Shown here: in pieces, positions 1 to 64,000 of the stretch
How the letters are laid out: each line of letters opens with the position of its first letter
Position numbering within the stretch: position 1 is the first letter of the stretch
Origin: a virus
Length of the DNA stretch: 64,000 nucleotides
Virus record (IMG/VR): IMGVR_UViG_3300032213_001813
Span: 1 to 64,000 of that record
Strand: one strand, 5' to 3'
Program-made: the position numbers and the translations under genes
Notes under the pieces: model-generated
Seen by the model: only the letters and a program-made list of their open reading frames with translations
Database searches by the model: none
Told to the model about the DNA's origin: nothing

Positions 1-1
1 A

Positions 2-3000
2 ACTAATAAAGTATTAATAAATTCAACATTTGTATCAGCATCTAACTCAAACGTTACTGCATACGAATTGATATTCAATAATAAGGCATTTATACAAAAT
101 GAAACTATTGCGTATCTATCTTCGTCTTGGTCTAATTTTTATTATAGTGAATCAAAATGTAAAAGAGATATTGGTTATATATTAGATGCGGTTGCAACTG
201 ATATACTTTATGGTGGTAACGAAAGAGTAGCTAAAGCTGGTGAGTATTATTACTTATATCCTTCATTAGCAACAGAAGGTAACGATGGTGATACTGGTGG
301 ACAATTAAATCAAACTTTAGATGGTATAAAGTACACTAAAGGAATTACTGAAAAAATTGTAGCAAATTTATTATTACAATCACCAACAACATCCGAATTA
401 ACTGGATTTAATTTATTACTTGATAATAAGAAGTTTATACAAAGTGAATCAATTGCGTATCTATCTTCTTCTTGGAGTGGTGGAGATGGATTCTATTATA
501 ACGAAACAACTTGTAAGAGAGATATTGGACATATTATAGATGCGGTTAGAACTGATTTAGTTTATGGTGGTAATGAGAGAAGCTCTAAAGCTGGAGAATA
601 CTATTACCTATACCCATCAGCAGCAATCCTAACAGGTTCCGTTTCACCAACTGCAGCAACTCAAAAAGGACCTACTCTTGATGGACTAAAATATGTAGCT
701 GGTACTGCGGAAAATGTAATAGCAAATAAAGTATTAATATCACCAACTGGATTTACAACATCATCAGTTAATTTATTAAGACAGAATAAAACATTTATAC
801 AAAACGAAACTGTACAATACATAGATGCTTTCTTCCCTAACTTAGTTTATTTAAGAGAAACGTGTAGACGTGATGTTGGATATATTTTAGATGCAGTTAT
901 AACTGATACTTTCTATGGTGGAAATCAAAGAAGTGTTATAGCTGGACAATATTATTATTTATATCCATCATTAGCAACAAAGAGTACGCAAGTTAGAGAG
1001 ACTGTTGCTGGTGTTGATTACGCAAAAGCATTAGCTAAAGCAATAGCTCAAAATATAAAATTAAATTCTCCAACATTAACAACAAATACTGATGGAAATA
1101 TTAAGGTAACAAATACTACACAATATACATCATCTTTAGGTGCAACTACAACTGAAGTAAATCAAATTAGTTCATCATTTGCATTAGTTACTAATATTGT
1201 TGAAAACGGATTAACTTCAATACCAACTATTATTGAAAATGGTAATGGATTGGTTAAGGTAACAAATACAATTCAATACTCATCATCAATATCAGCAAGT
1301 GGAGCTGAATTGGATATTATTACATCATCATTTAAGCATGTAGCTGATATTATTGAAAAAGGTGTTTCATTTGTGCCTGATTCATTAGCAAGAAACTATA
1401 ATTATGGATTTGAATTAGCTACACCAACTTTATTACATATAAGTTCTAAAGAGCAAACAATTGGTACGGGTTCATATAACTTATCAACTCAAATTACAAA
1501 CGTAAGTTCTTCTTATGGTAGTGTTGTAAACGTTGTTAAAAACGGATTGAGTGTATTACCTACATTAGTAGCAAATACATCATCATCGTTAAAAGTAACA
1601 AATGCAAATCCTATAAGACAAGCAATATCCGCATCATCTTTTGATACTAATAAGATTGCAAGTGGATTTGATTTGATATTAAGTGTAATTGAAAATGGAA
1701 CATCTTTACTTCCAACAATTATATCAAATACATCAGCAAGTATTAAGGTAACTAACACACCACAAATAATAAGTGGAAGTGCAGCGGGAAGATTGCAAGG
1801 TAAATTAATATCATCATCTTTATCTTTGGTAATCGATGTGTTATTAAGTAATGGTACAAGCTCAATTGGACTTAAACAATCAACATTCCCAATAGCAAAT
1901 ACAAATGCAAAGATAAATTCGGCATATAATCTATTAGTAAGTAACTCTAAATTTATAGTTGATGAAACTATTGCTTATATGAGTTCATCTTGGAGTGGAT
2001 TTGCATATACTCAAAGTAAATGTGAAAGAGATTTGACAGGAATCCTTAGTGGTTCTGCATTTGACCTTTTATATGGTGGTAATTCGGCATCGTTGTTTAA
2101 TGGTAAGTTCTATTTTGATTTCCCATCCCAAGCTACTGGTTCTCAATTAGACCAAACAATTACGGCAATCAAATACGCAAGTGGATTAGCAGAAAAAGTG
2201 GTATTGAATACTGTATTTACACACATATCGGCATCAATTAATCAACCAACATCAGCATCTTGGAATTCATTGAGAACTAATAAAGCATTTATACAAAGTG
2301 AATCAATTGCTTATCTATCTTCTTCTTGGAGTAATTTTGGTTATAACGAAACTACTTGTAAGAGAGATATTGGATATGTTATAGATGCGGTAGCAACGGA
2401 TTTACTATATGGTGGTAACGAAAGAAGTGTGGTAGCAGGTAGATACTATTATGATTATCCATCTCAAGCTACAAACGCACAATTAGAACCAACATTGACT
2501 GGTGTAAGATACGCAAAAGGAACGGCTATGAACGTAGTGGTTAATAAGCAAATATTTACATCATCATTAGAAACACAATACGCATACGATTTAATAAAAA
2601 GTAACAAACTATTCATACAAAGTGAAAGTATTGCATTTGTAAACGCTAAATATCCTAACTTACAATATAGTGAAAGTAAATGTTATAGAGATTTAGGATA
2701 TATCATTGATGGTGTAGCAACGGATTTACTATATGGTGGTAATGAAAGAAGTAGAGATAACGCAGATTACTATTATCAGTTCCCATCTCAAGCTAATGCG
2801 TCTGGTTCGCAAGTTGTAGAAACGGTAGAAGCAATTAAGTACGCAGCTAGAATCACAACGGCATCTATTAGTAGTACATTAATAGGTACACCACAAATTA
2901 TCCGTAATACTTTAGGAAATATTAAAGTAACTAACGCTACTCAATATATTTCAGCATCATCTGCAACTTCTACTGAAGCAACAATACTATCAGCATCAAT

Positions 3001-5410
3001 TGCTATTGTAACAAACATAGTTGCTAATGGAACTGGTTCAGCAATAGTATCCGCATCATTAAGTTTACCAACATCATCTTATACAACGGCGGTAAGCAAT
3101 GATAATAGATGGATTGCATACGGAATACTAAAAAATAACATTTCATTCATACAGGACGAAACTATTGCTTATCTATCTTCTTCTTGGAGCACGGCATCTT
3201 ATGATGAAAGTAAGTGTAGACGTGATGTGGGCTTGATTATAAGTGGAGCAGCTGAAGATTTAGTATTTAACTCAAATTCAGCATCATTATTTAATGGTAT
3301 ATTCTATTATCAATACCCATCACAAGCGCAAGGTGCACAATTGAACCAAACATTGGATGGTATCAATTACGCAAGTAAGTTAGCACAAAATATAGTACAA
3401 AATGTAACTTATGTAACGGCATCAGTAATTGTATCGGCATCATACGCATTAATTAGAAAGAATAGAGAGTTTATACAAAATGAAACTATTGCTTATCTAT
3501 CTTCTTCTTGGAGTACGGCATCTTACATTGAATCAACTTGTAAAAGAGATGTTGGTCATATTATAGATGCAGTTTCTACGGATTTACTTTATGGTGGCAA
3601 TGAAAGAAGTACAAACGCTGGGGTATTCTATTACTTATATCCATCACAAGCGCAAGGTGCACAATTACAACCAACATTGACAGGTGTTAAATACGCAGGA
3701 CAACTTTCTAAGAATACTGCGGCATCATTAACATTTGTGACAGCATCTCAAATAGTATCAGCATCAGTTAATTTGTTGAGAAAGAATAGAGAGTTTATAC
3801 AAAATGAAACCCTAGCTTACTTAACTGCTAGTTGGAGTACATTTGAATATGATAAAGATAAGTGTAAGAGAGATGTTGGTTATATATTAGATGGTGTTAC
3901 TACCGATTTATTATATGGTGGTAATGAGAGAACTGTATTGAATGGTAAATTTTATTACGAATATCCATCTTTAGCAATTGTTGAAGGAGATGGTGATGGT
4001 GTTGGACAATTAGGACAAACAATTGATGGTATAAACTACGCAGGTAGAATAGCACAAAAGATTGTACAAAATACACAATTCGTAACTGCATCATTACAAG
4101 CATCAGCATCATTTGATTTATTAAGAAAGAATAAAGCATTTATAGCAGAAGAAACTATTGCGTATGTATCTTCTTCTTGGAGTAGTGTATATTATAACGA
4201 AGCAACTTGTAAGAGAGATGTTGGGTATCTAATAGATGCGGCAGCAACGGATGTATTGTATGGTGGTACTGAAAGAAGTGTAATAGCTGGACAGTATTAT
4301 TATTTATATCCATCAAATGCAACCAATAAGGGTGTTCCATCGACTCAAAATCAATCAGACCCAACACTTACTGGTATCCGATATGCTGGAAGGGTATCTA
4401 AAAAGGTAATAACTAACCCAATATATTCAGTACCATCAGCATCTTTATTAACAACTGCAAAATTGTTGACAGATAACAAACAATTGATACAAAAAGAAAC
4501 TATAACGTTCTTATCTGCATCTTGGAGTGGTTTAAAATACAATGAAGTAAGTTGTAGTAGAGATTTAGGATTTATTATAGATGCAATTAGAACCGATTTA
4601 GTGTATGGTGGTAATGAAAGAAGTATTGAAGCTGGTTCATACTACTACAAATTCCCATCTGTAGCAATATTAGATAGTTACTCTGATAATAATGGACAGA
4701 AAAAACAAACGGTAGATGGTATAAACTTCGCAAGAGGACTTTCTGAAAAAATAGTAGCAAATACTCTATTAACTTACTTAGCACCAACTACATTAAGAAG
4801 ACAAGCCGCTGAAAGATTAAAAGGTGGAAAAGAAGAATTAAAACAAAGAGCAATTGGATACACAAATGGAGCTTTTCCATATTTAGTATATAATGAGGCA
4901 AGTTGTTCGCGTGATACTGGATTTATTGTAGATGCGGCTGTAACTGATTTATTATATGGTGGAAATGAAAGAGGAATTAGAGCAGCATCTTCATATTACG
5001 ATGGTCAATATGGAAGTGCAATAGCTGTGACTAGAGACCAATTATTGGAAACTTTGGAAACAAATAGATATTTAAGAACTAGAGCAGAGTTTATTGCAGC
5101 AGGAGCACCTTTGGAATCATTTGGTTCACTAATTGTGGCAACTGGTATTGACTACTCTTACAATGGTAGTGGTGTTACATTTAAAGCACTTCCTCCAAAT
5201 CAGGGTGGTAGTGGTGTTGCGGACCCGGCATTTGAAATTACTGAATTAGGTGGTGGTAGAATATTCTTCACCTCTGGAAATCAGGATGGTGACTTTAGAA
5301 TTGGTACTGGATTAAGTATCAATCAAGCTACTGGAACTTTAGTTGGTAGAACATTTAGTAAATCATTGTTCTCATTGGTAACTCCGTTCTCATTAGCACT
5401 ACAAATATAA
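2..5410 (+). CDS. Large virion structural/fibre-associated repeat protein (5'-truncated, at least 1802 aa)
   Basis: The frame is open from base 2, so the TTG at 68 is not a true start. It has 12 copies of a ~65-aa unit (NKxFIQxETIAYLSSSWS..Y.E..CxRDxGxIxDAVxTDLLYGGNERS..AGxYYYxYPS). The C-terminus GDFRIGTGLSINQATGTLVGRTFSKSLF resembles large structural proteins of T4-like myoviruses as recalled. Confidence 0.75.
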   Translation, partial: TNKVLINSTFVSASNSNVTAYELIFNNKAFIQNETIAYLSSSWSNFYYSESKCKRDIGYILDAVATDILYGGNERVAKAGEYYYLYPSLATEGNDGDTGGQLNQTLDGIKYTKGITEKIVANLLLQSPTTSELTGFNLLLDNKKFIQSESIAYLSSSWSGGDGFYYNETTCKRDIGHIIDAVRTDLVYGGNERSSKAGEYYYLYPSAAILTGSVSPTAATQKGPTLDGLKYVAGTAENVIANKVLISPTGFTTSSVNLLRQNKTFIQNETVQYIDAFFPNLVYLRETCRRDVGYILDAVITDTFYGGNQRSVIAGQYYYLYPSLATKSTQVRETVAGVDYAKALAKAIAQNIKLNSPTLTTNTDGNIKVTNTTQYTSSLGATTTEVNQISSSFALVTNIVENGLTSIPTIIENGNGLVKVTNTIQYSSSISASGAELDIITSSFKHVADIIEKGVSFVPDSLARNYNYGFELATPTLLHISSKEQTIGTGSYNLSTQITNVSSSYGSVVNVVKNGLSVLPTLVANTSSSLKVTNANPIRQAISASSFDTNKIASGFDLILSVIENGTSLLPTIISNTSASIKVTNTPQIISGSAAGRLQGKLISSSLSLVIDVLLSNGTSSIGLKQSTFPIANTNAKINSAYNLLVSNSKFIVDETIAYMSSSWSGFAYTQSKCERDLTGILSGSAFDLLYGGNSASLFNGKFYFDFPSQATGSQLDQTITAIKYASGLAEKVVLNTVFTHISASINQPTSASWNSLRTNKAFIQSESIAYLSSSWSNFGYNETTCKRDIGYVIDAVATDLLYGGNERSVVAGRYYYDYPSQATNAQLEPTLTGVRYAKGTAMNVVVNKQIFTSSLETQYAYDLIKSNKLFIQSESIAFVNAKYPNLQYSESKCYRDLGYIIDGVATDLLYGGNERSRDNADYYYQFPSQANASGSQVVETVEAIKYAARITTASISSTLIGTPQIIRNTLGNIKVTNATQYISASSATSTEATILSASIAIVTNIVANGTGSAIVSASLSLPTSSYTTAVSNDNRWIAYGILKNNISFIQDETIAYLSSSWSTASYDESKCRRDVGLIISGAAEDLVFNSNSASLFNGIFYYQYPSQAQGAQLNQTLDGINYASKLAQNIVQNVTYVTASVIVSASYALIRKNREFIQNETIAYLSSSWSTASYIESTCKRDVGHIIDAVSTDLLYGGNERSTNAGVFYYLYPSQAQGAQLQPTLTGVKYAGQLSKNTAASLTFVTASQIVSASVNLLRKNREFIQNETLAYLTASWSTFEYDKDKCKRDVGYILDGVTTDLLYGGNERTVLNGKFYYEYPSLAIVEGDGDGVGQLGQTIDGINYAGRIAQKIVQNTQFVTASLQASASFDLLRKNKAFIAEETIAYVSSSWSSVYYNEATCKRDVGYLIDAAATDVLYGGTERSVIAGQYYYLYPSNATNKGVPSTQNQSDPTLTGIRYAGRVSKKVITNPIYSVPSASLLTTAKLLTDNKQLIQKETITFLSASWSGLKYNEVSCSRDLGFIIDAIRTDLVYGGNERSIEAGSYYYKFPSVAILDSYSDNNGQKKQTVDGINFARGLSEKIVANTLLTYLAPTTLRRQAAERLKGGKEELKQRAIGYTNGAFPYLVYNEASCSRDTGFIVDAAVTDLLYGGNERGIRAASSYYDGQYGSAIAVTRDQLLETLETNRYLRTRAEFIAAGAPLESFGSLIVATGIDYSYNGSGVTFKALPPNQGGSGVADPAFEITELGGGRIFFTSGNQDGDFRIGTGLSINQATGTLVGRTFSKSLFSLVTPFSLALQI

Positions 5411-5430
5411 AAATGATAAAATAAAAAGAA

Positions 5431-6303
5431 ATGGCAGAAGTTTTTGTACCCTTAAATAGATTCCAGTCAGTAGTAGCAACTCTGACTGGTGAGCAAGATG
5501 AAATATATGCAACTCCTGTTGGAGTTTCATCAATTGTACTATCTTGTCAAATTACAAACAATAGTGTTTCAAATCAACCTGTAACTATTTTTGTAACATC
5601 AAATAAAGAATTACCTATACCAAATTTTGCTGGAATTGAAGCAACTGGAAGTTATGTATCAGCATCTGCTTTATTAACATTAAACAGACAATTTATTAGA
5701 AAAGAAACCGCTGCATATATTCAAAATCAAAATGGTTTATCCGAAACTCCATTTACATTTGTATCATCTTTATTTGAAGGATATACTTTGGACCAAATTG
5801 ATGCATTTGCATATGATATAAAAAATAATACAACAATTAGAACAAATAAATACGCAAAATCATTCTTTACAAAAAATGGTGTTAGTGTAATTGATTCTAC
5901 TGAATATAGTGCATCTTTATTGACAATTGAATATGCAAATATATTGGCTCAGCAAGTTATTAAAAATCAATCAATAACTGGTTCAGCATTAGTTAGTACA
6001 ATATACCAAAATACAGTTACTCAATCGTTTAACACATTAATTACACCAACTAATTTAGAACTTAGTGGTTCATCTTATTTATTAGAAAGGTTTACCGATG
6101 TTGTTATAAATACAATTGAGAATCCTACGTTAGTTGCACAAGACCCAATACAATTAGTTACTAATGTTTTAATACCCCCTGCTGATTCACTATCACCTGT
6201 TGTTTCTGGTAAATTGGTATTAGAAGAAACATATGGTTTTATAGTTTCTGGCTCAACTCAATTAAGTGTAATTCTTTCTTTATTAGAAAGCGCTAACGAA
6301 TAA
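5431..6303 (+). CDS. Small virion protein family member with an inserted helical segment
   Basis: The N- and C-terminal parts resemble 17783..18115 (IYATPVGVSSIVLSCQITN vs VYTVPSATTTTVIGVNVAN; both end VxxSxLE). The middle (LNRQFIRKETAAYI) resembles the upstream repeat unit. Confidence 0.6.
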   Translation: MAEVFVPLNRFQSVVATLTGEQDEIYATPVGVSSIVLSCQITNNSVSNQPVTIFVTSNKELPIPNFAGIEATGSYVSASALLTLNRQFIRKETAAYIQNQNGLSETPFTFVSSLFEGYTLDQIDAFAYDIKNNTTIRTNKYAKSFFTKNGVSVIDSTEYSASLLTIEYANILAQQVIKNQSITGSALVSTIYQNTVTQSFNTLITPTNLELSGSSYLLERFTDVVINTIENPTLVAQDPIQLVTNVLIPPADSLSPVVSGKLVLEETYGFIVSGSTQLSVILSLLESANE

Positions 6304-6322
6304 CGATAATATTAATCAATTA

Positions 6323-6350
6323 TATTTATAAGTAATTGTGAATATTTATA
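6323..6350 (+). promoter_or_regulatory. Two TATTTATA motifs (candidate late promoter)
   Basis: At 6323-30 and 6343-50, before ATG 6370. Confidence 0.5.
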
Positions 6351-6369
6351 TCAAAGCTAGAAAGTACTA

Positions 6370-9300
6370 ATGGCAATAAGCAATCTATTAAGTGGAAGAG
6401 TTCGATTAAAAGGACCTAAAAATGTAACATCAGACAGATACGAATTTGTAGATTTATCTCAAGTTGAACCAAACTTTGGTGTTCCATCATTTTCAGCATC
6501 TTTAGTAACTAATCCGGCTATTTTAGTAACGGATAGTGATGGTAATAGGGGATTTGCACAAAAAATTGTATTAAGTGAAATAACATCCTCATTTAAAGGT
6601 ATTGCTGACCTTTCTGGTTCATTTAGTGGTTCGTTTATAGGTAAATTTTCAGGAGATGGTTCTCAATTAGTAAATGTACCTGCGGTAGTTGCACCTAGAA
6701 TTGCTAGTGGTTCTGCAACGGCATCCATTTCACCAAATTTAGGATTACAAATAAATGTAGATACTACAATAGCTGGTAATTTATATGTATCCAAATCAAT
6801 ATATGCGGAATCTCTTATAGTAACGTATATATCATCATCAATAATTTATTCATCTGGTTCTAACATATTTGGAGATAATAGTTCAGATAACCAACAATTA
6901 ACTGGTTCGGTTGGAATTAGAGATGTTTTAACTGTAAATAGTGCAACGGGTTCATTTACTGGTTCATTTAAAGGTAGTGCAAATTTAACTGGTTCATTTA
7001 CTGGTTCATTTAGTGGAAGTTTTAGTGGAGATGGTAGTGGATTGGTAAATATTCCCGCACTAACATCAACTTTAATAGGAAGTGGTTCTACAACAGCATC
7101 AATTGCACCAAACACTGGTTTAGTTGTTAATACATTTTCAACATTCCAATTTCCTGTTTCCGCATCAATGTTTACTGGTAGTGGTAGGGGGTTATTTGAT
7201 ATTCCAGAATCATCTTTAGCATTTCAAATTAATAGAATAGCAAGTGGTAGCGTAACTGCATCAATTGCACCAAATACTGGTTTATTTGTAAATACAACTG
7301 TATCCGCATCTGCATTTACTGGTAGTGGTGAAGGATTATTTAATATCCCTCTATCTGCATTTTCTGCTGAAGTTTATAGAATTGCAAGTGGTAGTGTAAC
7401 CGCATCGGTATCACCAAATAGGGGATTTTTAGTTGAAGCAATAGCAAGTGGTTCAACATTTAGTGGTAGTATTGCAGTTAGTGGAAGTATAACCATTCCA
7501 ACTGGTAGTGGATTCTTTAGTGGTAGTGGTGCTGGTTTAACAAATATCCCCCGTTCAGCTTTAACTCCTGATGCATTACTTACAACCCAATTAGCAACAG
7601 GTTCAATAACCGCTTCGGTAACTCCTGAAACTGGATTTTTGGTAATATCAATAGCAAGTGGTTCTACGTTTAGTGGAAGTGTTACTACTGTTGGAAATAT
7701 AACTATACCAACTGGTAGTGGATTTTTTAGTGGTAGTGGTAAGGGATTATCTGATATACCTCGTTCTGCATTAACACAAGATGCTTTATTAACAAATGAA
7801 ATAAAATCCGGTTCAGTAACTGCATCTGTAGCACCAAATACTGGATTTGTCGTTAATTCAGCGCAAAGTGGTTCTACTTTTATTGGAAACGTAGTTGTAA
7901 GTGGTAGTGTATCTGCATCATTTTTTATTGGAGATGGTTCTCAATTATTAAATATACCTGCATTAACCGCAACTTTAATATCAAGTGGTAGTGTAACCGC
8001 ATCGGTTTCACCTAATACTGGATTTGTAGTAACTTCACTAGAAAGTGGTTCTAGATTCATAGGAAATGTAGTTGTAAGTGGTAGTGTATCATCATCTTTC
8101 TTTATTGGAGATGGTTCTCAATTATTTAATATACCTGCTTTAACGGCAACATTAATAGCAAGTGGTAGTGTAACTGCTTCGGTTAGTCCAAATAAAGGAT
8201 TCGTAGTAACTTCGATAGCAAGTGGTTCAATATTTAGTGGTAGTTTATTTGTTAGTGGAAATATAGTAATTCCAACTGGTTCTGGTACTTTTTCTGGTAG
8301 TGGAGCTGGGTTATTTGATATTCCCGAATCGGCACTTTCTTTCAAAATAAATAGAATTGCAAGTGGTTCGGCAACTGCATCAATTTCCCCTGATAGAGGG
8401 TTTTCGGTAAACACATTTGCTAATTTTGAATTTCCAGTATCAGCATCAATGTTTACTGGTAGTGGAGCTGGATTATTTGATTTACCATTATCAGCATTAT
8501 CCCAAGAGGTATTTAGAATTGCATCTGGTTCAGTAACCGCATCTGCATTACCTGATAGGGGATTTGTTGTAGAATCTGTACAAAGAGGTTCTCAAATAAG
8601 TGGAAGTGTAAATATAAGTGGTAGTGTAACTATTAATAGTAGTTCATTTTTTATTGGAGATGGTAGATTCCTTTCTAATATAACACTTGCTAACTTAGCA
8701 ATTGATTCAACAAAAATATTTAGTGGTTCTGCAACCGCATCTATATCTCCGGTAGAAGGATTTAACGTAAATGTACCTGCATTCTTTACTAATACAATAT
8801 CAGCATCAATTTTTAGTGGAAGTGGTAAAGGTTTATTTGATATTCCACAATCTGCATTAGCAACCGAAGCATATAGAGTAGCAAGTGGTAGTGTAACCGC
8901 ATCAGCTAACCCATTAACTGGATTTGGTATAAACGCAATTACAACAATTAGTGGTAGTTTAATAGTATCATCATCTGGATGGGAATTACCAACATCTTCA
9001 TTAAACACTGTATTTAATGTGGTAAACAATGGTAGTGGTGAATATGTATTTACTGGAGCGGCTAGTGGTTCAAATCCTACTTTAGTATTATATCAAAATG
9101 TACCATATACATTTAACATTGCAGCAACAGGTCACCCTTTTTGGATAAAGACCACTAAAACAACTACAAGTTTAAATGCATATAATACTGGTGTAGTTGG
9201 TAATGGAGCTGCAAACGCTACAATAACATTCACACCACCAACAGGTTCTCCTAATATTTTATACTATAATTGTGAATTCCATGCTTCAATGGCGGGTACA

Positions 9301-12300
9301 ATTATTATAAAAGAAAAATATCAAATTGAACCTACTATTAAATTTATAGGGGATACTATTGTAAGTGGTAATTTGTATGTACCAAGTTCTTCATATTTTG
9401 TTGGAGATGGTAGATATCTTTCTAACATTACATTAGCTAACTTAGCAATTGATTCAACAAAGATATTTAGTGGTTCAGCAACGGCATCAATTTCACCTGT
9501 TGAAGGATTTGTAGTTAATACATTTTCAACATTCCAATTCCCAGTATCAGCATCAATGTTTACTGGTAGTGGTAAAGGATTGTTTGATATACCTCAATCA
9601 GCTTTAGCAAGTGAAGTGTTCCGTATTGTTAGTGGTAGTGTAACTGCTTCGGTAGCACCTGATAAAGGATTTTTAGTTGATTCAATAGCAAGTGGTTCAA
9701 AGTTTAGTGGTAGTATTTCAGTAAGTGGTTCGGTAATAATACCAATTGGTGGTGGATTCTTTAGTGGTAGTGGAGCTGGATTAACAAATATACCTCGTTC
9801 AGCTTTAACTGAAGATGCATTACTTTCAAATTTAATAGCTAGTGGCTCTGCAACGGCATCAATTTCACCAAATAAAGGATTAGTTGTAAACACATTTACT
9901 ACTATTAGTGGTAGTTTTGTAGTTTCATCATCGGCTAGACCTACTCCATTGGATGAATTGCCAAATACATTTAATGTAATAAATGATGGAAATATCGCAT
10001 ATTGGTTTAGTGGAGCAGCTAGTGGTTCAAATGTAAATCTAACGGTAGTAAGAGGTGGATATTACATTTTTAATATAAATGCAATTGGACATCCATTTTG
10101 GATTAATACGGCAAGTGCGGTTGGAAATAGTAATGGATATAACGCTTATGCAACAAACAACGGAGCATCTTTTGGAACTCCAATTACATTAAATGTCCCA
10201 TTAGATGCACCAAATACATTGTACTATAATTGCCAAAATCATTTAGCAATGGCGGGTACTATCAATGTAGTAGATGCAATTTACATTCCTTCAGAAATAA
10301 AGTTAGTTGGTGATACTAGAGTAATTGGTGTAGTAACCGCATCCGTATTTAGTGGTAGTGGTGCTGGTTTATTTAATATTCCTCGTTCCGCATTAACACC
10401 GGATGCATTAGTAGCAACATTAATAGCATCTGGTTCGGTAACTGCTTCAGTAGACCCTGCTTATGGATTTAAAGTAATATCACGTGATTATAGTGGTTCT
10501 CAATCTCATAATTATGGTATAATCCTTAGTGGAAGTACTATTGTAAGTGGTAGTGTTAATGCATTTACATTTATTGGAGATGGTTCTCAATTACAAAATG
10601 TAGTAGCAGCCGCATCACCAAAAATAGCATCTGGTTCAGTAACTGCTTCGGTAGCACCTAATACTGGTTTCTTAGTAACTTCAATAGTAAGTGGTAGTAC
10701 ATTTAGTGGAAGTGTTGTAGTAAGTGGTTCGGTAAGAGCAATAACTTATTTTGGAGATGGTTCTCAATTAACAGGTGTGGTAGCTGAGATTTCGGGCGAT
10801 GCATCTCGTATTGCTAGTGGTAGTGCAACTGCATCTATTTCTCCAAACGGAGGATTGATATCAAATGTACCATTAACAATTCAAAGAAATACTAATTTTA
10901 GTTCTAGTTTAGTTGTTAGTGGTAGTACATTATTAAGTGGTTCGATATCAGCATCACTTTATAGAGGAGATGGTGGTGGGTTATTTAACATTCCTGCTGA
11001 AGCCCTAACAAACCTACAATTAGATAAAATCCAATCCGGTTCTGGTATTGCTGTAATTGACCCTCAAAAATTAAATGTAAACGTAACTGTAACCGCATCA
11101 TATTTTGCTGGAGATGGTGGTGGATTATTTAACATTCCACCTGAAGCATTGCAAGATTTAGAATTAGATAGAATTCAATCGGGTTCTGCACAAGCAATAA
11201 TTTCACCAAATAAAGGTTTGCAAGTTAATACGGATGTTAGTATAACTGGTTCATTGCATACTACTGGTAGTATGATTGTAAGTGGGGGTAATTTTATAGC
11301 AAAATCCGGTTCAACATTTATTGGAGATGGTAGTGGATTGACAAATATTACAATTGCAAATCTATCATTTGAAACTAATATATTAAAAAGTGGTTCATAT
11401 ACTGCATCTATTTCACCTGATAAAGGTTTTGTTGTTAATACATCGGCAAGTATCTATGGTAGAACTTATTCTGATTTCATAACAACACCTGAATTAACCG
11501 CAAGTTTTGCATTTTCCCCTCATTGGAGTGGTTCATTCAATGGTATATATCGTTTTAATGGAGCCGGTATTATAGCATCTGCAGAATACAATACTTTAAG
11601 ATACGATACTGCTAGAGGATACTATATTCCACAACCTGAATTATCATTAACGGAGACTGTTGCATTTAGTAACGCAAGTTCGGTAACGATTGTACATGGT
11701 TTGGATATTAGATACCCAATGGTACAGGTGTATGGAACTGGTTCGCAAGATGAAATGATTCTACCAGCATCTATCTTAGCAATTGATAATAACACTGTCC
11801 AAGTAACATTTAGTGGATTGACAAGTGGACACATCGTAATTGGTAGTGGTGGTTCGTTAATAAATGGTACAATCCAAGCTGATAGAGTAATTGGAACTGT
11901 ACTTTCTTCATCGCATGCAGTAAACGCTAATTTTGCAACCATAGCTGGTAGTGTGTTAGGATTAAATACGGCATCTTTAGAAGCATTAGTATCTGCATCG
12001 GCAAATGCTGGACAATTTGTATTGAATTCACAAACGGCATCAATGACAGTATTAAGTGCATCGTTTGCTAGAACTGCTTCTTACGCATTATTTGCACAAA
12101 ACGCATCAAATGTTGATACTGCTGCATTTGTACAAAGTGCTCAAACTGCATCAATGTTAGTTGGTACTGCTTCATTGGCAGTTTCCGCATCTTATGCACT
12201 AACCGCATCTCATGTATTGGGTGGAGTATTATCTGCGGAAGGATTTGTTACAAATGCACAAACGGCATCAATGACGGTGTTTAGTTCATCATTTGCTAGT

Positions 12301-15300
12301 GTAGCCCAATTTGCATTAAATGCACAAAGTATAAACACATCATCATTCTTACTAAATTCAGGTAATCAAAGATTTAGTGGTAGTTTAGTAATAACTGGTA
12401 GTTTAGATATCACCGGTAGTATATATGTTGGCGAATTTTATACTTCTTCTCAATCTCAATTAGTTGTAACTTGGGACCCTGCTACAAAGTTATTACAAAC
12501 AAGAGATGTTCAACAAGCAGCAGGTACATCTGGTACTTCTGGTACTTCTGGTACTTCGGGTACGACTGGTTCGGGTGGTACTTCTGGTACAAGTGGTACA
12601 TCTGGTACGTCTGGAACATCTGGAACATCTGGAGTTGATGGTACATCTGGTTCAAGTGGTACATCTGGAACATCTGGGGTTGATGGTTCTTCTGGTTCAA
12701 GCGGTAGTAGTGGTTCTTCTGGTTCAAGCGGTAGTAGTGGTTCTTCTGGTACATCTGGAACAAGCGGTTCTTCTGGTTCTTCTGGTTCGTCTGGTTCAAC
12801 TGGAACTGATGGAACATCTGGAACTTCTGGAACATCTGGAACGTCTGGAACAAGCGGCACATCTGGTACTTCTGGAACAAGCGGAAGTGGTGGTACATCT
12901 GGAACAAGTGGAAGTAGTGGTAGTACGGGTAGTGCTGGTACATCTGGAACTTCTGGAACATCTGGAACTTCTGGTACAAGTGGTAGTTCTGGTAGTGGTG
13001 GAACATCTGGTACAAGCGGAACAAACGGAACTGCTGGTAGTGGTGGAACTTCGGGTACATCTGGTTCATCGGGAACTACTGGTTCAAGTGGAACATCTGG
13101 AACATCTGGAGTTGATGGTACATCTGGAACTTCTGGAACATCTGGAACATCAGGTTCATCTGGTTCAGCTGGTAGTGGTGGTTCAGCTGGTTCATCTGGA
13201 TTAGATGGAACATCTGGAACAAGCGGTATTGATGGAACTTCTGGAACATCTGGTACTTCTGGAACATCGGGAACTTCTGGTTCATCTGGTACAGCTGGTT
13301 TAGCTGGTTCATCTGGTTCGTCTGGAACATCTGGTACGTCTGGTACAAGCGGTAGTAGTGGTTCAACGGGTTCAAGTGGTACAACAGGTTCATCTGGTAC
13401 ATCTGGAACTTCTGGAACTTCTGGAACATCGGGTAGTAATGGAACTTCTGGTTCAAGTGGAACTTCTGGAACATCAGGAACATCCGGTACTTCTGGTACA
13501 AGCGGTACTTCTGGTACTTCTGGTTCGGATGGTACTTCTGGAACTTCTGGTTCAAGTGGAAGTAGTGGTACGACTGGTTCTGGTGGAACTTCTGGAACAA
13601 GCGGTACATCTGGTACATCTGGAACGGATGGAACTTCTGGTACATCCGGCACTTCTGGTTCGTCTGGTACAAGTGGTGTAGGAACGGATGGAACTTCTGG
13701 TACAAGTGGTACATCTGGTACATCTGGTACTAATGGAACATCTGGTACATCTGGTTCTTCTGGTACGGATGGTTCTGAAGGTACATCTGGTACAAGCGGT
13801 ACTTCTGGTACAAGTGGCACATCTGGTAGTAATGGAACATCTGGGACAAGTGGAAGCAATGGAACATCTGGAACTTCTGGTACAAGCGGAACTTCTGGTA
13901 CAAGCGGAACTTCTGGTACAAGCGGTAGTGATGGAACTTCTGGTACATCTGGATTAGATGGTACAAATGGTAGTGATGGAACTTCAGGAACTTCTGGTTC
14001 ATCTGGAACATCAGCTGAAGGTTCGTCTGGTACAAGCGGTACATCTGGAACAAGCGGAAGTAATGGAACTTCAGGAACTTCTGGTACAGGGGGTACATCT
14101 GGAACTTCTGGAACAAGCGGAGTTGGTACTGATGGAACTTCTGGAACAAGTGGTACAAGCGGTACATCTGGGACAAGTGGAAGTAATGGTACTTCTGGTA
14201 CAAGTGGTATTGATGGAACTTCTGGAACATCTGGTACATCTGGTAAAGATGGAACTTATTTTGGTTCATCTGGAACATCTGGTACATCAGGTGTAAGTGG
14301 TTCATCTGGTGCTAGTGGAAGTAGTGGATTTAGTGGAAGTAGTGGAGTGGCTGGTAAAGATGGTACATCTGGAACAAGCGGTGTAAACGGAACATTCTTT
14401 GGTTCTTCTGGTACGTCTGGTAGTGATGGTACATCTGGTACATCTGTAACGTCTGGTACTTCTGGAACATCTGGAACATCTGGAACATCAGGTAAAGATG
14501 GTACATACTTTGGAAGTAGTGGAACATCTGGAACGTCTGGTACAAGTGGTACATCTGGTTCAAGTGGTACATCTGGCACATCGGGAACATCTGGTTTAAA
14601 TGGTACATTCTTTGGAAGTAGTGGTTCATCTGGAACATCTGGAACATCAGGTACTTCTGGAACAAGCGGAAGTAGTGGAACATCTGGTACTTCTGGTATA
14701 GATGGTACATTTTTTGGTAGTAGTGGTTCTTCTGGTACATCTGGTACTTCTGGAACAAGTGGATTGGATGGTACATCTGGTTCAAGCGGTACATCTGGAA
14801 CTTCGGGTTTAGATGGCACTTTATTTGGAAGTAGTGGTTCATCTGGTACATCTGGAGCTGGTACTTCTGGTACTTCTGGAACAAGCGGAACTTCAGGAAC
14901 TTCGGGACTAAATGGAACTTTCTTTGGTTCATCTGGTACTTCTGGTGTTGATGGTACTATGGGTACGTCTGGTACATCTGGTATTGGTACATCTGGTTCA
15001 AGTGGAACATCTGGTACATCTGGATTAGATGGAACTTTCTTTGGAAGTAGCGGAACTTCGGGAACATCTGGTACGTCTGGAACATCTGGATTTGGCTCTA
15101 ATGGTACTAGTGGAACATCTGGTACATCTGGTACATCTGGTTTAAATGGTACATTCTTTGGAAGTAGTGGTACATCTGGAACATCAGGTTCTTCTGGTTC
15201 ATCTGGTTCAACTGGTACGGATGGTACATCTGGTACATCTGGTACATCTGGTAAAGATGGAACTTATTTTGGTTCATCTGGAACTTCTGGAACTTCTGGT

Positions 15301-16047
15301 AGTGATGGAACTTCTGGTACGTCTGGACAAGGTACAAATGGTACTTCTGGAACTTCTGGTACGTCTGGATTAGATGGTACAAACTTTGGTTCATCTGGTA
15401 CGTCTGGTACTTCTGGTACGTCTGGAGCTGGTACTTCTGGTTCATCTGGTTTGAGTGGTTTCTTAACATTGACAGGAACTACTAATAATGGTGTTATTAC
15501 ATTAGATGGAATTTCACCAAATGGAAATGTTGAGAGTAATTTAACTTTTGATGGAAGTACATTGACGGTAACTGGTAAAATTCAAGCAACTGGACCTGTA
15601 TCAGCATCTGCATTCAATGTTTATACTGGTGGAACTCCTAATTTGACTTCACCAACATCATTAAACATAGTTGCAACTACGGGTGTTAATCTATCGACAA
15701 GTTTAACAACAACTGGATTTACAACATCAACAACTTTTAGAGAAACATATTCTGATTTAGGTAGTGGGGCTGGTGCATCGATTGATTTATCAACTGCAAA
15801 CAACTTTAAAAGAACTTTCACTGGAAATGGTTCAATATCAATCTCAAATGCACCTGCTGGAAAAGCATTTGGATTTACATTATTAACAGTAAACGCAGGG
15901 GCACATTCATTAGCTTGGAGTGGTGTAAATTGGGTAGGTGGTACACCTCCAATTCTAACTTCATCTGGTGAAGATATATTAGTATTTTACACATTCGATG
16001 GTGGCACATCTTATTATGGATTTGTGACCGGATTAGACATGAATTAA
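6370..16047 (+). CDS. Giant tail fibre (3225 aa): ~21 SGS-TAS-P shaft repeats, 2 cupredoxin-like domains, ~980-aa Gly-X-Y block, C-terminal adaptor domain
   Basis: Repeated (R/L)IASGSxTASxxPxxG(F/L)xV units; two GHPFW...YYNCxxHxxMAG motifs; GTS triplets at 12523-15459; C-terminal WVGGTPPILT..DILVFYTFDGGTSYYG typical of fibre adaptor domains. Confidence 0.8.
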   Translation: MAISNLLSGRVRLKGPKNVTSDRYEFVDLSQVEPNFGVPSFSASLVTNPAILVTDSDGNRGFAQKIVLSEITSSFKGIADLSGSFSGSFIGKFSGDGSQLVNVPAVVAPRIASGSATASISPNLGLQINVDTTIAGNLYVSKSIYAESLIVTYISSSIIYSSGSNIFGDNSSDNQQLTGSVGIRDVLTVNSATGSFTGSFKGSANLTGSFTGSFSGSFSGDGSGLVNIPALTSTLIGSGSTTASIAPNTGLVVNTFSTFQFPVSASMFTGSGRGLFDIPESSLAFQINRIASGSVTASIAPNTGLFVNTTVSASAFTGSGEGLFNIPLSAFSAEVYRIASGSVTASVSPNRGFLVEAIASGSTFSGSIAVSGSITIPTGSGFFSGSGAGLTNIPRSALTPDALLTTQLATGSITASVTPETGFLVISIASGSTFSGSVTTVGNITIPTGSGFFSGSGKGLSDIPRSALTQDALLTNEIKSGSVTASVAPNTGFVVNSAQSGSTFIGNVVVSGSVSASFFIGDGSQLLNIPALTATLISSGSVTASVSPNTGFVVTSLESGSRFIGNVVVSGSVSSSFFIGDGSQLFNIPALTATLIASGSVTASVSPNKGFVVTSIASGSIFSGSLFVSGNIVIPTGSGTFSGSGAGLFDIPESALSFKINRIASGSATASISPDRGFSVNTFANFEFPVSASMFTGSGAGLFDLPLSALSQEVFRIASGSVTASALPDRGFVVESVQRGSQISGSVNISGSVTINSSSFFIGDGRFLSNITLANLAIDSTKIFSGSATASISPVEGFNVNVPAFFTNTISASIFSGSGKGLFDIPQSALATEAYRVASGSVTASANPLTGFGINAITTISGSLIVSSSGWELPTSSLNTVFNVVNNGSGEYVFTGAASGSNPTLVLYQNVPYTFNIAATGHPFWIKTTKTTTSLNAYNTGVVGNGAANATITFTPPTGSPNILYYNCEFHASMAGTIIIKEKYQIEPTIKFIGDTIVSGNLYVPSSSYFVGDGRYLSNITLANLAIDSTKIFSGSATASISPVEGFVVNTFSTFQFPVSASMFTGSGKGLFDIPQSALASEVFRIVSGSVTASVAPDKGFLVDSIASGSKFSGSISVSGSVIIPIGGGFFSGSGAGLTNIPRSALTEDALLSNLIASGSATASISPNKGLVVNTFTTISGSFVVSSSARPTPLDELPNTFNVINDGNIAYWFSGAASGSNVNLTVVRGGYYIFNINAIGHPFWINTASAVGNSNGYNAYATNNGASFGTPITLNVPLDAPNTLYYNCQNHLAMAGTINVVDAIYIPSEIKLVGDTRVIGVVTASVFSGSGAGLFNIPRSALTPDALVATLIASGSVTASVDPAYGFKVISRDYSGSQSHNYGIILSGSTIVSGSVNAFTFIGDGSQLQNVVAAASPKIASGSVTASVAPNTGFLVTSIVSGSTFSGSVVVSGSVRAITYFGDGSQLTGVVAEISGDASRIASGSATASISPNGGLISNVPLTIQRNTNFSSSLVVSGSTLLSGSISASLYRGDGGGLFNIPAEALTNLQLDKIQSGSGIAVIDPQKLNVNVTVTASYFAGDGGGLFNIPPEALQDLELDRIQSGSAQAIISPNKGLQVNTDVSITGSLHTTGSMIVSGGNFIAKSGSTFIGDGSGLTNITIANLSFETNILKSGSYTASISPDKGFVVNTSASIYGRTYSDFITTPELTASFAFSPHWSGSFNGIYRFNGAGIIASAEYNTLRYDTARGYYIPQPELSLTETVAFSNASSVTIVHGLDIRYPMVQVYGTGSQDEMILPASILAIDNNTVQVTFSGLTSGHIVIGSGGSLINGTIQADRVIGTVLSSSHAVNANFATIAGSVLGLNTASLEALVSASANAGQFVLNSQTASMTVLSASFARTASYALFAQNASNVDTAAFVQSAQTASMLVGTASLAVSASYALTASHVLGGVLSAEGFVTNAQTASMTVFSSSFASVAQFALNAQSINTSSFLLNSGNQRFSGSLVITGSLDITGSIYVGEFYTSSQSQLVVTWDPATKLLQTRDVQQAAGTSGTSGTSGTSGTTGSGGTSGTSGTSGTSGTSGTSGVDGTSGSSGTSGTSGVDGSSGSSGSSGSSGSSGSSGSSGTSGTSGSSGSSGSSGSTGTDGTSGTSGTSGTSGTSGTSGTSGTSGSGGTSGTSGSSGSTGSAGTSGTSGTSGTSGTSGSSGSGGTSGTSGTNGTAGSGGTSGTSGSSGTTGSSGTSGTSGVDGTSGTSGTSGTSGSSGSAGSGGSAGSSGLDGTSGTSGIDGTSGTSGTSGTSGTSGSSGTAGLAGSSGSSGTSGTSGTSGSSGSTGSSGTTGSSGTSGTSGTSGTSGSNGTSGSSGTSGTSGTSGTSGTSGTSGTSGSDGTSGTSGSSGSSGTTGSGGTSGTSGTSGTSGTDGTSGTSGTSGSSGTSGVGTDGTSGTSGTSGTSGTNGTSGTSGSSGTDGSEGTSGTSGTSGTSGTSGSNGTSGTSGSNGTSGTSGTSGTSGTSGTSGTSGSDGTSGTSGLDGTNGSDGTSGTSGSSGTSAEGSSGTSGTSGTSGSNGTSGTSGTGGTSGTSGTSGVGTDGTSGTSGTSGTSGTSGSNGTSGTSGIDGTSGTSGTSGKDGTYFGSSGTSGTSGVSGSSGASGSSGFSGSSGVAGKDGTSGTSGVNGTFFGSSGTSGSDGTSGTSVTSGTSGTSGTSGTSGKDGTYFGSSGTSGTSGTSGTSGSSGTSGTSGTSGLNGTFFGSSGSSGTSGTSGTSGTSGSSGTSGTSGIDGTFFGSSGSSGTSGTSGTSGLDGTSGSSGTSGTSGLDGTLFGSSGSSGTSGAGTSGTSGTSGTSGTSGLNGTFFGSSGTSGVDGTMGTSGTSGIGTSGSSGTSGTSGLDGTFFGSSGTSGTSGTSGTSGFGSNGTSGTSGTSGTSGLNGTFFGSSGTSGTSGSSGSSGSTGTDGTSGTSGTSGKDGTYFGSSGTSGTSGSDGTSGTSGQGTNGTSGTSGTSGLDGTNFGSSGTSGTSGTSGAGTSGSSGLSGFLTLTGTTNNGVITLDGISPNGNVESNLTFDGSTLTVTGKIQATGPVSASAFNVYTGGTPNLTSPTSLNIVATTGVNLSTSLTTTGFTTSTTFRETYSDLGSGAGASIDLSTANNFKRTFTGNGSISISNAPAGKAFGFTLLTVNAGAHSLAWSGVNWVGGTPPILTSSGEDILVFYTFDGGTSYYGFVTGLDMN
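12523..15459 (+). repeat. Gly-Thr/Ser-Ser triplet repeat (collagen-like), 979 codons, 9-nt periodicity
   Basis: Directly visible GGN-ACN-TCN/AGY repeats in frame with the fibre. Confidence 0.95.
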
Positions 16048-16052
16048 GAGTT

Positions 16053-16955
16053 ATGGGAATATTTAGAAGATTAACATCATCAGGGGCTGGAAGTGAATTG
16101 TTTCCATTTAAGGTTACAATAACAACTACAACTGCTAACAGAGCATTTAGATTACCTATTTTTGATTATGAGGGATTGACTCCTAGTTTTGTTGTGGATT
16201 GGGGAGATAGTAGTAGTGATGTCATAACTTCATCTTCGGATGCAGCATTAACACATAATTATGTATCCATAGGTTCATATACAATAAGTATAAGTGGGTT
16301 TATGCCCGCATTTACTGTAAATAATAGTGTATCTAATCGTAGTTTATACACTGCTATTGTACAATTTGGTATAAATGGATTAAGAAGATTAAACTTTCAA
16401 GGATGTAATCTTTTAACATCAATTCCATCATCCGCATCTTTATCGGCAGTTGGTGGGTATGATGGTTTGGATGAAATAATTGATTGGACGGCATTCATGT
16501 CAAGAACTGGATTAACAACAATCCCATCGGATATGTTTAATTATTCTCCAAATTCACAATTAATCAATTCAGCATTTTCATTTACACCAATAACTTCAGT
16601 TCCTTCTGGTTTGTTTAATAACATACCATTGGCAGTTGATTTTACATCTACATTTTATGGATGTACATCATTAACAACTGTACCTTTGACTTTATTTGAT
16701 TTATGTCCCGATGTAGTAAACTTTTCGCAAACATTTAGACAATGTGCGGCAATAACATCTGGTGTAATTCAATTTACCTTTAATACTTCGGTTTCAACTT
16801 TTCAAAATGTGTATTATATGAGTTCAACTACAAATAGTATTAGTGGAACTGCTCCTACAATTTGGTTAAGAACACCAACACCTTTTGGAACTGGTGCATT
16901 TAGGAATTGTACTGGATTAACTAACTTTGCATCAATACCATCAACTTTCAAATAA
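16053..16955 (+). CDS. PKD-like plus BspA-type leucine-rich-repeat protein, putative receptor-binding tip
   Basis: VVDWGD motif followed by ~24-26-aa repeats (ITSVPSGLFNNIPLAVDFTSTFYGCTSLTTVPLTLFDLCPDVVNFSQTFRQC). It directly follows the fibre adaptor domain. Confidence 0.6.
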   Translation: MGIFRRLTSSGAGSELFPFKVTITTTTANRAFRLPIFDYEGLTPSFVVDWGDSSSDVITSSSDAALTHNYVSIGSYTISISGFMPAFTVNNSVSNRSLYTAIVQFGINGLRRLNFQGCNLLTSIPSSASLSAVGGYDGLDEIIDWTAFMSRTGLTTIPSDMFNYSPNSQLINSAFSFTPITSVPSGLFNNIPLAVDFTSTFYGCTSLTTVPLTLFDLCPDVVNFSQTFRQCAAITSGVIQFTFNTSVSTFQNVYYMSSTTNSISGTAPTIWLRTPTPFGTGAFRNCTGLTNFASIPSTFK

Positions 16956-16956
16956 T

Positions 16957-17400
16957 ATGTATTTAAGAATAATAGATAATGAAATAACATACCCATACTC
17001 TTTAAAACAATTTAGAGTGGATAATAAGACTTATACATTTCCGTTAAACATACCAACTGAAATATTAAGTGATTTTGGTGTATTTGAGGTCACACAAACC
17101 CAAAAACCAAACGATTATACTAAAAACATATCCGAAGGAACTCCAACTTTAACGAATGGTGTATATTACCAAAACTGGGTTCAGATAGATGCTTCTAATT
17201 CTGAAAAAGAATTAAGATTAGCAATAAAATGGAGTGAAATTAGAGAATTAAGAAATCAGTTATTATCAGAATGTGATTGGACACAATTAGGGGATGTTTC
17301 TGAAAGTATTAGGACTTCCTACCAATCATATAGACAAGACTTGAGAGATATTTCATCTCAATCAGACCCTTTCAGTATAGTTTGGCCGGAGAAACCATAA
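16957..17400 (+). CDS. Tail fibre assembly chaperone
   Basis: C-terminal WSEIRELRNQLLSECDWTQL...YRQDLRDISSQSDPFSIVWPEKP signature. ATG 16957 immediately after the upstream TAA is preferred over the track start at 16927. Confidence 0.8.
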   Translation: MYLRIIDNEITYPYSLKQFRVDNKTYTFPLNIPTEILSDFGVFEVTQTQKPNDYTKNISEGTPTLTNGVYYQNWVQIDASNSEKELRLAIKWSEIRELRNQLLSECDWTQLGDVSESIRTSYQSYRQDLRDISSQSDPFSIVWPEKP

Positions 17401-17415
17401 AAGATAGATAACTTA

Positions 17416-17423
17416 TATTTATA
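17416..17423 (+). promoter_or_regulatory. TATTTATA candidate late promoter
   Basis: 23 nt before ATG 17447. Confidence 0.5.
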
Positions 17424-17446
17424 TCTATAACATTACAAACTATTAA

Positions 17447-17776
17447 ATGAAAATACAAAGTCCTATATTTTCGGGTTCGATAATTCAATCGGCAAATGCC
17501 TACGCAAATTTAAGTGGTTCATTCACTGGGTCTTTTACTGGTTCATTTAAAGGTGAAATTGAAGTAGCTGCAGCAACTTTTGAAAATTTAGTAGTAACAA
17601 GAACTTTAACTCTTGGAACTTTTTCAAATGATAGACAGAGAATTACTGGTTCTGTGTTTATAAGTGGTTCTGAAAGAGTACAAGGAAGTGTAAATGTAGT
17701 TGATGGAGGACAATTTCAAGTAGATGGTGTAAATGTATTAGATACCGCATTAGCTTTTGCTATTGCATTAGGATAA
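17447..17776 (+). CDS. Small virion/fibre-associated protein
   Basis: Shares SGSFTGSFTGSFKG and ND.Q.ITGSV segments with the fibres; ends ALAFAIALG. Confidence 0.6.
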   Translation: MKIQSPIFSGSIIQSANAYANLSGSFTGSFTGSFKGEIEVAAATFENLVVTRTLTLGTFSNDRQRITGSVFISGSERVQGSVNVVDGGQFQVDGVNVLDTALAFAIALG

Positions 17777-17782
17777 AAAAAG

Positions 17783-18115
17783 ATGGCAAACATATTTAAA
17801 AATAGTATAACTGGTTCAATAGGTTCAACGGGAGTTGGAGTCTACACTGTACCATCGGCAACTACAACAACGGTAATTGGTGTAAATGTGGCTAATGTGG
17901 CTTCACAAAACATATCAGTTAGTGTAATGTTGAGAGATACTTCGGCAAATAAAGCAGTATTTTTAGTAAAAGATGCTTTAATTGTACAAGGTGGTTCAAC
18001 AGTATTAGTTGGTGGGGAGCAAAAAGTGGTAATGGAAGCAAGTGATTTACTTTCGGTAACATCATCATTGGCTAATTCAGCAGATGTGATTGTTTCAATA
18101 TTAGAATTAACATAA
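17783..18115 (+). CDS. Small virion protein (MANIFKNS family)
   Basis: 110-aa beta-rich protein of a type common next to myovirus fibre genes; paralogue of 5431..6303. Confidence 0.6.
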   Translation: MANIFKNSITGSIGSTGVGVYTVPSATTTTVIGVNVANVASQNISVSVMLRDTSANKAVFLVKDALIVQGGSTVLVGGEQKVVMEASDLLSVTSSLANSADVIVSILELT

Positions 18116-18132
18116 AATAAAAATATAATTGA

Positions 18133-21100
18133 ATGGAGTTCAACGGTAAAAGTCCTAATGGGTTAAATCAGTTAAGTGCAAGTTTAGTATCACTTTTTGT
18201 AAGTGGTGGAGCTGTAATTAATGTATCACCCCAATCGGTAAATGTTTTAACAGATATTACAGCATCTGGGGTTCAAACTTCGGAAATAAATCCATCTGTT
18301 GGTGGAACGTTATCCATTCAAGGAAATACAAAAATAACAGGTTCATTATTAGTATCATCATCAATTTCCGCATCTTCAGTAGTTGCAAATACTTTAGTTG
18401 GTGATGGTAGTGGAATAACAAATATACCAGCATCATCAATTGGTGATATTGATAGAATTAAATCAGGTTCAGTACAAACAATAATCTCACCAAACAAAGG
18501 GTTAGAAGTACAAACATCATTGACAGTAAAAGACTTTTTAGTTGTAACTGGTAGTGGTATTTTTAGAGGAGATTTGAGTGTAGCTGGTACAATTAATACA
18601 ACTGAATTAAAAGCAACTTATATATCTGCTTCAATTATTTTCGCAAGTGGAAGTAACAAATTTGGTGATAATGTAGTTGATAAGCATGAATTTACTGGAA
18701 GTGTTGGTATTAGTGGTTCAATATTTGTAACCGGAAATACAATTGCAACTGATATTACTACCGATGAGGTATTAGTATTAAACACAACCACAGGTAGAAT
18801 TGGTAGAAAGTTTGCAGCTGCATCTTCTGGTACTTCTGGAACAAGCGGTACATCTGGTACAACTGGTTCAAGCGGTACAACTGGTTCAAGCGGTACAACT
18901 GGTTCTGAAGGTACTTCTGGAACAAGTGGTACATCTGGTAGTGGGGGAACATCTGGTACTTCTGGTAGTGGGGGAACATCTGGTACTTCTGGAACAAGCG
19001 GTACATCTGGTACGTCTGGTTCTTCGGGAACAACTGGTTCTTCTGGTTCTTCTGGAACATCAGCAACAAGCGGTACATCTGGTTCGTCTGGAACAAGTGG
19101 AAGTGGTGGAACATCTGGAACAAGTGGAAGTGGTGGTTCTTCAGGTACTTCTGGTTCAAGCGGAAGTAGTGGTTCATCAGGTACAACTGGTTCATCAGGT
19201 ACAACTGGTTCATCAGGTACAACTGGTTCATCGGGTACAACGGGTTCATCGGGCACAACGGGTTCAAGTGGTATTTCTGGAACAAGTGGAACAAGTGGAA
19301 CATCAGGTACATCTGGAACTTCTGGAACAAGTGGTATAACTGGAGCTGGTGGTTCATCTGGTTCATCGGGTTCATCTGGAAGTAGTGGTAGTGGGGGAAC
19401 AACAGGTTCATCTGGTACATCTGGAAGTGGTGGTAGTGGTGGAACATCTGGAACATCAGGTACTTCTGGTTCAAGTGGTATAACTGGTGCCGGTGGTGGA
19501 GCTGGTACTGCTGGTAGTGGTGGTACATCTGGTTCATCTGGAACAAGCGGTACATCTGGAACAAGTGGTACATCGGGAACTTCTGGTGTAAGTGGTAGTA
19601 GTGGAACATCAGGTACATCTGGTTCAAGCGGAACAATGGGAACTGCTGGTAGTGGTGGTACATCTGGAACATCGGGTACTTCTGGTACAAGCGGTACTTC
19701 TGGTAGTTATGGTACATCTGGAACAAGTGGTAGTAGTGGAACTTCAGGAACAAGCGGTACTTCTGGTACTTCTGGTTCGGCTGGTGCAACTGGTTCTTCT
19801 GGTTCAGCTGGTACATCGGGAACTTCTGGAACATCTGGAGCATTATCTATTACTGGGACAACTGATAATGGTGTAATTACTCTTAATGGTTCATCTCCAA
19901 ACGTAACTGCGGAAGCTAATCTTACATTTGATGGTACTACATTAACGGTAACTGGAAACGAAACCCTTAGTGGTAACTTAACTGTTGGTGGTACAATCAG
20001 AGCACAACAAATATTTGTACAATACATTTCCGCATCTTTAATTTACGCATCTGGTTCAAACAAATTTGGTGATGCAACAAATGATAAGCAAGAATTTAGT
20101 GGAAGTGTTGATATTAGAGATTCATTAGCAATTCCAGCATTCGCAACAAACCCTGTTGGAACAAAAGCTGGACAAATATATTACAACACAGGTGATACAA
20201 ACATATATCGATACAATGGTACAACTTGGTTAGCAGCAGCTGGTACTTCTGGTTCTGGTGGTACTTCTGGTACTTCGGGTACAAGCGGTAGTAGTGGAAG
20301 TAGTGGTACTTCAGGTACAAGCGGAACATCTGGTACTTCTGGAACTTCTGGTGTAAGTGGTTCTGCTGGAAGTAGTGGTACTTCAGGTACAAGCGGAACT
20401 TCTGGAACATCTGGTACTTCTGGAACAAGCGGAACATCTGGTACTTCTGGAACAAGCGGTACTTCTGGTACTTCTGGTTCAAGCGGTACAATGGGAACGG
20501 CTGGTAGTGGTGGTTCATCTGGAAGTAGTGGTTCATCTGGAAGTAGTGGTTCATCTGGAAGTAGTGGTTCATCTGGAAGTAGTGGTGGAGCTGGCGTACC
20601 TGGTTCTCCCGGTACGCCGGGTGCATCTGGTTCATCGGGTTCTTCTGGAACTTCTGGAACTTCTGGAACAAGCGGTACAAGCGGAAGTAGTGGTTCATCT
20701 GGTAGTAGTGGTACATCTGGAACTTCTGGAACAAGCGGAACATCTGGAACGTCTGGTACATCGGGAACTTCTGGAACATCTGGTACATCGGGAACATCTG
20801 GTTCTTCTGGTTCATCTGGAACTTCAGGAGCAAATGCTGGTATTACCTCATTTACAAACCCTGCTGATAATAGAGTATTAACTGCGGTAAGTGCAAATAC
20901 AATTAATGCAGAAGCTAATTTAACATTTGATGGTAGTACATTGCTTGTTTCTGGAGATGTAACCGCAACCGCATATTATAACGCACAAGCAAGTAGTGGA
21001 TATAGATTAAGAAACGCAGGAAATACTGCAAACGTTGGTGGATTTACTCGTAGAGGATTATGGGAAGGTAATGCAAATTATGACCCAAGTTTGTGGGCTG

Positions 21101-24100
21101 AAACTGGATATAGTTTGTATTTTTATACAAATGGTAGTGCTACATCAAAAATGACTTTAGATACTGTTGGTAATCTTAGTTTATTAGGTACATTAACAGC
21201 AACTCAAGTTGATACTGGACAAGGTTTGACAGAAGTTCATCTAATGAACCAAAATATTCGTACAACTGATAATGTTATACATAATCAGGTGACTGCAAAC
21301 TCTGGTGGTAATGGTGGGGCATTTTATTTAAGTGATACTAATGCTGGATTGTATAGAGATAATACTTATGATGTAATTCTTTTACAAGCTAACTCATCTG
21401 GTAATCCACTTTATATGGCAGGTGCTGGTGAAGTTAGAGTAAGTATAGATTCAAATAATAACGAAACCGCACAAAAATTTATAGTAGGTAATAATGCAAT
21501 AAAATCAACAAACGAATTATTTTCAGTAAACGAAAGTGGTACGGCGTTTGCATCTTCTGATTTTAGAGCACCTATATTTTATGATTCTGCAAATCCTACA
21601 TACTATGTAGACCCAGCAACATATACCAATTTGTTTGGTGGATTCTTAATGAATGGTTCGCATGGTAGTACTTTAATTCAAAATTCACTACCTGCTGCAA
21701 ATAATGGTGGTGGTACTGGACTTGTTAGAATGAGTTGGTGGGTATCTGAACCTGGTGTAACTTACGATTGGGGTGGATTTGGATATAATGTATTAAATGA
21801 TGGTGGTTCTCCATCCGGATTTGGTAGAATAAATACTTCATTTGGACAAGCTTATATGAGATTTGGTACAAGTGGACAATTCTACTTCTATACTACTTCT
21901 ACTGGTGGTACTCGTTATACTCATATGTACTTAGCACCTAACAATGGAGTTGAGACATATGGTAGATTATATAATGATACTTATGTAGATGCACCACAAT
22001 TCCGTGATTCAAGCAATACTGCATATTTTTTAGACCCATTATCCGATTCAAATTTAAATACGGGTACAATGAACGGCCGTTGGAAATTCTCTAATTATTT
22101 GAGAAGTAACAATGCAGGTGGTTTAATGGGTGATTATGATACTAATAGTACTGCATCAAAAGTTATTTGGACGATTGGTGAAGCTTGGCCATTAGCTAAT
22201 ATGTACGGATTGGGTTATGAATACGGAAGTGGATATGACCATCATTTGGCATTAAGAAACAATGGTACAACTTACTCTCGTTTTGGATTTGCTGGTGCAG
22301 CATTTATAGGTGGTAACTTAACATTAGGTAATGATTTATACGCATATAGATTCTACGATAGAGATAATACTGCATACTATTGTGACCCGGCTGGAACATC
22401 CGTATTTACATATTTAACTATTGCAAACGGAAACTCTGTTCAGGCAAACGGATATAACAACAATGGTGGATTTGCAATGAATAACGCATCTACCTATTGG
22501 GGATTGGTGTGGAATTTTGCTGCAAACGATTGGAGATTAGGATATGGTTCAACTACCTCACAAGTTGGTTGGAATTTAAGATGGGATAATGGAAGTACGG
22601 CATTTGCACAAAACTTCCAAGCTAACATATATTACGATGCACAAAATACTGGATATTATGTAGACCCTAATTCGGGTACAACCTCATTAAGAACCGCAGG
22701 TGATTGGAGGTCAGATTCGGGAGCATGGTCTGGTGAATTTTCTGGTAAGATTCAATACCATAGTAGTAACTGGTATTTTCAATATGCAGGTCAATTCTTA
22801 TTTAGAAATAGTGGTGGTTCAAACGTAACTTATGGTGATACTTCAGGTAATCTATGGGCAGTTGCATCAATGCGTTCACCAATATTTTATGATGAAAACA
22901 ATACTGGATATTATTTAGATGCGGCTTCTGATAGAACTACAAACATCAATGGATTTAATTCAGATACTAACGCTAGACACGGTCATACCTACAAATACAA
23001 CTATTGGAGACCTTATATAACTGGAGATACTAACTATTGGACAGGACAAATGGGTTGGGGTACTACGGATATGAACACCGTAATGACATGGGGTAGTGGT
23101 TTTACTGATTCTTGGTCAAATCCGGCTAACCAACCATCTGGTACTTCTCACTGGGTAGGTGTTCAAACTTATCACTATGTAAATAGTTACAATAGTGGAT
23201 ATGGATGGCAATTAGTTGGTGGTCCAATAGGAAATTTAAGGTTTAGAAACTCTTGGCCAACTAATAGTGGTTGGGTAACTGTTGCAATGCATGACCGTAA
23301 CGATGGTAGTGGTGGTGGTTTATATGCAGGTGCATATTATGATGCAAATGATAGTGGTTACTATATGGACCCTAATTCGACTTCAAACGCAGCAATGAGA
23401 ATTAGAGGTGGTACTTTACATGGACCTAACCCTTCTTGGGGAGCATATATGTACGTTGGTTCAAATGGTAGACCGGGTGGTGAAGGTTCTGTTGTAGTAA
23501 CAAATGGTAACTTACACTTAGATTGCCAAAACGGATATGAAACTTATATCAACCATTATTCTGGTAATAGAACATATCTTTATGAAATAAGAACAAACTT
23601 TATTTACGATAGAGATAATACGGGATACTATTTAGACCCTAATGGTACATCATATCAAAACGTTGTGTATGGGGCTATATTCTATGACCACGACAGTACT
23701 TGGTATGGTGATTTTAATGGTAACTCTAGAATGAGCTCGGGTGATTTCTATTTTGCAGGATTCTCACATATGTATCGATTAGGTACACAAAATTCGTGGA
23801 ATGCATATGAAGGATTTGGTGTTTCAAACTCTGATAATGGGCAAAACGCAACATTTGAAGTAAACGTTTATGGTAATGGTGGTGACTGGAATTCTTGTGG
23901 TATGAATTCCAACGCTCGTAAATATGAGTGGTATTGTGGATACACCAAAATGATGGACTTGGATGAAGGTGGACACTTGAGAACTAGAGGTGCACAATGG
24001 GAATGGAATGGTTTCTCTGATGCAGATTTGAAAACCAACTTACAGGTTATTGATAATGCATTAGAAAAAATATCACAAATTAGTGGTTATACTTATGAAT

Positions 24101-24393
24101 TTACTGAAGATTCTCCATATAGAAACAATGATATTGAGGAAAGAACACATGGTGCTGGTTTAATTGCACAAGAAGTTGAAGCAGTATTACCTGTATTGGT
24201 TGATGAAGATTGGGTTGGTGGTGAATATAATAGATACTTCAAAACTCTTAACTACAATGGTGTACATGGTTTGACTGTTCAGGGTATTAAAGAATTAAAA
24301 GGATATCATGATACATTAGAAGATAGAGTTGCTGCATTGGAAAGTAGATTGGAGCAATTGGAAAGTAGAATACAAAATTTAGAAAATCAATAA
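18133..24393 (+). CDS. Long tail fibre (2086 aa) with two Gly-X-Y blocks and a C-terminal intramolecular chaperone (peptidase S74-like)
   Basis: GTS blocks; 7-8 FYDxxNTGYYxDP units; C-terminal FSDADLKTN...GLIAQEVEAVLPVLV...LNYNG...IKEL followed by a coiled coil. Confidence 0.85.
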   Translation: MEFNGKSPNGLNQLSASLVSLFVSGGAVINVSPQSVNVLTDITASGVQTSEINPSVGGTLSIQGNTKITGSLLVSSSISASSVVANTLVGDGSGITNIPASSIGDIDRIKSGSVQTIISPNKGLEVQTSLTVKDFLVVTGSGIFRGDLSVAGTINTTELKATYISASIIFASGSNKFGDNVVDKHEFTGSVGISGSIFVTGNTIATDITTDEVLVLNTTTGRIGRKFAAASSGTSGTSGTSGTTGSSGTTGSSGTTGSEGTSGTSGTSGSGGTSGTSGSGGTSGTSGTSGTSGTSGSSGTTGSSGSSGTSATSGTSGSSGTSGSGGTSGTSGSGGSSGTSGSSGSSGSSGTTGSSGTTGSSGTTGSSGTTGSSGTTGSSGISGTSGTSGTSGTSGTSGTSGITGAGGSSGSSGSSGSSGSGGTTGSSGTSGSGGSGGTSGTSGTSGSSGITGAGGGAGTAGSGGTSGSSGTSGTSGTSGTSGTSGVSGSSGTSGTSGSSGTMGTAGSGGTSGTSGTSGTSGTSGSYGTSGTSGSSGTSGTSGTSGTSGSAGATGSSGSAGTSGTSGTSGALSITGTTDNGVITLNGSSPNVTAEANLTFDGTTLTVTGNETLSGNLTVGGTIRAQQIFVQYISASLIYASGSNKFGDATNDKQEFSGSVDIRDSLAIPAFATNPVGTKAGQIYYNTGDTNIYRYNGTTWLAAAGTSGSGGTSGTSGTSGSSGSSGTSGTSGTSGTSGTSGVSGSAGSSGTSGTSGTSGTSGTSGTSGTSGTSGTSGTSGTSGSSGTMGTAGSGGSSGSSGSSGSSGSSGSSGSSGSSGGAGVPGSPGTPGASGSSGSSGTSGTSGTSGTSGSSGSSGSSGTSGTSGTSGTSGTSGTSGTSGTSGTSGTSGSSGSSGTSGANAGITSFTNPADNRVLTAVSANTINAEANLTFDGSTLLVSGDVTATAYYNAQASSGYRLRNAGNTANVGGFTRRGLWEGNANYDPSLWAETGYSLYFYTNGSATSKMTLDTVGNLSLLGTLTATQVDTGQGLTEVHLMNQNIRTTDNVIHNQVTANSGGNGGAFYLSDTNAGLYRDNTYDVILLQANSSGNPLYMAGAGEVRVSIDSNNNETAQKFIVGNNAIKSTNELFSVNESGTAFASSDFRAPIFYDSANPTYYVDPATYTNLFGGFLMNGSHGSTLIQNSLPAANNGGGTGLVRMSWWVSEPGVTYDWGGFGYNVLNDGGSPSGFGRINTSFGQAYMRFGTSGQFYFYTTSTGGTRYTHMYLAPNNGVETYGRLYNDTYVDAPQFRDSSNTAYFLDPLSDSNLNTGTMNGRWKFSNYLRSNNAGGLMGDYDTNSTASKVIWTIGEAWPLANMYGLGYEYGSGYDHHLALRNNGTTYSRFGFAGAAFIGGNLTLGNDLYAYRFYDRDNTAYYCDPAGTSVFTYLTIANGNSVQANGYNNNGGFAMNNASTYWGLVWNFAANDWRLGYGSTTSQVGWNLRWDNGSTAFAQNFQANIYYDAQNTGYYVDPNSGTTSLRTAGDWRSDSGAWSGEFSGKIQYHSSNWYFQYAGQFLFRNSGGSNVTYGDTSGNLWAVASMRSPIFYDENNTGYYLDAASDRTTNINGFNSDTNARHGHTYKYNYWRPYITGDTNYWTGQMGWGTTDMNTVMTWGSGFTDSWSNPANQPSGTSHWVGVQTYHYVNSYNSGYGWQLVGGPIGNLRFRNSWPTNSGWVTVAMHDRNDGSGGGLYAGAYYDANDSGYYMDPNSTSNAAMRIRGGTLHGPNPSWGAYMYVGSNGRPGGEGSVVVTNGNLHLDCQNGYETYINHYSGNRTYLYEIRTNFIYDRDNTGYYLDPNGTSYQNVVYGAIFYDHDSTWYGDFNGNSRMSSGDFYFAGFSHMYRLGTQNSWNAYEGFGVSNSDNGQNATFEVNVYGNGGDWNSCGMNSNARKYEWYCGYTKMMDLDEGGHLRTRGAQWEWNGFSDADLKTNLQVIDNALEKISQISGYTYEFTEDSPYRNNDIEERTHGAGLIAQEVEAVLPVLVDEDWVGGEYNRYFKTLNYNGVHGLTVQGIKELKGYHDTLEDRVAALESRLEQLESRIQNLENQ
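18829..19839 (+). repeat. Gly-X-Y (GTS/GSS) block 1 of second fibre, 337 codons
   Basis: Visible triplet repeat. Confidence 0.95.
20242..20841 (+). repeat. Gly-X-Y (GTS/GSS) block 2 of second fibre, ~200 codons
   Basis: Visible triplet repeat; contains the single proline-bearing stretch GVPGSPGTPG. Confidence 0.95.
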
Positions 24394-24417
24394 TTACAGT
24401 TATAAAGATTAAATAAT

Positions 24418-24765
24418 ATGGCAATTACATACGAATACTTTATTAAAGGAATATCAACGGATACTGCTAGAATTAATAAGCAGGAGTTTCCAAATACAGT
24501 TAGAGCTATACATTGGGATTTAATTGGTACACATGAAGATGGAACGGTTGAAAAACTTGAAAGTATAACAACTTTTGTAAAATTTATGACAAGACATACT
24601 GGTAGTTTTACACCATATAGTGATGTAACCAAAAATCAGGTTGTAAATTGGATTGATGAAGCAGCTGATACGGATTCAATGAAATTTGGTTTGGATATGG
24701 CAATAAATAAAACACAAATTGTACCAAATACTACCAATATTGATAATTTGCCTTGGAATAAATAA
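24418..24765 (+). CDS. Fibre-associated small protein (MAITYxW/YxI type)
   Basis: Contains FTPYSDVTKNQVVNWI; paralogous to the next gene; typical position after fibre genes. Confidence 0.6.
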   Translation: MAITYEYFIKGISTDTARINKQEFPNTVRAIHWDLIGTHEDGTVEKLESITTFVKFMTRHTGSFTPYSDVTKNQVVNWIDEAADTDSMKFGLDMAINKTQIVPNTTNIDNLPWNK

Positions 24766-24781
24766 AAATAAAAATTAAATA

Positions 24782-24789
24782 TATTTATA
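24782..24789 (+). promoter_or_regulatory. TATTTATA candidate late promoter
   Basis: 23 nt before ATG 24813. Confidence 0.5.
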
Positions 24790-24812
24790 CTATATAATAA
24801 AAGAATAAAAAA

Positions 24813-25211
24813 ATGGGATACACATACGAATGGAAAGTTACTGGAGTTAAAAAGGTAAATTCTGAAAATATAGATGAAGCAATAATTGGTACGCAATGGA
24901 AAGTTGTTTGTACTGATGAAGATGGAAATACTGGTGAATTTGTTGGAGCAACTCCATTTGATTTAAATTCAATTAATACTGGTAGTTTTACAGCATATGC
25001 AGATTTAAATGAAGAGCAAGTATTAGGATGGATTAAAACTGTGGTAAGTGGTTCAAACCGAATGACAAACTATTGGGGACATATTCAAGGGCAAATGGAT
25101 AAGCAAATTACTAGAAGTAAGTTATCATTTACTGAAGTTAGTGATGTTGGTTTACCTTGGTCACCAACAAGTGGTTCTGTGACACCTGACCCATTATCAA
25201 AAGATTACTAA
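24813..25211 (+). CDS. Fibre-associated small protein, paralogue of 24418..24765
   Basis: MGYTYEWKV...FTAYADLNEEQVLGWI matches the motif in the previous gene. Confidence 0.6.
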   Translation: MGYTYEWKVTGVKKVNSENIDEAIIGTQWKVVCTDEDGNTGEFVGATPFDLNSINTGSFTAYADLNEEQVLGWIKTVVSGSNRMTNYWGHIQGQMDKQITRSKLSFTEVSDVGLPWSPTSGSVTPDPLSKDY

Positions 25212-25234
25212 TAGTACTACAAATTATTATTTTT

Positions 25235-25286
25235 AATACCCAAAGCATATTTTTAATATAAAATTTATGTTTTGGGTATTTTGTTT
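25235..25286 (+). terminator. Long hairpin / intrinsic terminator ending the fibre module
   Basis: AATACCCAAAGCATA (25235-49) pairs with TATGTTTTGGGTATT (25266-80) with one G-U pair, followed by a T-rich tail. Confidence 0.65.
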
Positions 25287-25287
25287 A

Positions 25288-25295
25288 TATTTATA
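25288..25295 (+). promoter_or_regulatory. TATTTATA candidate late promoter (sheath)
   Basis: Immediately after the terminator, before ATG 25354. Confidence 0.55.
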
Positions 25296-25353
25296 TGTGT
25301 AAATTGGAAAACTTTTTACGCAATAACAAACATAGAATTTTAGAGATAAAAAA

Positions 25354-27657
25354 ATGGCAGAAAGAATTGTATCACCCGGTGTATTCACAAGAGAAAACGA
25401 TTTATCCTTCTTAACGCAAGGAATCGGTGAAATCGGAGCAGCATTTATAGGACCTTTCAAACAAGGACCAGCATTCATTCCAACGATTGTAACAACTCAA
25501 TCGGAATTTGAAGAAATCTTCGGAACACCCGATGGAACATATTATACTGAATATGCAGTACAAAATTACCTTAGAGAAGCTGGAACAGCAACTATTGTAA
25601 GAGTAGCTGGTGTTGGTGGATATGAACAAATTGCACCAATTGCAATTAAAGGTGTAGATATTAACGGAAATTCCAAAATAATAGGAGTTTTACATTCAAC
25701 AGCTGCTGGTGATGAAAAAGTAGGATTCCCTTCAGTACAAATTACTTCAAGTTTATCAACTTCTGGTTCATTTGTAGTTTCTGGTTCTGGAATTGGATAT
25801 GTATCTGCTTCAATATTTGCAACTGCAACAAATGATATCGCCGATGTATTTGGTGAATCTCCATTTGGTTCAAAGAAAGCATATTCTTACATTTATTTAG
25901 AAAACACTGTAAGTGCTTCTTATACTGGTTCTGGATTAGCTAGCATTGCAGCTAGTAATTTACCAACTCAAAATTACGCATACGATGCACAGGCTGCAGA
26001 AACACCAATGGTTCAATCACAATTGATTAGTGGTGAGAGATATGATTTATTTAAATTTGTAACATTAGGTGATGGTACATTATACAATACTAAATTTAAA
26101 GTTGGTATTTCTAATGTAAAAGCAGCTGGCGAAGATGGAGCAACTGATTACTCTGTATTTACTGTAACAATTCGTTCATACTCCGATACTGATAAGAGAA
26201 AGGTAGTTTTAGAAACATTTAACAATGTAAACTTAGACCCTGCTTCTCCAAACTATATTGCAAGAAAAATCGGTGATAGATATATGACTATTGATGCAAA
26301 TGGTAAAATTACTGAATTTGGTGATTACTCAAACAAATCAAAATATATAAGAGTTGAAGTATCAGCTCAGGGTTCATTCCCTATATCAGCAGCACCATTT
26401 GGACATACTGCATATACAAACCCAATTAAAGCAAATAGTAACGCTGAAGCTAGACAATTCCCAGCAATAACTTTCCAAACAAATTCAACTGGAAACACAT
26501 CATCATCTCCAATTTATTATGCTGGATTTGATTTTGAAACTACTGGTGTATCAATGGATAACAAACAATACTTAAAACCAATTCCTGTAAACGCTGAAAC
26601 TGGTTCTAACGTAGCATTTGCATTTGATTCTCAACTATCATATGTAATGACTGGTTCGGTTTCATCTGATATGGTTAAAAGACAATTTGTATTAGGATTC
26701 CAACAAGGATTTGATGGTTCTAATCCAACAATTCCTGTTAATTTAGGAACTGATATTAGTGCAGCTAACACACAGGGATTAAATTGCGCAACTTCAACAA
26801 CATCTGGTTCAGTAGCATACTCTAAAGCAATCAACGCAGTATCCAATCCTGATGAATGGGATATTAATATGGTTGTAACACCTGGTATTATAAGAAGATT
26901 ACACCCAGCAATTACTACAAAAGCAATTGATATGTGTGAAGATAGACAAGATTGTTTCTATTTGGCTGATTTTAACGCATCTGCGGATACGATTACTGAA
27001 GCAACTGAACAAGCTAACTCTGTAGATTCAAACTATGTAGCAACTTACTACCCTTGGGTTAAGACTATTGATAATAACACAAACAAATTAATGAGTGTTC
27101 CACCATCAGTATTGTTACCGGCAGTATTTGCACAAAACGATAGATTAGCAGCAGAATGGTTCGCACCTGCTGGTTTAAATAGAGGTGGTATCACTGGAGC
27201 AGTTAGTGTATTAAATAGATTAACACACTCTGAAAGAGATACTCTATATGAGAACAAAGTAAACCCAATCGCAGCATTCCCTGGACAAGGTATTGTAGCA
27301 TTTGGACAAAAAACATTGCAAGATAAAGCATCTGCATTGGATAGAATCAACGTTAGAAGATTATTAATTACTGTTAAGAAATTTATCGCTTCAACATCTC
27401 GTTATTTGGTGTTCGAACAAAACACAGCAATAACAAGAGGTAAATTCTTATCAACTGTTAATCCTTATTTGGATGATATTCAAAGAAGACAAGGTCTTTA
27501 CGCATTTAGAGTAGTAATGGATGAAACCAACAACACTCCTGATGTAATTGATAGAAACATATTAGCTGGACAGATTTTCTTACAACCTGCTAAGACTGCT
27601 GAATTCATCGTAATCGATTTCAACATCTTACCAACTGGAGCATCGTTTACAGCATAA
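25354..27657 (+). CDS. gp18: Contractile tail sheath protein
   Basis: N-terminal SPGVFTRENDLS; C-terminal WFAPAGLNRG, LYENKVNPI, GQKTLQ, DRINVRRL, IFLQPAKTAEFIVIDF. Confidence 0.95.
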   Translation: MAERIVSPGVFTRENDLSFLTQGIGEIGAAFIGPFKQGPAFIPTIVTTQSEFEEIFGTPDGTYYTEYAVQNYLREAGTATIVRVAGVGGYEQIAPIAIKGVDINGNSKIIGVLHSTAAGDEKVGFPSVQITSSLSTSGSFVVSGSGIGYVSASIFATATNDIADVFGESPFGSKKAYSYIYLENTVSASYTGSGLASIAASNLPTQNYAYDAQAAETPMVQSQLISGERYDLFKFVTLGDGTLYNTKFKVGISNVKAAGEDGATDYSVFTVTIRSYSDTDKRKVVLETFNNVNLDPASPNYIARKIGDRYMTIDANGKITEFGDYSNKSKYIRVEVSAQGSFPISAAPFGHTAYTNPIKANSNAEARQFPAITFQTNSTGNTSSSPIYYAGFDFETTGVSMDNKQYLKPIPVNAETGSNVAFAFDSQLSYVMTGSVSSDMVKRQFVLGFQQGFDGSNPTIPVNLGTDISAANTQGLNCATSTTSGSVAYSKAINAVSNPDEWDINMVVTPGIIRRLHPAITTKAIDMCEDRQDCFYLADFNASADTITEATEQANSVDSNYVATYYPWVKTIDNNTNKLMSVPPSVLLPAVFAQNDRLAAEWFAPAGLNRGGITGAVSVLNRLTHSERDTLYENKVNPIAAFPGQGIVAFGQKTLQDKASALDRINVRRLLITVKKFIASTSRYLVFEQNTAITRGKFLSTVNPYLDDIQRRQGLYAFRVVMDETNNTPDVIDRNILAGQIFLQPAKTAEFIVIDFNILPTGASFTA

Positions 27658-27678
27658 TATAAAAAAACAAAAAAACAA

Positions 27679-27686
27679 TATTTATA
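27679..27686 (+). promoter_or_regulatory. TATTTATA candidate late promoter (tube)
   Basis: 26 nt before ATG 27713. Confidence 0.55.
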
Positions 27687-27712
27687 ATTACTAAAAAGGA
27701 TATTAATAAGAT

Positions 27713-28210
27713 ATGGCAGAGATATTAGAATACGGACAGATTTTCTTTCAGAACTTCGAACCGAAAATGAAAAACCGCTTTGTGATGACGTTTGCAGATT
27801 TAACTATCGAAGCGTACACTGTAAAAGCGGCAAATAGACCAACTATTCAATTTGAAAAGGTAACAATGGACCACATAAATGTTAAAAGACATTTAAAAGG
27901 AAAAGGTGAATGGCAAGATATAACAGTGACATTGTATGACCCAATTGTACCATCAGCGGCACAAGCGGTAATGGATTGGATTCGTTTATCTCATGAATCA
28001 ATTACTGGTAGAGATGGATATGCTGATTTTTACAAAAAGCAAGTTGTAATTAAAATGCTAGGACCTGTTGGTGATGTAATTGAGCAATGGACTTTACATG
28101 GTGCATTCATTACTAACGCTAACTTTGGTGAATTAGATTGGTCTAATGCAACTGACCCTGCTGATATCGTTTTAACATTAACATATGATTACGCAGTTTT
28201 AGAATATTAA
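27713..28210 (+). CDS. gp19: Tail tube protein
   Basis: Follows the sheath gene; FEPKxxNRF, KGKGEWQDITVTLYDPI, EQWTLHGAF, GELDW, LTLTYDYA. Confidence 0.9.
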   Translation: MAEILEYGQIFFQNFEPKMKNRFVMTFADLTIEAYTVKAANRPTIQFEKVTMDHINVKRHLKGKGEWQDITVTLYDPIVPSAAQAVMDWIRLSHESITGRDGYADFYKKQVVIKMLGPVGDVIEQWTLHGAFITNANFGELDWSNATDPADIVLTLTYDYAVLEY

Positions 28211-28230
28211 TAATATTGTATTTTATAGAG

Positions 28231-28264
28231 AAAAGGGATTTCCGAAAGGTTATCCCTTTTTTTA
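28231..28264 (+). terminator. Intrinsic terminator after tail tube
   Basis: AAAAGGGAT-TT-CC-GAAA-GG-TT-ATCCCTTTT followed by more T residues. Confidence 0.85.
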
Positions 28265-28287
28265 TTTCTAATTTTTTAAATTTGATG

Positions 28288-28295
28288 TATTTATA
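28288..28295 (+). promoter_or_regulatory. TATTTATA candidate late promoter
   Basis: After the terminator, 24 nt before ATG 28320. Confidence 0.55.
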
Positions 28296-28319
28296 TATAT
28301 AATTAAACATAATAGAGTT

Positions 28320-29081
28320 ATGGCAGAAACGCAATACGATTTTCCAACCGAAGTGTTGGATTTACCATCTGAAGGAAAACTTTATCCAAAAGAAAATCCT
28401 TTATCATCCGGTAGAATTACAATAAAATATATGACAGCAAAGGAAGAAGATATTCTTTCCTCAACCAATTTAATCAAAAAAGGTATAGTATTAGATAAAC
28501 TATTTGAATCAATTATAGTAGATAAAATTAATATAAATGATATTACAATCGGTGATAAAAATGCAATCCTTTTAGCAACTAGAGTTTTGGGTTATGGACC
28601 TGAATATGAATTTAATTTTTATTCTTCAGTAGAGGAAGATATGATTGAAACTTCAATTGATTTAACTAAAATTAAAACAAAAGAGGTTGATATGTCATTA
28701 TTTAACAACAAAAATGAATTAGAATATATCACACCAATTGGAAAAAATAAAATTGTGTTTAAAATACTTACACATGGTGATGAAAAATTAATTGATGCTG
28801 ATATTGAAGCACTTAAAAAAGTAAACAAAGATGTTTCATCGGATATCACTACTAGATTAAGATATATGATTAAATCAGTAGATGGTAATTCGGATATGGG
28901 AGCTATTAGTAAATTTGTAAATAATATGATTGCTAGAGATAGTAGAGCATTTAGAGATTATGCTAAAAAAATAACTCCAGATGTTAATATGAAATTTGAA
29001 TATACCCACAATAATGGGGAGGTGGAGGAGGCGCCTATCTCTATGGGTGTTGGCTTTTTTTGGCCTTCCACCAAATCATAG
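28320..29081 (+). CDS. T4 gp26-like / tail assembly chaperone, short (G-like) form
   Basis: FPTEVLDLPSEG.LYP, IKYMTAKEEDIL, GDKNAILLATR; lies between tube and tape measure; ends GFFWPSTKS over a T7 run. Confidence 0.75.
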   Translation: MAETQYDFPTEVLDLPSEGKLYPKENPLSSGRITIKYMTAKEEDILSSTNLIKKGIVLDKLFESIIVDKININDITIGDKNAILLATRVLGYGPEYEFNFYSSVEEDMIETSIDLTKIKTKEVDMSLFNNKNELEYITPIGKNKIVFKILTHGDEKLIDADIEALKKVNKDVSSDITTRLRYMIKSVDGNSDMGAISKFVNNMIARDSRAFRDYAKKITPDVNMKFEYTHNNGEVEEAPISMGVGFFWPSTKS

Positions 29082-29277
29082 TTTATTACTTCATAGTCAA
29101 ATATTTGACATGGTTCAATATGGTAATGCATTTAGTGTGATGGAACTATATAAAATGCCAACCTACCTACGAATGTTTTATTACAATAAGTTGGTAGAAT
29201 CAAAGAAAAAAGAATCAGAGCAAGTTCAAAACGCAAATAATTCATCAAAACAATCCAAAGTTAGGTTTAAGAGATAA
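29062..29277 (+). CDS. gp51-like / T-like chaperone extension in the +1 frame, probably reached by frameshift
   Basis: Protein-like sequence GLPPNHSLLLHSQIFDMVQYG...ELYKMPTYLRMFYYNKL begins right at the T7 run. The upstream part of this frame looks non-coding. Confidence 0.6.
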   Translation, partial: GLPPNHSLLLHSQIFDMVQYGNAFSVMELYKMPTYLRMFYYNKLVESKKKESEQVQNANNSSKQSKVRFKR

Positions 29278-29303
29278 CATCAAAAAACCTAACTTTTCTT
29301 TTT
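29257..29303 (+). terminator. 12-bp perfect inverted repeat / terminator
   Basis: AAAGTTAGGTTT (29257-68) and AAACCTAACTTT (29285-96), followed by TCTTTTT. Confidence 0.7.
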
Positions 29304-29309
29304 ATATCA

Positions 29310-29317
29310 TATTTATA
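29310..29317 (+). promoter_or_regulatory. TATTTATA candidate late promoter
   Basis: After the terminator, 27 nt before ATG 29345. Confidence 0.55.
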
Positions 29318-29344
29318 GGTAAACAAACATAAAATAGTATTATT

Positions 29345-29572
29345 ATGGCTAAATATAGATTATCCGAAGGAAACTTTGATAAATTTTTAAGATTTTTTGG
29401 TATAGATAACAATAAAAGACCAAAATCAATTGAAGATATTATTAAAAACGACCCAAAATTACAAAGTATAGATAGACAAATGGCTAGGTTAAATGATGAG
29501 GCAGGTGAGCGTATTAGAAAAAATCCACGTATGATGGATGCGTTTAAAATAGCGGGTATAGAAATATATTAA
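29345..29572 (+). CDS. Hypothetical protein (75 aa)
   Basis: ATG 27 nt after a TATTTATA motif; fills the gap before the tape measure gene. Confidence 0.6.
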   Translation: MAKYRLSEGNFDKFLRFFGIDNNKRPKSIEDIIKNDPKLQSIDRQMARLNDEAGERIRKNPRMMDAFKIAGIEIY

Positions 29573-29583
29573 AATTATTAAAA

Positions 29584-32088
29584 ATGAATACCAATGCATC
29601 TGGTGATTTAAAGGCAGCTAAAAAAGATTTAAACGATTTAACACAAAAAGAGGTTAAACTTTTAGAAGAGCAAATAAAGTTGGAGGAGAAACTTAGTGAC
29701 CTTCAATCTAAAAAAGATGCTGCTTCTAAAAAACAAATAAAATTAGTAAAAGAAGAATTAGCGGTAATAAAAGAAAAGGTATCCCAAACAGACAATTTAG
29801 TCAAAGCTGCTCAAGAATTAGTAAAAGAAAAGAAAAAAGAATTAGCTATTACTAATTCAATGGGTAAAGAGTTGGCATCTTTGGTACATCATTATCACGA
29901 AATGCCTCAAGAAGTCCAAAAACAAATTGCTGGTGTTAAAAAAATGTCAAATTTGTTTAATGAAGTCCTAGCAACAGTTGCTGAGCAAAAGGCAACAATG
30001 AAATTGGGTAATGCGGAAGATAAAAGAGCAGCAGCAGAAAAATTAGAATTATTTGAAAGTTTAGCACATGAAATAGAACATTCAGCCGAACATGCGGCAG
30101 ATGCTCAACGTGAGTTAAATCAGATGTTATTAAGTGAGTTGGATAAACGAGCACTAATAATAAAAGCTAATACTGAATTGGGTGATGATGAAAAGAAAAG
30201 AGCAATTGCGGCATTACACTATGCTGATTTATTAAATAAAAAAGCAGAAGCACTACACGAAGTACAACACTCAAGTGGGCACATATTCCATGCGATAGAT
30301 GATGATTTACAAAGTTCTGTAAAAGGAGCGGCTTCTTTTGCAAAAACAATGTTTCATGCGGGTGCTGGTGGGGCTCTATTATTGGGTGTATTTACTGCAT
30401 TAGCGGCAGGTGTTCACTCTTTTGTAGAATTAGATGCAGCAGCCGAACAATTTAGAAAAGATACAGGTCTTACTAAAGATAATTTATATGAGGTAGACCA
30501 CACAGTACATGATGTTGAATCTGAATTTAGGGGAATTGGTGTAACTGCAAAAGATGTATATAAGACTGTTGAAGAATTAAAAAATAGATTTGGTGATATA
30601 ACTCACTTTTCAACTGAAACTGTAGCTGCATTATCAGCAATGAACGCTAATTATGGTTTGGTTAATGGTACTGCTGAAAAAGTACAAGCTGTATTTGAGC
30701 AAGTTGGTGGGTTATCATCGGAAACGGCAGCAAATGTTCAAATGCAAGTTGCTGAAATGTCTAAAATGGCTGGTGTATCACCTAAAGAAGTTTTGGATGA
30801 TATGGCAGACAGTGCAGAAGTAACTTCCAAATATTTTCATGGTGATATAAATTTATTAAAACAACAAGTAATACAAGCACATAGATTAGGTACTACATTA
30901 GAAGATGTAGCATCAATTGCTGGAAAGCTTGTTGATTTTGAACAAGGTATTGAAAGTGAATTAAAAGCAGCAACCTTTGTAGGTGGCCAATTTAATCTTG
31001 CTAGAGCTAGAGCATTAGCATTTGAAGGTAAGTTAGTAGAGGCACAAGAAGAAACATTAAAACAATTGCAAAGAAGTGGTGATTTCCGTGATAAGGATAT
31101 GATTACTCAACAAGTATTAGCCGATGCGGCTGGTATGACTGTTGCACAAATCACTAAGCAGTTGGATATGCAAGAAAAAATGTCTCATTTAACTGATGAT
31201 GAGAGAAAAAAAGCAGATGATGCAGTAAAAGCAGGATTGGATTTGAGTAATATTAGTAAAGAAAATTTAAAACAAAAAGTTGATGAATTTAAAAAACAAC
31301 AAGATATAAATGGGCAAATAACTGAAATGAAAAATCAATTTTTAGGTATTGCCGCTCAAGTTGGTGGTGTACTTGCTCCATTATTTAAATCATTGGCACC
31401 TATCTTAGAAGCAGCACTTACTCCTGTTAAATGGATGATAGAAGGTTTTGGTAAAATTGTAGAATTTGCTAAAGAACATAAAGGAATTGCTATTACATTG
31501 GGTACTATAATGGCTAGTATATGGGCATATCAAAAAGCTACTGCATTGTGGGCACAAAAAGATGCATTTTTTAGATTGTTAAGTATAAGAAGAGCAGGTA
31601 TGTTAGCTGCAGTAAGTGCAATATCAAATCCAGCAAAAGCTTTAATAGGTTTAGCCGTAGCGGCAACCGTTGTAGGTGCGGTTTCAAGTTATAGTTCTGG
31701 TGCCGAAGCAGATGGTGGTGCACCTGAAGCACCAGAAACAGTACAAACGGCCGGTGATGTCATATCTCCAGCTAAAGGTAGAACTCAAATATCAACAAAA
31801 GAGGGTGGATTACTCAATCTTTCAAAAAATGATGATGTTTTAGCAGCACCTGGTATGGCATCTAAAATATCAAATTTATCTACCGGTGATAAAGCTTTAT
31901 CTATGTTAGCCGGAGGATTGAATCCCGCTCAAGGTGCATTTAATGTGGCAGTAATTGCTGAATTAAAAGCATTAAGAACTGATATGGGTAGTGGCAAAAT
32001 CGGAGTATATATGGATGGTTCTAAAGTTTCATCTAATTTAAAAAATCAAAGTGATAAAACAAGCAGAAATAACGGTTCATTAGCTTAA
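29584..32088 (+). CDS. Tape measure protein
   Basis: 834-aa helical, Ala/Glu/Lys-rich protein with hydrophobic Gly/Ala segments; position after tube and chaperone; C-terminal IGVYMDGSKV. Confidence 0.8.
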   Translation: MNTNASGDLKAAKKDLNDLTQKEVKLLEEQIKLEEKLSDLQSKKDAASKKQIKLVKEELAVIKEKVSQTDNLVKAAQELVKEKKKELAITNSMGKELASLVHHYHEMPQEVQKQIAGVKKMSNLFNEVLATVAEQKATMKLGNAEDKRAAAEKLELFESLAHEIEHSAEHAADAQRELNQMLLSELDKRALIIKANTELGDDEKKRAIAALHYADLLNKKAEALHEVQHSSGHIFHAIDDDLQSSVKGAASFAKTMFHAGAGGALLLGVFTALAAGVHSFVELDAAAEQFRKDTGLTKDNLYEVDHTVHDVESEFRGIGVTAKDVYKTVEELKNRFGDITHFSTETVAALSAMNANYGLVNGTAEKVQAVFEQVGGLSSETAANVQMQVAEMSKMAGVSPKEVLDDMADSAEVTSKYFHGDINLLKQQVIQAHRLGTTLEDVASIAGKLVDFEQGIESELKAATFVGGQFNLARARALAFEGKLVEAQEETLKQLQRSGDFRDKDMITQQVLADAAGMTVAQITKQLDMQEKMSHLTDDERKKADDAVKAGLDLSNISKENLKQKVDEFKKQQDINGQITEMKNQFLGIAAQVGGVLAPLFKSLAPILEAALTPVKWMIEGFGKIVEFAKEHKGIAITLGTIMASIWAYQKATALWAQKDAFFRLLSIRRAGMLAAVSAISNPAKALIGLAVAATVVGAVSSYSSGAEADGGAPEAPETVQTAGDVISPAKGRTQISTKEGGLLNLSKNDDVLAAPGMASKISNLSTGDKALSMLAGGLNPAQGAFNVAVIAELKALRTDMGSGKIGVYMDGSKVSSNLKNQSDKTSRNNGSLA

Positions 32089-32099
32089 AAATATTAATT

Positions 32100-34016
32100 A
32101 TGCCAACATTATTAGAATTATTTTCGAATAAAAACTTTTTAGGTATGAATTCAAAAATGGATACATATGAAAAAGAAGTTGATGCTCAAATAAAAAAGTT
32201 TAAAGATGATAATGTAGCATCCGATGGTACAAATATACCAGGTCCTATTCGATATTACAACACTGTTCAAATAAAAGGTGGTAAAACTGCGGCATTTATA
32301 TATGATATTAAAAATAGACCTTTATCTAAAATAGATACATCAAATATATTTTTAAAATATACATCTTTTCCAATAGTTAATAAATTAAGAACAAATCCAA
32401 CTTTAGCATCAAAAGACAGCCAAACGGTAGTAGAATCCGAAGTAACGGGATTGAGACCATTACAATTATTTTCAGAACCTGTATTATATGGTACGCAAAT
32501 ACTTACTATAAATAAACAGCAAAGTAATTCTGTAAGAAAAATGAATCTTGGTACAATGTCGTTTGAAGAAGCCCAAGAAGCAAAAATATTAAACCCCAAA
32601 AAATATACACCAAGTAATCTTTGGTTATTAAACGATTTTAGAACTGGAAAAATTGAAGAGTATCCTAAATTATTTTCTAAATTAAATGGCACTCCTAATT
32701 TATTACTAAATTTACTAACAAAACCTGTTAGTACTGTAAAAAGTTTAGTAAGAGAAGCAATTTTACCAAAGCAAAAAGCAAGTTCACCTATACCATCTCG
32801 TATTCCTGAAAATTTACCGGATGATGCATATAGTAAAAAAGTAGATAAAACAAATGCAGATGAATATAAACGTAATGACTTAGGTTCAAAATTGGTTACA
32901 TTGGAAGTATTGCAAAATTTTACTCTTGGACCGGATGGATTTGTAACCGCATCACCTAAAAAGAAAGAAAAAATAAAATATTCGGATTCTAGAAACGCAA
33001 TAATAAAAAATTTACAAATTGAAGATAAAAGAGGAATTAAAGATGGAAGTGATATAATTAACTCAAAAGGTGTATATACGCCATCTGAATTTGTAAATAA
33101 TACATTAGAATTAAAAGATAAAACAATTTTAGATGATTATGATTTTATTACATTAAAATTCTTTTCCGTTCAAACAAGAAAAGCAGCTAATTTTAGAGCA
33201 ACTATAAATGGATTAAGTGAAACATTTACACCAACTTGGGAAAGTAGTAAATTTGTTGGAAATCCATTTAATTTTTATACATATAGTGGTGTTGAACGTA
33301 GCGTTACATTTAATTTTATTGTTTATTCACTAAATGATTCAGAGCATATAGCAGCTTGGCAACGATTATCATTTTTATCATCTTTGGCATATTCACAAGG
33401 ATTTATAAACAATTATTCAATTCCACCTTTTATTAAATTTACGTTAGGTGATATGTACAAAAATAAACCGGCATTTATAGAATCATTAACTTATACTGTT
33501 CCTGATGATTCTACTTGGGAAATTGGTTTAGGGCAGGAAAGCAATCGTTACGCTAATGGTACAGTATATGGGCAAACTATTGAAAATAAAAATACAAAAG
33601 ATGCAAAATTGCCAAAAGTAATAGAAGTTGCAATTACACTTAAATTAGTTGAATCTCAAGATAGTGTATATGAAGTAACAACTGTTAAGGATAGTAATGG
33701 TGCAGAATTTACCGAAGCAAAAGAAAACAAAAATTTATACGGATATAAAAGTACATTAATTCCACCCAAGCCAACAATACAAGCAAATGGAGCTGATAAA
33801 AATGTAGATACATCCAAAAATACCGATAATACTAGCAAAGCAGGTGCTCTTGGTTCATCTACAACTGATAACACAAATGGAGCTAAATTTAAACCAAAAG
33901 AAGATTCGGTACTCAAAGATTCTGTAACTGGTGAACCTTCGGATGTTCCTGCTACAAAATCTATAAAAAATGATTCGGAATTTGATACTGGTACTGCAGC
34001 TGAAAGAACACCATAA
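32100..34016 (+). CDS. Baseplate tail-tube initiator/cap-like protein (gp48/gp54-like)
   Basis: FRATINGLSETFTPTW..KFVGNPFNFYTYSGVERSVTFNF and IKFTLGDMY motifs; position after the tape measure gene. Confidence 0.6.
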   Translation: MPTLLELFSNKNFLGMNSKMDTYEKEVDAQIKKFKDDNVASDGTNIPGPIRYYNTVQIKGGKTAAFIYDIKNRPLSKIDTSNIFLKYTSFPIVNKLRTNPTLASKDSQTVVESEVTGLRPLQLFSEPVLYGTQILTINKQQSNSVRKMNLGTMSFEEAQEAKILNPKKYTPSNLWLLNDFRTGKIEEYPKLFSKLNGTPNLLLNLLTKPVSTVKSLVREAILPKQKASSPIPSRIPENLPDDAYSKKVDKTNADEYKRNDLGSKLVTLEVLQNFTLGPDGFVTASPKKKEKIKYSDSRNAIIKNLQIEDKRGIKDGSDIINSKGVYTPSEFVNNTLELKDKTILDDYDFITLKFFSVQTRKAANFRATINGLSETFTPTWESSKFVGNPFNFYTYSGVERSVTFNFIVYSLNDSEHIAAWQRLSFLSSLAYSQGFINNYSIPPFIKFTLGDMYKNKPAFIESLTYTVPDDSTWEIGLGQESNRYANGTVYGQTIENKNTKDAKLPKVIEVAITLKLVESQDSVYEVTTVKDSNGAEFTEAKENKNLYGYKSTLIPPKPTIQANGADKNVDTSKNTDNTSKAGALGSSTTDNTNGAKFKPKEDSVLKDSVTGEPSDVPATKSIKNDSEFDTGTAAERTP

Positions 34017-34045
34017 AAATATACTAAACTCTAACATTAAAAAAA

Positions 34046-34318
34046 ATGAGTAGATACCAAAATAATGAAATAAAAAAAACAAATGATGGTAGGAGTGTGT
34101 ATAGAACAACAATATACCCAAATATTCCACTATCTGATGCTGATATTTATATAGCAACTGAAACTGGTGATAGACTTGATACATTAGCTTATCAATTTTA
34201 TAATGATGCTTCTTTGTGGTGGGTAATTGCATCTGCTAATAATATACATAATGCAGTATTTGGTTTACCTGATGGAACTGTACTTAGAATACCAAAAAAT
34301 TTTAATCCAAACATATAG
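34046..34318 (+). CDS. LysM-fold baseplate protein (gp53/tail X-like)
   Basis: GDRLDTLAYQFYNDASLWWVIASANNI...GTVLRIP. Confidence 0.8.
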   Translation: MSRYQNNEIKKTNDGRSVYRTTIYPNIPLSDADIYIATETGDRLDTLAYQFYNDASLWWVIASANNIHNAVFGLPDGTVLRIPKNFNPNI

Positions 34319-34320
34319 TT

Positions 34321-37047
34321 ATGTATCCTCAATTATCCGATATTGAACCAAAAATTGCTCAAAAAATTAGAAAACGAGCAACGGATTTAAATTCATTTCC
34401 AAATACAAACGATTCTAGCAATCCATCCAATTTACAAGTATGGATAAGACTTGTGTCTGGTGCTGTAATAAAGGATGGTGATGAGGGATTGATATTAGAA
34501 TCAATACCTAATAAACAATCTGTGTTTTTTGAAACGGCTGGGCAAATGAGTAAATATGGTGGTAGTAGTTTTGATAAAAATTCACCTAGAAGTGGAACTA
34601 TTGGTAAAAATTTAAATAATGCTCTTGTAGGTACATCAACCATAGGAAGTGATACGAATACAGAAAGAAATTTAAGACCATCTCCTGTAATAACTGCATT
34701 AACTATAAAAGAAGGTAAGGACCAAATATCAAGAGAATGTACACTTAATATAACTTGTTTTACATTAGCACAGTTGGAAAAATTACAAACGTATTGTATG
34801 GAACCTGGTTATAGTTTGTACATTGAATATGGTTGGAATACCGACTCTGCATATTTTCAATCAATTCAAAATGATTCAACCGTAACGGATTCCGATAGTA
34901 CAATAAACGCAGCTTGTAAGCGTGGTTTAAATTACGAACATCTACATAAAATAAGATTGGAATCTGGTGGTGAATTTGATTGTTTTTTAGGATTTATTGT
35001 TGGGGGTACTGTTGTTACGGAAAATGAAAACTTTAACATAACCATAAATTTAAGAGGAGCACCATCACTACCAACATTTTTACAAGGACATCATAAAATT
35101 CAAAAAAAATCACCAAACGCAGCAATCGAACAGCAAATAATTGAAGTTGCAAAAACTTTAACTTATGATAACGCAACTTTAACAACCGAAACACTAACAC
35201 CAGTTCAAAGAAGATTTCGTTATATGTTTAATTCATTACCACCTCAAAGACAAACATTAGAAGTTAGAAACTTAGAATCTAAAGTAAAATATACCGATTT
35301 TGTAAATTTTGACCCATTAATTTCTAAAAAAATAGTAGAATATACAGACGTTACTGCATTTGAAGCAGTTCAAGAATTTTTAAATTGGGGACAAGGTAAT
35401 AATATAAGATTAAAACCATCGGCTGGTGTTGATATTAGTATAAGTAAAGATAAACTATTTTCACACAACAGATACATACGATTTGGACTTGCGGTAGATA
35501 TATTAAATGCAAATAATAAAATAATGGCTTTGTTAATGGGTAATGAAAAAGCTCCATTTAGAATTAATATAAACAATAGCATAATAGGTGCATTTCCTTA
35601 TATATTTTCAACTAATCCTCAAAAATTAATTATAACGGGTGGTTTGCCTGATTTTAGTACTTATTTTTTAAATCCAAGTAAAGTTGTTCAAGGATATACT
35701 TCTACAAGCGGTGGTAAAACAACTATGAACGCTGAAACTTTATTAGTAGATTCGGTACAATATCCACCTACATTAAACGCAGCTGGACCAGCTGGTAGTG
35801 ATGAAGCTATTATTTTTGTAGAATCAAACGAATTAAATGGTAATACACCAGGAAATATTAATACTAGTGGTAAGACACGATATAATGAAGATGCTAAATA
35901 TTGGGGTTATTTAAAAAATTTATATGTAAACTTTGATATGTTTATTGAAAAAATGACACAACCAAATAAACTTGTGGGTGAAGTTTTATTAGATATATTA
36001 AAATCAATGTCTACTGCTGTAAACGGATTTTGGAATTTTCAATTAGTTGAAGATAAAGATAAAGATGGAAATGTAATAATAACCGTAATTGATGAGCATT
36101 TTATAGGAAAGCCAGCAGATAAAAAAAGAGAAGAATTTGCAAATAATGGAATAACTTCACCATTTTTAGAAAATAATTTAGATATATCAATCCCAGCGGA
36201 TATGGCTAATAAAATTATTATGAATAGATTATCTTTTCTTGTAAATCCTGAAGGTTCATCGTTATCAGGAAGACCTAGTAGTTTTTTTAATTCAAAAACT
36301 GATTTATTTTTGAAAAAAGTTCAAAATGTAAATACTAAAGAAATTGAAGATAGTGAATCCAAACCAGCGGAAGAAGATGAAGATAAAAATGCTAAATTGG
36401 AAAGAACAAGAGCAGAATTTAAAGAAGCTGTAAAACAATATAACGATTTTATTGCTAAATATGGTGCTGGTAACTTTAGAGAACCAGAATATAGAGCTGT
36501 ATTGGATGAAGCTAGAAATGCATATAAAGCAGCTGGTGGAAAGACTGAAGGTACTGATATTTTTGGTATATCAAAAGGTGAAGGTGGTGCTGATAAGGAA
36601 CTTCAAGCAGAAATAGCAGCAGAGTATAAAAGTACATTTGATACAAATATGACTAAAATAGATGTACTACCAAAATGTAGTCTATTTAATATAAAAAGTG
36701 TTGAAGATTCATATGTTACTAACATAGATAAATTTAAAGAAGTGTTTCAAGTATTTGTATTAAAAGACCAAGCTTATTTTGATGTACTTAAACAAAATGC
36801 ATTTGCAGTAAGAGTTAAAAACAATTCAAATGGAGAAAAGCAGGGGTTGGGTGTACCAATGCCAATAAAATATAGTTTTAAAACAATAGGTGTTAGTGGA
36901 CTTAGAAGAGGAGATATGTTTAATATAATTGGTATTCCAAGTAAATACAAAAATAATGGTTTATTTCAAATAACTGAAATAGAGCAAACAATTTCTGATA
37001 TGAAATGGGAAACTAATGTAATTGGTGAATATAGAGCTTACGTTTAA
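34321..37047 (+). CDS. Baseplate hub-like protein
   Basis: LRPSPVITALTIK, MEPGYSLYIEYGW, and C-terminal GVSGLRRGDMFNIIGIP..Y...GLFQITEIEQTI..WET; follows the LysM gene. Confidence 0.6.
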   Translation: MYPQLSDIEPKIAQKIRKRATDLNSFPNTNDSSNPSNLQVWIRLVSGAVIKDGDEGLILESIPNKQSVFFETAGQMSKYGGSSFDKNSPRSGTIGKNLNNALVGTSTIGSDTNTERNLRPSPVITALTIKEGKDQISRECTLNITCFTLAQLEKLQTYCMEPGYSLYIEYGWNTDSAYFQSIQNDSTVTDSDSTINAACKRGLNYEHLHKIRLESGGEFDCFLGFIVGGTVVTENENFNITINLRGAPSLPTFLQGHHKIQKKSPNAAIEQQIIEVAKTLTYDNATLTTETLTPVQRRFRYMFNSLPPQRQTLEVRNLESKVKYTDFVNFDPLISKKIVEYTDVTAFEAVQEFLNWGQGNNIRLKPSAGVDISISKDKLFSHNRYIRFGLAVDILNANNKIMALLMGNEKAPFRININNSIIGAFPYIFSTNPQKLIITGGLPDFSTYFLNPSKVVQGYTSTSGGKTTMNAETLLVDSVQYPPTLNAAGPAGSDEAIIFVESNELNGNTPGNINTSGKTRYNEDAKYWGYLKNLYVNFDMFIEKMTQPNKLVGEVLLDILKSMSTAVNGFWNFQLVEDKDKDGNVIITVIDEHFIGKPADKKREEFANNGITSPFLENNLDISIPADMANKIIMNRLSFLVNPEGSSLSGRPSSFFNSKTDLFLKKVQNVNTKEIEDSESKPAEEDEDKNAKLERTRAEFKEAVKQYNDFIAKYGAGNFREPEYRAVLDEARNAYKAAGGKTEGTDIFGISKGEGGADKELQAEIAAEYKSTFDTNMTKIDVLPKCSLFNIKSVEDSYVTNIDKFKEVFQVFVLKDQAYFDVLKQNAFAVRVKNNSNGEKQGLGVPMPIKYSFKTIGVSGLRRGDMFNIIGIPSKYKNNGLFQITEIEQTISDMKWETNVIGEYRAYV

Positions 37048-37049
37048 TT

Positions 37050-37421
37050 ATGGCAATTGATATACTTACATTTGGGAGATTGTTTAAGGAAGATACTTCA
37101 ATTTATAAAAGAAGTGTAAAAACTTATTTTCCAAACCCAGAAATAAATTCATATAACAAAGGATATATTATTAGATATTTTTTACAAAAATCAAATGATT
37201 CCGATTCATATGTATATGAAGTAGAACAAACTTTATTTGATGAATTCTCAAACAATCCATTTTATAAGTGTGTTACGTTAACATGGAGATTAACGGGTAG
37301 TGTAGATGAAGTTATAGAATCTAATAGAATTTCATTACAAATTGCATGTGAACAATTACCTGCTCTAAAATTATACCTACCAAATTTTTTACAATTTCAC
37401 AAAGAATATTTGGAAAAGTAA
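37050..37421 (+). CDS. Hypothetical protein, probably structural
   Basis: 123-aa ORF closely coupled to the hub gene. Confidence 0.55.
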   Translation: MAIDILTFGRLFKEDTSIYKRSVKTYFPNPEINSYNKGYIIRYFLQKSNDSDSYVYEVEQTLFDEFSNNPFYKCVTLTWRLTGSVDEVIESNRISLQIACEQLPALKLYLPNFLQFHKEYLEK

Positions 37422-37440
37422 AAAATTTATTGTATATTTG
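37409..37440 (+). promoter_or_regulatory. Bacteroidota sigma-A-type promoter for tmRNA
   Basis: TTTG (37409-12), 20-nt spacer, TATATTTG (37433-40). Confidence 0.75.
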
Positions 37441-37459
37441 TAAAAGTTCTTTAAAATAT

Positions 37460-37839
37460 GGGGATGACCGGCTTTTGACAGGTATGAAGACTGGTTGTAT
37501 TGATGCAAGTAAGGTTAGATGGAAACCTTTGAAGACCTATCAAACAATAAGTGCAGACGTAGAATTATCTACAATGACTTTCGGAGATGCTATGGCATGG
37601 ATGGAGTCTTTCGATTACGCAGTAGCTGCCTAATCAATCCCGTATCACTCATGGGATTTAAAAAGAAGTGAATGTTTAAGTTTACCGAAACTTTAAATCG
37701 GTTGGTGGAATCTGCTGAATTAACCATTCGGCCCCAATTCTTTTGGAGTGTTAGTAAGATAAAACACTATCCTAAACTTGTGAACGATTTACATTAGAAA
37801 CTTATCTGGACGCGGGTTCGAATCCCGCCATCTCCACCA
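37460..37839 (+). ncRNA. ssrA: tmRNA (380 nt)
   Basis: 5' GGGGATG pairs with 3' CATCTCC-ACCA including the G3-U Ala identity pair; T-arm GCGGGTTCGAATCCCGC; internal tag frame 37553-37633 ends YAVAA-stop. Confidence 0.95.
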
Positions 37840-37840
37840 C

Positions 37841-37876
37841 TCCCACTTTTCCATTTGGATTTGTGGGATTTTTTTT
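37841..37876 (+). terminator. Intrinsic terminator after tmRNA
   Basis: TCCCAC...GTGGGA hairpin followed by T8; overlaps the next promoter. Confidence 0.75.
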
Positions 37877-37885
37877 GTATCTTTG
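37854..37885 (+). promoter_or_regulatory. Bacteroidota-type promoter for PolA-like gene
   Basis: TTTG-N20-TATCTTTG, with the ATG 4 nt downstream. Confidence 0.7.
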
Positions 37886-37889
37886 TAAA

Positions 37890-39176
37890 ATGAAAGTTAT
37901 AGAATCCGTAGAGGAAGTAAATTGGTTGAAAGCTAGGCTGGAAACCGAAATATCTATATGGTATCCACTATGGGTTGATAACTCAAAGCATCCTCTTCAC
38001 ACTAATCTTTCCCTTATACTGATACGATGTTTAGATGAGTTGTATGTTTTACCAATTCAACACGCAGATGCGCTTACAATCAAAGTATCGGATGTTAAAT
38101 CAATACTAAATACCAAGGGGAAGAAGTGGGTATTTCAAAAGAAGAAAATATTGCACTCTCTCCACATTTCGGTAAATCTATATGATGTAGATTCGGAATA
38201 CTTTATAAGGACAGGTGAGGTAATCGACTATGACGGGGCTTTAAATCCTCTCTTATCAACGCTAACTCATAAAGGGTATAGAGATAACTTAATACAATCA
38301 ATTCCTCTAATGAAGATTGTGGAAGTAATAGAACCACAATTCCTAAAATATCATTCCAATAATTCAGATTCTAATACATATCAATGGTACAATGAAACAT
38401 TCATACCTACACTTTCAGAAATGGAGGGATATGGGATTCGGGTCGATAGGAAAAAATTTACTGATAGATGGAATCAAGCTATTAGACATTTGACAGATGA
38501 TAGTAAAGTGTTTACGGAATACAATCCATTTACGGTAACAGGTAGACCATCAAATCGACATGGTGGTGTAAACTATGCCGCTCTCAATAAATCGGATGGT
38601 AGTAGGGAGTGTTTCGTTTCCGATGGGATATTCCTACAAATGGATTATAACGCATACCACCCACGACTAATTGGTAAGTTGATTAAGTTTGATATGCCGG
38701 ATGGGAATGTACATGAGTGGTTAGCCAAACAATATGGTTGTGATGTGAATGAGGGTAAGGGTATTACATTCCAATTATTATATGGGGGAATTGATGATAC
38801 GTTCCGTCAAATCCCATATCTAAACGCAGTGGCTGATTACATAGATGGATTATGGATTGAAACACAACAAAACGGATACCTACAAACCAAATATCGTAGA
38901 ATACCCCTAAGTTGGATAGAGGGTTCAAATCCACAAAAAGTATTTAACTATCTCCTACAAGCCTTAGAAACTGAAATGAACATTGATAAGATGAGGAAGA
39001 TATTGGATTATATTAAGGGTAGTGAAATCCGTTTTATCTTATATACTTATGATTCGTTCCTTTTTGATGTTCCTATGGATGTGGATAAGAATAAGATTAA
39101 GGATTTGAAAGAAATGATTGAAGAGGGTGGGTTTCCAATCAAAGCAAGTTGGGGTTTGGATTATGGAAAAGTGTAG
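37890..39176 (+). CDS. Short, divergent family A DNA polymerase-like protein (428 aa)
   Basis: TGRPSN, motif A DYNAYHPR, motif B KGITFQLLYGG, FNYLLQALETE, motif C YTYDSF. ATG 37890 is preferred over the track start at 37863. Confidence 0.8.
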   Translation: MKVIESVEEVNWLKARLETEISIWYPLWVDNSKHPLHTNLSLILIRCLDELYVLPIQHADALTIKVSDVKSILNTKGKKWVFQKKKILHSLHISVNLYDVDSEYFIRTGEVIDYDGALNPLLSTLTHKGYRDNLIQSIPLMKIVEVIEPQFLKYHSNNSDSNTYQWYNETFIPTLSEMEGYGIRVDRKKFTDRWNQAIRHLTDDSKVFTEYNPFTVTGRPSNRHGGVNYAALNKSDGSRECFVSDGIFLQMDYNAYHPRLIGKLIKFDMPDGNVHEWLAKQYGCDVNEGKGITFQLLYGGIDDTFRQIPYLNAVADYIDGLWIETQQNGYLQTKYRRIPLSWIEGSNPQKVFNYLLQALETEMNIDKMRKILDYIKGSEIRFILYTYDSFLFDVPMDVDKNKIKDLKEMIEEGGFPIKASWGLDYGKV

Positions 39177-39183
39177 AAAACCA

Positions 39184-39191
39184 TATTTATA
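39184..39191 (+). promoter_or_regulatory. TATTTATA candidate late promoter
   Basis: 26 nt before ATG 39218. Confidence 0.5.
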
Positions 39192-39217
39192 GTATATACA
39201 AAACAATACTATAACAT

Positions 39218-39847
39218 ATGAAAAAATTAGGTTTATCTCTATTGTTCTTATTTACTTTAATTGTTGTAAGAGCACAAGACATTGTAGTAATAAAACATAC
39301 AAATTACACAACACACTTTAGTAAATCAAAAAGATACCCAGTATTAGTACAATGGGAAACAACAAAAGCAATGGTAGGTTGTCCAACTCCCCTAAAAAGA
39401 AAGGATAACTTTAAGCCAGACCCACAATTGGTAGATGAAACTAATATTGCATTTTATTATGTAAAGAGTGGGTACGATAGAGGACACGTAATGCCGGCAG
39501 CAGATAATCTTTGCCAAACACAAGCGGTGCAGGATGAATGTTTCTACTTTAGTAATATGGTAGCACAAACACATAGATTGAATGCCGGAGATTGGAAATC
39601 ATTAGAAACTGCAACAAGAGATTGGGCATTAATTGCTTCAAAAGTAAGAGTATGGAGTGGTTCGGTTGGAGAACAAAAGAAAATAGGATTAGTATCAGTT
39701 CCTACTCAATGTTGGAAAGTAGTTCAGGTGGCAGGAAAGTGGCATGCATATTTATTCAACAATGATTTATCTAACCCAGATGGATTTCAAAATAACGAAG
39801 TACCTTTAGCACAAATAGAAAAATTGACTGGTTTCAAATTTAAGTAA
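39218..39847 (+). CDS. DNA/RNA non-specific endonuclease (NucA/EndoG family) with signal peptide
   Basis: YDRGHVMPAAD, FYFSNMVAQ...LNAGDWKSLE; N-terminal MKKLGLSLLFLFTLIVVRA|QD. Confidence 0.85.
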   Translation: MKKLGLSLLFLFTLIVVRAQDIVVIKHTNYTTHFSKSKRYPVLVQWETTKAMVGCPTPLKRKDNFKPDPQLVDETNIAFYYVKSGYDRGHVMPAADNLCQTQAVQDECFYFSNMVAQTHRLNAGDWKSLETATRDWALIASKVRVWSGSVGEQKKIGLVSVPTQCWKVVQVAGKWHAYLFNNDLSNPDGFQNNEVPLAQIEKLTGFKFK

Positions 39848-39850
39848 AAT

Positions 39851-40483
39851 ATGGCATATTTAAACCACAACATACCAACTACAAGATGTTTGATTAGAAA
39901 TGAGTTTCTTTTCAATCATACAAAAGGAAAAGGTGAATATACAAATTGTGATGTTCATAGTGTAGCTAGTATGGAGGGAATGACACCCGTATTTGAGGCA
40001 TTTTTGGAGAATGGTGTGAATTGGACAAGAAGACCCATACATGCATTTTGTTGGAAAAAAGATGCACCGGTATATCCACTAACGGAACACATTTATTGGG
40101 ATTGTTTTTCTAATTATTGTGATGTACAAATCCGAAATCGATTGAGTGGGTTGAAAGCAGAATTAATAAGCCCTAGTGGTACAAAAAGAGAGGGTACATA
40201 TATGTTTACATTAGATTGGGGATTTGAAAATAAAGCAGGTATGTTAGATGTATCATTTTCAGAGACATTTGAACATAAATGTGCACACATATTTAAAATG
40301 GATGATGGAAACTTTTTTGCATATCCAAACAATAGAATTATTTGGAAAGATAAAGCTTGGACATTTAACCAAATAAAAGAAAACCCTGGTTATATTATAG
40401 ACCATAACCTATATTCGGTAGAGGGTGAGGGTAAATTTGAAACCGATGATTCATATTTTACAGAGTTTAAAAATAAAAAATAA
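39851..40483 (+). CDS. Conserved phage hypothetical protein
   Basis: 210-aa protein-like ORF (LENG..W.R.PIHAF.W, WDCFS, DGNFFAYPNNRIIW); function not recognised. Confidence 0.6.
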   Translation: MAYLNHNIPTTRCLIRNEFLFNHTKGKGEYTNCDVHSVASMEGMTPVFEAFLENGVNWTRRPIHAFCWKKDAPVYPLTEHIYWDCFSNYCDVQIRNRLSGLKAELISPSGTKREGTYMFTLDWGFENKAGMLDVSFSETFEHKCAHIFKMDDGNFFAYPNNRIIWKDKAWTFNQIKENPGYIIDHNLYSVEGEGKFETDDSYFTEFKNKK

Positions 40484-43400
40484 TGTCTTTAATTAACGAT
40501 ATAATAGAAAAGTGGGCTGATAGATTGGAAAATAGGGCGCCAAATCCCAATAATCCAACTCACATTAGCGAATTATCTTCCATACTAACCGAAATGGGAT
40601 TGAGTGAGATAAAAGATGAATTGATAGAAAACTTAACTGAAGCTGATAAACAATTCAGTAATCCTCTTTTAAATAAAGTAATTACTTATCAAAACGAAAA
40701 AGGAGAGCAAAAGAAAGCACCTATTGGAAATCTATTAAGATTAGCCGCTGACCATCCTGGTAGAAAGGCAGCTGAAGCAATGTTACCAAAAGATGGTACT
40801 CCTGAAAGAAAAGAATTAAACAAATCATTGGGTTCTGAAAAAGATGGTAGAAGTGTACCAACTGCTAATAATACTAAAAAAGGTGGTGAAGATAAACCAA
40901 AACCTACGGATGGTGGTGAAGATAAACCAAACGAAAAACCACAAACAAATCCAATGTTTACTAAAGATGCTGACCCAGCAATGGCGGCTAGAATAGATAC
41001 TGAAAAACAAACATTGGATAAACTTGCAAAAGCTGATAAGCCGGAACAATCTACGGAATTGGAACCTGTAAGTAGTGACCCTAATTCTAAAGCAAAGAAA
41101 TTTAAAGGAGAAACTTCTGGTAAAGATATTCAAACAATACCAATGGAAGGTGGTGGGCAGGTATATGGTACTGTTCATAGAAATAGAAAAATGGTTGATG
41201 ATATAATCAATCACATAAAAGCCACAATACCTGAAGAAAAATGGAAAGATATTGTATTTGTAGGTGAGGGTGGTTCAACTAATGATAGTGGAGAATTGGT
41301 ATTTTACGATGAAATGAAATATGCAGCTCCTAAATTCAAACAATTAGGTGCTGGTATTGATACTTGGGATGGTGATGAATTGGATGTGCATGATGACCAA
41401 TCTAAATTATACAAAAGACAGATAGAAAAAACAGGTTTTAACCAATCGCAGGTTAAAGCTGGAAACTGGGCAAGTATGATTGGGCAAGGTGAGGGTACTG
41501 ATACCATGTCTCCTAATGATTATTTAGATGATGAAGGTAAAAAGTTCTTACAAGATGAAGCAGTAAATGCTGGATTCCCACCAATAGAAAATTGGGATAA
41601 CCCAACGGATAAAGATATAGATACATTATATAGATTATCATTCCCAGAAGATTATGGTGATAAGGAAACAAAGATAAATGATATTCAAGTTGCTTTTAAT
41701 GAAATTAGAGATGAAAATCTTATAGAAAAAACAAAGCAATTACAATCACAAGGTAAAATACCGATTACAATAGCAGGTGAGAGTCATATTGAATTAGTGG
41801 ATAAAATGATGCAAAAATCAGAAAAACCGGATTCGGATTTCAAACCGGTAGAACCATCTGATGTAACTAAAGAAATACCAAAGGCAGATTCTGCTGCATT
41901 TAGTGGACAATCGGATATTGATAAAATAACAAAGCAGGAGAGAAAAGAAATCTCAATGAAAATCGATGAGTTAAATAAAATGACTCAAGATGCAATTGAA
42001 AAAGGTGAAAAAGCTCCAAACTATAACTTATGCCAAATAACTGTTCCTGGTACAAACTTATATTGTGATAACAATTTAGGAATACCAAGAGAGGATATGC
42101 CACAATTCAAAGGAAAACCACAACCCGGAACTCCGGCTGCGGATATGCCTGTTGATAAAAATGGTGAAGTAGATACCGAACCTCTATTCAAACAAATGTT
42201 GGCTGATAGAGGTGTTAAAGTATTAGATACTGAAATACCATCGGATTCCCTAAAAGCAACTCAATCAGAATTAGTTGGTTCGAAAGTGGCTGGAATGACG
42301 AAAGCATTAGAAAAAGACCCTAATCACCCAGCAATAACTGCACCAATTTATGTAAGTAGAGATGGGTATGTAGTAGATGGTCATCATCGTTGGGCAGCTG
42401 TAACTTCGGCAGCAATTAAAGCTGGAAAACCTACTGATATGAAAGTTAGGGTTATTGATATGGATGCAAAGGATATCATACCAATGGCTAACAAATTTGC
42501 GGAAGAGCAAGGTGTTGCTGCTAAAAAAGCAGATGCAAATCAAGAAGGACCTAAATCTGATATAGCTAGTGTACCAAAAGTAGAAGATGAAAAAGGTAAA
42601 ACCGCAAAAACTCCATCTGGTAAAAAATTATATAGTGTGGGTGGTGGTTATTATTCGGATAGACCGGATGGTGAACCTAAATTTATCAGAACTGAAGTAG
42701 TAGCTAGAAAAGCATTTTTGGAAGGCGATGAAAAGGCATATTTATTAATATTTGAAGCCGAATTTTCAGCAGATGTTGAAGGTGGTGAGTCTGGTAGATT
42801 TAAAGAAATACCTGAAAAAGATAGAAAAGATGCAGCTGAAGATTTAAAGGATACACAACCATCAACTGATACAACGGCTCAAAAACCAACCAAAAAAAGA
42901 GGTAAGAAAAATAAAGAATTAGACCAAACAAAAGATACAAAAAATGAATTTAATAATGGTAATCTATCAAAAGATGGTGTTACTGATGAACAATTTGGTG
43001 CTAATAAAAAAATAAAACCAACTCCAAATCAAATTAAAGTTGAACAAATTGAAAAATTCTTTTTAGATAAAAATGGAAATACAAAATTCCCTAAAAAATA
43101 TTTGAAAGTTTTAGCTAGAATGCTTAGTACAAAACCTGGTGGGGTAACTATATCTGATTTTACAGATGCGTCTGGAGCGGGTACATTATCATCAACAATG
43201 GGTGAACTACTTACATTGATGGCAGTTACTATTAAAGATGATAATGAGGCAAAAGAATTCTTTAATATGTTAAGACAGCATGTTAAATCAAATGGTAAAG
43301 ATTCAATTATTGATATTGGGTGGGTAAACTCAGCTGAAAAAGTTAGACAGACTCAATTTAATAGATATAATAGAAAATATGGAAAGGGTAATTGGGAATT

Positions 43401-44562
43401 AGATAATATGGCATGGGATGTTGAAAGTGAAGTTGATGCTATGGGTATGGAAAACTATAAACAAAATAAAGGATTCTCAACCGATGTTTATGCAAAAATT
43501 AAAGTTGGTGGAAAATACATATTAGATGAAATTTCACTTAAAAAAGAAATTAAAGCAAATTTATTGAATGCAACATCTGGTAGAGTTGCTGATATTATGG
43601 TGAGGGGATTGGCATCTGATGAAGATTTGGTAATATATGATGATTTAAACGCTAAAATAGACTCATTGATGGGACTAAAAGATGCCGCATCTAAAAGAGA
43701 AAAAGCAGAATTGGTAGCACAAAGAGATGCAATGGTTGAGAAATACAATGTTAATGTACCCGATGATGTTAAGGTATCTAATGTTCAAAAGAAGCAAAGA
43801 TTATTACATGAGGATTTTGTTAAAAAAGGAGTTAATGAAATTTCAGGGTTTTTAAATAAATTTTGTAATAAAACCGATAAGAAATATAGAGAAAATGCAG
43901 TAAATGTTATGACAACTACATTAAATCAAAAGCCTGATTATAAACCAAAAGTAACACAACAATTAGATACATTATGTTCGATAATGCCGACGGGTGGTTT
44001 CAAAACAGCTGAAGATTATAATAATGCATTAAAGGTAGCAAAAATTGGAGATACTTCGGATATGCAAAAATTAAATATGGCTTTTATGTCAGCAATTTCA
44101 TCAGAAAATCCACAATCTCAAGCTTCTAAATCACTTAATATGATTACTAAAAATTCTCATAATCACTCTAAGGCAGTTAGAAAATTTTTATTAGAAGACC
44201 CAGCTGCTAGAAGAGGATTGCTTGGTTCTATTAGAGAAGCATTTCCATTAAAAGCATTATTTGAGGGGGAAGAAAATATGATTTTAGGTGATGTTAGTGT
44301 TGATAGAGATGTATTAAAAGATGTTTTTGGAGTCGATTCATATGACCAATTGGAGCAAAAATTAACTGTAAGAGATACACCACCACCACCATCTATTGTT
44401 TATAGAGTTGCTGGTAATGAAGATATACCAGTTGCTGAAATAGTTTCTAGACCAGATGGTATTGGTTATGGTGGGAGTTGGAAACTTATTATGGCAGTAC
44501 ATCCTGATTTTGCTAAAAAATTAAAAGAATCAAATGAAAGATTAAACTCTAAAATTCAATAA
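40483..44562 (+). CDS. 1359-aa multidomain protein: TraB/TIKI-like, ParB/Srx-like and PD-(D/E)xK-like domains
   Basis: GTVH...VGEGG...RDENL...AGESH; LKATQ...VSRDGYVVDGHHRW; TDVY...EISLK. The start overlaps the upstream stop (TAATG). Confidence 0.55.
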   Translation: MSLINDIIEKWADRLENRAPNPNNPTHISELSSILTEMGLSEIKDELIENLTEADKQFSNPLLNKVITYQNEKGEQKKAPIGNLLRLAADHPGRKAAEAMLPKDGTPERKELNKSLGSEKDGRSVPTANNTKKGGEDKPKPTDGGEDKPNEKPQTNPMFTKDADPAMAARIDTEKQTLDKLAKADKPEQSTELEPVSSDPNSKAKKFKGETSGKDIQTIPMEGGGQVYGTVHRNRKMVDDIINHIKATIPEEKWKDIVFVGEGGSTNDSGELVFYDEMKYAAPKFKQLGAGIDTWDGDELDVHDDQSKLYKRQIEKTGFNQSQVKAGNWASMIGQGEGTDTMSPNDYLDDEGKKFLQDEAVNAGFPPIENWDNPTDKDIDTLYRLSFPEDYGDKETKINDIQVAFNEIRDENLIEKTKQLQSQGKIPITIAGESHIELVDKMMQKSEKPDSDFKPVEPSDVTKEIPKADSAAFSGQSDIDKITKQERKEISMKIDELNKMTQDAIEKGEKAPNYNLCQITVPGTNLYCDNNLGIPREDMPQFKGKPQPGTPAADMPVDKNGEVDTEPLFKQMLADRGVKVLDTEIPSDSLKATQSELVGSKVAGMTKALEKDPNHPAITAPIYVSRDGYVVDGHHRWAAVTSAAIKAGKPTDMKVRVIDMDAKDIIPMANKFAEEQGVAAKKADANQEGPKSDIASVPKVEDEKGKTAKTPSGKKLYSVGGGYYSDRPDGEPKFIRTEVVARKAFLEGDEKAYLLIFEAEFSADVEGGESGRFKEIPEKDRKDAAEDLKDTQPSTDTTAQKPTKKRGKKNKELDQTKDTKNEFNNGNLSKDGVTDEQFGANKKIKPTPNQIKVEQIEKFFLDKNGNTKFPKKYLKVLARMLSTKPGGVTISDFTDASGAGTLSSTMGELLTLMAVTIKDDNEAKEFFNMLRQHVKSNGKDSIIDIGWVNSAEKVRQTQFNRYNRKYGKGNWELDNMAWDVESEVDAMGMENYKQNKGFSTDVYAKIKVGGKYILDEISLKKEIKANLLNATSGRVADIMVRGLASDEDLVIYDDLNAKIDSLMGLKDAASKREKAELVAQRDAMVEKYNVNVPDDVKVSNVQKKQRLLHEDFVKKGVNEISGFLNKFCNKTDKKYRENAVNVMTTTLNQKPDYKPKVTQQLDTLCSIMPTGGFKTAEDYNNALKVAKIGDTSDMQKLNMAFMSAISSENPQSQASKSLNMITKNSHNHSKAVRKFLLEDPAARRGLLGSIREAFPLKALFEGEENMILGDVSVDRDVLKDVFGVDSYDQLEQKLTVRDTPPPPSIVYRVAGNEDIPVAEIVSRPDGIGYGGSWKLIMAVHPDFAKKLKESNERLNSKIQ

Positions 44563-44635
44563 AATTTCACCAAAACTATGTTTCAATCGTAATTTGATAT
44601 TTATTAAAAGAATACTGAATTACAACGAAAGATAG

Positions 44636-45049
44636 ATGAAGACACAGTTACTTTGTACGTTTACAACAAAAGAAGAGTTACAAAATACTCTACAACAAAT
44701 TAGAGAAATATATCACATAGTTTACAACTATATCTATATTTTACAAAATAAATCAAGTTTGGATGAGTTGTTTATAACGTACAATATAGATACTGCGTTT
44801 CAACCATCTACTCCATTAGAAAACACAATTCTTATCCATAGAAAGAAAGAATCAAATACTTTATATACAATCAATGCTCTTAACGAATTAGTTAAAGAAG
44901 AGAATGGTGGGGTTTTAAACTCCAACTTTGTAATTGATTGGCCTAAGTTCAAAAACTCAATTATACTTACAAACGCAACCGGTACAAAAAAGATACAAAC
45001 TCGGGTTTTTGAAGTAATCTCATTTGGAGATGAAAATAAAAGTGAGTAA
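44636..45049 (+). CDS. Conserved phage hypothetical protein
   Basis: MKTQLLCTFT...TYNI...HRKKESNTLYTINALN; protein-like 137-aa ORF. Confidence 0.6.
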   Translation: MKTQLLCTFTTKEELQNTLQQIREIYHIVYNYIYILQNKSSLDELFITYNIDTAFQPSTPLENTILIHRKKESNTLYTINALNELVKEENGGVLNSNFVIDWPKFKNSIILTNATGTKKIQTRVFEVISFGDENKSE

Positions 45050-45063
45050 TATTTATATCTGAT

Positions 45064-45834
45064 ATGTACAAAGTTAGGGGATACATCAAACCGGAAAATG
45101 CATTCCACACAATTGAAGAGTGGGAGATGATTTGCTACGAATTTTTGGGTTTGGAGCAAAAAGGATTTGATACAAGAGGTGGACAAATTGATTATAGTCC
45201 TCAATTGATAGATTTAATAAATAAACACTTCTCGTACCAACTATATATCGAAACTCAACAATTTCCAGACCAAACTCGTAAAAAGGTATTGGATTTTATT
45301 GAAGATTTTGTAAATCATAGAGTTTGGTCTTTAAGAAAAGAATATAAAGATTATTTAGTTAATATAGATAATGATAAAATTGCGTTCTTTTATTCAAGAG
45401 GTGCAACCGAACCATATCTATTATTAGATAAGCAATTTACGATGGATACTTATGGTACTACTGATGAAGAAGTAACAGTATTACATTGGACTTCAAAAGA
45501 AGGTTTGATTAATTTAGCGGATAGTGTTAAGAATGGATATAAATTTTCAGTATCAACATTTACAACACAAGCTAAAGACTTTTTTAGACCGGAGAGTAAT
45601 ATATTAGTAAAATTAAAAGGAACATTAGTAGCAGCATTCAAATCAGATGCTAAAACCTTTGCAACCGATAGAGGAAACAAAGCAGTTAATATGTTTAGGT
45701 TATCGTATCCTGGTAATGAAAGTAATCTTTGCCGTAACATAGAGGATTGTAAAGATAATAAAACAGCCCTATGGAATGAAATAGTTATAGTACCAAATGA
45801 AATTTTGGAATACAAAGAAATTAAAAAATATTAA
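45064..45834 (+). CDS. Hypothetical protein, possible ADP-ribosyltransferase-like C-terminal fold
   Basis: LHWTS...SVSTF...NEIVI motif order; low-confidence inference. Confidence 0.4.
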   Translation: MYKVRGYIKPENAFHTIEEWEMICYEFLGLEQKGFDTRGGQIDYSPQLIDLINKHFSYQLYIETQQFPDQTRKKVLDFIEDFVNHRVWSLRKEYKDYLVNIDNDKIAFFYSRGATEPYLLLDKQFTMDTYGTTDEEVTVLHWTSKEGLINLADSVKNGYKFSVSTFTTQAKDFFRPESNILVKLKGTLVAAFKSDAKTFATDRGNKAVNMFRLSYPGNESNLCRNIEDCKDNKTALWNEIVIVPNEILEYKEIKKY

Positions 45835-45838
45835 AACT

Positions 45839-46705
45839 ATGTTATTGAAAAGAGGAGATAATAACGAAGATGTAAAAAAATTACAAACCAAATTGGGATT
45901 AGAACCAATTGGTAATTTTGGCCCGAAAACGGAAGATGCTGTAAAAGCATGGCAAGCAAAGAATGGTTTAACTGCCGATGGCATTGTTGGACCTAATACT
46001 TGGAACAAAATTATGGGAGTTACCCAAGTTCCAAAACCAGTAGCACAACCAACCGCACCTGCACCACAACCTGTTGCATCTGCACCTGTTGCAAGTGTAG
46101 CTGGATTGAATTTAGCAAAATTAAAAGGACATATTCCTGATGCAGTAATTGCAATGATACCCGATACCGCTGCAAAGTTTGGTATCAATACACCATTACG
46201 ATTGGCACACTTCTTAGCACAATGTGGACACGAAAGTGGAGGATTTAGAGCAACGCAAGAAAACCTAAACTATTCTGCGAAAGGTTTGATGGGTATATTC
46301 AAAAAGTATTTCCCAACTTCAGCATTAGCAGCAGCTTACGAAAGAAAGCCGGAAAAGATTGCAAATAGAGTATATGGTGGTAGAATGGGTAATGGAGCAG
46401 AAGCAAGTGGTGAGGGTTACAAATTCAGAGGAAGAGGATACATCCAATTGACAGGAAAAGAAAACTATACTGCATTTGGTAAATCAATAGGTGAAGATAT
46501 GACAGTGAATCAAGATAAAGTAGCAGGACCATATGCATTATTATCAGCAGCTTGGTTCTTTTCTAAAAACGGATTACATAGAATAGCAGATGAGGGAAGT
46601 TCAGATGCAGTTGTAACAAAAATTACTAAAAGAGTAAACGGGGGTACAATTGGTTTGGCAGACAGAATCAAACATTTCAAAGAGTACTATCACTTATTAG
46701 CATAA
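45839..46705 (+). CDS. Endolysin: peptidoglycan-binding domain plus GH19 catalytic domain
   Basis: LKRGD...VKKLQ..LG...GNFGPKTE.AVKAWQ..NGL.ADGIVGP.TW; Pro/Ala linker; RLAHFLAQCGHESGGF, FRGRGYIQLTGKENY, SAAWFF. ATG 45839 is preferred. Confidence 0.92.
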   Translation: MLLKRGDNNEDVKKLQTKLGLEPIGNFGPKTEDAVKAWQAKNGLTADGIVGPNTWNKIMGVTQVPKPVAQPTAPAPQPVASAPVASVAGLNLAKLKGHIPDAVIAMIPDTAAKFGINTPLRLAHFLAQCGHESGGFRATQENLNYSAKGLMGIFKKYFPTSALAAAYERKPEKIANRVYGGRMGNGAEASGEGYKFRGRGYIQLTGKENYTAFGKSIGEDMTVNQDKVAGPYALLSAAWFFSKNGLHRIADEGSSDAVVTKITKRVNGGTIGLADRIKHFKEYYHLLA

Positions 46706-46707
46706 AC

Positions 46708-46737
46708 AAAAGGGAGAACGAAAGTTTTCCCTTTTTT
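46708..46737 (+). terminator. Intrinsic terminator after endolysin
   Basis: AAAAGGGAGAAC-GAAA-GTTTTCCCTTTT followed by TT. Confidence 0.85.
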
Positions 46738-46738
46738 A

Positions 46739-46770
46739 TTTGGAATTGTAACAAATTATTAGTATCTTTG
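46739..46770 (+). promoter_or_regulatory. Bacteroidota-type promoter 1 upstream of ssb
   Basis: TTTG-N20-TATCTTTG. Confidence 0.75.
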
Positions 46771-46818
46771 TTACAATTATATGAAAAATATCTGCATAAA
46801 AAAAAGTTTAAAAAAACA

Positions 46819-46850
46819 TTTGGTATTATCAAATATTCTTCGTATCTTTG
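46819..46850 (+). promoter_or_regulatory. Bacteroidota-type promoter 2 upstream of ssb
   Basis: TTTG-N20-TATCTTTG, 80 nt after promoter 1. Confidence 0.75.
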
Positions 46851-46861
46851 TAAGAACGTTA

Positions 46862-46869
46862 TATTTATA
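46862..46869 (+). promoter_or_regulatory. TATTTATA candidate late promoter (ssb)
   Basis: Downstream of the two host-type promoters. Confidence 0.45.
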
Positions 46870-46936
46870 TAGGACGTCGGTGTAGGACAGACACCCAAAT
46901 AAAACCATAAAACATAAACTCTTAAAACTCAAAAAA

Positions 46937-47773
46937 ATGGCTATTAATTTAGATGCTATCAGAGGTAGACTGAACAAACTACAATCAACCACATCGAAGA
47001 AAGTAGAATTGTGGAAACCAACACCGGGCAAACATCAAATCCGTTTAGTTCCGTATAAGTTCAACGAAGAGAATCCTTTTATTGAACTTTATTTTCATTA
47101 CAACATTAACAACAAATCTTATTTATCTCCAATGTCATTTGGCAGACCGGACCCAATTGTTGAGTTCGCTGACAAATTAAAACGTATGGGTGATAAGGAA
47201 GATTGGAAAGCAGCGAAAAAGATGGAGCCGAAACTTCGTACATTCGTACCAGTATTGGTAAGGGGTGAAGAAGGAGAAGGTGTTCGTTTTTGGGGTTTCG
47301 GTAAGACTGTTTACCAAGAAATCTTAGGATATATGGCTGACCCAGACTACGGCGATATTACTGACCCAACAACTGGTAGAGATATCACTGTTGAGATTGT
47401 ATCGGCTGAAGATAGTGGTACATCATACCCTGTTACAACAATCAGAGTAAAACCAAAAGAAACACCATTGGTAGAATCAGCGGAGGAAACTAAGAAATTC
47501 CTTACAAGCCAAATGGAAATCACAGACCTTTATCAAGAATTAACTTATTCAGAGTTGAAAAGTGTGTTAGAGGGATGGTTAAACCCATCTGCAACCGGTG
47601 ATGATGAATTAGAAACATCAGTATCGGCTCAAACATTATCTTCAACGGCATCACCTGCGGAATCGGTAATTCCAACACCAACACCGAAAGTGGAGGCAGT
47701 AACGGAAGCACCAGCACCAACTAAGAAATTAGATGATGTAACATCTGCATTTGATGACCTTTTCAACAACTAA
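46937..47773 (+). CDS. gp32: Single-stranded DNA-binding protein (gp32-like)
   Basis: LWKP..GKHQIRLVPY, FIELYFHY, VLVRGEE.EGVRFWGFGKTVY, DITDP.TGRD; acidic tail DDVTSAFDDLFN. Confidence 0.85.
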   Translation: MAINLDAIRGRLNKLQSTTSKKVELWKPTPGKHQIRLVPYKFNEENPFIELYFHYNINNKSYLSPMSFGRPDPIVEFADKLKRMGDKEDWKAAKKMEPKLRTFVPVLVRGEEGEGVRFWGFGKTVYQEILGYMADPDYGDITDPTTGRDITVEIVSAEDSGTSYPVTTIRVKPKETPLVESAEETKKFLTSQMEITDLYQELTYSELKSVLEGWLNPSATGDDELETSVSAQTLSSTASPAESVIPTPTPKVEAVTEAPAPTKKLDDVTSAFDDLFNN

Positions 47774-47784
47774 AATAAGTTATT

Positions 47785-48906
47785 ATGGCAAAAAAGGAAA
47801 TTGAGTTAGCAGATATACTTGCTGAAACTCTAAACAAACAATCTAAAGACCAGAAAGTGGCATTCTTTTTGGATTCGGATGAAGCACCTACAAATGTAGA
47901 AGGTTGGGTATCAACTGGAGCATCATTGTTGGATGTGGCTATCTCAAATCGCCCTTATGGTGGATTGCCTGTTGGTAGAATTACCGAAGTTACTGGGTTG
48001 GAGCAGAGTGGTAAATCGCTCTTATCCGCCCACCTTCTTGCCGAAACGCAAAAGTTAGGTGGATTGGCAGTATTAATTGATACTGAAAATGCAGTAAGTG
48101 CGGAGTTCTTAAACGCAATTGGAGTAGATGTATCTAAAATGCTTTATGTAGCAGCTGAAACTGTGGAAGAGTGTTTTGAGTACACCGAAACAATTATCGA
48201 AAAGGTGAGAGTTGCATCGAAGGATAAGTATGTAACTATCGTAGTAGATTCAGTAGCAGCAGCATCAACTAAAAAGGAGATGGATGCTGATTACGATAAA
48301 GATGGATACGCTACCGATAAGGCAATTATTATCTCAAAAGCAATGCGTAAAATCACTAACTTAATTGGTAGACAGAAAATCACTTTGGTTTTCACAAATC
48401 AATTAAGACAGAAGATGAACGCTATGCCATTCTCTGACCCGTGGACAACTTCTGGTGGTAAGGCAATCGCTTTCCATGCTTCGGTTCGTTTACGATTGAA
48501 GGGTATGGGTACAATTAAAGCAAAAGACAAGAATGGAAATGACCAAATTGTGGGAATTAAAGTTCGTTGTCAGGTTGTAAAGAATCGTATGGGCCCACCA
48601 TTACGAACTGCAGATTTTGATATCTTCTTTGATAGAGGTATTGATAACTACGGAGCTTGGTTGGGTAGTATGAAAGACAATAACTTACTAAAAGCTGCTG
48701 GAGCATGGTACACTTATGTGGACACTGATACAGGTGAAGAAATTAAGTTCCAATCAAAGGATTTTCCTCAATTGTTGGAAACTAATCAATCAGTTAAAGA
48801 CCAAATCTACAAGCGTATTTGTGAGGCAACCATCTTACAATACAAAAAGGGTAGTACACTGGATTCAGAAGAACTATTTGTAGATTCGGAAGTTATTGGA
48901 GATTAA
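47785..48906 (+). CDS. recA: RecA/UvsX recombinase
   Basis: GGLPVGRITEVTGLEQSGKS, IDTENA, IVVDSVAA, FTNQLRQK, TTSGGKAIAFHASVRLRL, KNRMGPP. Confidence 0.92.
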   Translation: MAKKEIELADILAETLNKQSKDQKVAFFLDSDEAPTNVEGWVSTGASLLDVAISNRPYGGLPVGRITEVTGLEQSGKSLLSAHLLAETQKLGGLAVLIDTENAVSAEFLNAIGVDVSKMLYVAAETVEECFEYTETIIEKVRVASKDKYVTIVVDSVAAASTKKEMDADYDKDGYATDKAIIISKAMRKITNLIGRQKITLVFTNQLRQKMNAMPFSDPWTTSGGKAIAFHASVRLRLKGMGTIKAKDKNGNDQIVGIKVRCQVVKNRMGPPLRTADFDIFFDRGIDNYGAWLGSMKDNNLLKAAGAWYTYVDTDTGEEIKFQSKDFPQLLETNQSVKDQIYKRICEATILQYKKGSTLDSEELFVDSEVIGD

Positions 48907-48929
48907 TTAACTAATATGTTACAAACAAA

Positions 48930-49973
48930 ATGAAAGAACTTTACAAAAAATTACTCAATGAAGTAGAAACGGAACACGACTCAAACTCCCAAAGAGTGAG
49001 AAATAGTAGAGTTCTTATCATTGATGGACTAAATACCTTCATCCGTAGCTGGACAACTAATCCTACAATGAATGAGGATGGTGACCATACGGGTGGAGTT
49101 ATTGGTTCATTGAAATCAATAGGGTTTGGTATTCGCCAATTTAACCCTACAAGAGTTATCCTTACTTTTGATGGTAAGGGTGGTTCTAATGGAAGAAAAA
49201 AGATTTATGAGGGATATAAATCTGAAAGAGGTAAGAATCGTTTCAGAGTCAATAGACAGTATCCCGAAATGATGACCCAAGAAGATGAGCAGGTATCTAT
49301 GAAACGCCAATTTGTATGGTTGGTAGATATATTAGATAGTTTGCCTGTTACAACAATGGTATATGATGGTATAGAAGCCGATGATGTTATCGGACACATC
49401 ACTACACAACTATTGGGTGAGGATGAAGAGTGTGTAATCGTATCTACTGATAAGGATTTCCTACAATTGGTAAATGATAAGGTCACAATCTATTCTCCAA
49501 CTAAAAAGAAAAAATATGATAGGAAAGCGGTATTTGAAGAGTATGGCTTATATCCACAAAATCTACTTCTATTCAGAACGTTGGATGGGGATAATTCGGA
49601 TAATATTCCGGGTGTAAAGGGATGTGGATTAAAGACATTACTAAAAAGATTCCCAGAGTTAAGTGAAGATAGAAAGATAGAATTTGATGAGTTTTTTGAT
49701 ATTGCGGAAACTAAAGTCAAAGAATCTAAATTATATTCTGATATCGTAGCTAACAAAGATGTTATTTTAAGAAATCAACAATTAATGCAATTAGAAGAAC
49801 CTATAATTTCCACTAACGAAAAGATGAAAATTTTAGATAGGTTTAGAGAACCAAATAAGAAGTTTGAAAAGATGGAGTTCTTTAAGGTAGGAGCTAAATA
49901 CAAAATCCTACAAAATTGGAGTGATATTAATGATTGGTTAAAATCAACATTTTCAAACATTATAGTTAAATAA
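48930..49973 (+). CDS. 5'-3' exonuclease / flap endonuclease (T4 RNase H-like)
   Basis: LIIDGLNTFIR, FDGKGG, YEGYK, EADDVIG, STDKDFLQLV, GDNSDNIPGVKGCGLKT. Confidence 0.92.
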   Translation: MKELYKKLLNEVETEHDSNSQRVRNSRVLIIDGLNTFIRSWTTNPTMNEDGDHTGGVIGSLKSIGFGIRQFNPTRVILTFDGKGGSNGRKKIYEGYKSERGKNRFRVNRQYPEMMTQEDEQVSMKRQFVWLVDILDSLPVTTMVYDGIEADDVIGHITTQLLGEDEECVIVSTDKDFLQLVNDKVTIYSPTKKKKYDRKAVFEEYGLYPQNLLLFRTLDGDNSDNIPGVKGCGLKTLLKRFPELSEDRKIEFDEFFDIAETKVKESKLYSDIVANKDVILRNQQLMQLEEPIISTNEKMKILDRFREPNKKFEKMEFFKVGAKYKILQNWSDINDWLKSTFSNIIVK

Positions 49974-49979
49974 AAATAA

Positions 49980-51377
49980 ATGGCAGAAGCATTAGATACA
50001 TTATCTAAATACGGTCAATCGTTTCAATCAAAAGTAATATCTGTATTATTGACGGATGCTAAACTTTTGGATTCGTTAAGTGATATTATACATAAGAAGT
50101 TTTTTGAATCGGAAGCTAATAAATGGATAGTTGAAACAATTAAAGATTATTTTGATGAGTTTAAGAAAGAACCTACATTGGATGTATTCAAATCAGAAAT
50201 ATCCAAAGTAGATAATCCATCTTTACAAAAAACCATAATCGAGCAACTTAAAGTAGTTTATACGCAAGTTGGACAAGATGATACGGATTATGTGAAGAAG
50301 GAGTTCTCATCATTTTGTATCAATCAGAATTTAAAAGAGGTAATTATACAATCGGTAGATTTACTCAAAGCGGGTAATTACGATAGGATTAAGGATTTAG
50401 TAGATAAGGCAATGAAAGTTGGTATTGAAACCGATTTGGGACATGATTATCTATTGGATTATATAGCTCGTATTGAGGATGAGAAAAGAGATACCATTGC
50501 TACTCCGTGGGAGGTTATTACCGAATTAATGAACGGAGGTTTAGGACCGGGTGAGTTAGGGGTTGTAGTGGCACCTTCTGGGGTTGGTAAGACTTGGGTT
50601 CTTGCCGCAATCGGAGCGGCAGCTGTTAAAGCAGGTAAGAGTGTTGTTCACTACTCATTGGAACTATCTGAAAACTATGTAGGTGAGAGATATGATACAA
50701 TATTCACATCAATCCCATCAGCTGATTTGGTTGATAATAGAGATTTGGTACATAGGAAAATAAAATCATTAGCAGGTAAGTTATTGATTAAGTATTTCCC
50801 ACCAAAAGGTGTATCATCCAAAAAGATTGAAGCTCACATTGAGAAGATGACAGCAGCTGGTAATAAACCCGATTTAATAATTGTGGATTATGCTGATTTA
50901 CTACTATCACACTCAAATAAGAATGATAGTACATATGGGGAGCAAGGTGGTGTGTATATTGAATTGAGAGGAATGGGTGGTGAGTTGGGTATTCCAATTT
51001 GGACAGCATCACAAACAAATAGAAGTGGTATAGATTCAGAGGTTATTGAAGCTGATAAGATTGCAGATAGTTACGCTAAAGTAATGAATGCAGATTTTAT
51101 TATGAGTGTTAGTAGAAAATCAAAAGATAAACTAAACAATACTGCTAGAGTTCACGTTATGAAAAATCGTTTTGGTATGGATGGTATCACATTCCCAACT
51201 AAAATGGATACTAACAAAGGAATAATCGAAGTTTTTGATGCAAATTCAGCAGATGGAATATTAGCACGGAAAGAAAGTAATAGTGGAGCTGAAGAAGAAA
51301 GGCAATTATTACACAAAAAATATATGGATACTATGCCGTTAGGTGGGGCAGTAAAGCCGGTATCTGGACTAGGATAA
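49980..51377 (+). CDS. gp41: Replicative DnaB-like helicase
   Basis: Walker A APSGVGKT, YSLELSE, IIVDYAD, WTASQTNR, MKNRFG. Confidence 0.9.
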   Translation: MAEALDTLSKYGQSFQSKVISVLLTDAKLLDSLSDIIHKKFFESEANKWIVETIKDYFDEFKKEPTLDVFKSEISKVDNPSLQKTIIEQLKVVYTQVGQDDTDYVKKEFSSFCINQNLKEVIIQSVDLLKAGNYDRIKDLVDKAMKVGIETDLGHDYLLDYIARIEDEKRDTIATPWEVITELMNGGLGPGELGVVVAPSGVGKTWVLAAIGAAAVKAGKSVVHYSLELSENYVGERYDTIFTSIPSADLVDNRDLVHRKIKSLAGKLLIKYFPPKGVSSKKIEAHIEKMTAAGNKPDLIIVDYADLLLSHSNKNDSTYGEQGGVYIELRGMGGELGIPIWTASQTNRSGIDSEVIEADKIADSYAKVMNADFIMSVSRKSKDKLNNTARVHVMKNRFGMDGITFPTKMDTNKGIIEVFDANSADGILARKESNSGAEEERQLLHKKYMDTMPLGGAVKPVSGLG

Positions 51378-51490
51378 GATATATAAAAATATAAAAATAA
51401 AAAGTTAAAAAAACATGCAATTTTTTGTATGAGAAGTTAAGATTGGTTGTATTTATTAAAACCTAAAGCATACAAAAAAGACGATTACAT

Positions 51491-52504
51491 ATGAGCAATT
51501 TATTTACAGAAAGAATAGCGTACAAACCATTTGAATATCCAGACTATTACACCGAAGGGTGGTTGAAGCAAATGCAGGCATTTTGGTTACATACCGAAAT
51601 ACCAATGCAAGGAGATGTTAAAGACTGGAATGAAAATTTAACAAAAGAAGAAAAACATTTAGTAGGAAATATTCTATTGGGTTTTGCTCAAACTGAATGT
51701 GCGGTTTCCGATTATTGGACTGGTATGGTAACTAAATGGTTTCCAAAACACGAAATTAAACAAATGGCAATGGCGTTTGGTTCGCAAGAAACAATACATT
51801 CGGTTGCATATTCGTATTTGAATGAAACTTTAGGATTGGATGATTTTGCAGGTTTTATGCATGATGATGTTATGAAGGAAAGATTTGAATTACTAACAAA
51901 TACAACCGCAGATTGGACTCCTACTGATTTACAAACAAATCACAAAGCTAGAGTTGAGGTTGCTCGTTCACTTGCTATCTTTTCGGCATTTGCGGAGGGT
52001 GTGGCATTATACTCTTCGTTTGCAGTACTTTACTCATTCCAAATGAGAAATCTATTAAAAGGTATTGGGCAACAAATGAAGTGGAGTGTAAGAGATGAAT
52101 CCCTACATTCAAAAATGGGATGTCAATTATTCAGACATATGTGCGATGAGTTTCCTGAATTGTTAGAAGAAGCAAAATCATCTATCTACGAAGCAGCATT
52201 AATCATTAGAGATTTGGAGCATAAGTTCATTGATAGAATATTTGAAAAAGGTGATTTAGAAAATCTAAAAGCAAGTGACTTAAAAGAATTTATTACAAAA
52301 AGAGTTAATGAGAAATTAGGAGAGTTGGGATATAACCCAATACCTGGTGGTGATGATTACTTTGAATACAACGAAGAATCGGCATCGCAATTAGATTGGT
52401 TCTATCACTTAACTGGTGGAGTAACCCATACCGACTTCTTTGCAATGAGACCTACTGATTACAGTAAAGCAAACGAAGGTGAAGATTGGTCTGATATATT
52501 TTAA
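51491..52504 (+). CDS. nrdB: Class I ribonucleotide reductase beta subunit
   Basis: YKPFEYP, FW..TE, ETIHSVAY, EGVALYSSF, RDESLH, C-terminal DFF..RPTDYSK. Confidence 0.95.
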   Translation: MSNLFTERIAYKPFEYPDYYTEGWLKQMQAFWLHTEIPMQGDVKDWNENLTKEEKHLVGNILLGFAQTECAVSDYWTGMVTKWFPKHEIKQMAMAFGSQETIHSVAYSYLNETLGLDDFAGFMHDDVMKERFELLTNTTADWTPTDLQTNHKARVEVARSLAIFSAFAEGVALYSSFAVLYSFQMRNLLKGIGQQMKWSVRDESLHSKMGCQLFRHMCDEFPELLEEAKSSIYEAALIIRDLEHKFIDRIFEKGDLENLKASDLKEFITKRVNEKLGELGYNPIPGGDDYFEYNEESASQLDWFYHLTGGVTHTDFFAMRPTDYSKANEGEDWSDIF

Positions 52505-52514
52505 TTAAAATTTT

Positions 52515-54296
52515 ATGAAACATTACGGAGAAGAATTCGGTTGGGAAATCGATGTTGATTACCCATCGTGGGGAAATACGGAAATATACGTTAAAACAAT
52601 CTCAAAAGGTTATCTATTAGATGGTGAAAAGCCAAAAGATGCCTATTGGAGAGTTGCAACGGCAGTAGCTAGAAGATTGGGTAAACCACAACTTGCTACA
52701 AAGTTCTTTGATTACATTTGGAGAGGGTGGTTATGTTTAGCAACACCAGTATTATCAAATACAGGTACGGATAGGGGTTTACCTATTAGTTGTTTTGGTA
52801 TTGATGTTGGTGATAGTATCTATGAGATTGGATATAAGAATTTGGAGTTGATGTTATTGGCAAAACATGGTGGGGGTGTTGGTATTGGTATCAATCAAAT
52901 CAGACCTGCTGGTTCAAAGATTACAGGTAATGGTACATCGGATGGTGTAGTTCCATTTTGTAAAATTTATGATTCAACTATCCTAGCTACAAATCAGGGT
53001 TCAGTTCGTAGAGGAGCCGCTTCGGTGAATATGAACATTGAACACAAAGATTTTGAAGATTGGTTGGAGATTAGAGAACCAAAGGGTGATGTAAACCGCC
53101 AATCACTTAATATGCACCAATGTGCGGTAGTGGGTGATAAGTTTATGAGAAAGTTGCAGGAGGGGGAATCCGAAGCAAGAAGAAAGTGGGGTAAACTATT
53201 ACAAAAAAGAAAAGCAACTGGAGAACCTTATATTATGTTTAAGGGTAATGTAAACAAACAAAATCCAGACGCATATAAGAAAAATGGATTGAAGGTTTAT
53301 ATGACTAATATTTGTTCGGAGATTGTTCTACATACTGATGAATCTCACTCATTTGTATGTTGCCTTTCATCATTAAACTTAGCTAAATACGATGAGTGGA
53401 AAGATACGGATTTAGTGTACACTTCTACGATGTTTTTAGATGGTGTTTTAGAGGAGTTTATTCAAAGAGCTAAGGGATTGGTTGGATTTGATAATTCAGT
53501 TCGTTCAGCGGCAAAAGGAAGAGCATTGGGATTGGGAGTTTTGGGATGGCATACATACCTACAACAAAAAGGTGTTCCATTTGAAGGATTACAAGCACAA
53601 TTTGAAACTCGTAAAATATTCTCTCAAATTAAGATTGAATCGGAAAGAGCAAGTAGAGATATGGCATCCGAATATGGAGAACCCCTATGGTGTAGAGATA
53701 CCGGTTTTAGAAATACGCACCTAAGAGCAGTAGCACCAACGGTATCAAACTCTAAATTGAGTGGTAACGTAAGTAGTGGTATTGAACCTTGGGCAGCTAA
53801 CGTATTTACGGAGCAAACTTCTAAAGGTACGTTTATCCGTAAGAATCCTGAATTGGAAAGAGTTTTGAAAAAGATTGGAAAAAATACAAAAGAAACTTGG
53901 GATAGAATATTGGAAGATGGTGGTTCGGTGCAAGATTTGGCATTTTTAGATGAGTGGTGTTTCTTAGATAGTAAGTTAGTACAATGTAACGAAGTAACTA
54001 CGGAAGAGCATCAGAATAAATGTAATTCAGTTAAGGATGTATTCCGTACATTCAAAGAGATTAACCAATTAGATTTGGTAAAGCAGGCAGGTATAAGACA
54101 ACAATACATTGACCAGGCAGTATCTCTAAACTTAGCATTCCCATCAATTGCTGACCCGAAATGGATTAATCAAGTAACTATGGAAGCTTGGAAGCAGGGA
54201 GTAAAAACCTTATATTATATGAGAACTGAATCAGTACTAAGAGGTGATATTGCAGCAAGAGCAACTGACCCGGATTGTGTAAGTTGTGAGGGATAA
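52515..54296 (+). CDS. nrdA: Class I ribonucleotide reductase alpha subunit (short; no N-terminal ATP-cone recognised)
   Basis: ATPVLSN, GLPISCF, TNICSEI, CCLSSLNL, RALGLGVLG, APTVSNS, KTLYYMR, C-terminal CVSCEG. Confidence 0.95.
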   Translation: MKHYGEEFGWEIDVDYPSWGNTEIYVKTISKGYLLDGEKPKDAYWRVATAVARRLGKPQLATKFFDYIWRGWLCLATPVLSNTGTDRGLPISCFGIDVGDSIYEIGYKNLELMLLAKHGGGVGIGINQIRPAGSKITGNGTSDGVVPFCKIYDSTILATNQGSVRRGAASVNMNIEHKDFEDWLEIREPKGDVNRQSLNMHQCAVVGDKFMRKLQEGESEARRKWGKLLQKRKATGEPYIMFKGNVNKQNPDAYKKNGLKVYMTNICSEIVLHTDESHSFVCCLSSLNLAKYDEWKDTDLVYTSTMFLDGVLEEFIQRAKGLVGFDNSVRSAAKGRALGLGVLGWHTYLQQKGVPFEGLQAQFETRKIFSQIKIESERASRDMASEYGEPLWCRDTGFRNTHLRAVAPTVSNSKLSGNVSSGIEPWAANVFTEQTSKGTFIRKNPELERVLKKIGKNTKETWDRILEDGGSVQDLAFLDEWCFLDSKLVQCNEVTTEEHQNKCNSVKDVFRTFKEINQLDLVKQAGIRQQYIDQAVSLNLAFPSIADPKWINQVTMEAWKQGVKTLYYMRTESVLRGDIAARATDPDCVSCEG

Positions 54297-54316
54297 ACAA
54301 ATAAACAAATAAAATT

Positions 54317-54580
54317 ATGTTAGAAGTTAAGAAATTTTCAGCAAGTTGGTGTGGACCATGCAAAACATTGGCACCAACATTTAATGAGGTAAAAAATTCA
54401 TTTAGTGGAGTATCCTTCAACGAATACGATATTGATGATAGTTCAGATATTGCATCTCAATTTGGAATCCGTTCAGTACCAACTGTATTATTAGTTAAAG
54501 ATGGTAAGGAAGTGAAAAGAATTGTAGGAGCACAATCTAAAATGGTATATGAAAACGCCATAAATGAAAATTTAGGATAA
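54317..54580 (+). CDS. trxA: Thioredoxin
   Basis: WCGPC active site; FGIRSVPT. Confidence 0.92.
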   Translation: MLEVKKFSASWCGPCKTLAPTFNEVKNSFSGVSFNEYDIDDSSDIASQFGIRSVPTVLLVKDGKEVKRIVGAQSKMVYENAINENLG

Positions 54581-54584
54581 AAAA

Positions 54585-54616
54585 TTAGGAAAATCCAAAT
54601 AAAAGTGTTATATTTG
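54585..54616 (+). promoter_or_regulatory. Bacteroidota-type promoter, variant -33
   Basis: TTAG-N20-TATATTTG, with the ATG 4 nt downstream. Confidence 0.65.
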
Positions 54617-54620
54617 TTAC

Positions 54621-54824
54621 ATGGGAATATTAAGGGGTCAAACGCACCCATCTGCCAAACTTACGGATGAGCAGGTGTTACAAATTAGAAGACTATGGCA
54701 AATGGGTCATAGGAATATTAAAGTGATTGCCCGAAACAATAAGGTATCGCCATCAAATGTGTTAAAAATTATCCAACGTAAAACTTGGACTCATCTAAAC
54801 GAATTTTGGTCTGGTAGTTTATGA
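54621..54824 (+). CDS. Stand-alone HTH DNA-binding module of the type found on HNH homing endonucleases
   Basis: G..HPSAKLTDEQVLQIR...IA....VS.SNV.KII.RKTW.H; no nuclease domain. Confidence 0.6.
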   Translation: MGILRGQTHPSAKLTDEQVLQIRRLWQMGHRNIKVIARNNKVSPSNVLKIIQRKTWTHLNEFWSGSL

Positions 54825-55594
54825 AAATAGAAGGTAAACAATATTGCGATATCTCTAAATTTTCAATTAGAGAGATTAACAAAAACATAGCAAAGGATAT
54901 CATTGTCAATAACCATTATAGTGGGATATGGACGAAGGTATCCTATGCTTTGGGATTGTTCTACATATCCGAAGATGAGCACAATTTCTTTAGTGGGGTG
55001 AATGAACAATTAGTTGGAGTTGCCTGTTATGGTGACCCAGTTGGTAGAAACGCAGGAGCATCTATTTCGGAGTTACTTCCAAGAGATGGTGTGTTAGAAT
55101 TGACCCGATTATTTGTATTTGATGGATATGGTTCTAACATTGAGAGTTGGTTTGTTGGACAATCGTTTGAATGGTTACGAAAGAATGTACCTCGTATCAA
55201 AGCCCTAATATCATATTCAGACCCAAATGCTGGACATTTAGGAACGGTATATCAAGCTACTAATTGGATATATCAGGGTAACAAAATCAGATGGAGTGAT
55301 AGTTGGAGTTTTAAATGGAGTGAGGAAGATGAATGGCATCATAGTAGAACATCCTATGTGAAATATGGAACGAATGACCCTAAGATAATTCAGACAATGG
55401 TAACATCTCCATTTTGGATTAAAAGAGAACCTCGTAAGCATAGATATGTGTATATTCTAACCAAAGATAAGAAAGAAAGAAAATCATTTATAAATTCACT
55501 AAAACATGAAGTGTTTCCATATCCCAAAGTGGAGTTGGATATTATTGATGAGGTTCATAAAATGGACCCGATAAATTTGGAAATATCAAATTAA
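54821..55594 (+). CDS. mom: Mom-like GNAT-fold DNA modification protein, paralogue 1
   Basis: HYS, ELTRL, SYSD...GHLGTVYQATNWIYQG, HSRT, KHRY. Confidence 0.8.
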   Translation: MKIEGKQYCDISKFSIREINKNIAKDIIVNNHYSGIWTKVSYALGLFYISEDEHNFFSGVNEQLVGVACYGDPVGRNAGASISELLPRDGVLELTRLFVFDGYGSNIESWFVGQSFEWLRKNVPRIKALISYSDPNAGHLGTVYQATNWIYQGNKIRWSDSWSFKWSEEDEWHHSRTSYVKYGTNDPKIIQTMVTSPFWIKREPRKHRYVYILTKDKKERKSFINSLKHEVFPYPKVELDIIDEVHKMDPINLEISN

Positions 55595-55607
55595 TTTCGT
55601 AACTTTG
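55576..55607 (+). promoter_or_regulatory. Bacteroidota-type promoter
   Basis: TTTG-N20-TAACTTTG, with the ATG 4 nt downstream. Confidence 0.75.
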
Positions 55608-55611
55608 TATT

Positions 55612-55920
55612 ATGGCTAAAAAACTAATAGAAGTACCAAACGCAACTCAATTCGAAAAAGTTTATAAAGATGAGGATTGTACAATGGTTTGGAAGTATGA
55701 TACTAACAAATTCACAAATGGACCTGTATCGGTTGAAATCAAATGGAGTGCTGAATATCTGAAAGAAAACAAATCACCAAGAAAACCAAAAGCAGAAGGT
55801 AAATTAGGTGAGTTGCATGATGCGTTCGCTAAGTTAGATGCTAAACGGAAGAAAAAGAAAAAGCCGGTAGCTAAAAAAAAAATGACAATAAAGAAGAAGA
55901 TGGTTTCTGGTAAGATATGA
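55612..55920 (+). CDS. Small basic protein with Lys-rich tail
   Basis: 102 aa ending KRKKKKKPVAKKKMTIKKK; has its own promoter. Confidence 0.6.
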   Translation: MAKKLIEVPNATQFEKVYKDEDCTMVWKYDTNKFTNGPVSVEIKWSAEYLKENKSPRKPKAEGKLGELHDAFAKLDAKRKKKKKPVAKKKMTIKKKMVSGKI

Positions 55921-56717
55921 AAGTAGAAGGAAAAGATTATTGTGATGTTAGTAAGGTGTATGTTCATCCAATAGCTAAAAACATTGCAAAAGATATTATT
56001 GTAAAGAAACACTATACTCACGCTTGGACAGCTTGTAGATATGCATTAGGAATTTATTACAAATCCGATGATGCTAATACATTTGATGGAGATAGATTGA
56101 TAGGTTGTGTGATTTACGGATTCCCAGTAGGTGCAAAGGCATCAACATCAATTTGTGAGGGATTAACCAAAGATAACATTTTAGAACTAACTCGTCTATA
56201 TTGTGATGATGGGTATGGTTCTAACATTGAATCATTTGCATTAGGACAGACATTCAAATGGTTAAAAGAAAACGATAAAGCAATCAAAGTACTCCTATCA
56301 TATGCGGATAACGGACAGGCACATTTAGGTGGTATCTATCAAGCTACAAATTGGATTTATCAAGGATTATCATCAGATATAGCACTAATGCCAAATTGGG
56401 GTATCTCATTAAGTAAAGACCCTTACAAATGGATTCATAGTAGAACTGTATTCTCCCTATGGGGTAGTGGTAATTTGGCACACTTACAAAACGAAATTGG
56501 TAAAGAGGGATATAAAGAATTTTGGAGAAGAGAAGAACCACCAAAACATAGGTACGTTCAGATAATTGCGCAAGATAAAAGAGAGAAGAAGGATTTGATG
56601 GGTAGGTTGAAGCATGAAATTAAACCCTACCCAAAAGATACTGCATCTTATAATACAGAAGTAGTACATCATTTAACAACATACGAAGTACCAGAAGGAA
56701 CTGAAAACTTTTGGTAA
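55917..56717 (+). CDS. mom: Mom-like GNAT-fold DNA modification protein, paralogue 2
   Basis: HYT, ELTRL, SYAD..QAHLGGIYQATNWIYQG, HSRT, KHRY; the N-terminus closely resembles paralogue 1. Confidence 0.8.
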   Translation: MKVEGKDYCDVSKVYVHPIAKNIAKDIIVKKHYTHAWTACRYALGIYYKSDDANTFDGDRLIGCVIYGFPVGAKASTSICEGLTKDNILELTRLYCDDGYGSNIESFALGQTFKWLKENDKAIKVLLSYADNGQAHLGGIYQATNWIYQGLSSDIALMPNWGISLSKDPYKWIHSRTVFSLWGSGNLAHLQNEIGKEGYKEFWRREEPPKHRYVQIIAQDKREKKDLMGRLKHEIKPYPKDTASYNTEVVHHLTTYEVPEGTENFW

Positions 56718-56721
56718 AATA

Positions 56722-56753
56722 TTTGGAAATATCAAAATTATTTATTACCTTTA
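56722..56753 (+). promoter_or_regulatory. Bacteroidota-type promoter, variant -7
   Basis: TTTG-N20-TACCTTTA. Confidence 0.55.
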
Positions 56754-56777
56754 TAAAACACATAAACCCATAACAAA

Positions 56778-58622
56778 ATGACAAAAGAATTAAAAAATGA
56801 GTTAATTGATTTTCTAACATCAAATGAAAATAAACGTATTTTTATTTCAACATTAAAGGATATACGTCCTATATACAGAGCACACCAACCATTTGGTAGT
56901 TTAGTTGCTCATATATTTAATTCTGGTTGGAATCGTAAACCAAAATTTGATAACTCTGATGTTATACAAAATAAACTTGGTTATGTGTTTCGTTTGGGGT
57001 CTGGACTTGCTTCAATTAATCAAATTCCTATATCATTATTAACAGACACTGCATCTCCTATACAAAACTTTTTGTTAAAGGATAGGGGTCATATATTAGA
57101 AATTACTTGTAAATTGTATGATATTAAAAATTGGAGTGTTCTTGATTTAATAAAAACTGTTGATTCTGAAATAAAAGAATTAGTTGAAAATACAATACAT
57201 CAAAGTTCTGATAGAAAAAATGCATTAATTATATTAAATTCTATAAAAGAATTTATAAATACAAAGCATGGTGAATTTTTATCAAATGGTATAACGGAAC
57301 AATGTGAAATGAAAATATCAATTAGAGATATTGCAGATGCTGTTCCTGAATTTGAAAAAAACTTAAATGATACCGAATTATCAGTTGAAGTTAAGCGTGA
57401 AAGTGTACCTACTCATATAAAAGAAATTTTATGGTTAAATAACCACAATAACAAATGGTCTGATACTCAATTAGCATGGTTATCGTTTTGGGCATATTGC
57501 TTTGAAAAAGATAATAATTCTGATTATATTGATACTGTTCTAAAATATGATAATCTTATTTCCATATTAGATAAAAGCAGTACATTTAATGGTACTCTTA
57601 ATTCGGAAAATGAGTATCCTTTATTATCAAATTGTATTGAAAAACATCGCAAAAAATTCACAGAAGGTTCTATTATAATTCCAATAAGATTAGTAGCAGC
57701 TGATTGTGGTATTTCCGATTTCTCTGAAATAGCTAAAACTTTGGAAAAAGAAAAACAAACAACATTTGAAAGTTTGTATAAATTTTTACATAAGAATAAA
57801 GTTTCTAAAGATGATTTTTTAAACTATACAAACTTATATGAAAAGATAATGAATCAGCCGGCTTGGGCTAAATTTGTTAAAAAAGTTAAAGCATTTAAAA
57901 AAACAAACTATAATAGCAAATCAAGTGTTATAGATACTACTAATTTAGAACATACTAATATTCTACACTCATCATATGGTGGACCTGCTCTTATAGCTTG
58001 TGCTAGAATTATTAATGAAGTTTGTGATAGTAGAACATCAGAATCTCAAATTAAAAAAATAGTTGATGATTTTTGTAATAGACTTTACAATAAAGTTGAA
58101 GAGGTTTGTAATGATGGTACATACTTTTCCGCTTCAAGCAAATCATCAATGCGTGTAATTTTAACTATTTTGCCTGTATTTACGGATATGATGAATGGAG
58201 CTGCATCAAAGGATAAAACTTTAACTAAACAGCAAGTATATGAAACTTTGTTGAATGAAGTAAAAGGATATCTTGATGGACAAGTTAAATTTAAAGTTGT
58301 AAAATTAACAACATCTAATTATAGTGGAAATCCCGATGTAACGGAAATTGATTTTTCGGAGTACGAAAGAGCTAAAGCTGGATTTGATTTGGGACAAAAG
58401 GAGCAAACTATGGGATACTCTTTAGATAATTGTATTGTTCAACAAAAACACCACAACCGCTCAGCACATAATGTTGACCATAATATTGGTAATGTTGATT
58501 ATTGGAAATGGTACTCTGAAGCGAATTTACAAATTGTAAACTCCAATAAGCAGTATTTCTTTGATAATGATATGGTTGAAGTTATATCTGATGCTAAAAA
58601 ACTAAATGAAAGATTTAATTAA
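56778..58622 (+). CDS. Hypothetical protein (614 aa), possible degenerate HNH-like C-terminus
   Basis: Long AT-rich ORF; FDLGQ...GYSLDNCIVQQKHHN loosely resembles an HNH motif. Confidence 0.5.
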   Translation: MTKELKNELIDFLTSNENKRIFISTLKDIRPIYRAHQPFGSLVAHIFNSGWNRKPKFDNSDVIQNKLGYVFRLGSGLASINQIPISLLTDTASPIQNFLLKDRGHILEITCKLYDIKNWSVLDLIKTVDSEIKELVENTIHQSSDRKNALIILNSIKEFINTKHGEFLSNGITEQCEMKISIRDIADAVPEFEKNLNDTELSVEVKRESVPTHIKEILWLNNHNNKWSDTQLAWLSFWAYCFEKDNNSDYIDTVLKYDNLISILDKSSTFNGTLNSENEYPLLSNCIEKHRKKFTEGSIIIPIRLVAADCGISDFSEIAKTLEKEKQTTFESLYKFLHKNKVSKDDFLNYTNLYEKIMNQPAWAKFVKKVKAFKKTNYNSKSSVIDTTNLEHTNILHSSYGGPALIACARIINEVCDSRTSESQIKKIVDDFCNRLYNKVEEVCNDGTYFSASSKSSMRVILTILPVFTDMMNGAASKDKTLTKQQVYETLLNEVKGYLDGQVKFKVVKLTTSNYSGNPDVTEIDFSEYERAKAGFDLGQKEQTMGYSLDNCIVQQKHHNRSAHNVDHNIGNVDYWKWYSEANLQIVNSNKQYFFDNDMVEVISDAKKLNERFN

Positions 58623-58921
58623 TGAAATTTGATAAAACTAAAAATGAAATAGTACATCACACATCATCTTTTAAAGATGGACATATTATTGTTGCTGCTG
58701 AAATATGTAAACTAAAACAAAACAGGTTGGTATTAATTGTACCAACCTGTAAACGTTATTCATTTCATATATTACGTGCCTTTGAATTATTAGGTGATGA
58801 TTTGTTGGTATATGAAATAACAATGGGTATGGGTGTGGTATTGGAAGCCCGTGCAAAAAAATATATAGAATACCATCCAAATAGTAAATTATATGAAAAA
58901 AATCCATTTTTTAAGTATTGA
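58622..58921 (+). CDS. Hypothetical protein (99 aa)
   Basis: Translationally coupled (TAATG); weak recalled resemblance to a segment of phage PALP-fold proteins. Confidence 0.45.
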   Translation: MKFDKTKNEIVHHTSSFKDGHIIVAAEICKLKQNRLVLIVPTCKRYSFHILRAFELLGDDLLVYEITMGMGVVLEARAKKYIEYHPNSKLYEKNPFFKY

Positions 58922-59681
58922 GACTGAAACTCAATCTAATATTGAAAAGAATTTAATTGAAAGTTCAAGAATAAATAATATTGATTTGCATATAATTGGT
59001 AGAGGTGTAAAGTGGGAAGGGTTTATTACTAAATTTCAAATACTTAAAGAATATCTACCAACAATTAGTGAAGATATTGTATGCTTAACAGATTCGCGTG
59101 ATGTATTGTATATGTCAGATTCTAAAAAAATATATAATACGTTTATTAAAAACTTTTCAAAAGATTGTATTGTATTCAATGGAGAAACAAATTGTTTTCC
59201 TGAAAAGAGTTTTGCTGAACTACATCCAAACCAAAGTAAAAAATACAAATATTTAAATTCTGGATGCGTAATCGGTAGTAGAATTTTACTTATTGAAATT
59301 ATTGATAAGTGTTTAGAATTATATGATAGTTGTAAGATAAATGATGACCAATATTTACTTCAAAAAATATTTTTAGATGGTGAGTATGGTGATGCATTTA
59401 CAATAGATTATGATTGCAAAATATTTCAATGTATTTGGGATGAGGATTATGGTAGAAGTAATAACTTTGATTTGGTATATACGCAAAACGAAATTTACAA
59501 TAGATTAACAGATACATATCCGTTAATATTTCACTACCCCGGACCTACTTGTACTGGTTCTCAGGTTTGGAAAATACTAAATAAAAAGTATTATAAAATA
59601 CCAAACACAAAATACTATAAAGAAAAGAAAAAAAAATATGAAAGTATTAGTGATTCCGAATTACACAAACTTTGGCTCTAA
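58893..59681 (+). CDS. PLOD/LH3-type GT-A glycosyltransferase
   Basis: W.GF..K...LKEYL, LTDSRDV (DxxD), FNGETNCFP, YLNSGCVIG, DDQY, IDYDCKIFQC, LIFHYPG, in the same order as the GT domain of procollagen lysyl hydroxylases. Confidence 0.75.
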   Translation: MKKIHFLSIETETQSNIEKNLIESSRINNIDLHIIGRGVKWEGFITKFQILKEYLPTISEDIVCLTDSRDVLYMSDSKKIYNTFIKNFSKDCIVFNGETNCFPEKSFAELHPNQSKKYKYLNSGCVIGSRILLIEIIDKCLELYDSCKINDDQYLLQKIFLDGEYGDAFTIDYDCKIFQCIWDEDYGRSNNFDLVYTQNEIYNRLTDTYPLIFHYPGPTCTGSQVWKILNKKYYKIPNTKYYKEKKKKYESISDSELHKLWL

Positions 59682-60750
59682 CAAAGATATAAATAGAGAT
59701 TCATTTTTGCTGGTATTTAAGGCATTTTTGGATAACACAAAAATAGGTAAGGAGTGGGAGTTTGTACTACCATACCCTGATATGGATAACCATCCTGGCA
59801 TTATTAATACATTCGAATATCCAAACGTATCACTTCGTAGAATGGATGGGTTAGATTGCTTTCCTCCAAAGATGAGAGTAAACTATCCATATAAGTTTTT
59901 CCAACGATTAATTGATAAGGAAAACTTTAATCTAATTTGGTCACATTTACCTGAATGGACTCACGAATACAAAATTACTCGTATCTACAATAAAACACAA
60001 CCTATTATCGGATACTGCCATTGGTGGGAAATCAAAGATAATGGTGCTAGAGATGATAACTCTTTTTGGAAAAACGTAAAGGGTATGTTGGATATGAAAG
60101 TATGTGGTGTAAACTCCCAATGGGTTAAAGATTTGGTAATTAAAAGAGCATCTGAAGATTTTCAACCACACATCATTGAAAAGTTGGATAGGATTATTCA
60201 GCCTTGGTATTTGGGTACGGATGAATTTGTAGAACCAAAAGAATATAAACCAAAAACTATTGTCTTTAATCATAGGGAAGGTGTATATACAGGTTCCGAA
60301 TGGTTCTTCGAAGCTATGGATAATTTATGGAAAGAAAGACAGGATTTTGAAGTATGGACTAGTTTGAAAGATATGAAAAAACCATACACAAAATACATTG
60401 GGCATGCCGATAGAAATGTATATATGAATCAACTATCACAGGCTCATTTTGGAGTTGGTTGTTTCCAAACATATTCAGCATGGAGTATGAGTACAACGGA
60501 TGGATTGAGTAGAGGTGTTCCCTATGTACTACCAAACGGATTATGTTACCCTGAAATGGTTGGTAATGATTATCCATTACTATACAATTCGAAGGAGCAT
60601 TTTAAAGAAGTGGTTGTTGGGTTATTAGATGGAACAATTGAAAGACCTGATGTAAGTGCAATATCAAAAGCCTTATTATGGGAAAACTCATTGAAAAGTT
60701 GGGATATTGAAACCAATTTTGAAAAAACCGCTAGAATATTTGAAGATTAA
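59638..60750 (+). CDS. GT-B fold glycosyltransferase (GT4-like)
   Basis: LIWSHLPEW, YCHW, IVFNHREG, AWSMSTTDGLSRGVPYVLP...YPEMVG. Confidence 0.7.
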   Translation: MKVLVIPNYTNFGSNKDINRDSFLLVFKAFLDNTKIGKEWEFVLPYPDMDNHPGIINTFEYPNVSLRRMDGLDCFPPKMRVNYPYKFFQRLIDKENFNLIWSHLPEWTHEYKITRIYNKTQPIIGYCHWWEIKDNGARDDNSFWKNVKGMLDMKVCGVNSQWVKDLVIKRASEDFQPHIIEKLDRIIQPWYLGTDEFVEPKEYKPKTIVFNHREGVYTGSEWFFEAMDNLWKERQDFEVWTSLKDMKKPYTKYIGHADRNVYMNQLSQAHFGVGCFQTYSAWSMSTTDGLSRGVPYVLPNGLCYPEMVGNDYPLLYNSKEHFKEVVVGLLDGTIERPDVSAISKALLWENSLKSWDIETNFEKTARIFED

Positions 60751-60763
60751 TTAAAAAGACACG

Positions 60764-63283
60764 ATGTACCAGAACGCATATTACCAAAGAGAAAAGAATT
60801 TAGTGCACATTTGGGATGATAAACAAGGATATAGAAGTTTTCCTTACACTCGTTATGCGTATGAAAAAGCCGAAAGAGGTGATTATACATCCCTATATGG
60901 TGATAAACTAACAAAGATATACAAATTCAAAAAAGATGACCCGAACTTATTTGAATCCGATGTACCTGAAACAACTCGTATATTGGTGGACACTTATACG
61001 GATTCGGATGTTCCATCGGAGGGGCACGTTATCTTAACATACGATATTGAGTGTGAGATGGAGACCGGATTGCCGGATACTGAAAAAGCTGAAAATGAAT
61101 TAACTGCAATTGGTTTACATGATTCGGCAGCTGACCAATACTATGTTTTGATTATGGATAAGGCTGGAAAGATGGTTGAAAAAACTATTGGGAAAGCAAT
61201 TGTAATTCCGTTTAGAGATGAAAGGGATATGATACTTAAATACTTGGATTTGTATGAGTATATCAATCCCTCAATCGTTACAGGATGGAACATTGATTAC
61301 TTTGATACACCTTACCTATACAATCGTATTAAAAGGGTGTTAGGAGCAAAGCATGCTAATCGTTTATCACCGATTGGAGAATGTTTCTGGTCACCATATC
61401 GTAAGAGATTCTTTATGGCAGGTGTATCTTATTTGGATTACATTGGGTTGTACAAATCATATACCTATGTTGAGTTAGATAACTATCGTTTGGATACGGT
61501 AGCAACAAAAGAATTGGGTAGGGGTAAGATTGAGTACAAGGGTAATTTGGATAACTTATTCAGAGATGATATTGAAAAGTTTATTGAGTATAACTTAGTG
61601 GATGTTCAGTTGGTTGTGGATATGGAACGTAAGTTACAATTCATAGATTTATGTAGAGGTATCTGCCACGCTGGACACGTACCTTATGAGGATTTTGTAT
61701 ATTCATCCAAATTTTTAGAGGGAGCACTTCTAACTTATCTAAAGAGAAAGAACATTGTAGCACCTAACAAACCTGCGGATAGACAGGAGATGATGCAGGC
61801 ATTGAGAGATAATGAACAAGAGAAGTTTATCGGAGCATATGTTAAAGCACCTATTGTTGGTAAGTATGATTGGATATATGACTTAGACTTAACATCTCTA
61901 TATCCATCCATCATTATGACCTTAAATATCTCACCGGAAACAAAGGTAGCTAAGATTGATAATTGGGATGCTCAAAAGTATATGAAGGGTGAGATTGATG
62001 AGTTTAATATTGGCAATCGAACTATTTCAAAGGAGAATTTAGAAAAGTTATTTAAGGAAACCAATTATTCAGTATCATCAAATGGTGTAATGTATAGAAC
62101 CGATAAGCCAGGCTGTATTCCTGATATTTTGGATTTGTGGTTTGACCAAAGGGTTGAATTCCGTAAGTTGGAAAAGAAATTTGGTGAAGCTGGTGATAAA
62201 GAAAAATATGCATTCTATAAGAAAAGGCAGTTAGTTCAGAAAATTCTACTTAACTCACTATACGGAGTATTGGGATTACCTGCATTCCGTTTTTATGATG
62301 TGGATAATGCTGAAGCTGTAACAACATCAGGTCAAACTGTAATTAAATCCACAGCTGATATGGCTAATATTAAATACAATAAAGAATTAGGAACTAAAGG
62401 AGAGGATTTCAATATCTACATTGATACGGATTCGGTATTCTTTTCAGCAGTACCAATTCTAAACCATAGATATGAGGATTGGAAATCAGAAAACGATACT
62501 GAAATTGCATTAAAAGTGGATGCTATTGCTGGTGAAACGCAAGATTTCTTAAATAACTTCTATGATATATTATCCGAAAAGGTATTCAAAGTAGATAAAA
62601 CCAAACATCGTTTCCAAATCAAAAAGGAGTTTGTATCTAAATCAGGTATTTGGATTGCTAAAAAGAGATATGCACAATGGATTATTGCGGAAAATGGTAT
62701 TCCGTGTGATAGATTGGATGTTAAAGGATTGGACGTAGTTCGTTCATCATATCCTGCCCAATTCCGTAAGTTTATGAGTGAGGTTTTGATTGATATTCTA
62801 AGAGGTGTAGGTGAAGATGAAATGACGGATAAGATATATGATTTTAAGAAAGCATTATCGGAAATGGAAGTAGTATCTATCGCTAAGAATTCAGCAGTTA
62901 AAGAGTTATCTAAATACATACCAAAGAAAAAGGATAATAGGGCAATGTTCCAATTCAATAGTGGAACTCCTGCACACGTTAAGGCAGCAATTGCACATAA
63001 CCAACTAATTGCTCACTTTAATATTCAAAAGTGTGAACCAATGAGAGATGGTGATAAAATTAAATGGGTGTATCTAAAACAAAATCCATATGGTTTAGAT
63101 GGGCTTGGATTTAAAGGTTACGAAGACCCAGACGAAATTATGGATTTGGTAAAAACTTACATTGATTACGATAAAATCTTTGAAAGGGAACTACTAAAGA
63201 AGTTAGAAGATTTCTATGGAGCATTGGGTTGGGGTGAAGTTCTTTCTTCACAAAAAACAGCTGAAAAGTTTTTCTCTTTTTAG
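60764..63283 (+). CDS. gp43: Family B DNA polymerase
   Basis: Exo YDIE, GWNIDYFD, YNLVD; Pol DLTSLYPSII, KILLNSLYG, YIDTDS, KKRYA. Confidence 0.97.
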   Translation: MYQNAYYQREKNLVHIWDDKQGYRSFPYTRYAYEKAERGDYTSLYGDKLTKIYKFKKDDPNLFESDVPETTRILVDTYTDSDVPSEGHVILTYDIECEMETGLPDTEKAENELTAIGLHDSAADQYYVLIMDKAGKMVEKTIGKAIVIPFRDERDMILKYLDLYEYINPSIVTGWNIDYFDTPYLYNRIKRVLGAKHANRLSPIGECFWSPYRKRFFMAGVSYLDYIGLYKSYTYVELDNYRLDTVATKELGRGKIEYKGNLDNLFRDDIEKFIEYNLVDVQLVVDMERKLQFIDLCRGICHAGHVPYEDFVYSSKFLEGALLTYLKRKNIVAPNKPADRQEMMQALRDNEQEKFIGAYVKAPIVGKYDWIYDLDLTSLYPSIIMTLNISPETKVAKIDNWDAQKYMKGEIDEFNIGNRTISKENLEKLFKETNYSVSSNGVMYRTDKPGCIPDILDLWFDQRVEFRKLEKKFGEAGDKEKYAFYKKRQLVQKILLNSLYGVLGLPAFRFYDVDNAEAVTTSGQTVIKSTADMANIKYNKELGTKGEDFNIYIDTDSVFFSAVPILNHRYEDWKSENDTEIALKVDAIAGETQDFLNNFYDILSEKVFKVDKTKHRFQIKKEFVSKSGIWIAKKRYAQWIIAENGIPCDRLDVKGLDVVRSSYPAQFRKFMSEVLIDILRGVGEDEMTDKIYDFKKALSEMEVVSIAKNSAVKELSKYIPKKKDNRAMFQFNSGTPAHVKAAIAHNQLIAHFNIQKCEPMRDGDKIKWVYLKQNPYGLDGLGFKGYEDPDEIMDLVKTYIDYDKIFERELLKKLEDFYGALGWGEVLSSQKTAEKFFSF

Positions 63284-63314
63284 TTGGAATATTCGGAAAA
63301 TATTCGTATCTTTG
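63283..63314 (+). promoter_or_regulatory. Bacteroidota-type promoter for sliding clamp
   Basis: GTTG-N20-TATCTTTG. Confidence 0.7.
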
Positions 63315-63354
63315 TAAACGAATATAAAATAAATAAAACAATAAATAAACAATT

Positions 63355-64000
63355 ATGAACAGAAGCAAATTTGATGGTTTCGTTGGTCGTTACAACTTAG
63401 GTGGTGAGATTGAATCCGTTATGGTAAAATCCGATGATAATACATTATCGGTAAGAATGATTTCAGATGATAAAACTCTATTAGGTGATGTAAGTGTTGC
63501 AGAATCGGATTTTCCAAATGGTGAGTTTGGCATTTATACAACATCACAATTAAAAGGTTTGTTATCAGTATTAGGTGATGCTATCACTATTGAAGAAGTG
63601 ACTGGAGCATTAAAGTTTTCGGATAAGAAAACTAAAGTACAATATATGTTAGCTGCACCATCAGTTATCCCTGCGGTACCTGATTTGAAAGCACTTCCTC
63701 CATTTGATGCAGAAATTACATTAGATGATGATTTTGTAAATACATTTATCAAATCAAAAGGTGTGTTATCGGATGCGGATACATTTACATTTATTCACAA
63801 AGGTGGTAAGGGTGAGATTATTTTAGGATACTCTTCAATCAACTCCAACCGAATTTCATTGGATGTGGATTCAACTGCAACTAATGATATCGAACCAATT
63901 GCATTCTCTGCAAAGTATTTGAAAGCTATCTTAATGGCTAACAAAGGTTCTAAAACATCTTCATTGAAAATCTCTTCAAAAGGATTATCGCACGTATCAT
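63355..64000 (+). CDS. gp45: Sliding clamp (gp45-like), 3'-truncated; absent from the ORF track
   Basis: Own translation MNRSKFDGFVGRYNLGGEIESV...EFGIYTTSQLKGLL...QYMLAAPSVIP...FSAKYLKAIL; open to the window end; follows PolB. Confidence 0.75.
   Translation, partial: MNRSKFDGFVGRYNLGGEIESVMVKSDDNTLSVRMISDDKTLLGDVSVAESDFPNGEFGIYTTSQLKGLLSVLGDAITIEEVTGALKFSDKKTKVQYMLAAPSVIPAVPDLKALPPFDAEITLDDDFVNTFIKSKGVLSDADTFTFIHKGGKGEIILGYSSINSNRISLDVDSTATNDIEPIAFSAKYLKAILMANKGSKTSSLKISSKGLSHVS

Follow-up and report, generated by a model that had tools for sequence, protein, structure and literature searches.

The window analysed here, a 64,000-nucleotide stretch covering positions 1 to 64,000 of IMG/VR record IMGVR_UViG_3300032213_001813, comes from an uncultured water phage whose 188-kb genome is 97% complete. 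It contains an island with two Mom-family GNAT genes, here termed Mom1 and Mom2, which are the sole Mom genes across the 97%-complete genome (Table 1). The island is preceded by genes for the small and large RNR subunits and a thioredoxin and followed by those for a family B DNA polymerase (PolB) and a processivity factor, in agreement with an initial annotation that had placed a candidate DNA modification system between RNR and PolB. The same annotation had described the Mom genes as being followed by two glycosyltransferases, PolB and the clamp; all of these are present, but two intervening ORFs, of 614 and 99 aa, had been overlooked. The PolB is 51% identical to that of the Mom-less relative Mel-JY01, in which two small ORFs lie between thioredoxin and the PolB gene downstream of it.

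Table 1. Genes of the Mom island and its borders (positions in the window).
Feature	Positions	Strand	Basis of assignment
Thioredoxin, conserved left island border	54317..54580	+	PF00085 E 2e-21
67-aa HTH-like protein	54621..54824	+	HTH_7 E 0.0095 (weak); phrog_20467, C-terminal part, E 3e-6
Mom1, Mom-family GNAT, 257 aa	54821..55594	+	PF25680 E 7e-44
Lys-rich ORF, 102 aa, lineage-specific insert	55612..55920	+	No family match (Pfam, PHROGs, NCBIfam)
Mom2, second Mom-family GNAT, 266 aa	55917..56717	+	PF25680 E 2e-43
p614, 614-aa hypervariable-slot protein	56778..58622	+	No family match; weak structural matches
99-aa ORF, companion of PLOD-type glycosyltransferase	58622..58921	+	No recognised family; co-occurrence with GT-A
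PLOD-type GT-A glycosyltransferase, accessory cassette	58893..59681	+	PF25342 E 1.2e-29
p370, 370-aa predicted GT-B glycosyltransferase directly upstream of PolB	59638..60750	+	Fold model, Foldseek
Family B DNA polymerase, right island border	60764..63283	+	PF00136/PF03104; phrog_262 E 9e-183
Sliding clamp (processivity factor), cut by window end	63355..63999	+	phrog_223 E 3.7e-13

Profile searches placed both proteins in the Mom family PF25680, with scores of 150.3 bits for Mom1 and 149.0 bits for Mom2, each more than 120 bits above the gathering score of 27.1 bits, and with profile positions 2–202 of 202 covered. Both also matched phrog_1384 (E 1e-47 for Mom1 and 4e-46 for Mom2), and both aligned to the Mu Mom entry PDB 8BV8, which Mom1 matched at E 1.4e-10. 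The two proteins are 49% identical to each other and 25–29% identical to Mu Mom. They had been described as diverged paralogues with shared motifs, and each of the named motifs (ELTRL, SY(S/A)D, HLGxxYQATNWIYQG, HSRT, and KHRY) was indeed found in both.

Mu Mom transfers glycine from Gly-tRNAGly onto adenine N6 in double-stranded DNA, forming N6-carbamoylmethyl-dA and blocking restriction enzymes (PMC13219725, Silva et al. 2026); the acyl chemistry assumed in the initial annotation is thus outdated, the donor being Gly-tRNAGly and not acyl-CoA. Among the Mu Mom residues with a role in activity (PMC13219725), H58, Y59, R111, S124, D149, and Y159 were invariant in 25 orthologues (13 of Mom1 and 12 of Mom2), and the equivalent of W181 was nearly invariant in the same set. 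By contrast, R151, which is essential in Mu Mom, is replaced by N or K in Mom1 and by G in Mom2. It is likewise missing from the Mom of a Polaribacter phage and from all four Moms of the related contig L166, and a His at Mu position 154, near R151, is nearly invariant instead; from these alignments, R151 looks specific to the Mu lineage and not family-defining. The Mu dimer residue W48 is also replaced, by N, S or D, in both paralogues. Since R151 and W48 are not kept, mechanistic details may differ from those of Mu Mom. The HTH-like insertion of Mu Mom (residues 175–209) aligns in both paralogues, with W181 and H183 retained, and is 4 aa longer in Mom2 than in Mom1. Judged by sequence, Mom1 and Mom2 truly belong to the Mom family and their catalytic residues are intact, and both are predicted to be catalytically competent relatives of Mu Mom that modify adenine N6 in DNA in an aminoacyl-tRNA-dependent manner.

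To examine the prevalence of the pair, we used two overlapping fetches of 80 IMG/VR loci each (~130 loci, with PolB identity down to 51–55%). The order HTH, Mom1, Mom2 recurred in every fetched locus that reached far enough, Mom1 and Mom2 were never found apart, and more than 100 related contigs keep the pair by the DNA polymerase, revealing the neighborhood conservation that the initial annotation had named as a check. The dN/dS values of 0.069 for Mom1 and 0.056 for Mom2 show that both genes are under strong purifying selection. Their orthologues form one clade per paralogue (SH-aLRT 99), indicating that the split is old, and 23 sites are fixed differently between the two, most densely in the HTH-like DNA-binding insertion (Mom1 181–200), with others on either side of the HY motif and of the catalytic Ser and Asp residues. 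The two genes abut or overlap by 14–17 nt in distant relatives, and in the near clade they are separated by additional ORFs, up to 415 aa long. A third Mom gene follows PolB in two relatives (L116 and L139), and four Mom genes, each retaining the catalytic residues, are dispersed over L166. None of 331 Mom-bearing isolate-phage records had two copies, each carrying exactly one, and no published description of tandem or multiple Mom genes was found in the literature.

Each Mom gene of the island is preceded by a small ORF whose stop overlaps the Mom start by 4 nt. The proposed arrangement of two two-gene units with the small partner first therefore holds for this genome, but it is not general, as the Lys-rich ORF is confined to the nearest clade (44–95% identity) and is absent where Mom1 and Mom2 overlap; its distribution marks it as a late, lineage-specific insert. 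In nearly all loci, by contrast, the 67-aa HTH-like ORF immediately precedes Mom1; it has 23 invariant residues and a dN/dS of 0.089. A Com-like identity was rejected for this protein because it has no cysteines; it matches HTH_7 and phrog_20467 weakly and is a candidate regulator or DNA-binding accessory. The host-type promoter assigned to each unit did not stand up to comparison with shuffled sequence: positions 54200–60900 contain 41 sigma-70-like sites, compared with 39.9 ± 6.7 in shuffles, so that promoters of the Mom units are not above chance.

The closest characterized parallel is phage Mu, with which the locus shares the GNAT fold family, the HTH-like insertion, the six catalytic residues listed above, and a small upstream ORF overlapping the mom start; by analogy, the expected role here would be protection of phage DNA from restriction. 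The locus differs from Mu in that two diverged copies are kept as a pair with R151 and W48 replaced, in that the upstream ORF is HTH-like and cysteine-free whereas Mu Com is a zinc-finger translational activator, and in that the genes form part of the replication module in a 188-kb phage of lytic type whereas Mu mom is a terminal gene of a transposable prophage. Polaribacter phage P12002L carries a single-copy Mom-like gene of the same family (44% identity). In Microbacterium phage BarnCat, a small HTH gene likewise overlaps the start of a single-copy Mom, located between primase/polymerase and DNA Pol I, although its HTH protein has no detectable homology to the 67-aa protein described here. 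Many palindromes are wholly avoided in the genome, GATC being observed 0 times against ~726 expected; Mom activity, whatever its nature, thus leaves restriction-site avoidance necessary.

On balance, we favor an explanation in which the core of the island is an old, conserved three-gene operon, encoding the small HTH protein, Mom1, and Mom2. A large clade of T4-like phages, aquatic and uncultured, would carry it as an insertion in the replication module, with thioredoxin on one side and PolB on the other. Mom1 and Mom2 would be non-redundant, tRNA-dependent adenine modifiers that act side by side on the DNA of the phage itself and differ in DNA sequence context, aminoacyl donor, or both, so that jointly they may shield a larger number of sites or counter a wider set of host nucleases. 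The third and fourth Mom genes of relatives (L116, L139, and L166) support such independent action. The genes to the right of Mom2 would contribute no further steps to the Mom pathway: p614 would occupy a swap-in slot for conflict genes, the GT-A and its 99-aa partner would form a rare accessory cassette, most likely for glycosylation of collagen-like fibers, and p370 would be a conserved neighbor of PolB.

The initial annotation had offered two specificities or a heteromer, a fair reading given that the pair is conserved and under selection and that both catalytic sets are intact. In the heteromer version, Mom1 and Mom2 would form one obligate heterodimer whose halves specialized after duplication, for example in DNA recognition versus tRNA binding. 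Mu Mom is a tight obligate homodimer, and its monomeric W48A variant is nearly inactive (PMC13219725); replacement of W48 in both paralogues implies a changed dimer interface, the 14–17-nt overlap in distant relatives suggests coupled translation, and the strict co-retention of just these two genes, never separate in the fetched loci, fits a heterodimer equally well. We nevertheless consider an obligate heterodimer unlikely, since both proteins have every conserved catalytic residue and neither looks like a pseudo-enzyme, the Mom genes of some relatives, three or four in number, are scattered among other genes, and inserted ORFs separate the pair in the near clade.

A second reading, which could coexist with two parallel modifiers, makes the Mom pair the modification half of a restriction-modification-like system, with p614 as the nuclease directed against unmarked DNA of the host or of rival phages. 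The same logic was proposed by Iyer et al. for jumbo phages, in which Mom domains are fused to restriction-fold nucleases (PMC7824862); Mom and a putative nuclease likewise share a conflict context here, but as separate genes and with an exchangeable candidate nuclease. A ParB_N–Mom fusion protein (P0076) also exists. p614 had no family match in Pfam, PHROGs, NCBIfam or PADLOC. Its model (pLDDT 80) comprises a possible ParB-like N-domain, a helical middle, and a small C-terminal beta domain; the best Foldseek matches were DndI (E 1.4e-3), SspE, and BrxU, all weak, and structural comparison (VIA) gave Z ~6 over 94–99 residues for ParB/Noc and Z 5.3 for BrxU, under the confident Z of 8. Based on this model, p614 is a candidate GmrSD/SspE/DndI-like conflict protein, with KDRGH where GmrSD/SspE-type DUF262-DUF1524 enzymes, which combine a ParB-like N-domain with a C-terminal His-Me finger, have DGQQR. 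It occupies a hypervariable slot between Mom2 and the glycosyltransferases that holds non-homologous families in relatives, among them a GmrSD-like DUF262/HNH family that carries the motifs DGQQR and DHxxP. However, hhalign gave no link between p614 and that family, the slot elsewhere houses DruA-like, AAA, SAM-lyase, and unassigned proteins, p370 directly follows Mom2 in two relatives (L012 and L013), and the substrate of GmrSD is modified rather than unmodified DNA. We therefore regard the restriction-modification-like reading as doubtful.

A more elaborate arrangement, a self-contained kit for adenine aminoacylation in which two specialized Moms making different adducts or acting on different motifs are fed by phage tRNAGly-like molecules and docked at the replisome, strikes us as quite improbable. 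At a distance of ~70 kb from Mom1 and Mom2, the phage has conserved tRNAGly-like genes in which the GlyRS identity elements are retained but U33 is replaced by G33 and the anticodon loop has 6 nt; their products look chargeable yet unfit for ribosomal decoding. In Staphylococcus, non-proteinogenic tRNAGly feeds FemXAB, and the phage genes could by analogy feed a tRNA-dependent GNAT. Docking would involve short conserved C-terminal peptides: Mom2 orthologues end in a conserved (N/S/K)(F/Y)W tail (...NFW here) and PolB in a conserved FF(S/A/G)F tail (...FFSF here). In the extreme version of this arrangement, p370 would add a sugar to one of the adducts.

Two glycosyltransferases had been noted next to the Mom genes, and both were recovered, one as a PLOD-type GT-A (PF25342, 103.7 bits against a cut-off of 27, residues 2–219 covered) and the other, p370, as a predicted GT-B. 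The acyl-then-sugar pathway built on them, in which the Mom adduct on adenine would be glycosylated by p370 with or without the GT-A, fared poorly, and we consider it very unlikely. p370 has no Pfam match. Its AF2 model (pLDDT 80, pTM 0.79) has a GT-B fold with two Rossmann-like domains, and Foldseek matched it at E ~1e-9 to BshA, MshA, and PimB (TM up to 0.69) and to 9IR0, the glycosyltransferase of phage HY126; its viral structural neighbors include Arthrobacter phage and SP-15 glycosyltransferases. The DNA of HY126 contains arabinosylated 5-hydroxycytosine (PMC13326640), and p370 resembles the HY126 enzyme and the T4 alpha- and beta-glucosyltransferases in its GT-B fold and its position among replication genes; in most relatives it shares a strand block with the Mom pair and PolB. 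The 97%-complete genome contains no ThyA-family or ThyX enzyme and thus no usual hydroxymethyl-pyrimidine acceptor, a point in favor of the pathway. However, p370 has no sequence similarity to the T4 and HY126 enzymes, the genome encodes no hydroxymethylase, and 9IR0 is one among many equal GT-B matches, the best being small-molecule and lipid GT4 enzymes, generic fold neighbors at 10–15% identity. p370 occurred in 53 of the first 80 loci, with 373 stretches confirmed in IMG/VR, but the hypervariable slot separates it from Mom2, one record has it 13 kb from the tandem Mom pair, and three 27–37-kb fragments carry it without a Mom gene. Moreover, the amide of N6-carbamoylmethyl, the known Mom product, offers no hydroxyl. 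The GT-A cassette is rare, being present in only ~10 fetched loci, several of which are the same contig fetched twice, and the 99-aa ORF always accompanies the GT-A (L015, L020, L021, L023, L117, L129, and L130). The window encodes giant collagen-like proteins (3225 and 2086 aa) and the genome three 2OG-Fe(II) oxygenases, which makes the family-typical protein target available, and the GT-A cassette probably glycosylates a collagen-like fiber protein, such fibers being other possible acceptors. The link of either glycosyltransferase to the Mom pathway is thus weak, although p370, which most relatives keep next to the pair, may have some functional connection to it.

That one or both paralogues have abandoned DNA in favor of RNA, tRNA, protein or small-molecule substrates, which they would aminoacylate or acylate, is extremely unlikely: GNAT substrates are unpredictable from structure (PMC13219725) and R151 is not kept, but the HTH-like insertion needed for DNA modification by Mu Mom is retained with W181 and H183, the genes sit within a replication module, PolB–Mom fusion proteins exist (P0138 and P0072), and Mom genes lie beside polymerases in unrelated phages as well (BarnCat and L166).

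The chemistry of Mom, which glycylates adenine in DNA in a tRNA-dependent reaction, was worked out as recently as 2026, and for one enzyme only. A widespread phage clade in which two Moms, and in some members three or four, have diverged yet stayed intact under strong selection constitutes a natural experiment that bears on what determines the choice of DNA motif and aminoacyl donor in this family, and it may point to adenine adducts beyond carbamoylmethyl. Our analysis also disposes of the notion, tempting though poorly supported, of an extension of the Mom adduct by the neighboring glycosyltransferases. The predictions that follow from two parallel modifiers are directly testable with the published plasmid-based assay.

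The source record spans 188,016 bp and is rated 97% complete; the window is its first 64 kb. All genes between 51.4 and 64 kb (listed in the table below) are carried on the + strand. Mom1 and Mom2 each cover the Pfam Mom profile (PF25680) in full, are 49% identical to each other, and are the only Mom genes genome-wide in this 97%-complete record. The Mom motifs listed in the initial annotation were all found in both paralogues, and the small ORFs preceding Mom1 and Mom2 overlap the respective Mom start by 4 nt, as it had claimed. Glycosyltransferases do follow Mom2 as described, but a 614-aa and a 99-aa gene in between had been missed. The separate host-type promoters proposed for the two Mom units were not borne out, the region containing 41 sigma-70-like sites versus 39.9 ± 6.7 in shuffled sequences, and a consensus scan of the region for promoters and terminators gave chance-level results. 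Searches of the family-less proteins with NCBIfam and PADLOC gave no useful match, and no isolate phage was matched when the island was compared by megablast.

Features of the Mom island and other genes discussed in the text (window positions unless marked as genome positions)
Feature	Position	Strand	Family or remark
RNR small and large subunits	51491-54296	+	
Thioredoxin	54317-54580	+	
67-aa HTH-like ORF	54621-54824	+	
Mom1	54821-55594	+	Pfam Mom, E 7e-44
102-aa Lys-rich ORF	55612-55920	+	none
Mom2	55917-56717	+	Pfam Mom, E 2e-43
Mom2 C-terminal peptide	56693-56714		
p614, 614-aa ORF	56778-58622	+	none
99-aa ORF	58622-58921	+	none
PLOD-type GT-A	58893-59681	+	PF25342, E 1e-29
p370, 370-aa ORF	59638-60750	+	GT-B by fold
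PolB	60764-63283	+	
PolB C-terminal peptide	63260-63280		
Sliding clamp	63355-63999	+	phrog_223
Giant collagen-like ORFs	6370-16047 and 18133-24393		
334-aa collagen-like ORF	genome 72312-73316		
tmRNA	37460-37839		called by ARAGORN
Two odd tRNAGly-like genes heading the tRNA array	genome 127040-127186 (L168:241-387)		outside the window

Compared by PolB, the closest isolate is Microcystis phage Mel-JY01 (51%), in which thioredoxin is followed by two small ORFs and PolB, with no Mom gene; since the same frame occurs there without Mom, the Mom block forms an island within an otherwise conserved replication module. Related loci were retrieved from IMG/VR in two fetches of 80, one seeded with Mom1 and the other with p370, with contigs partly shared between the fetches. 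Mom1 followed by Mom2 was present in every fetched locus reaching far enough, down to 51–55% PolB identity, and one record retains the tandem pair even though it lies 13 kb away from p370. In distant clades Mom1 and Mom2 abut or overlap by 14–17 nt, and the Lys-rich ORF is restricted to the nearest clade, other ORFs sometimes occupying the gap; the ancestral unit was therefore HTH, Mom1, Mom2 instead of the two symmetric cassettes first envisaged. Median dN/dS relative to the window copy was 0.089 for the HTH ORF, 0.069 for Mom1 and 0.056 for Mom2. When the orthologues were placed in a tree alongside 45 wider-family representatives, those of Mom1 formed one clade and those of Mom2 another (SH-aLRT 99); the two clades share one group with poorly resolved branching, so the tree fits duplication and double acquisition alike. 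A second Mom copy was found in none of the 331 isolate-phage records with a Mom match, and the literature searched yielded no description of tandem or multiple Mom genes. The tandem arrangement is real and far beyond chance, and the Mom pair is old, conserved and under selection.

Mu Mom takes glycine from Gly-tRNAGly and attaches it to N6 of adenine in double-stranded DNA; once on the base, the adduct rearranges to give N6-carbamoylmethyl-dA (Silva et al. 2026, PMC13219725). Mu Mom is obligately homodimeric, and its W48A variant, a monomer, has almost no activity; four residues (R111, S124, D149 and R151) are essential, four more (H58, Y59, Y159 and W181) are important, and an HTH-like insertion (residues 175–209) is needed (PMC13219725). 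In our alignment of Mom1 and Mom2 orthologues with Mu Mom (A3), both paralogues keep H58, Y59, R111, S124, D149 and Y159 without exception and W181 almost without exception. By contrast, R151 is replaced by N/K in Mom1 and by G in Mom2, as it is also missing from other non-Mu homologues, and W48 is kept in neither. Nothing in these residues marks either copy as a dead partner. The two paralogues are fixed differently at 23 columns, most densely in the HTH-like insertion, several of them lying beside the HY motif, beside the catalytic Ser (ESWF versus ES[F/Y]A) and beside the catalytic Asp (SYSD versus SYAD); given these positions, a difference in DNA context, donor or both is plausible. On the best-supported reading, this conserved pair would act as two adenine modifiers of the Mom type that are not redundant.

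Mom1 and Mom2 may instead form a heterodimer, as suggested by their strict co-retention, by the overlap of their reading frames in distant clades and by loss of the Mu dimer residue. Against this, two loci (L116 and L139) contain a third Mom gene after PolB, and some relatives have ORFs inserted between Mom1 and Mom2. A related 58.7-kb Logan contig (SRR22452319; L166) carries four Mom genes of 194, 237, 260 and 194 aa dispersed around PolB, all four with intact catalytic residues, interleaved with genes for thioredoxin, peptide deformylase, dUTPase, PolB, Pyr_excise, dCMP deaminase and a DruA-like protein, which likewise argues for independent enzymes.

The small HTH ORF belongs to the ancestral layout, and a search with an HTH profile revealed no fused HTH-Mom form among 150 Mom-family representatives. 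Microbacterium phage BarnCat (L165, genes 62–66) has a layout matching that of the window: between primase/polymerase and DNA Pol I lies a Mom-like 'acetyltransferase' gene whose start is overlapped by a small HTH gene. Similarity between the two HTH proteins was not significant, and no homology was detected. A complex prediction pairing Mom1 and the HTH protein (alignments A5 and A4) gave a score of 0.00, which speaks neither for nor against binding.

Mom genes adjoin polymerases in unrelated phages as well (BarnCat and L166), and two cluster representatives, P0138 (1076 aa) and P0072 (1439 aa, with a LAGLIDADG intein), are predicted PolB-Mom fusions or gene-calling artefacts. T4-family polymerases bind the clamp through a tail of the FF(S/A/G)F kind. 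The C-terminus of PolB here is FF(S/A/G)F, conserved after a variable linker, and all Mom2 orthologues end in (N/S/K)(F/Y)W, also after a variable linker; Mom1 has a conserved K(L/M)(E/D)P(I/V) peptide, unlike that of Mom2. Compared across loci L005–L164, the terminal peptides of Mom2, PolB and Mom1 are possible docking motifs.

The initial annotation had also proposed an acyl-then-sugar modification, with p370 adding a sugar after Mom. The p370 model has a confident GT-B fold (pLDDT 80), and most relatives keep the gene directly upstream of PolB; it also occurs on three 27–37-kb fragments without a Mom gene. Its best structural matches are generic GT4-like enzymes, and the glycosyltransferase of phage HY126 (9IR0), whose DNA carries arabinosylated 5-hydroxycytosine (PMC13326640), is one among many equal-scoring matches. 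Among viral structures, the closest are glycosyltransferases from an Arthrobacter phage and from SP-15; tblastn of p370 against isolate phages and a profile search against PDB sequences gave no match. The PLOD-type GT-A occurs with the 99-aa ORF as a cassette, always directly upstream of p370, in only ~10 fetched loci, several being the same contig fetched twice. The genome encodes collagen-like (Gly-X-Y) ORFs of 3225, 2086 and 334 aa and three 2OG-Fe(II) oxygenases, a context typical of the PLOD family, and the collagen-like proteins are the likely targets of GT-A. Because the genome has no ThyA-family or ThyX gene, the standard hydroxymethyl-pyrimidine acceptor is absent, leaving DNA glycosylation without a known acceptor. 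With a rare GT-A cassette and generic p370 matches, the acyl-then-sugar model is unsupported, a sugar step by p370 retaining a small probability.

The Mom2-p370 interval, occupied by p614 in the window, is a hypervariable cargo slot across loci L005–L164. In relatives it is filled by p614-family members, by a genuine GmrSD-like family (DUF262/HNH, with the motifs DGQQR and DHxxP), by DruA-like proteins, by a SAM lyase together with an AAA protein, or by several unassigned families of 400–670 aa; in a few loci (L012 and L013) the slot is empty and p370 follows Mom2 directly. Structural matches of p614 were weak (DndI, SspE, BrxU and ParB-like), and tblastn against isolate phages and a profile search against PDB sequences returned nothing. 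Comparison of the p614 family with the GmrSD-like family by hhalign was negative, and hhalign of the DruA-like family with Mom1, using low-diversity alignments, was not significant. The slot resembles a hot spot for conflict genes and brings to mind the fusions of Mom with nucleases that Iyer et al. discuss (PMC7824862). One cluster representative (P0076, 420 aa) is a predicted ParB_N-Mom fusion, or a read-through gene call.

The genome contains 23 tRNA genes, three of them tRNAGly, and a tmRNA with a 26-residue tag peptide. Of the two odd tRNAGly-like genes, the first has a 6-nt anticodon loop and the second has anticodon UCC with G33 in place of the near-universal U33; both keep G1-C72, C2-G71, G3-C70 and U73, the acceptor-stem GlyRS identity elements. 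Four other complete or near-complete relatives with Mom genes (G006, G007, G008 and G018) also conserve the G33 gene, which was found neither in Mel-JY01, a phage lacking Mom, nor in one Mom-bearing record that is 87% complete. A pattern scan of IMG/VR for G33 tRNAGly gave 16 loci; L173 was discarded as a chance match in GC-rich DNA without a tRNA. All five near-complete genomes carrying the odd tRNA have the Mom pair, a co-occurrence that is not independent evidence of coupling because all carriers belong to one clade. That these genes could be dedicated donors for Mom is suggestive only.

Several palindromes are nearly or wholly missing from the genome (observed/expected): GATC, 0/about 726; CTATAG, 0/30; TACGTA, 0/23; CTTAAG, 1/31; GTTAAC, 2/43; and GGTACC, 3/70. 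With avoidance this extreme, the phage depends heavily on restriction-site avoidance besides any DNA modification.
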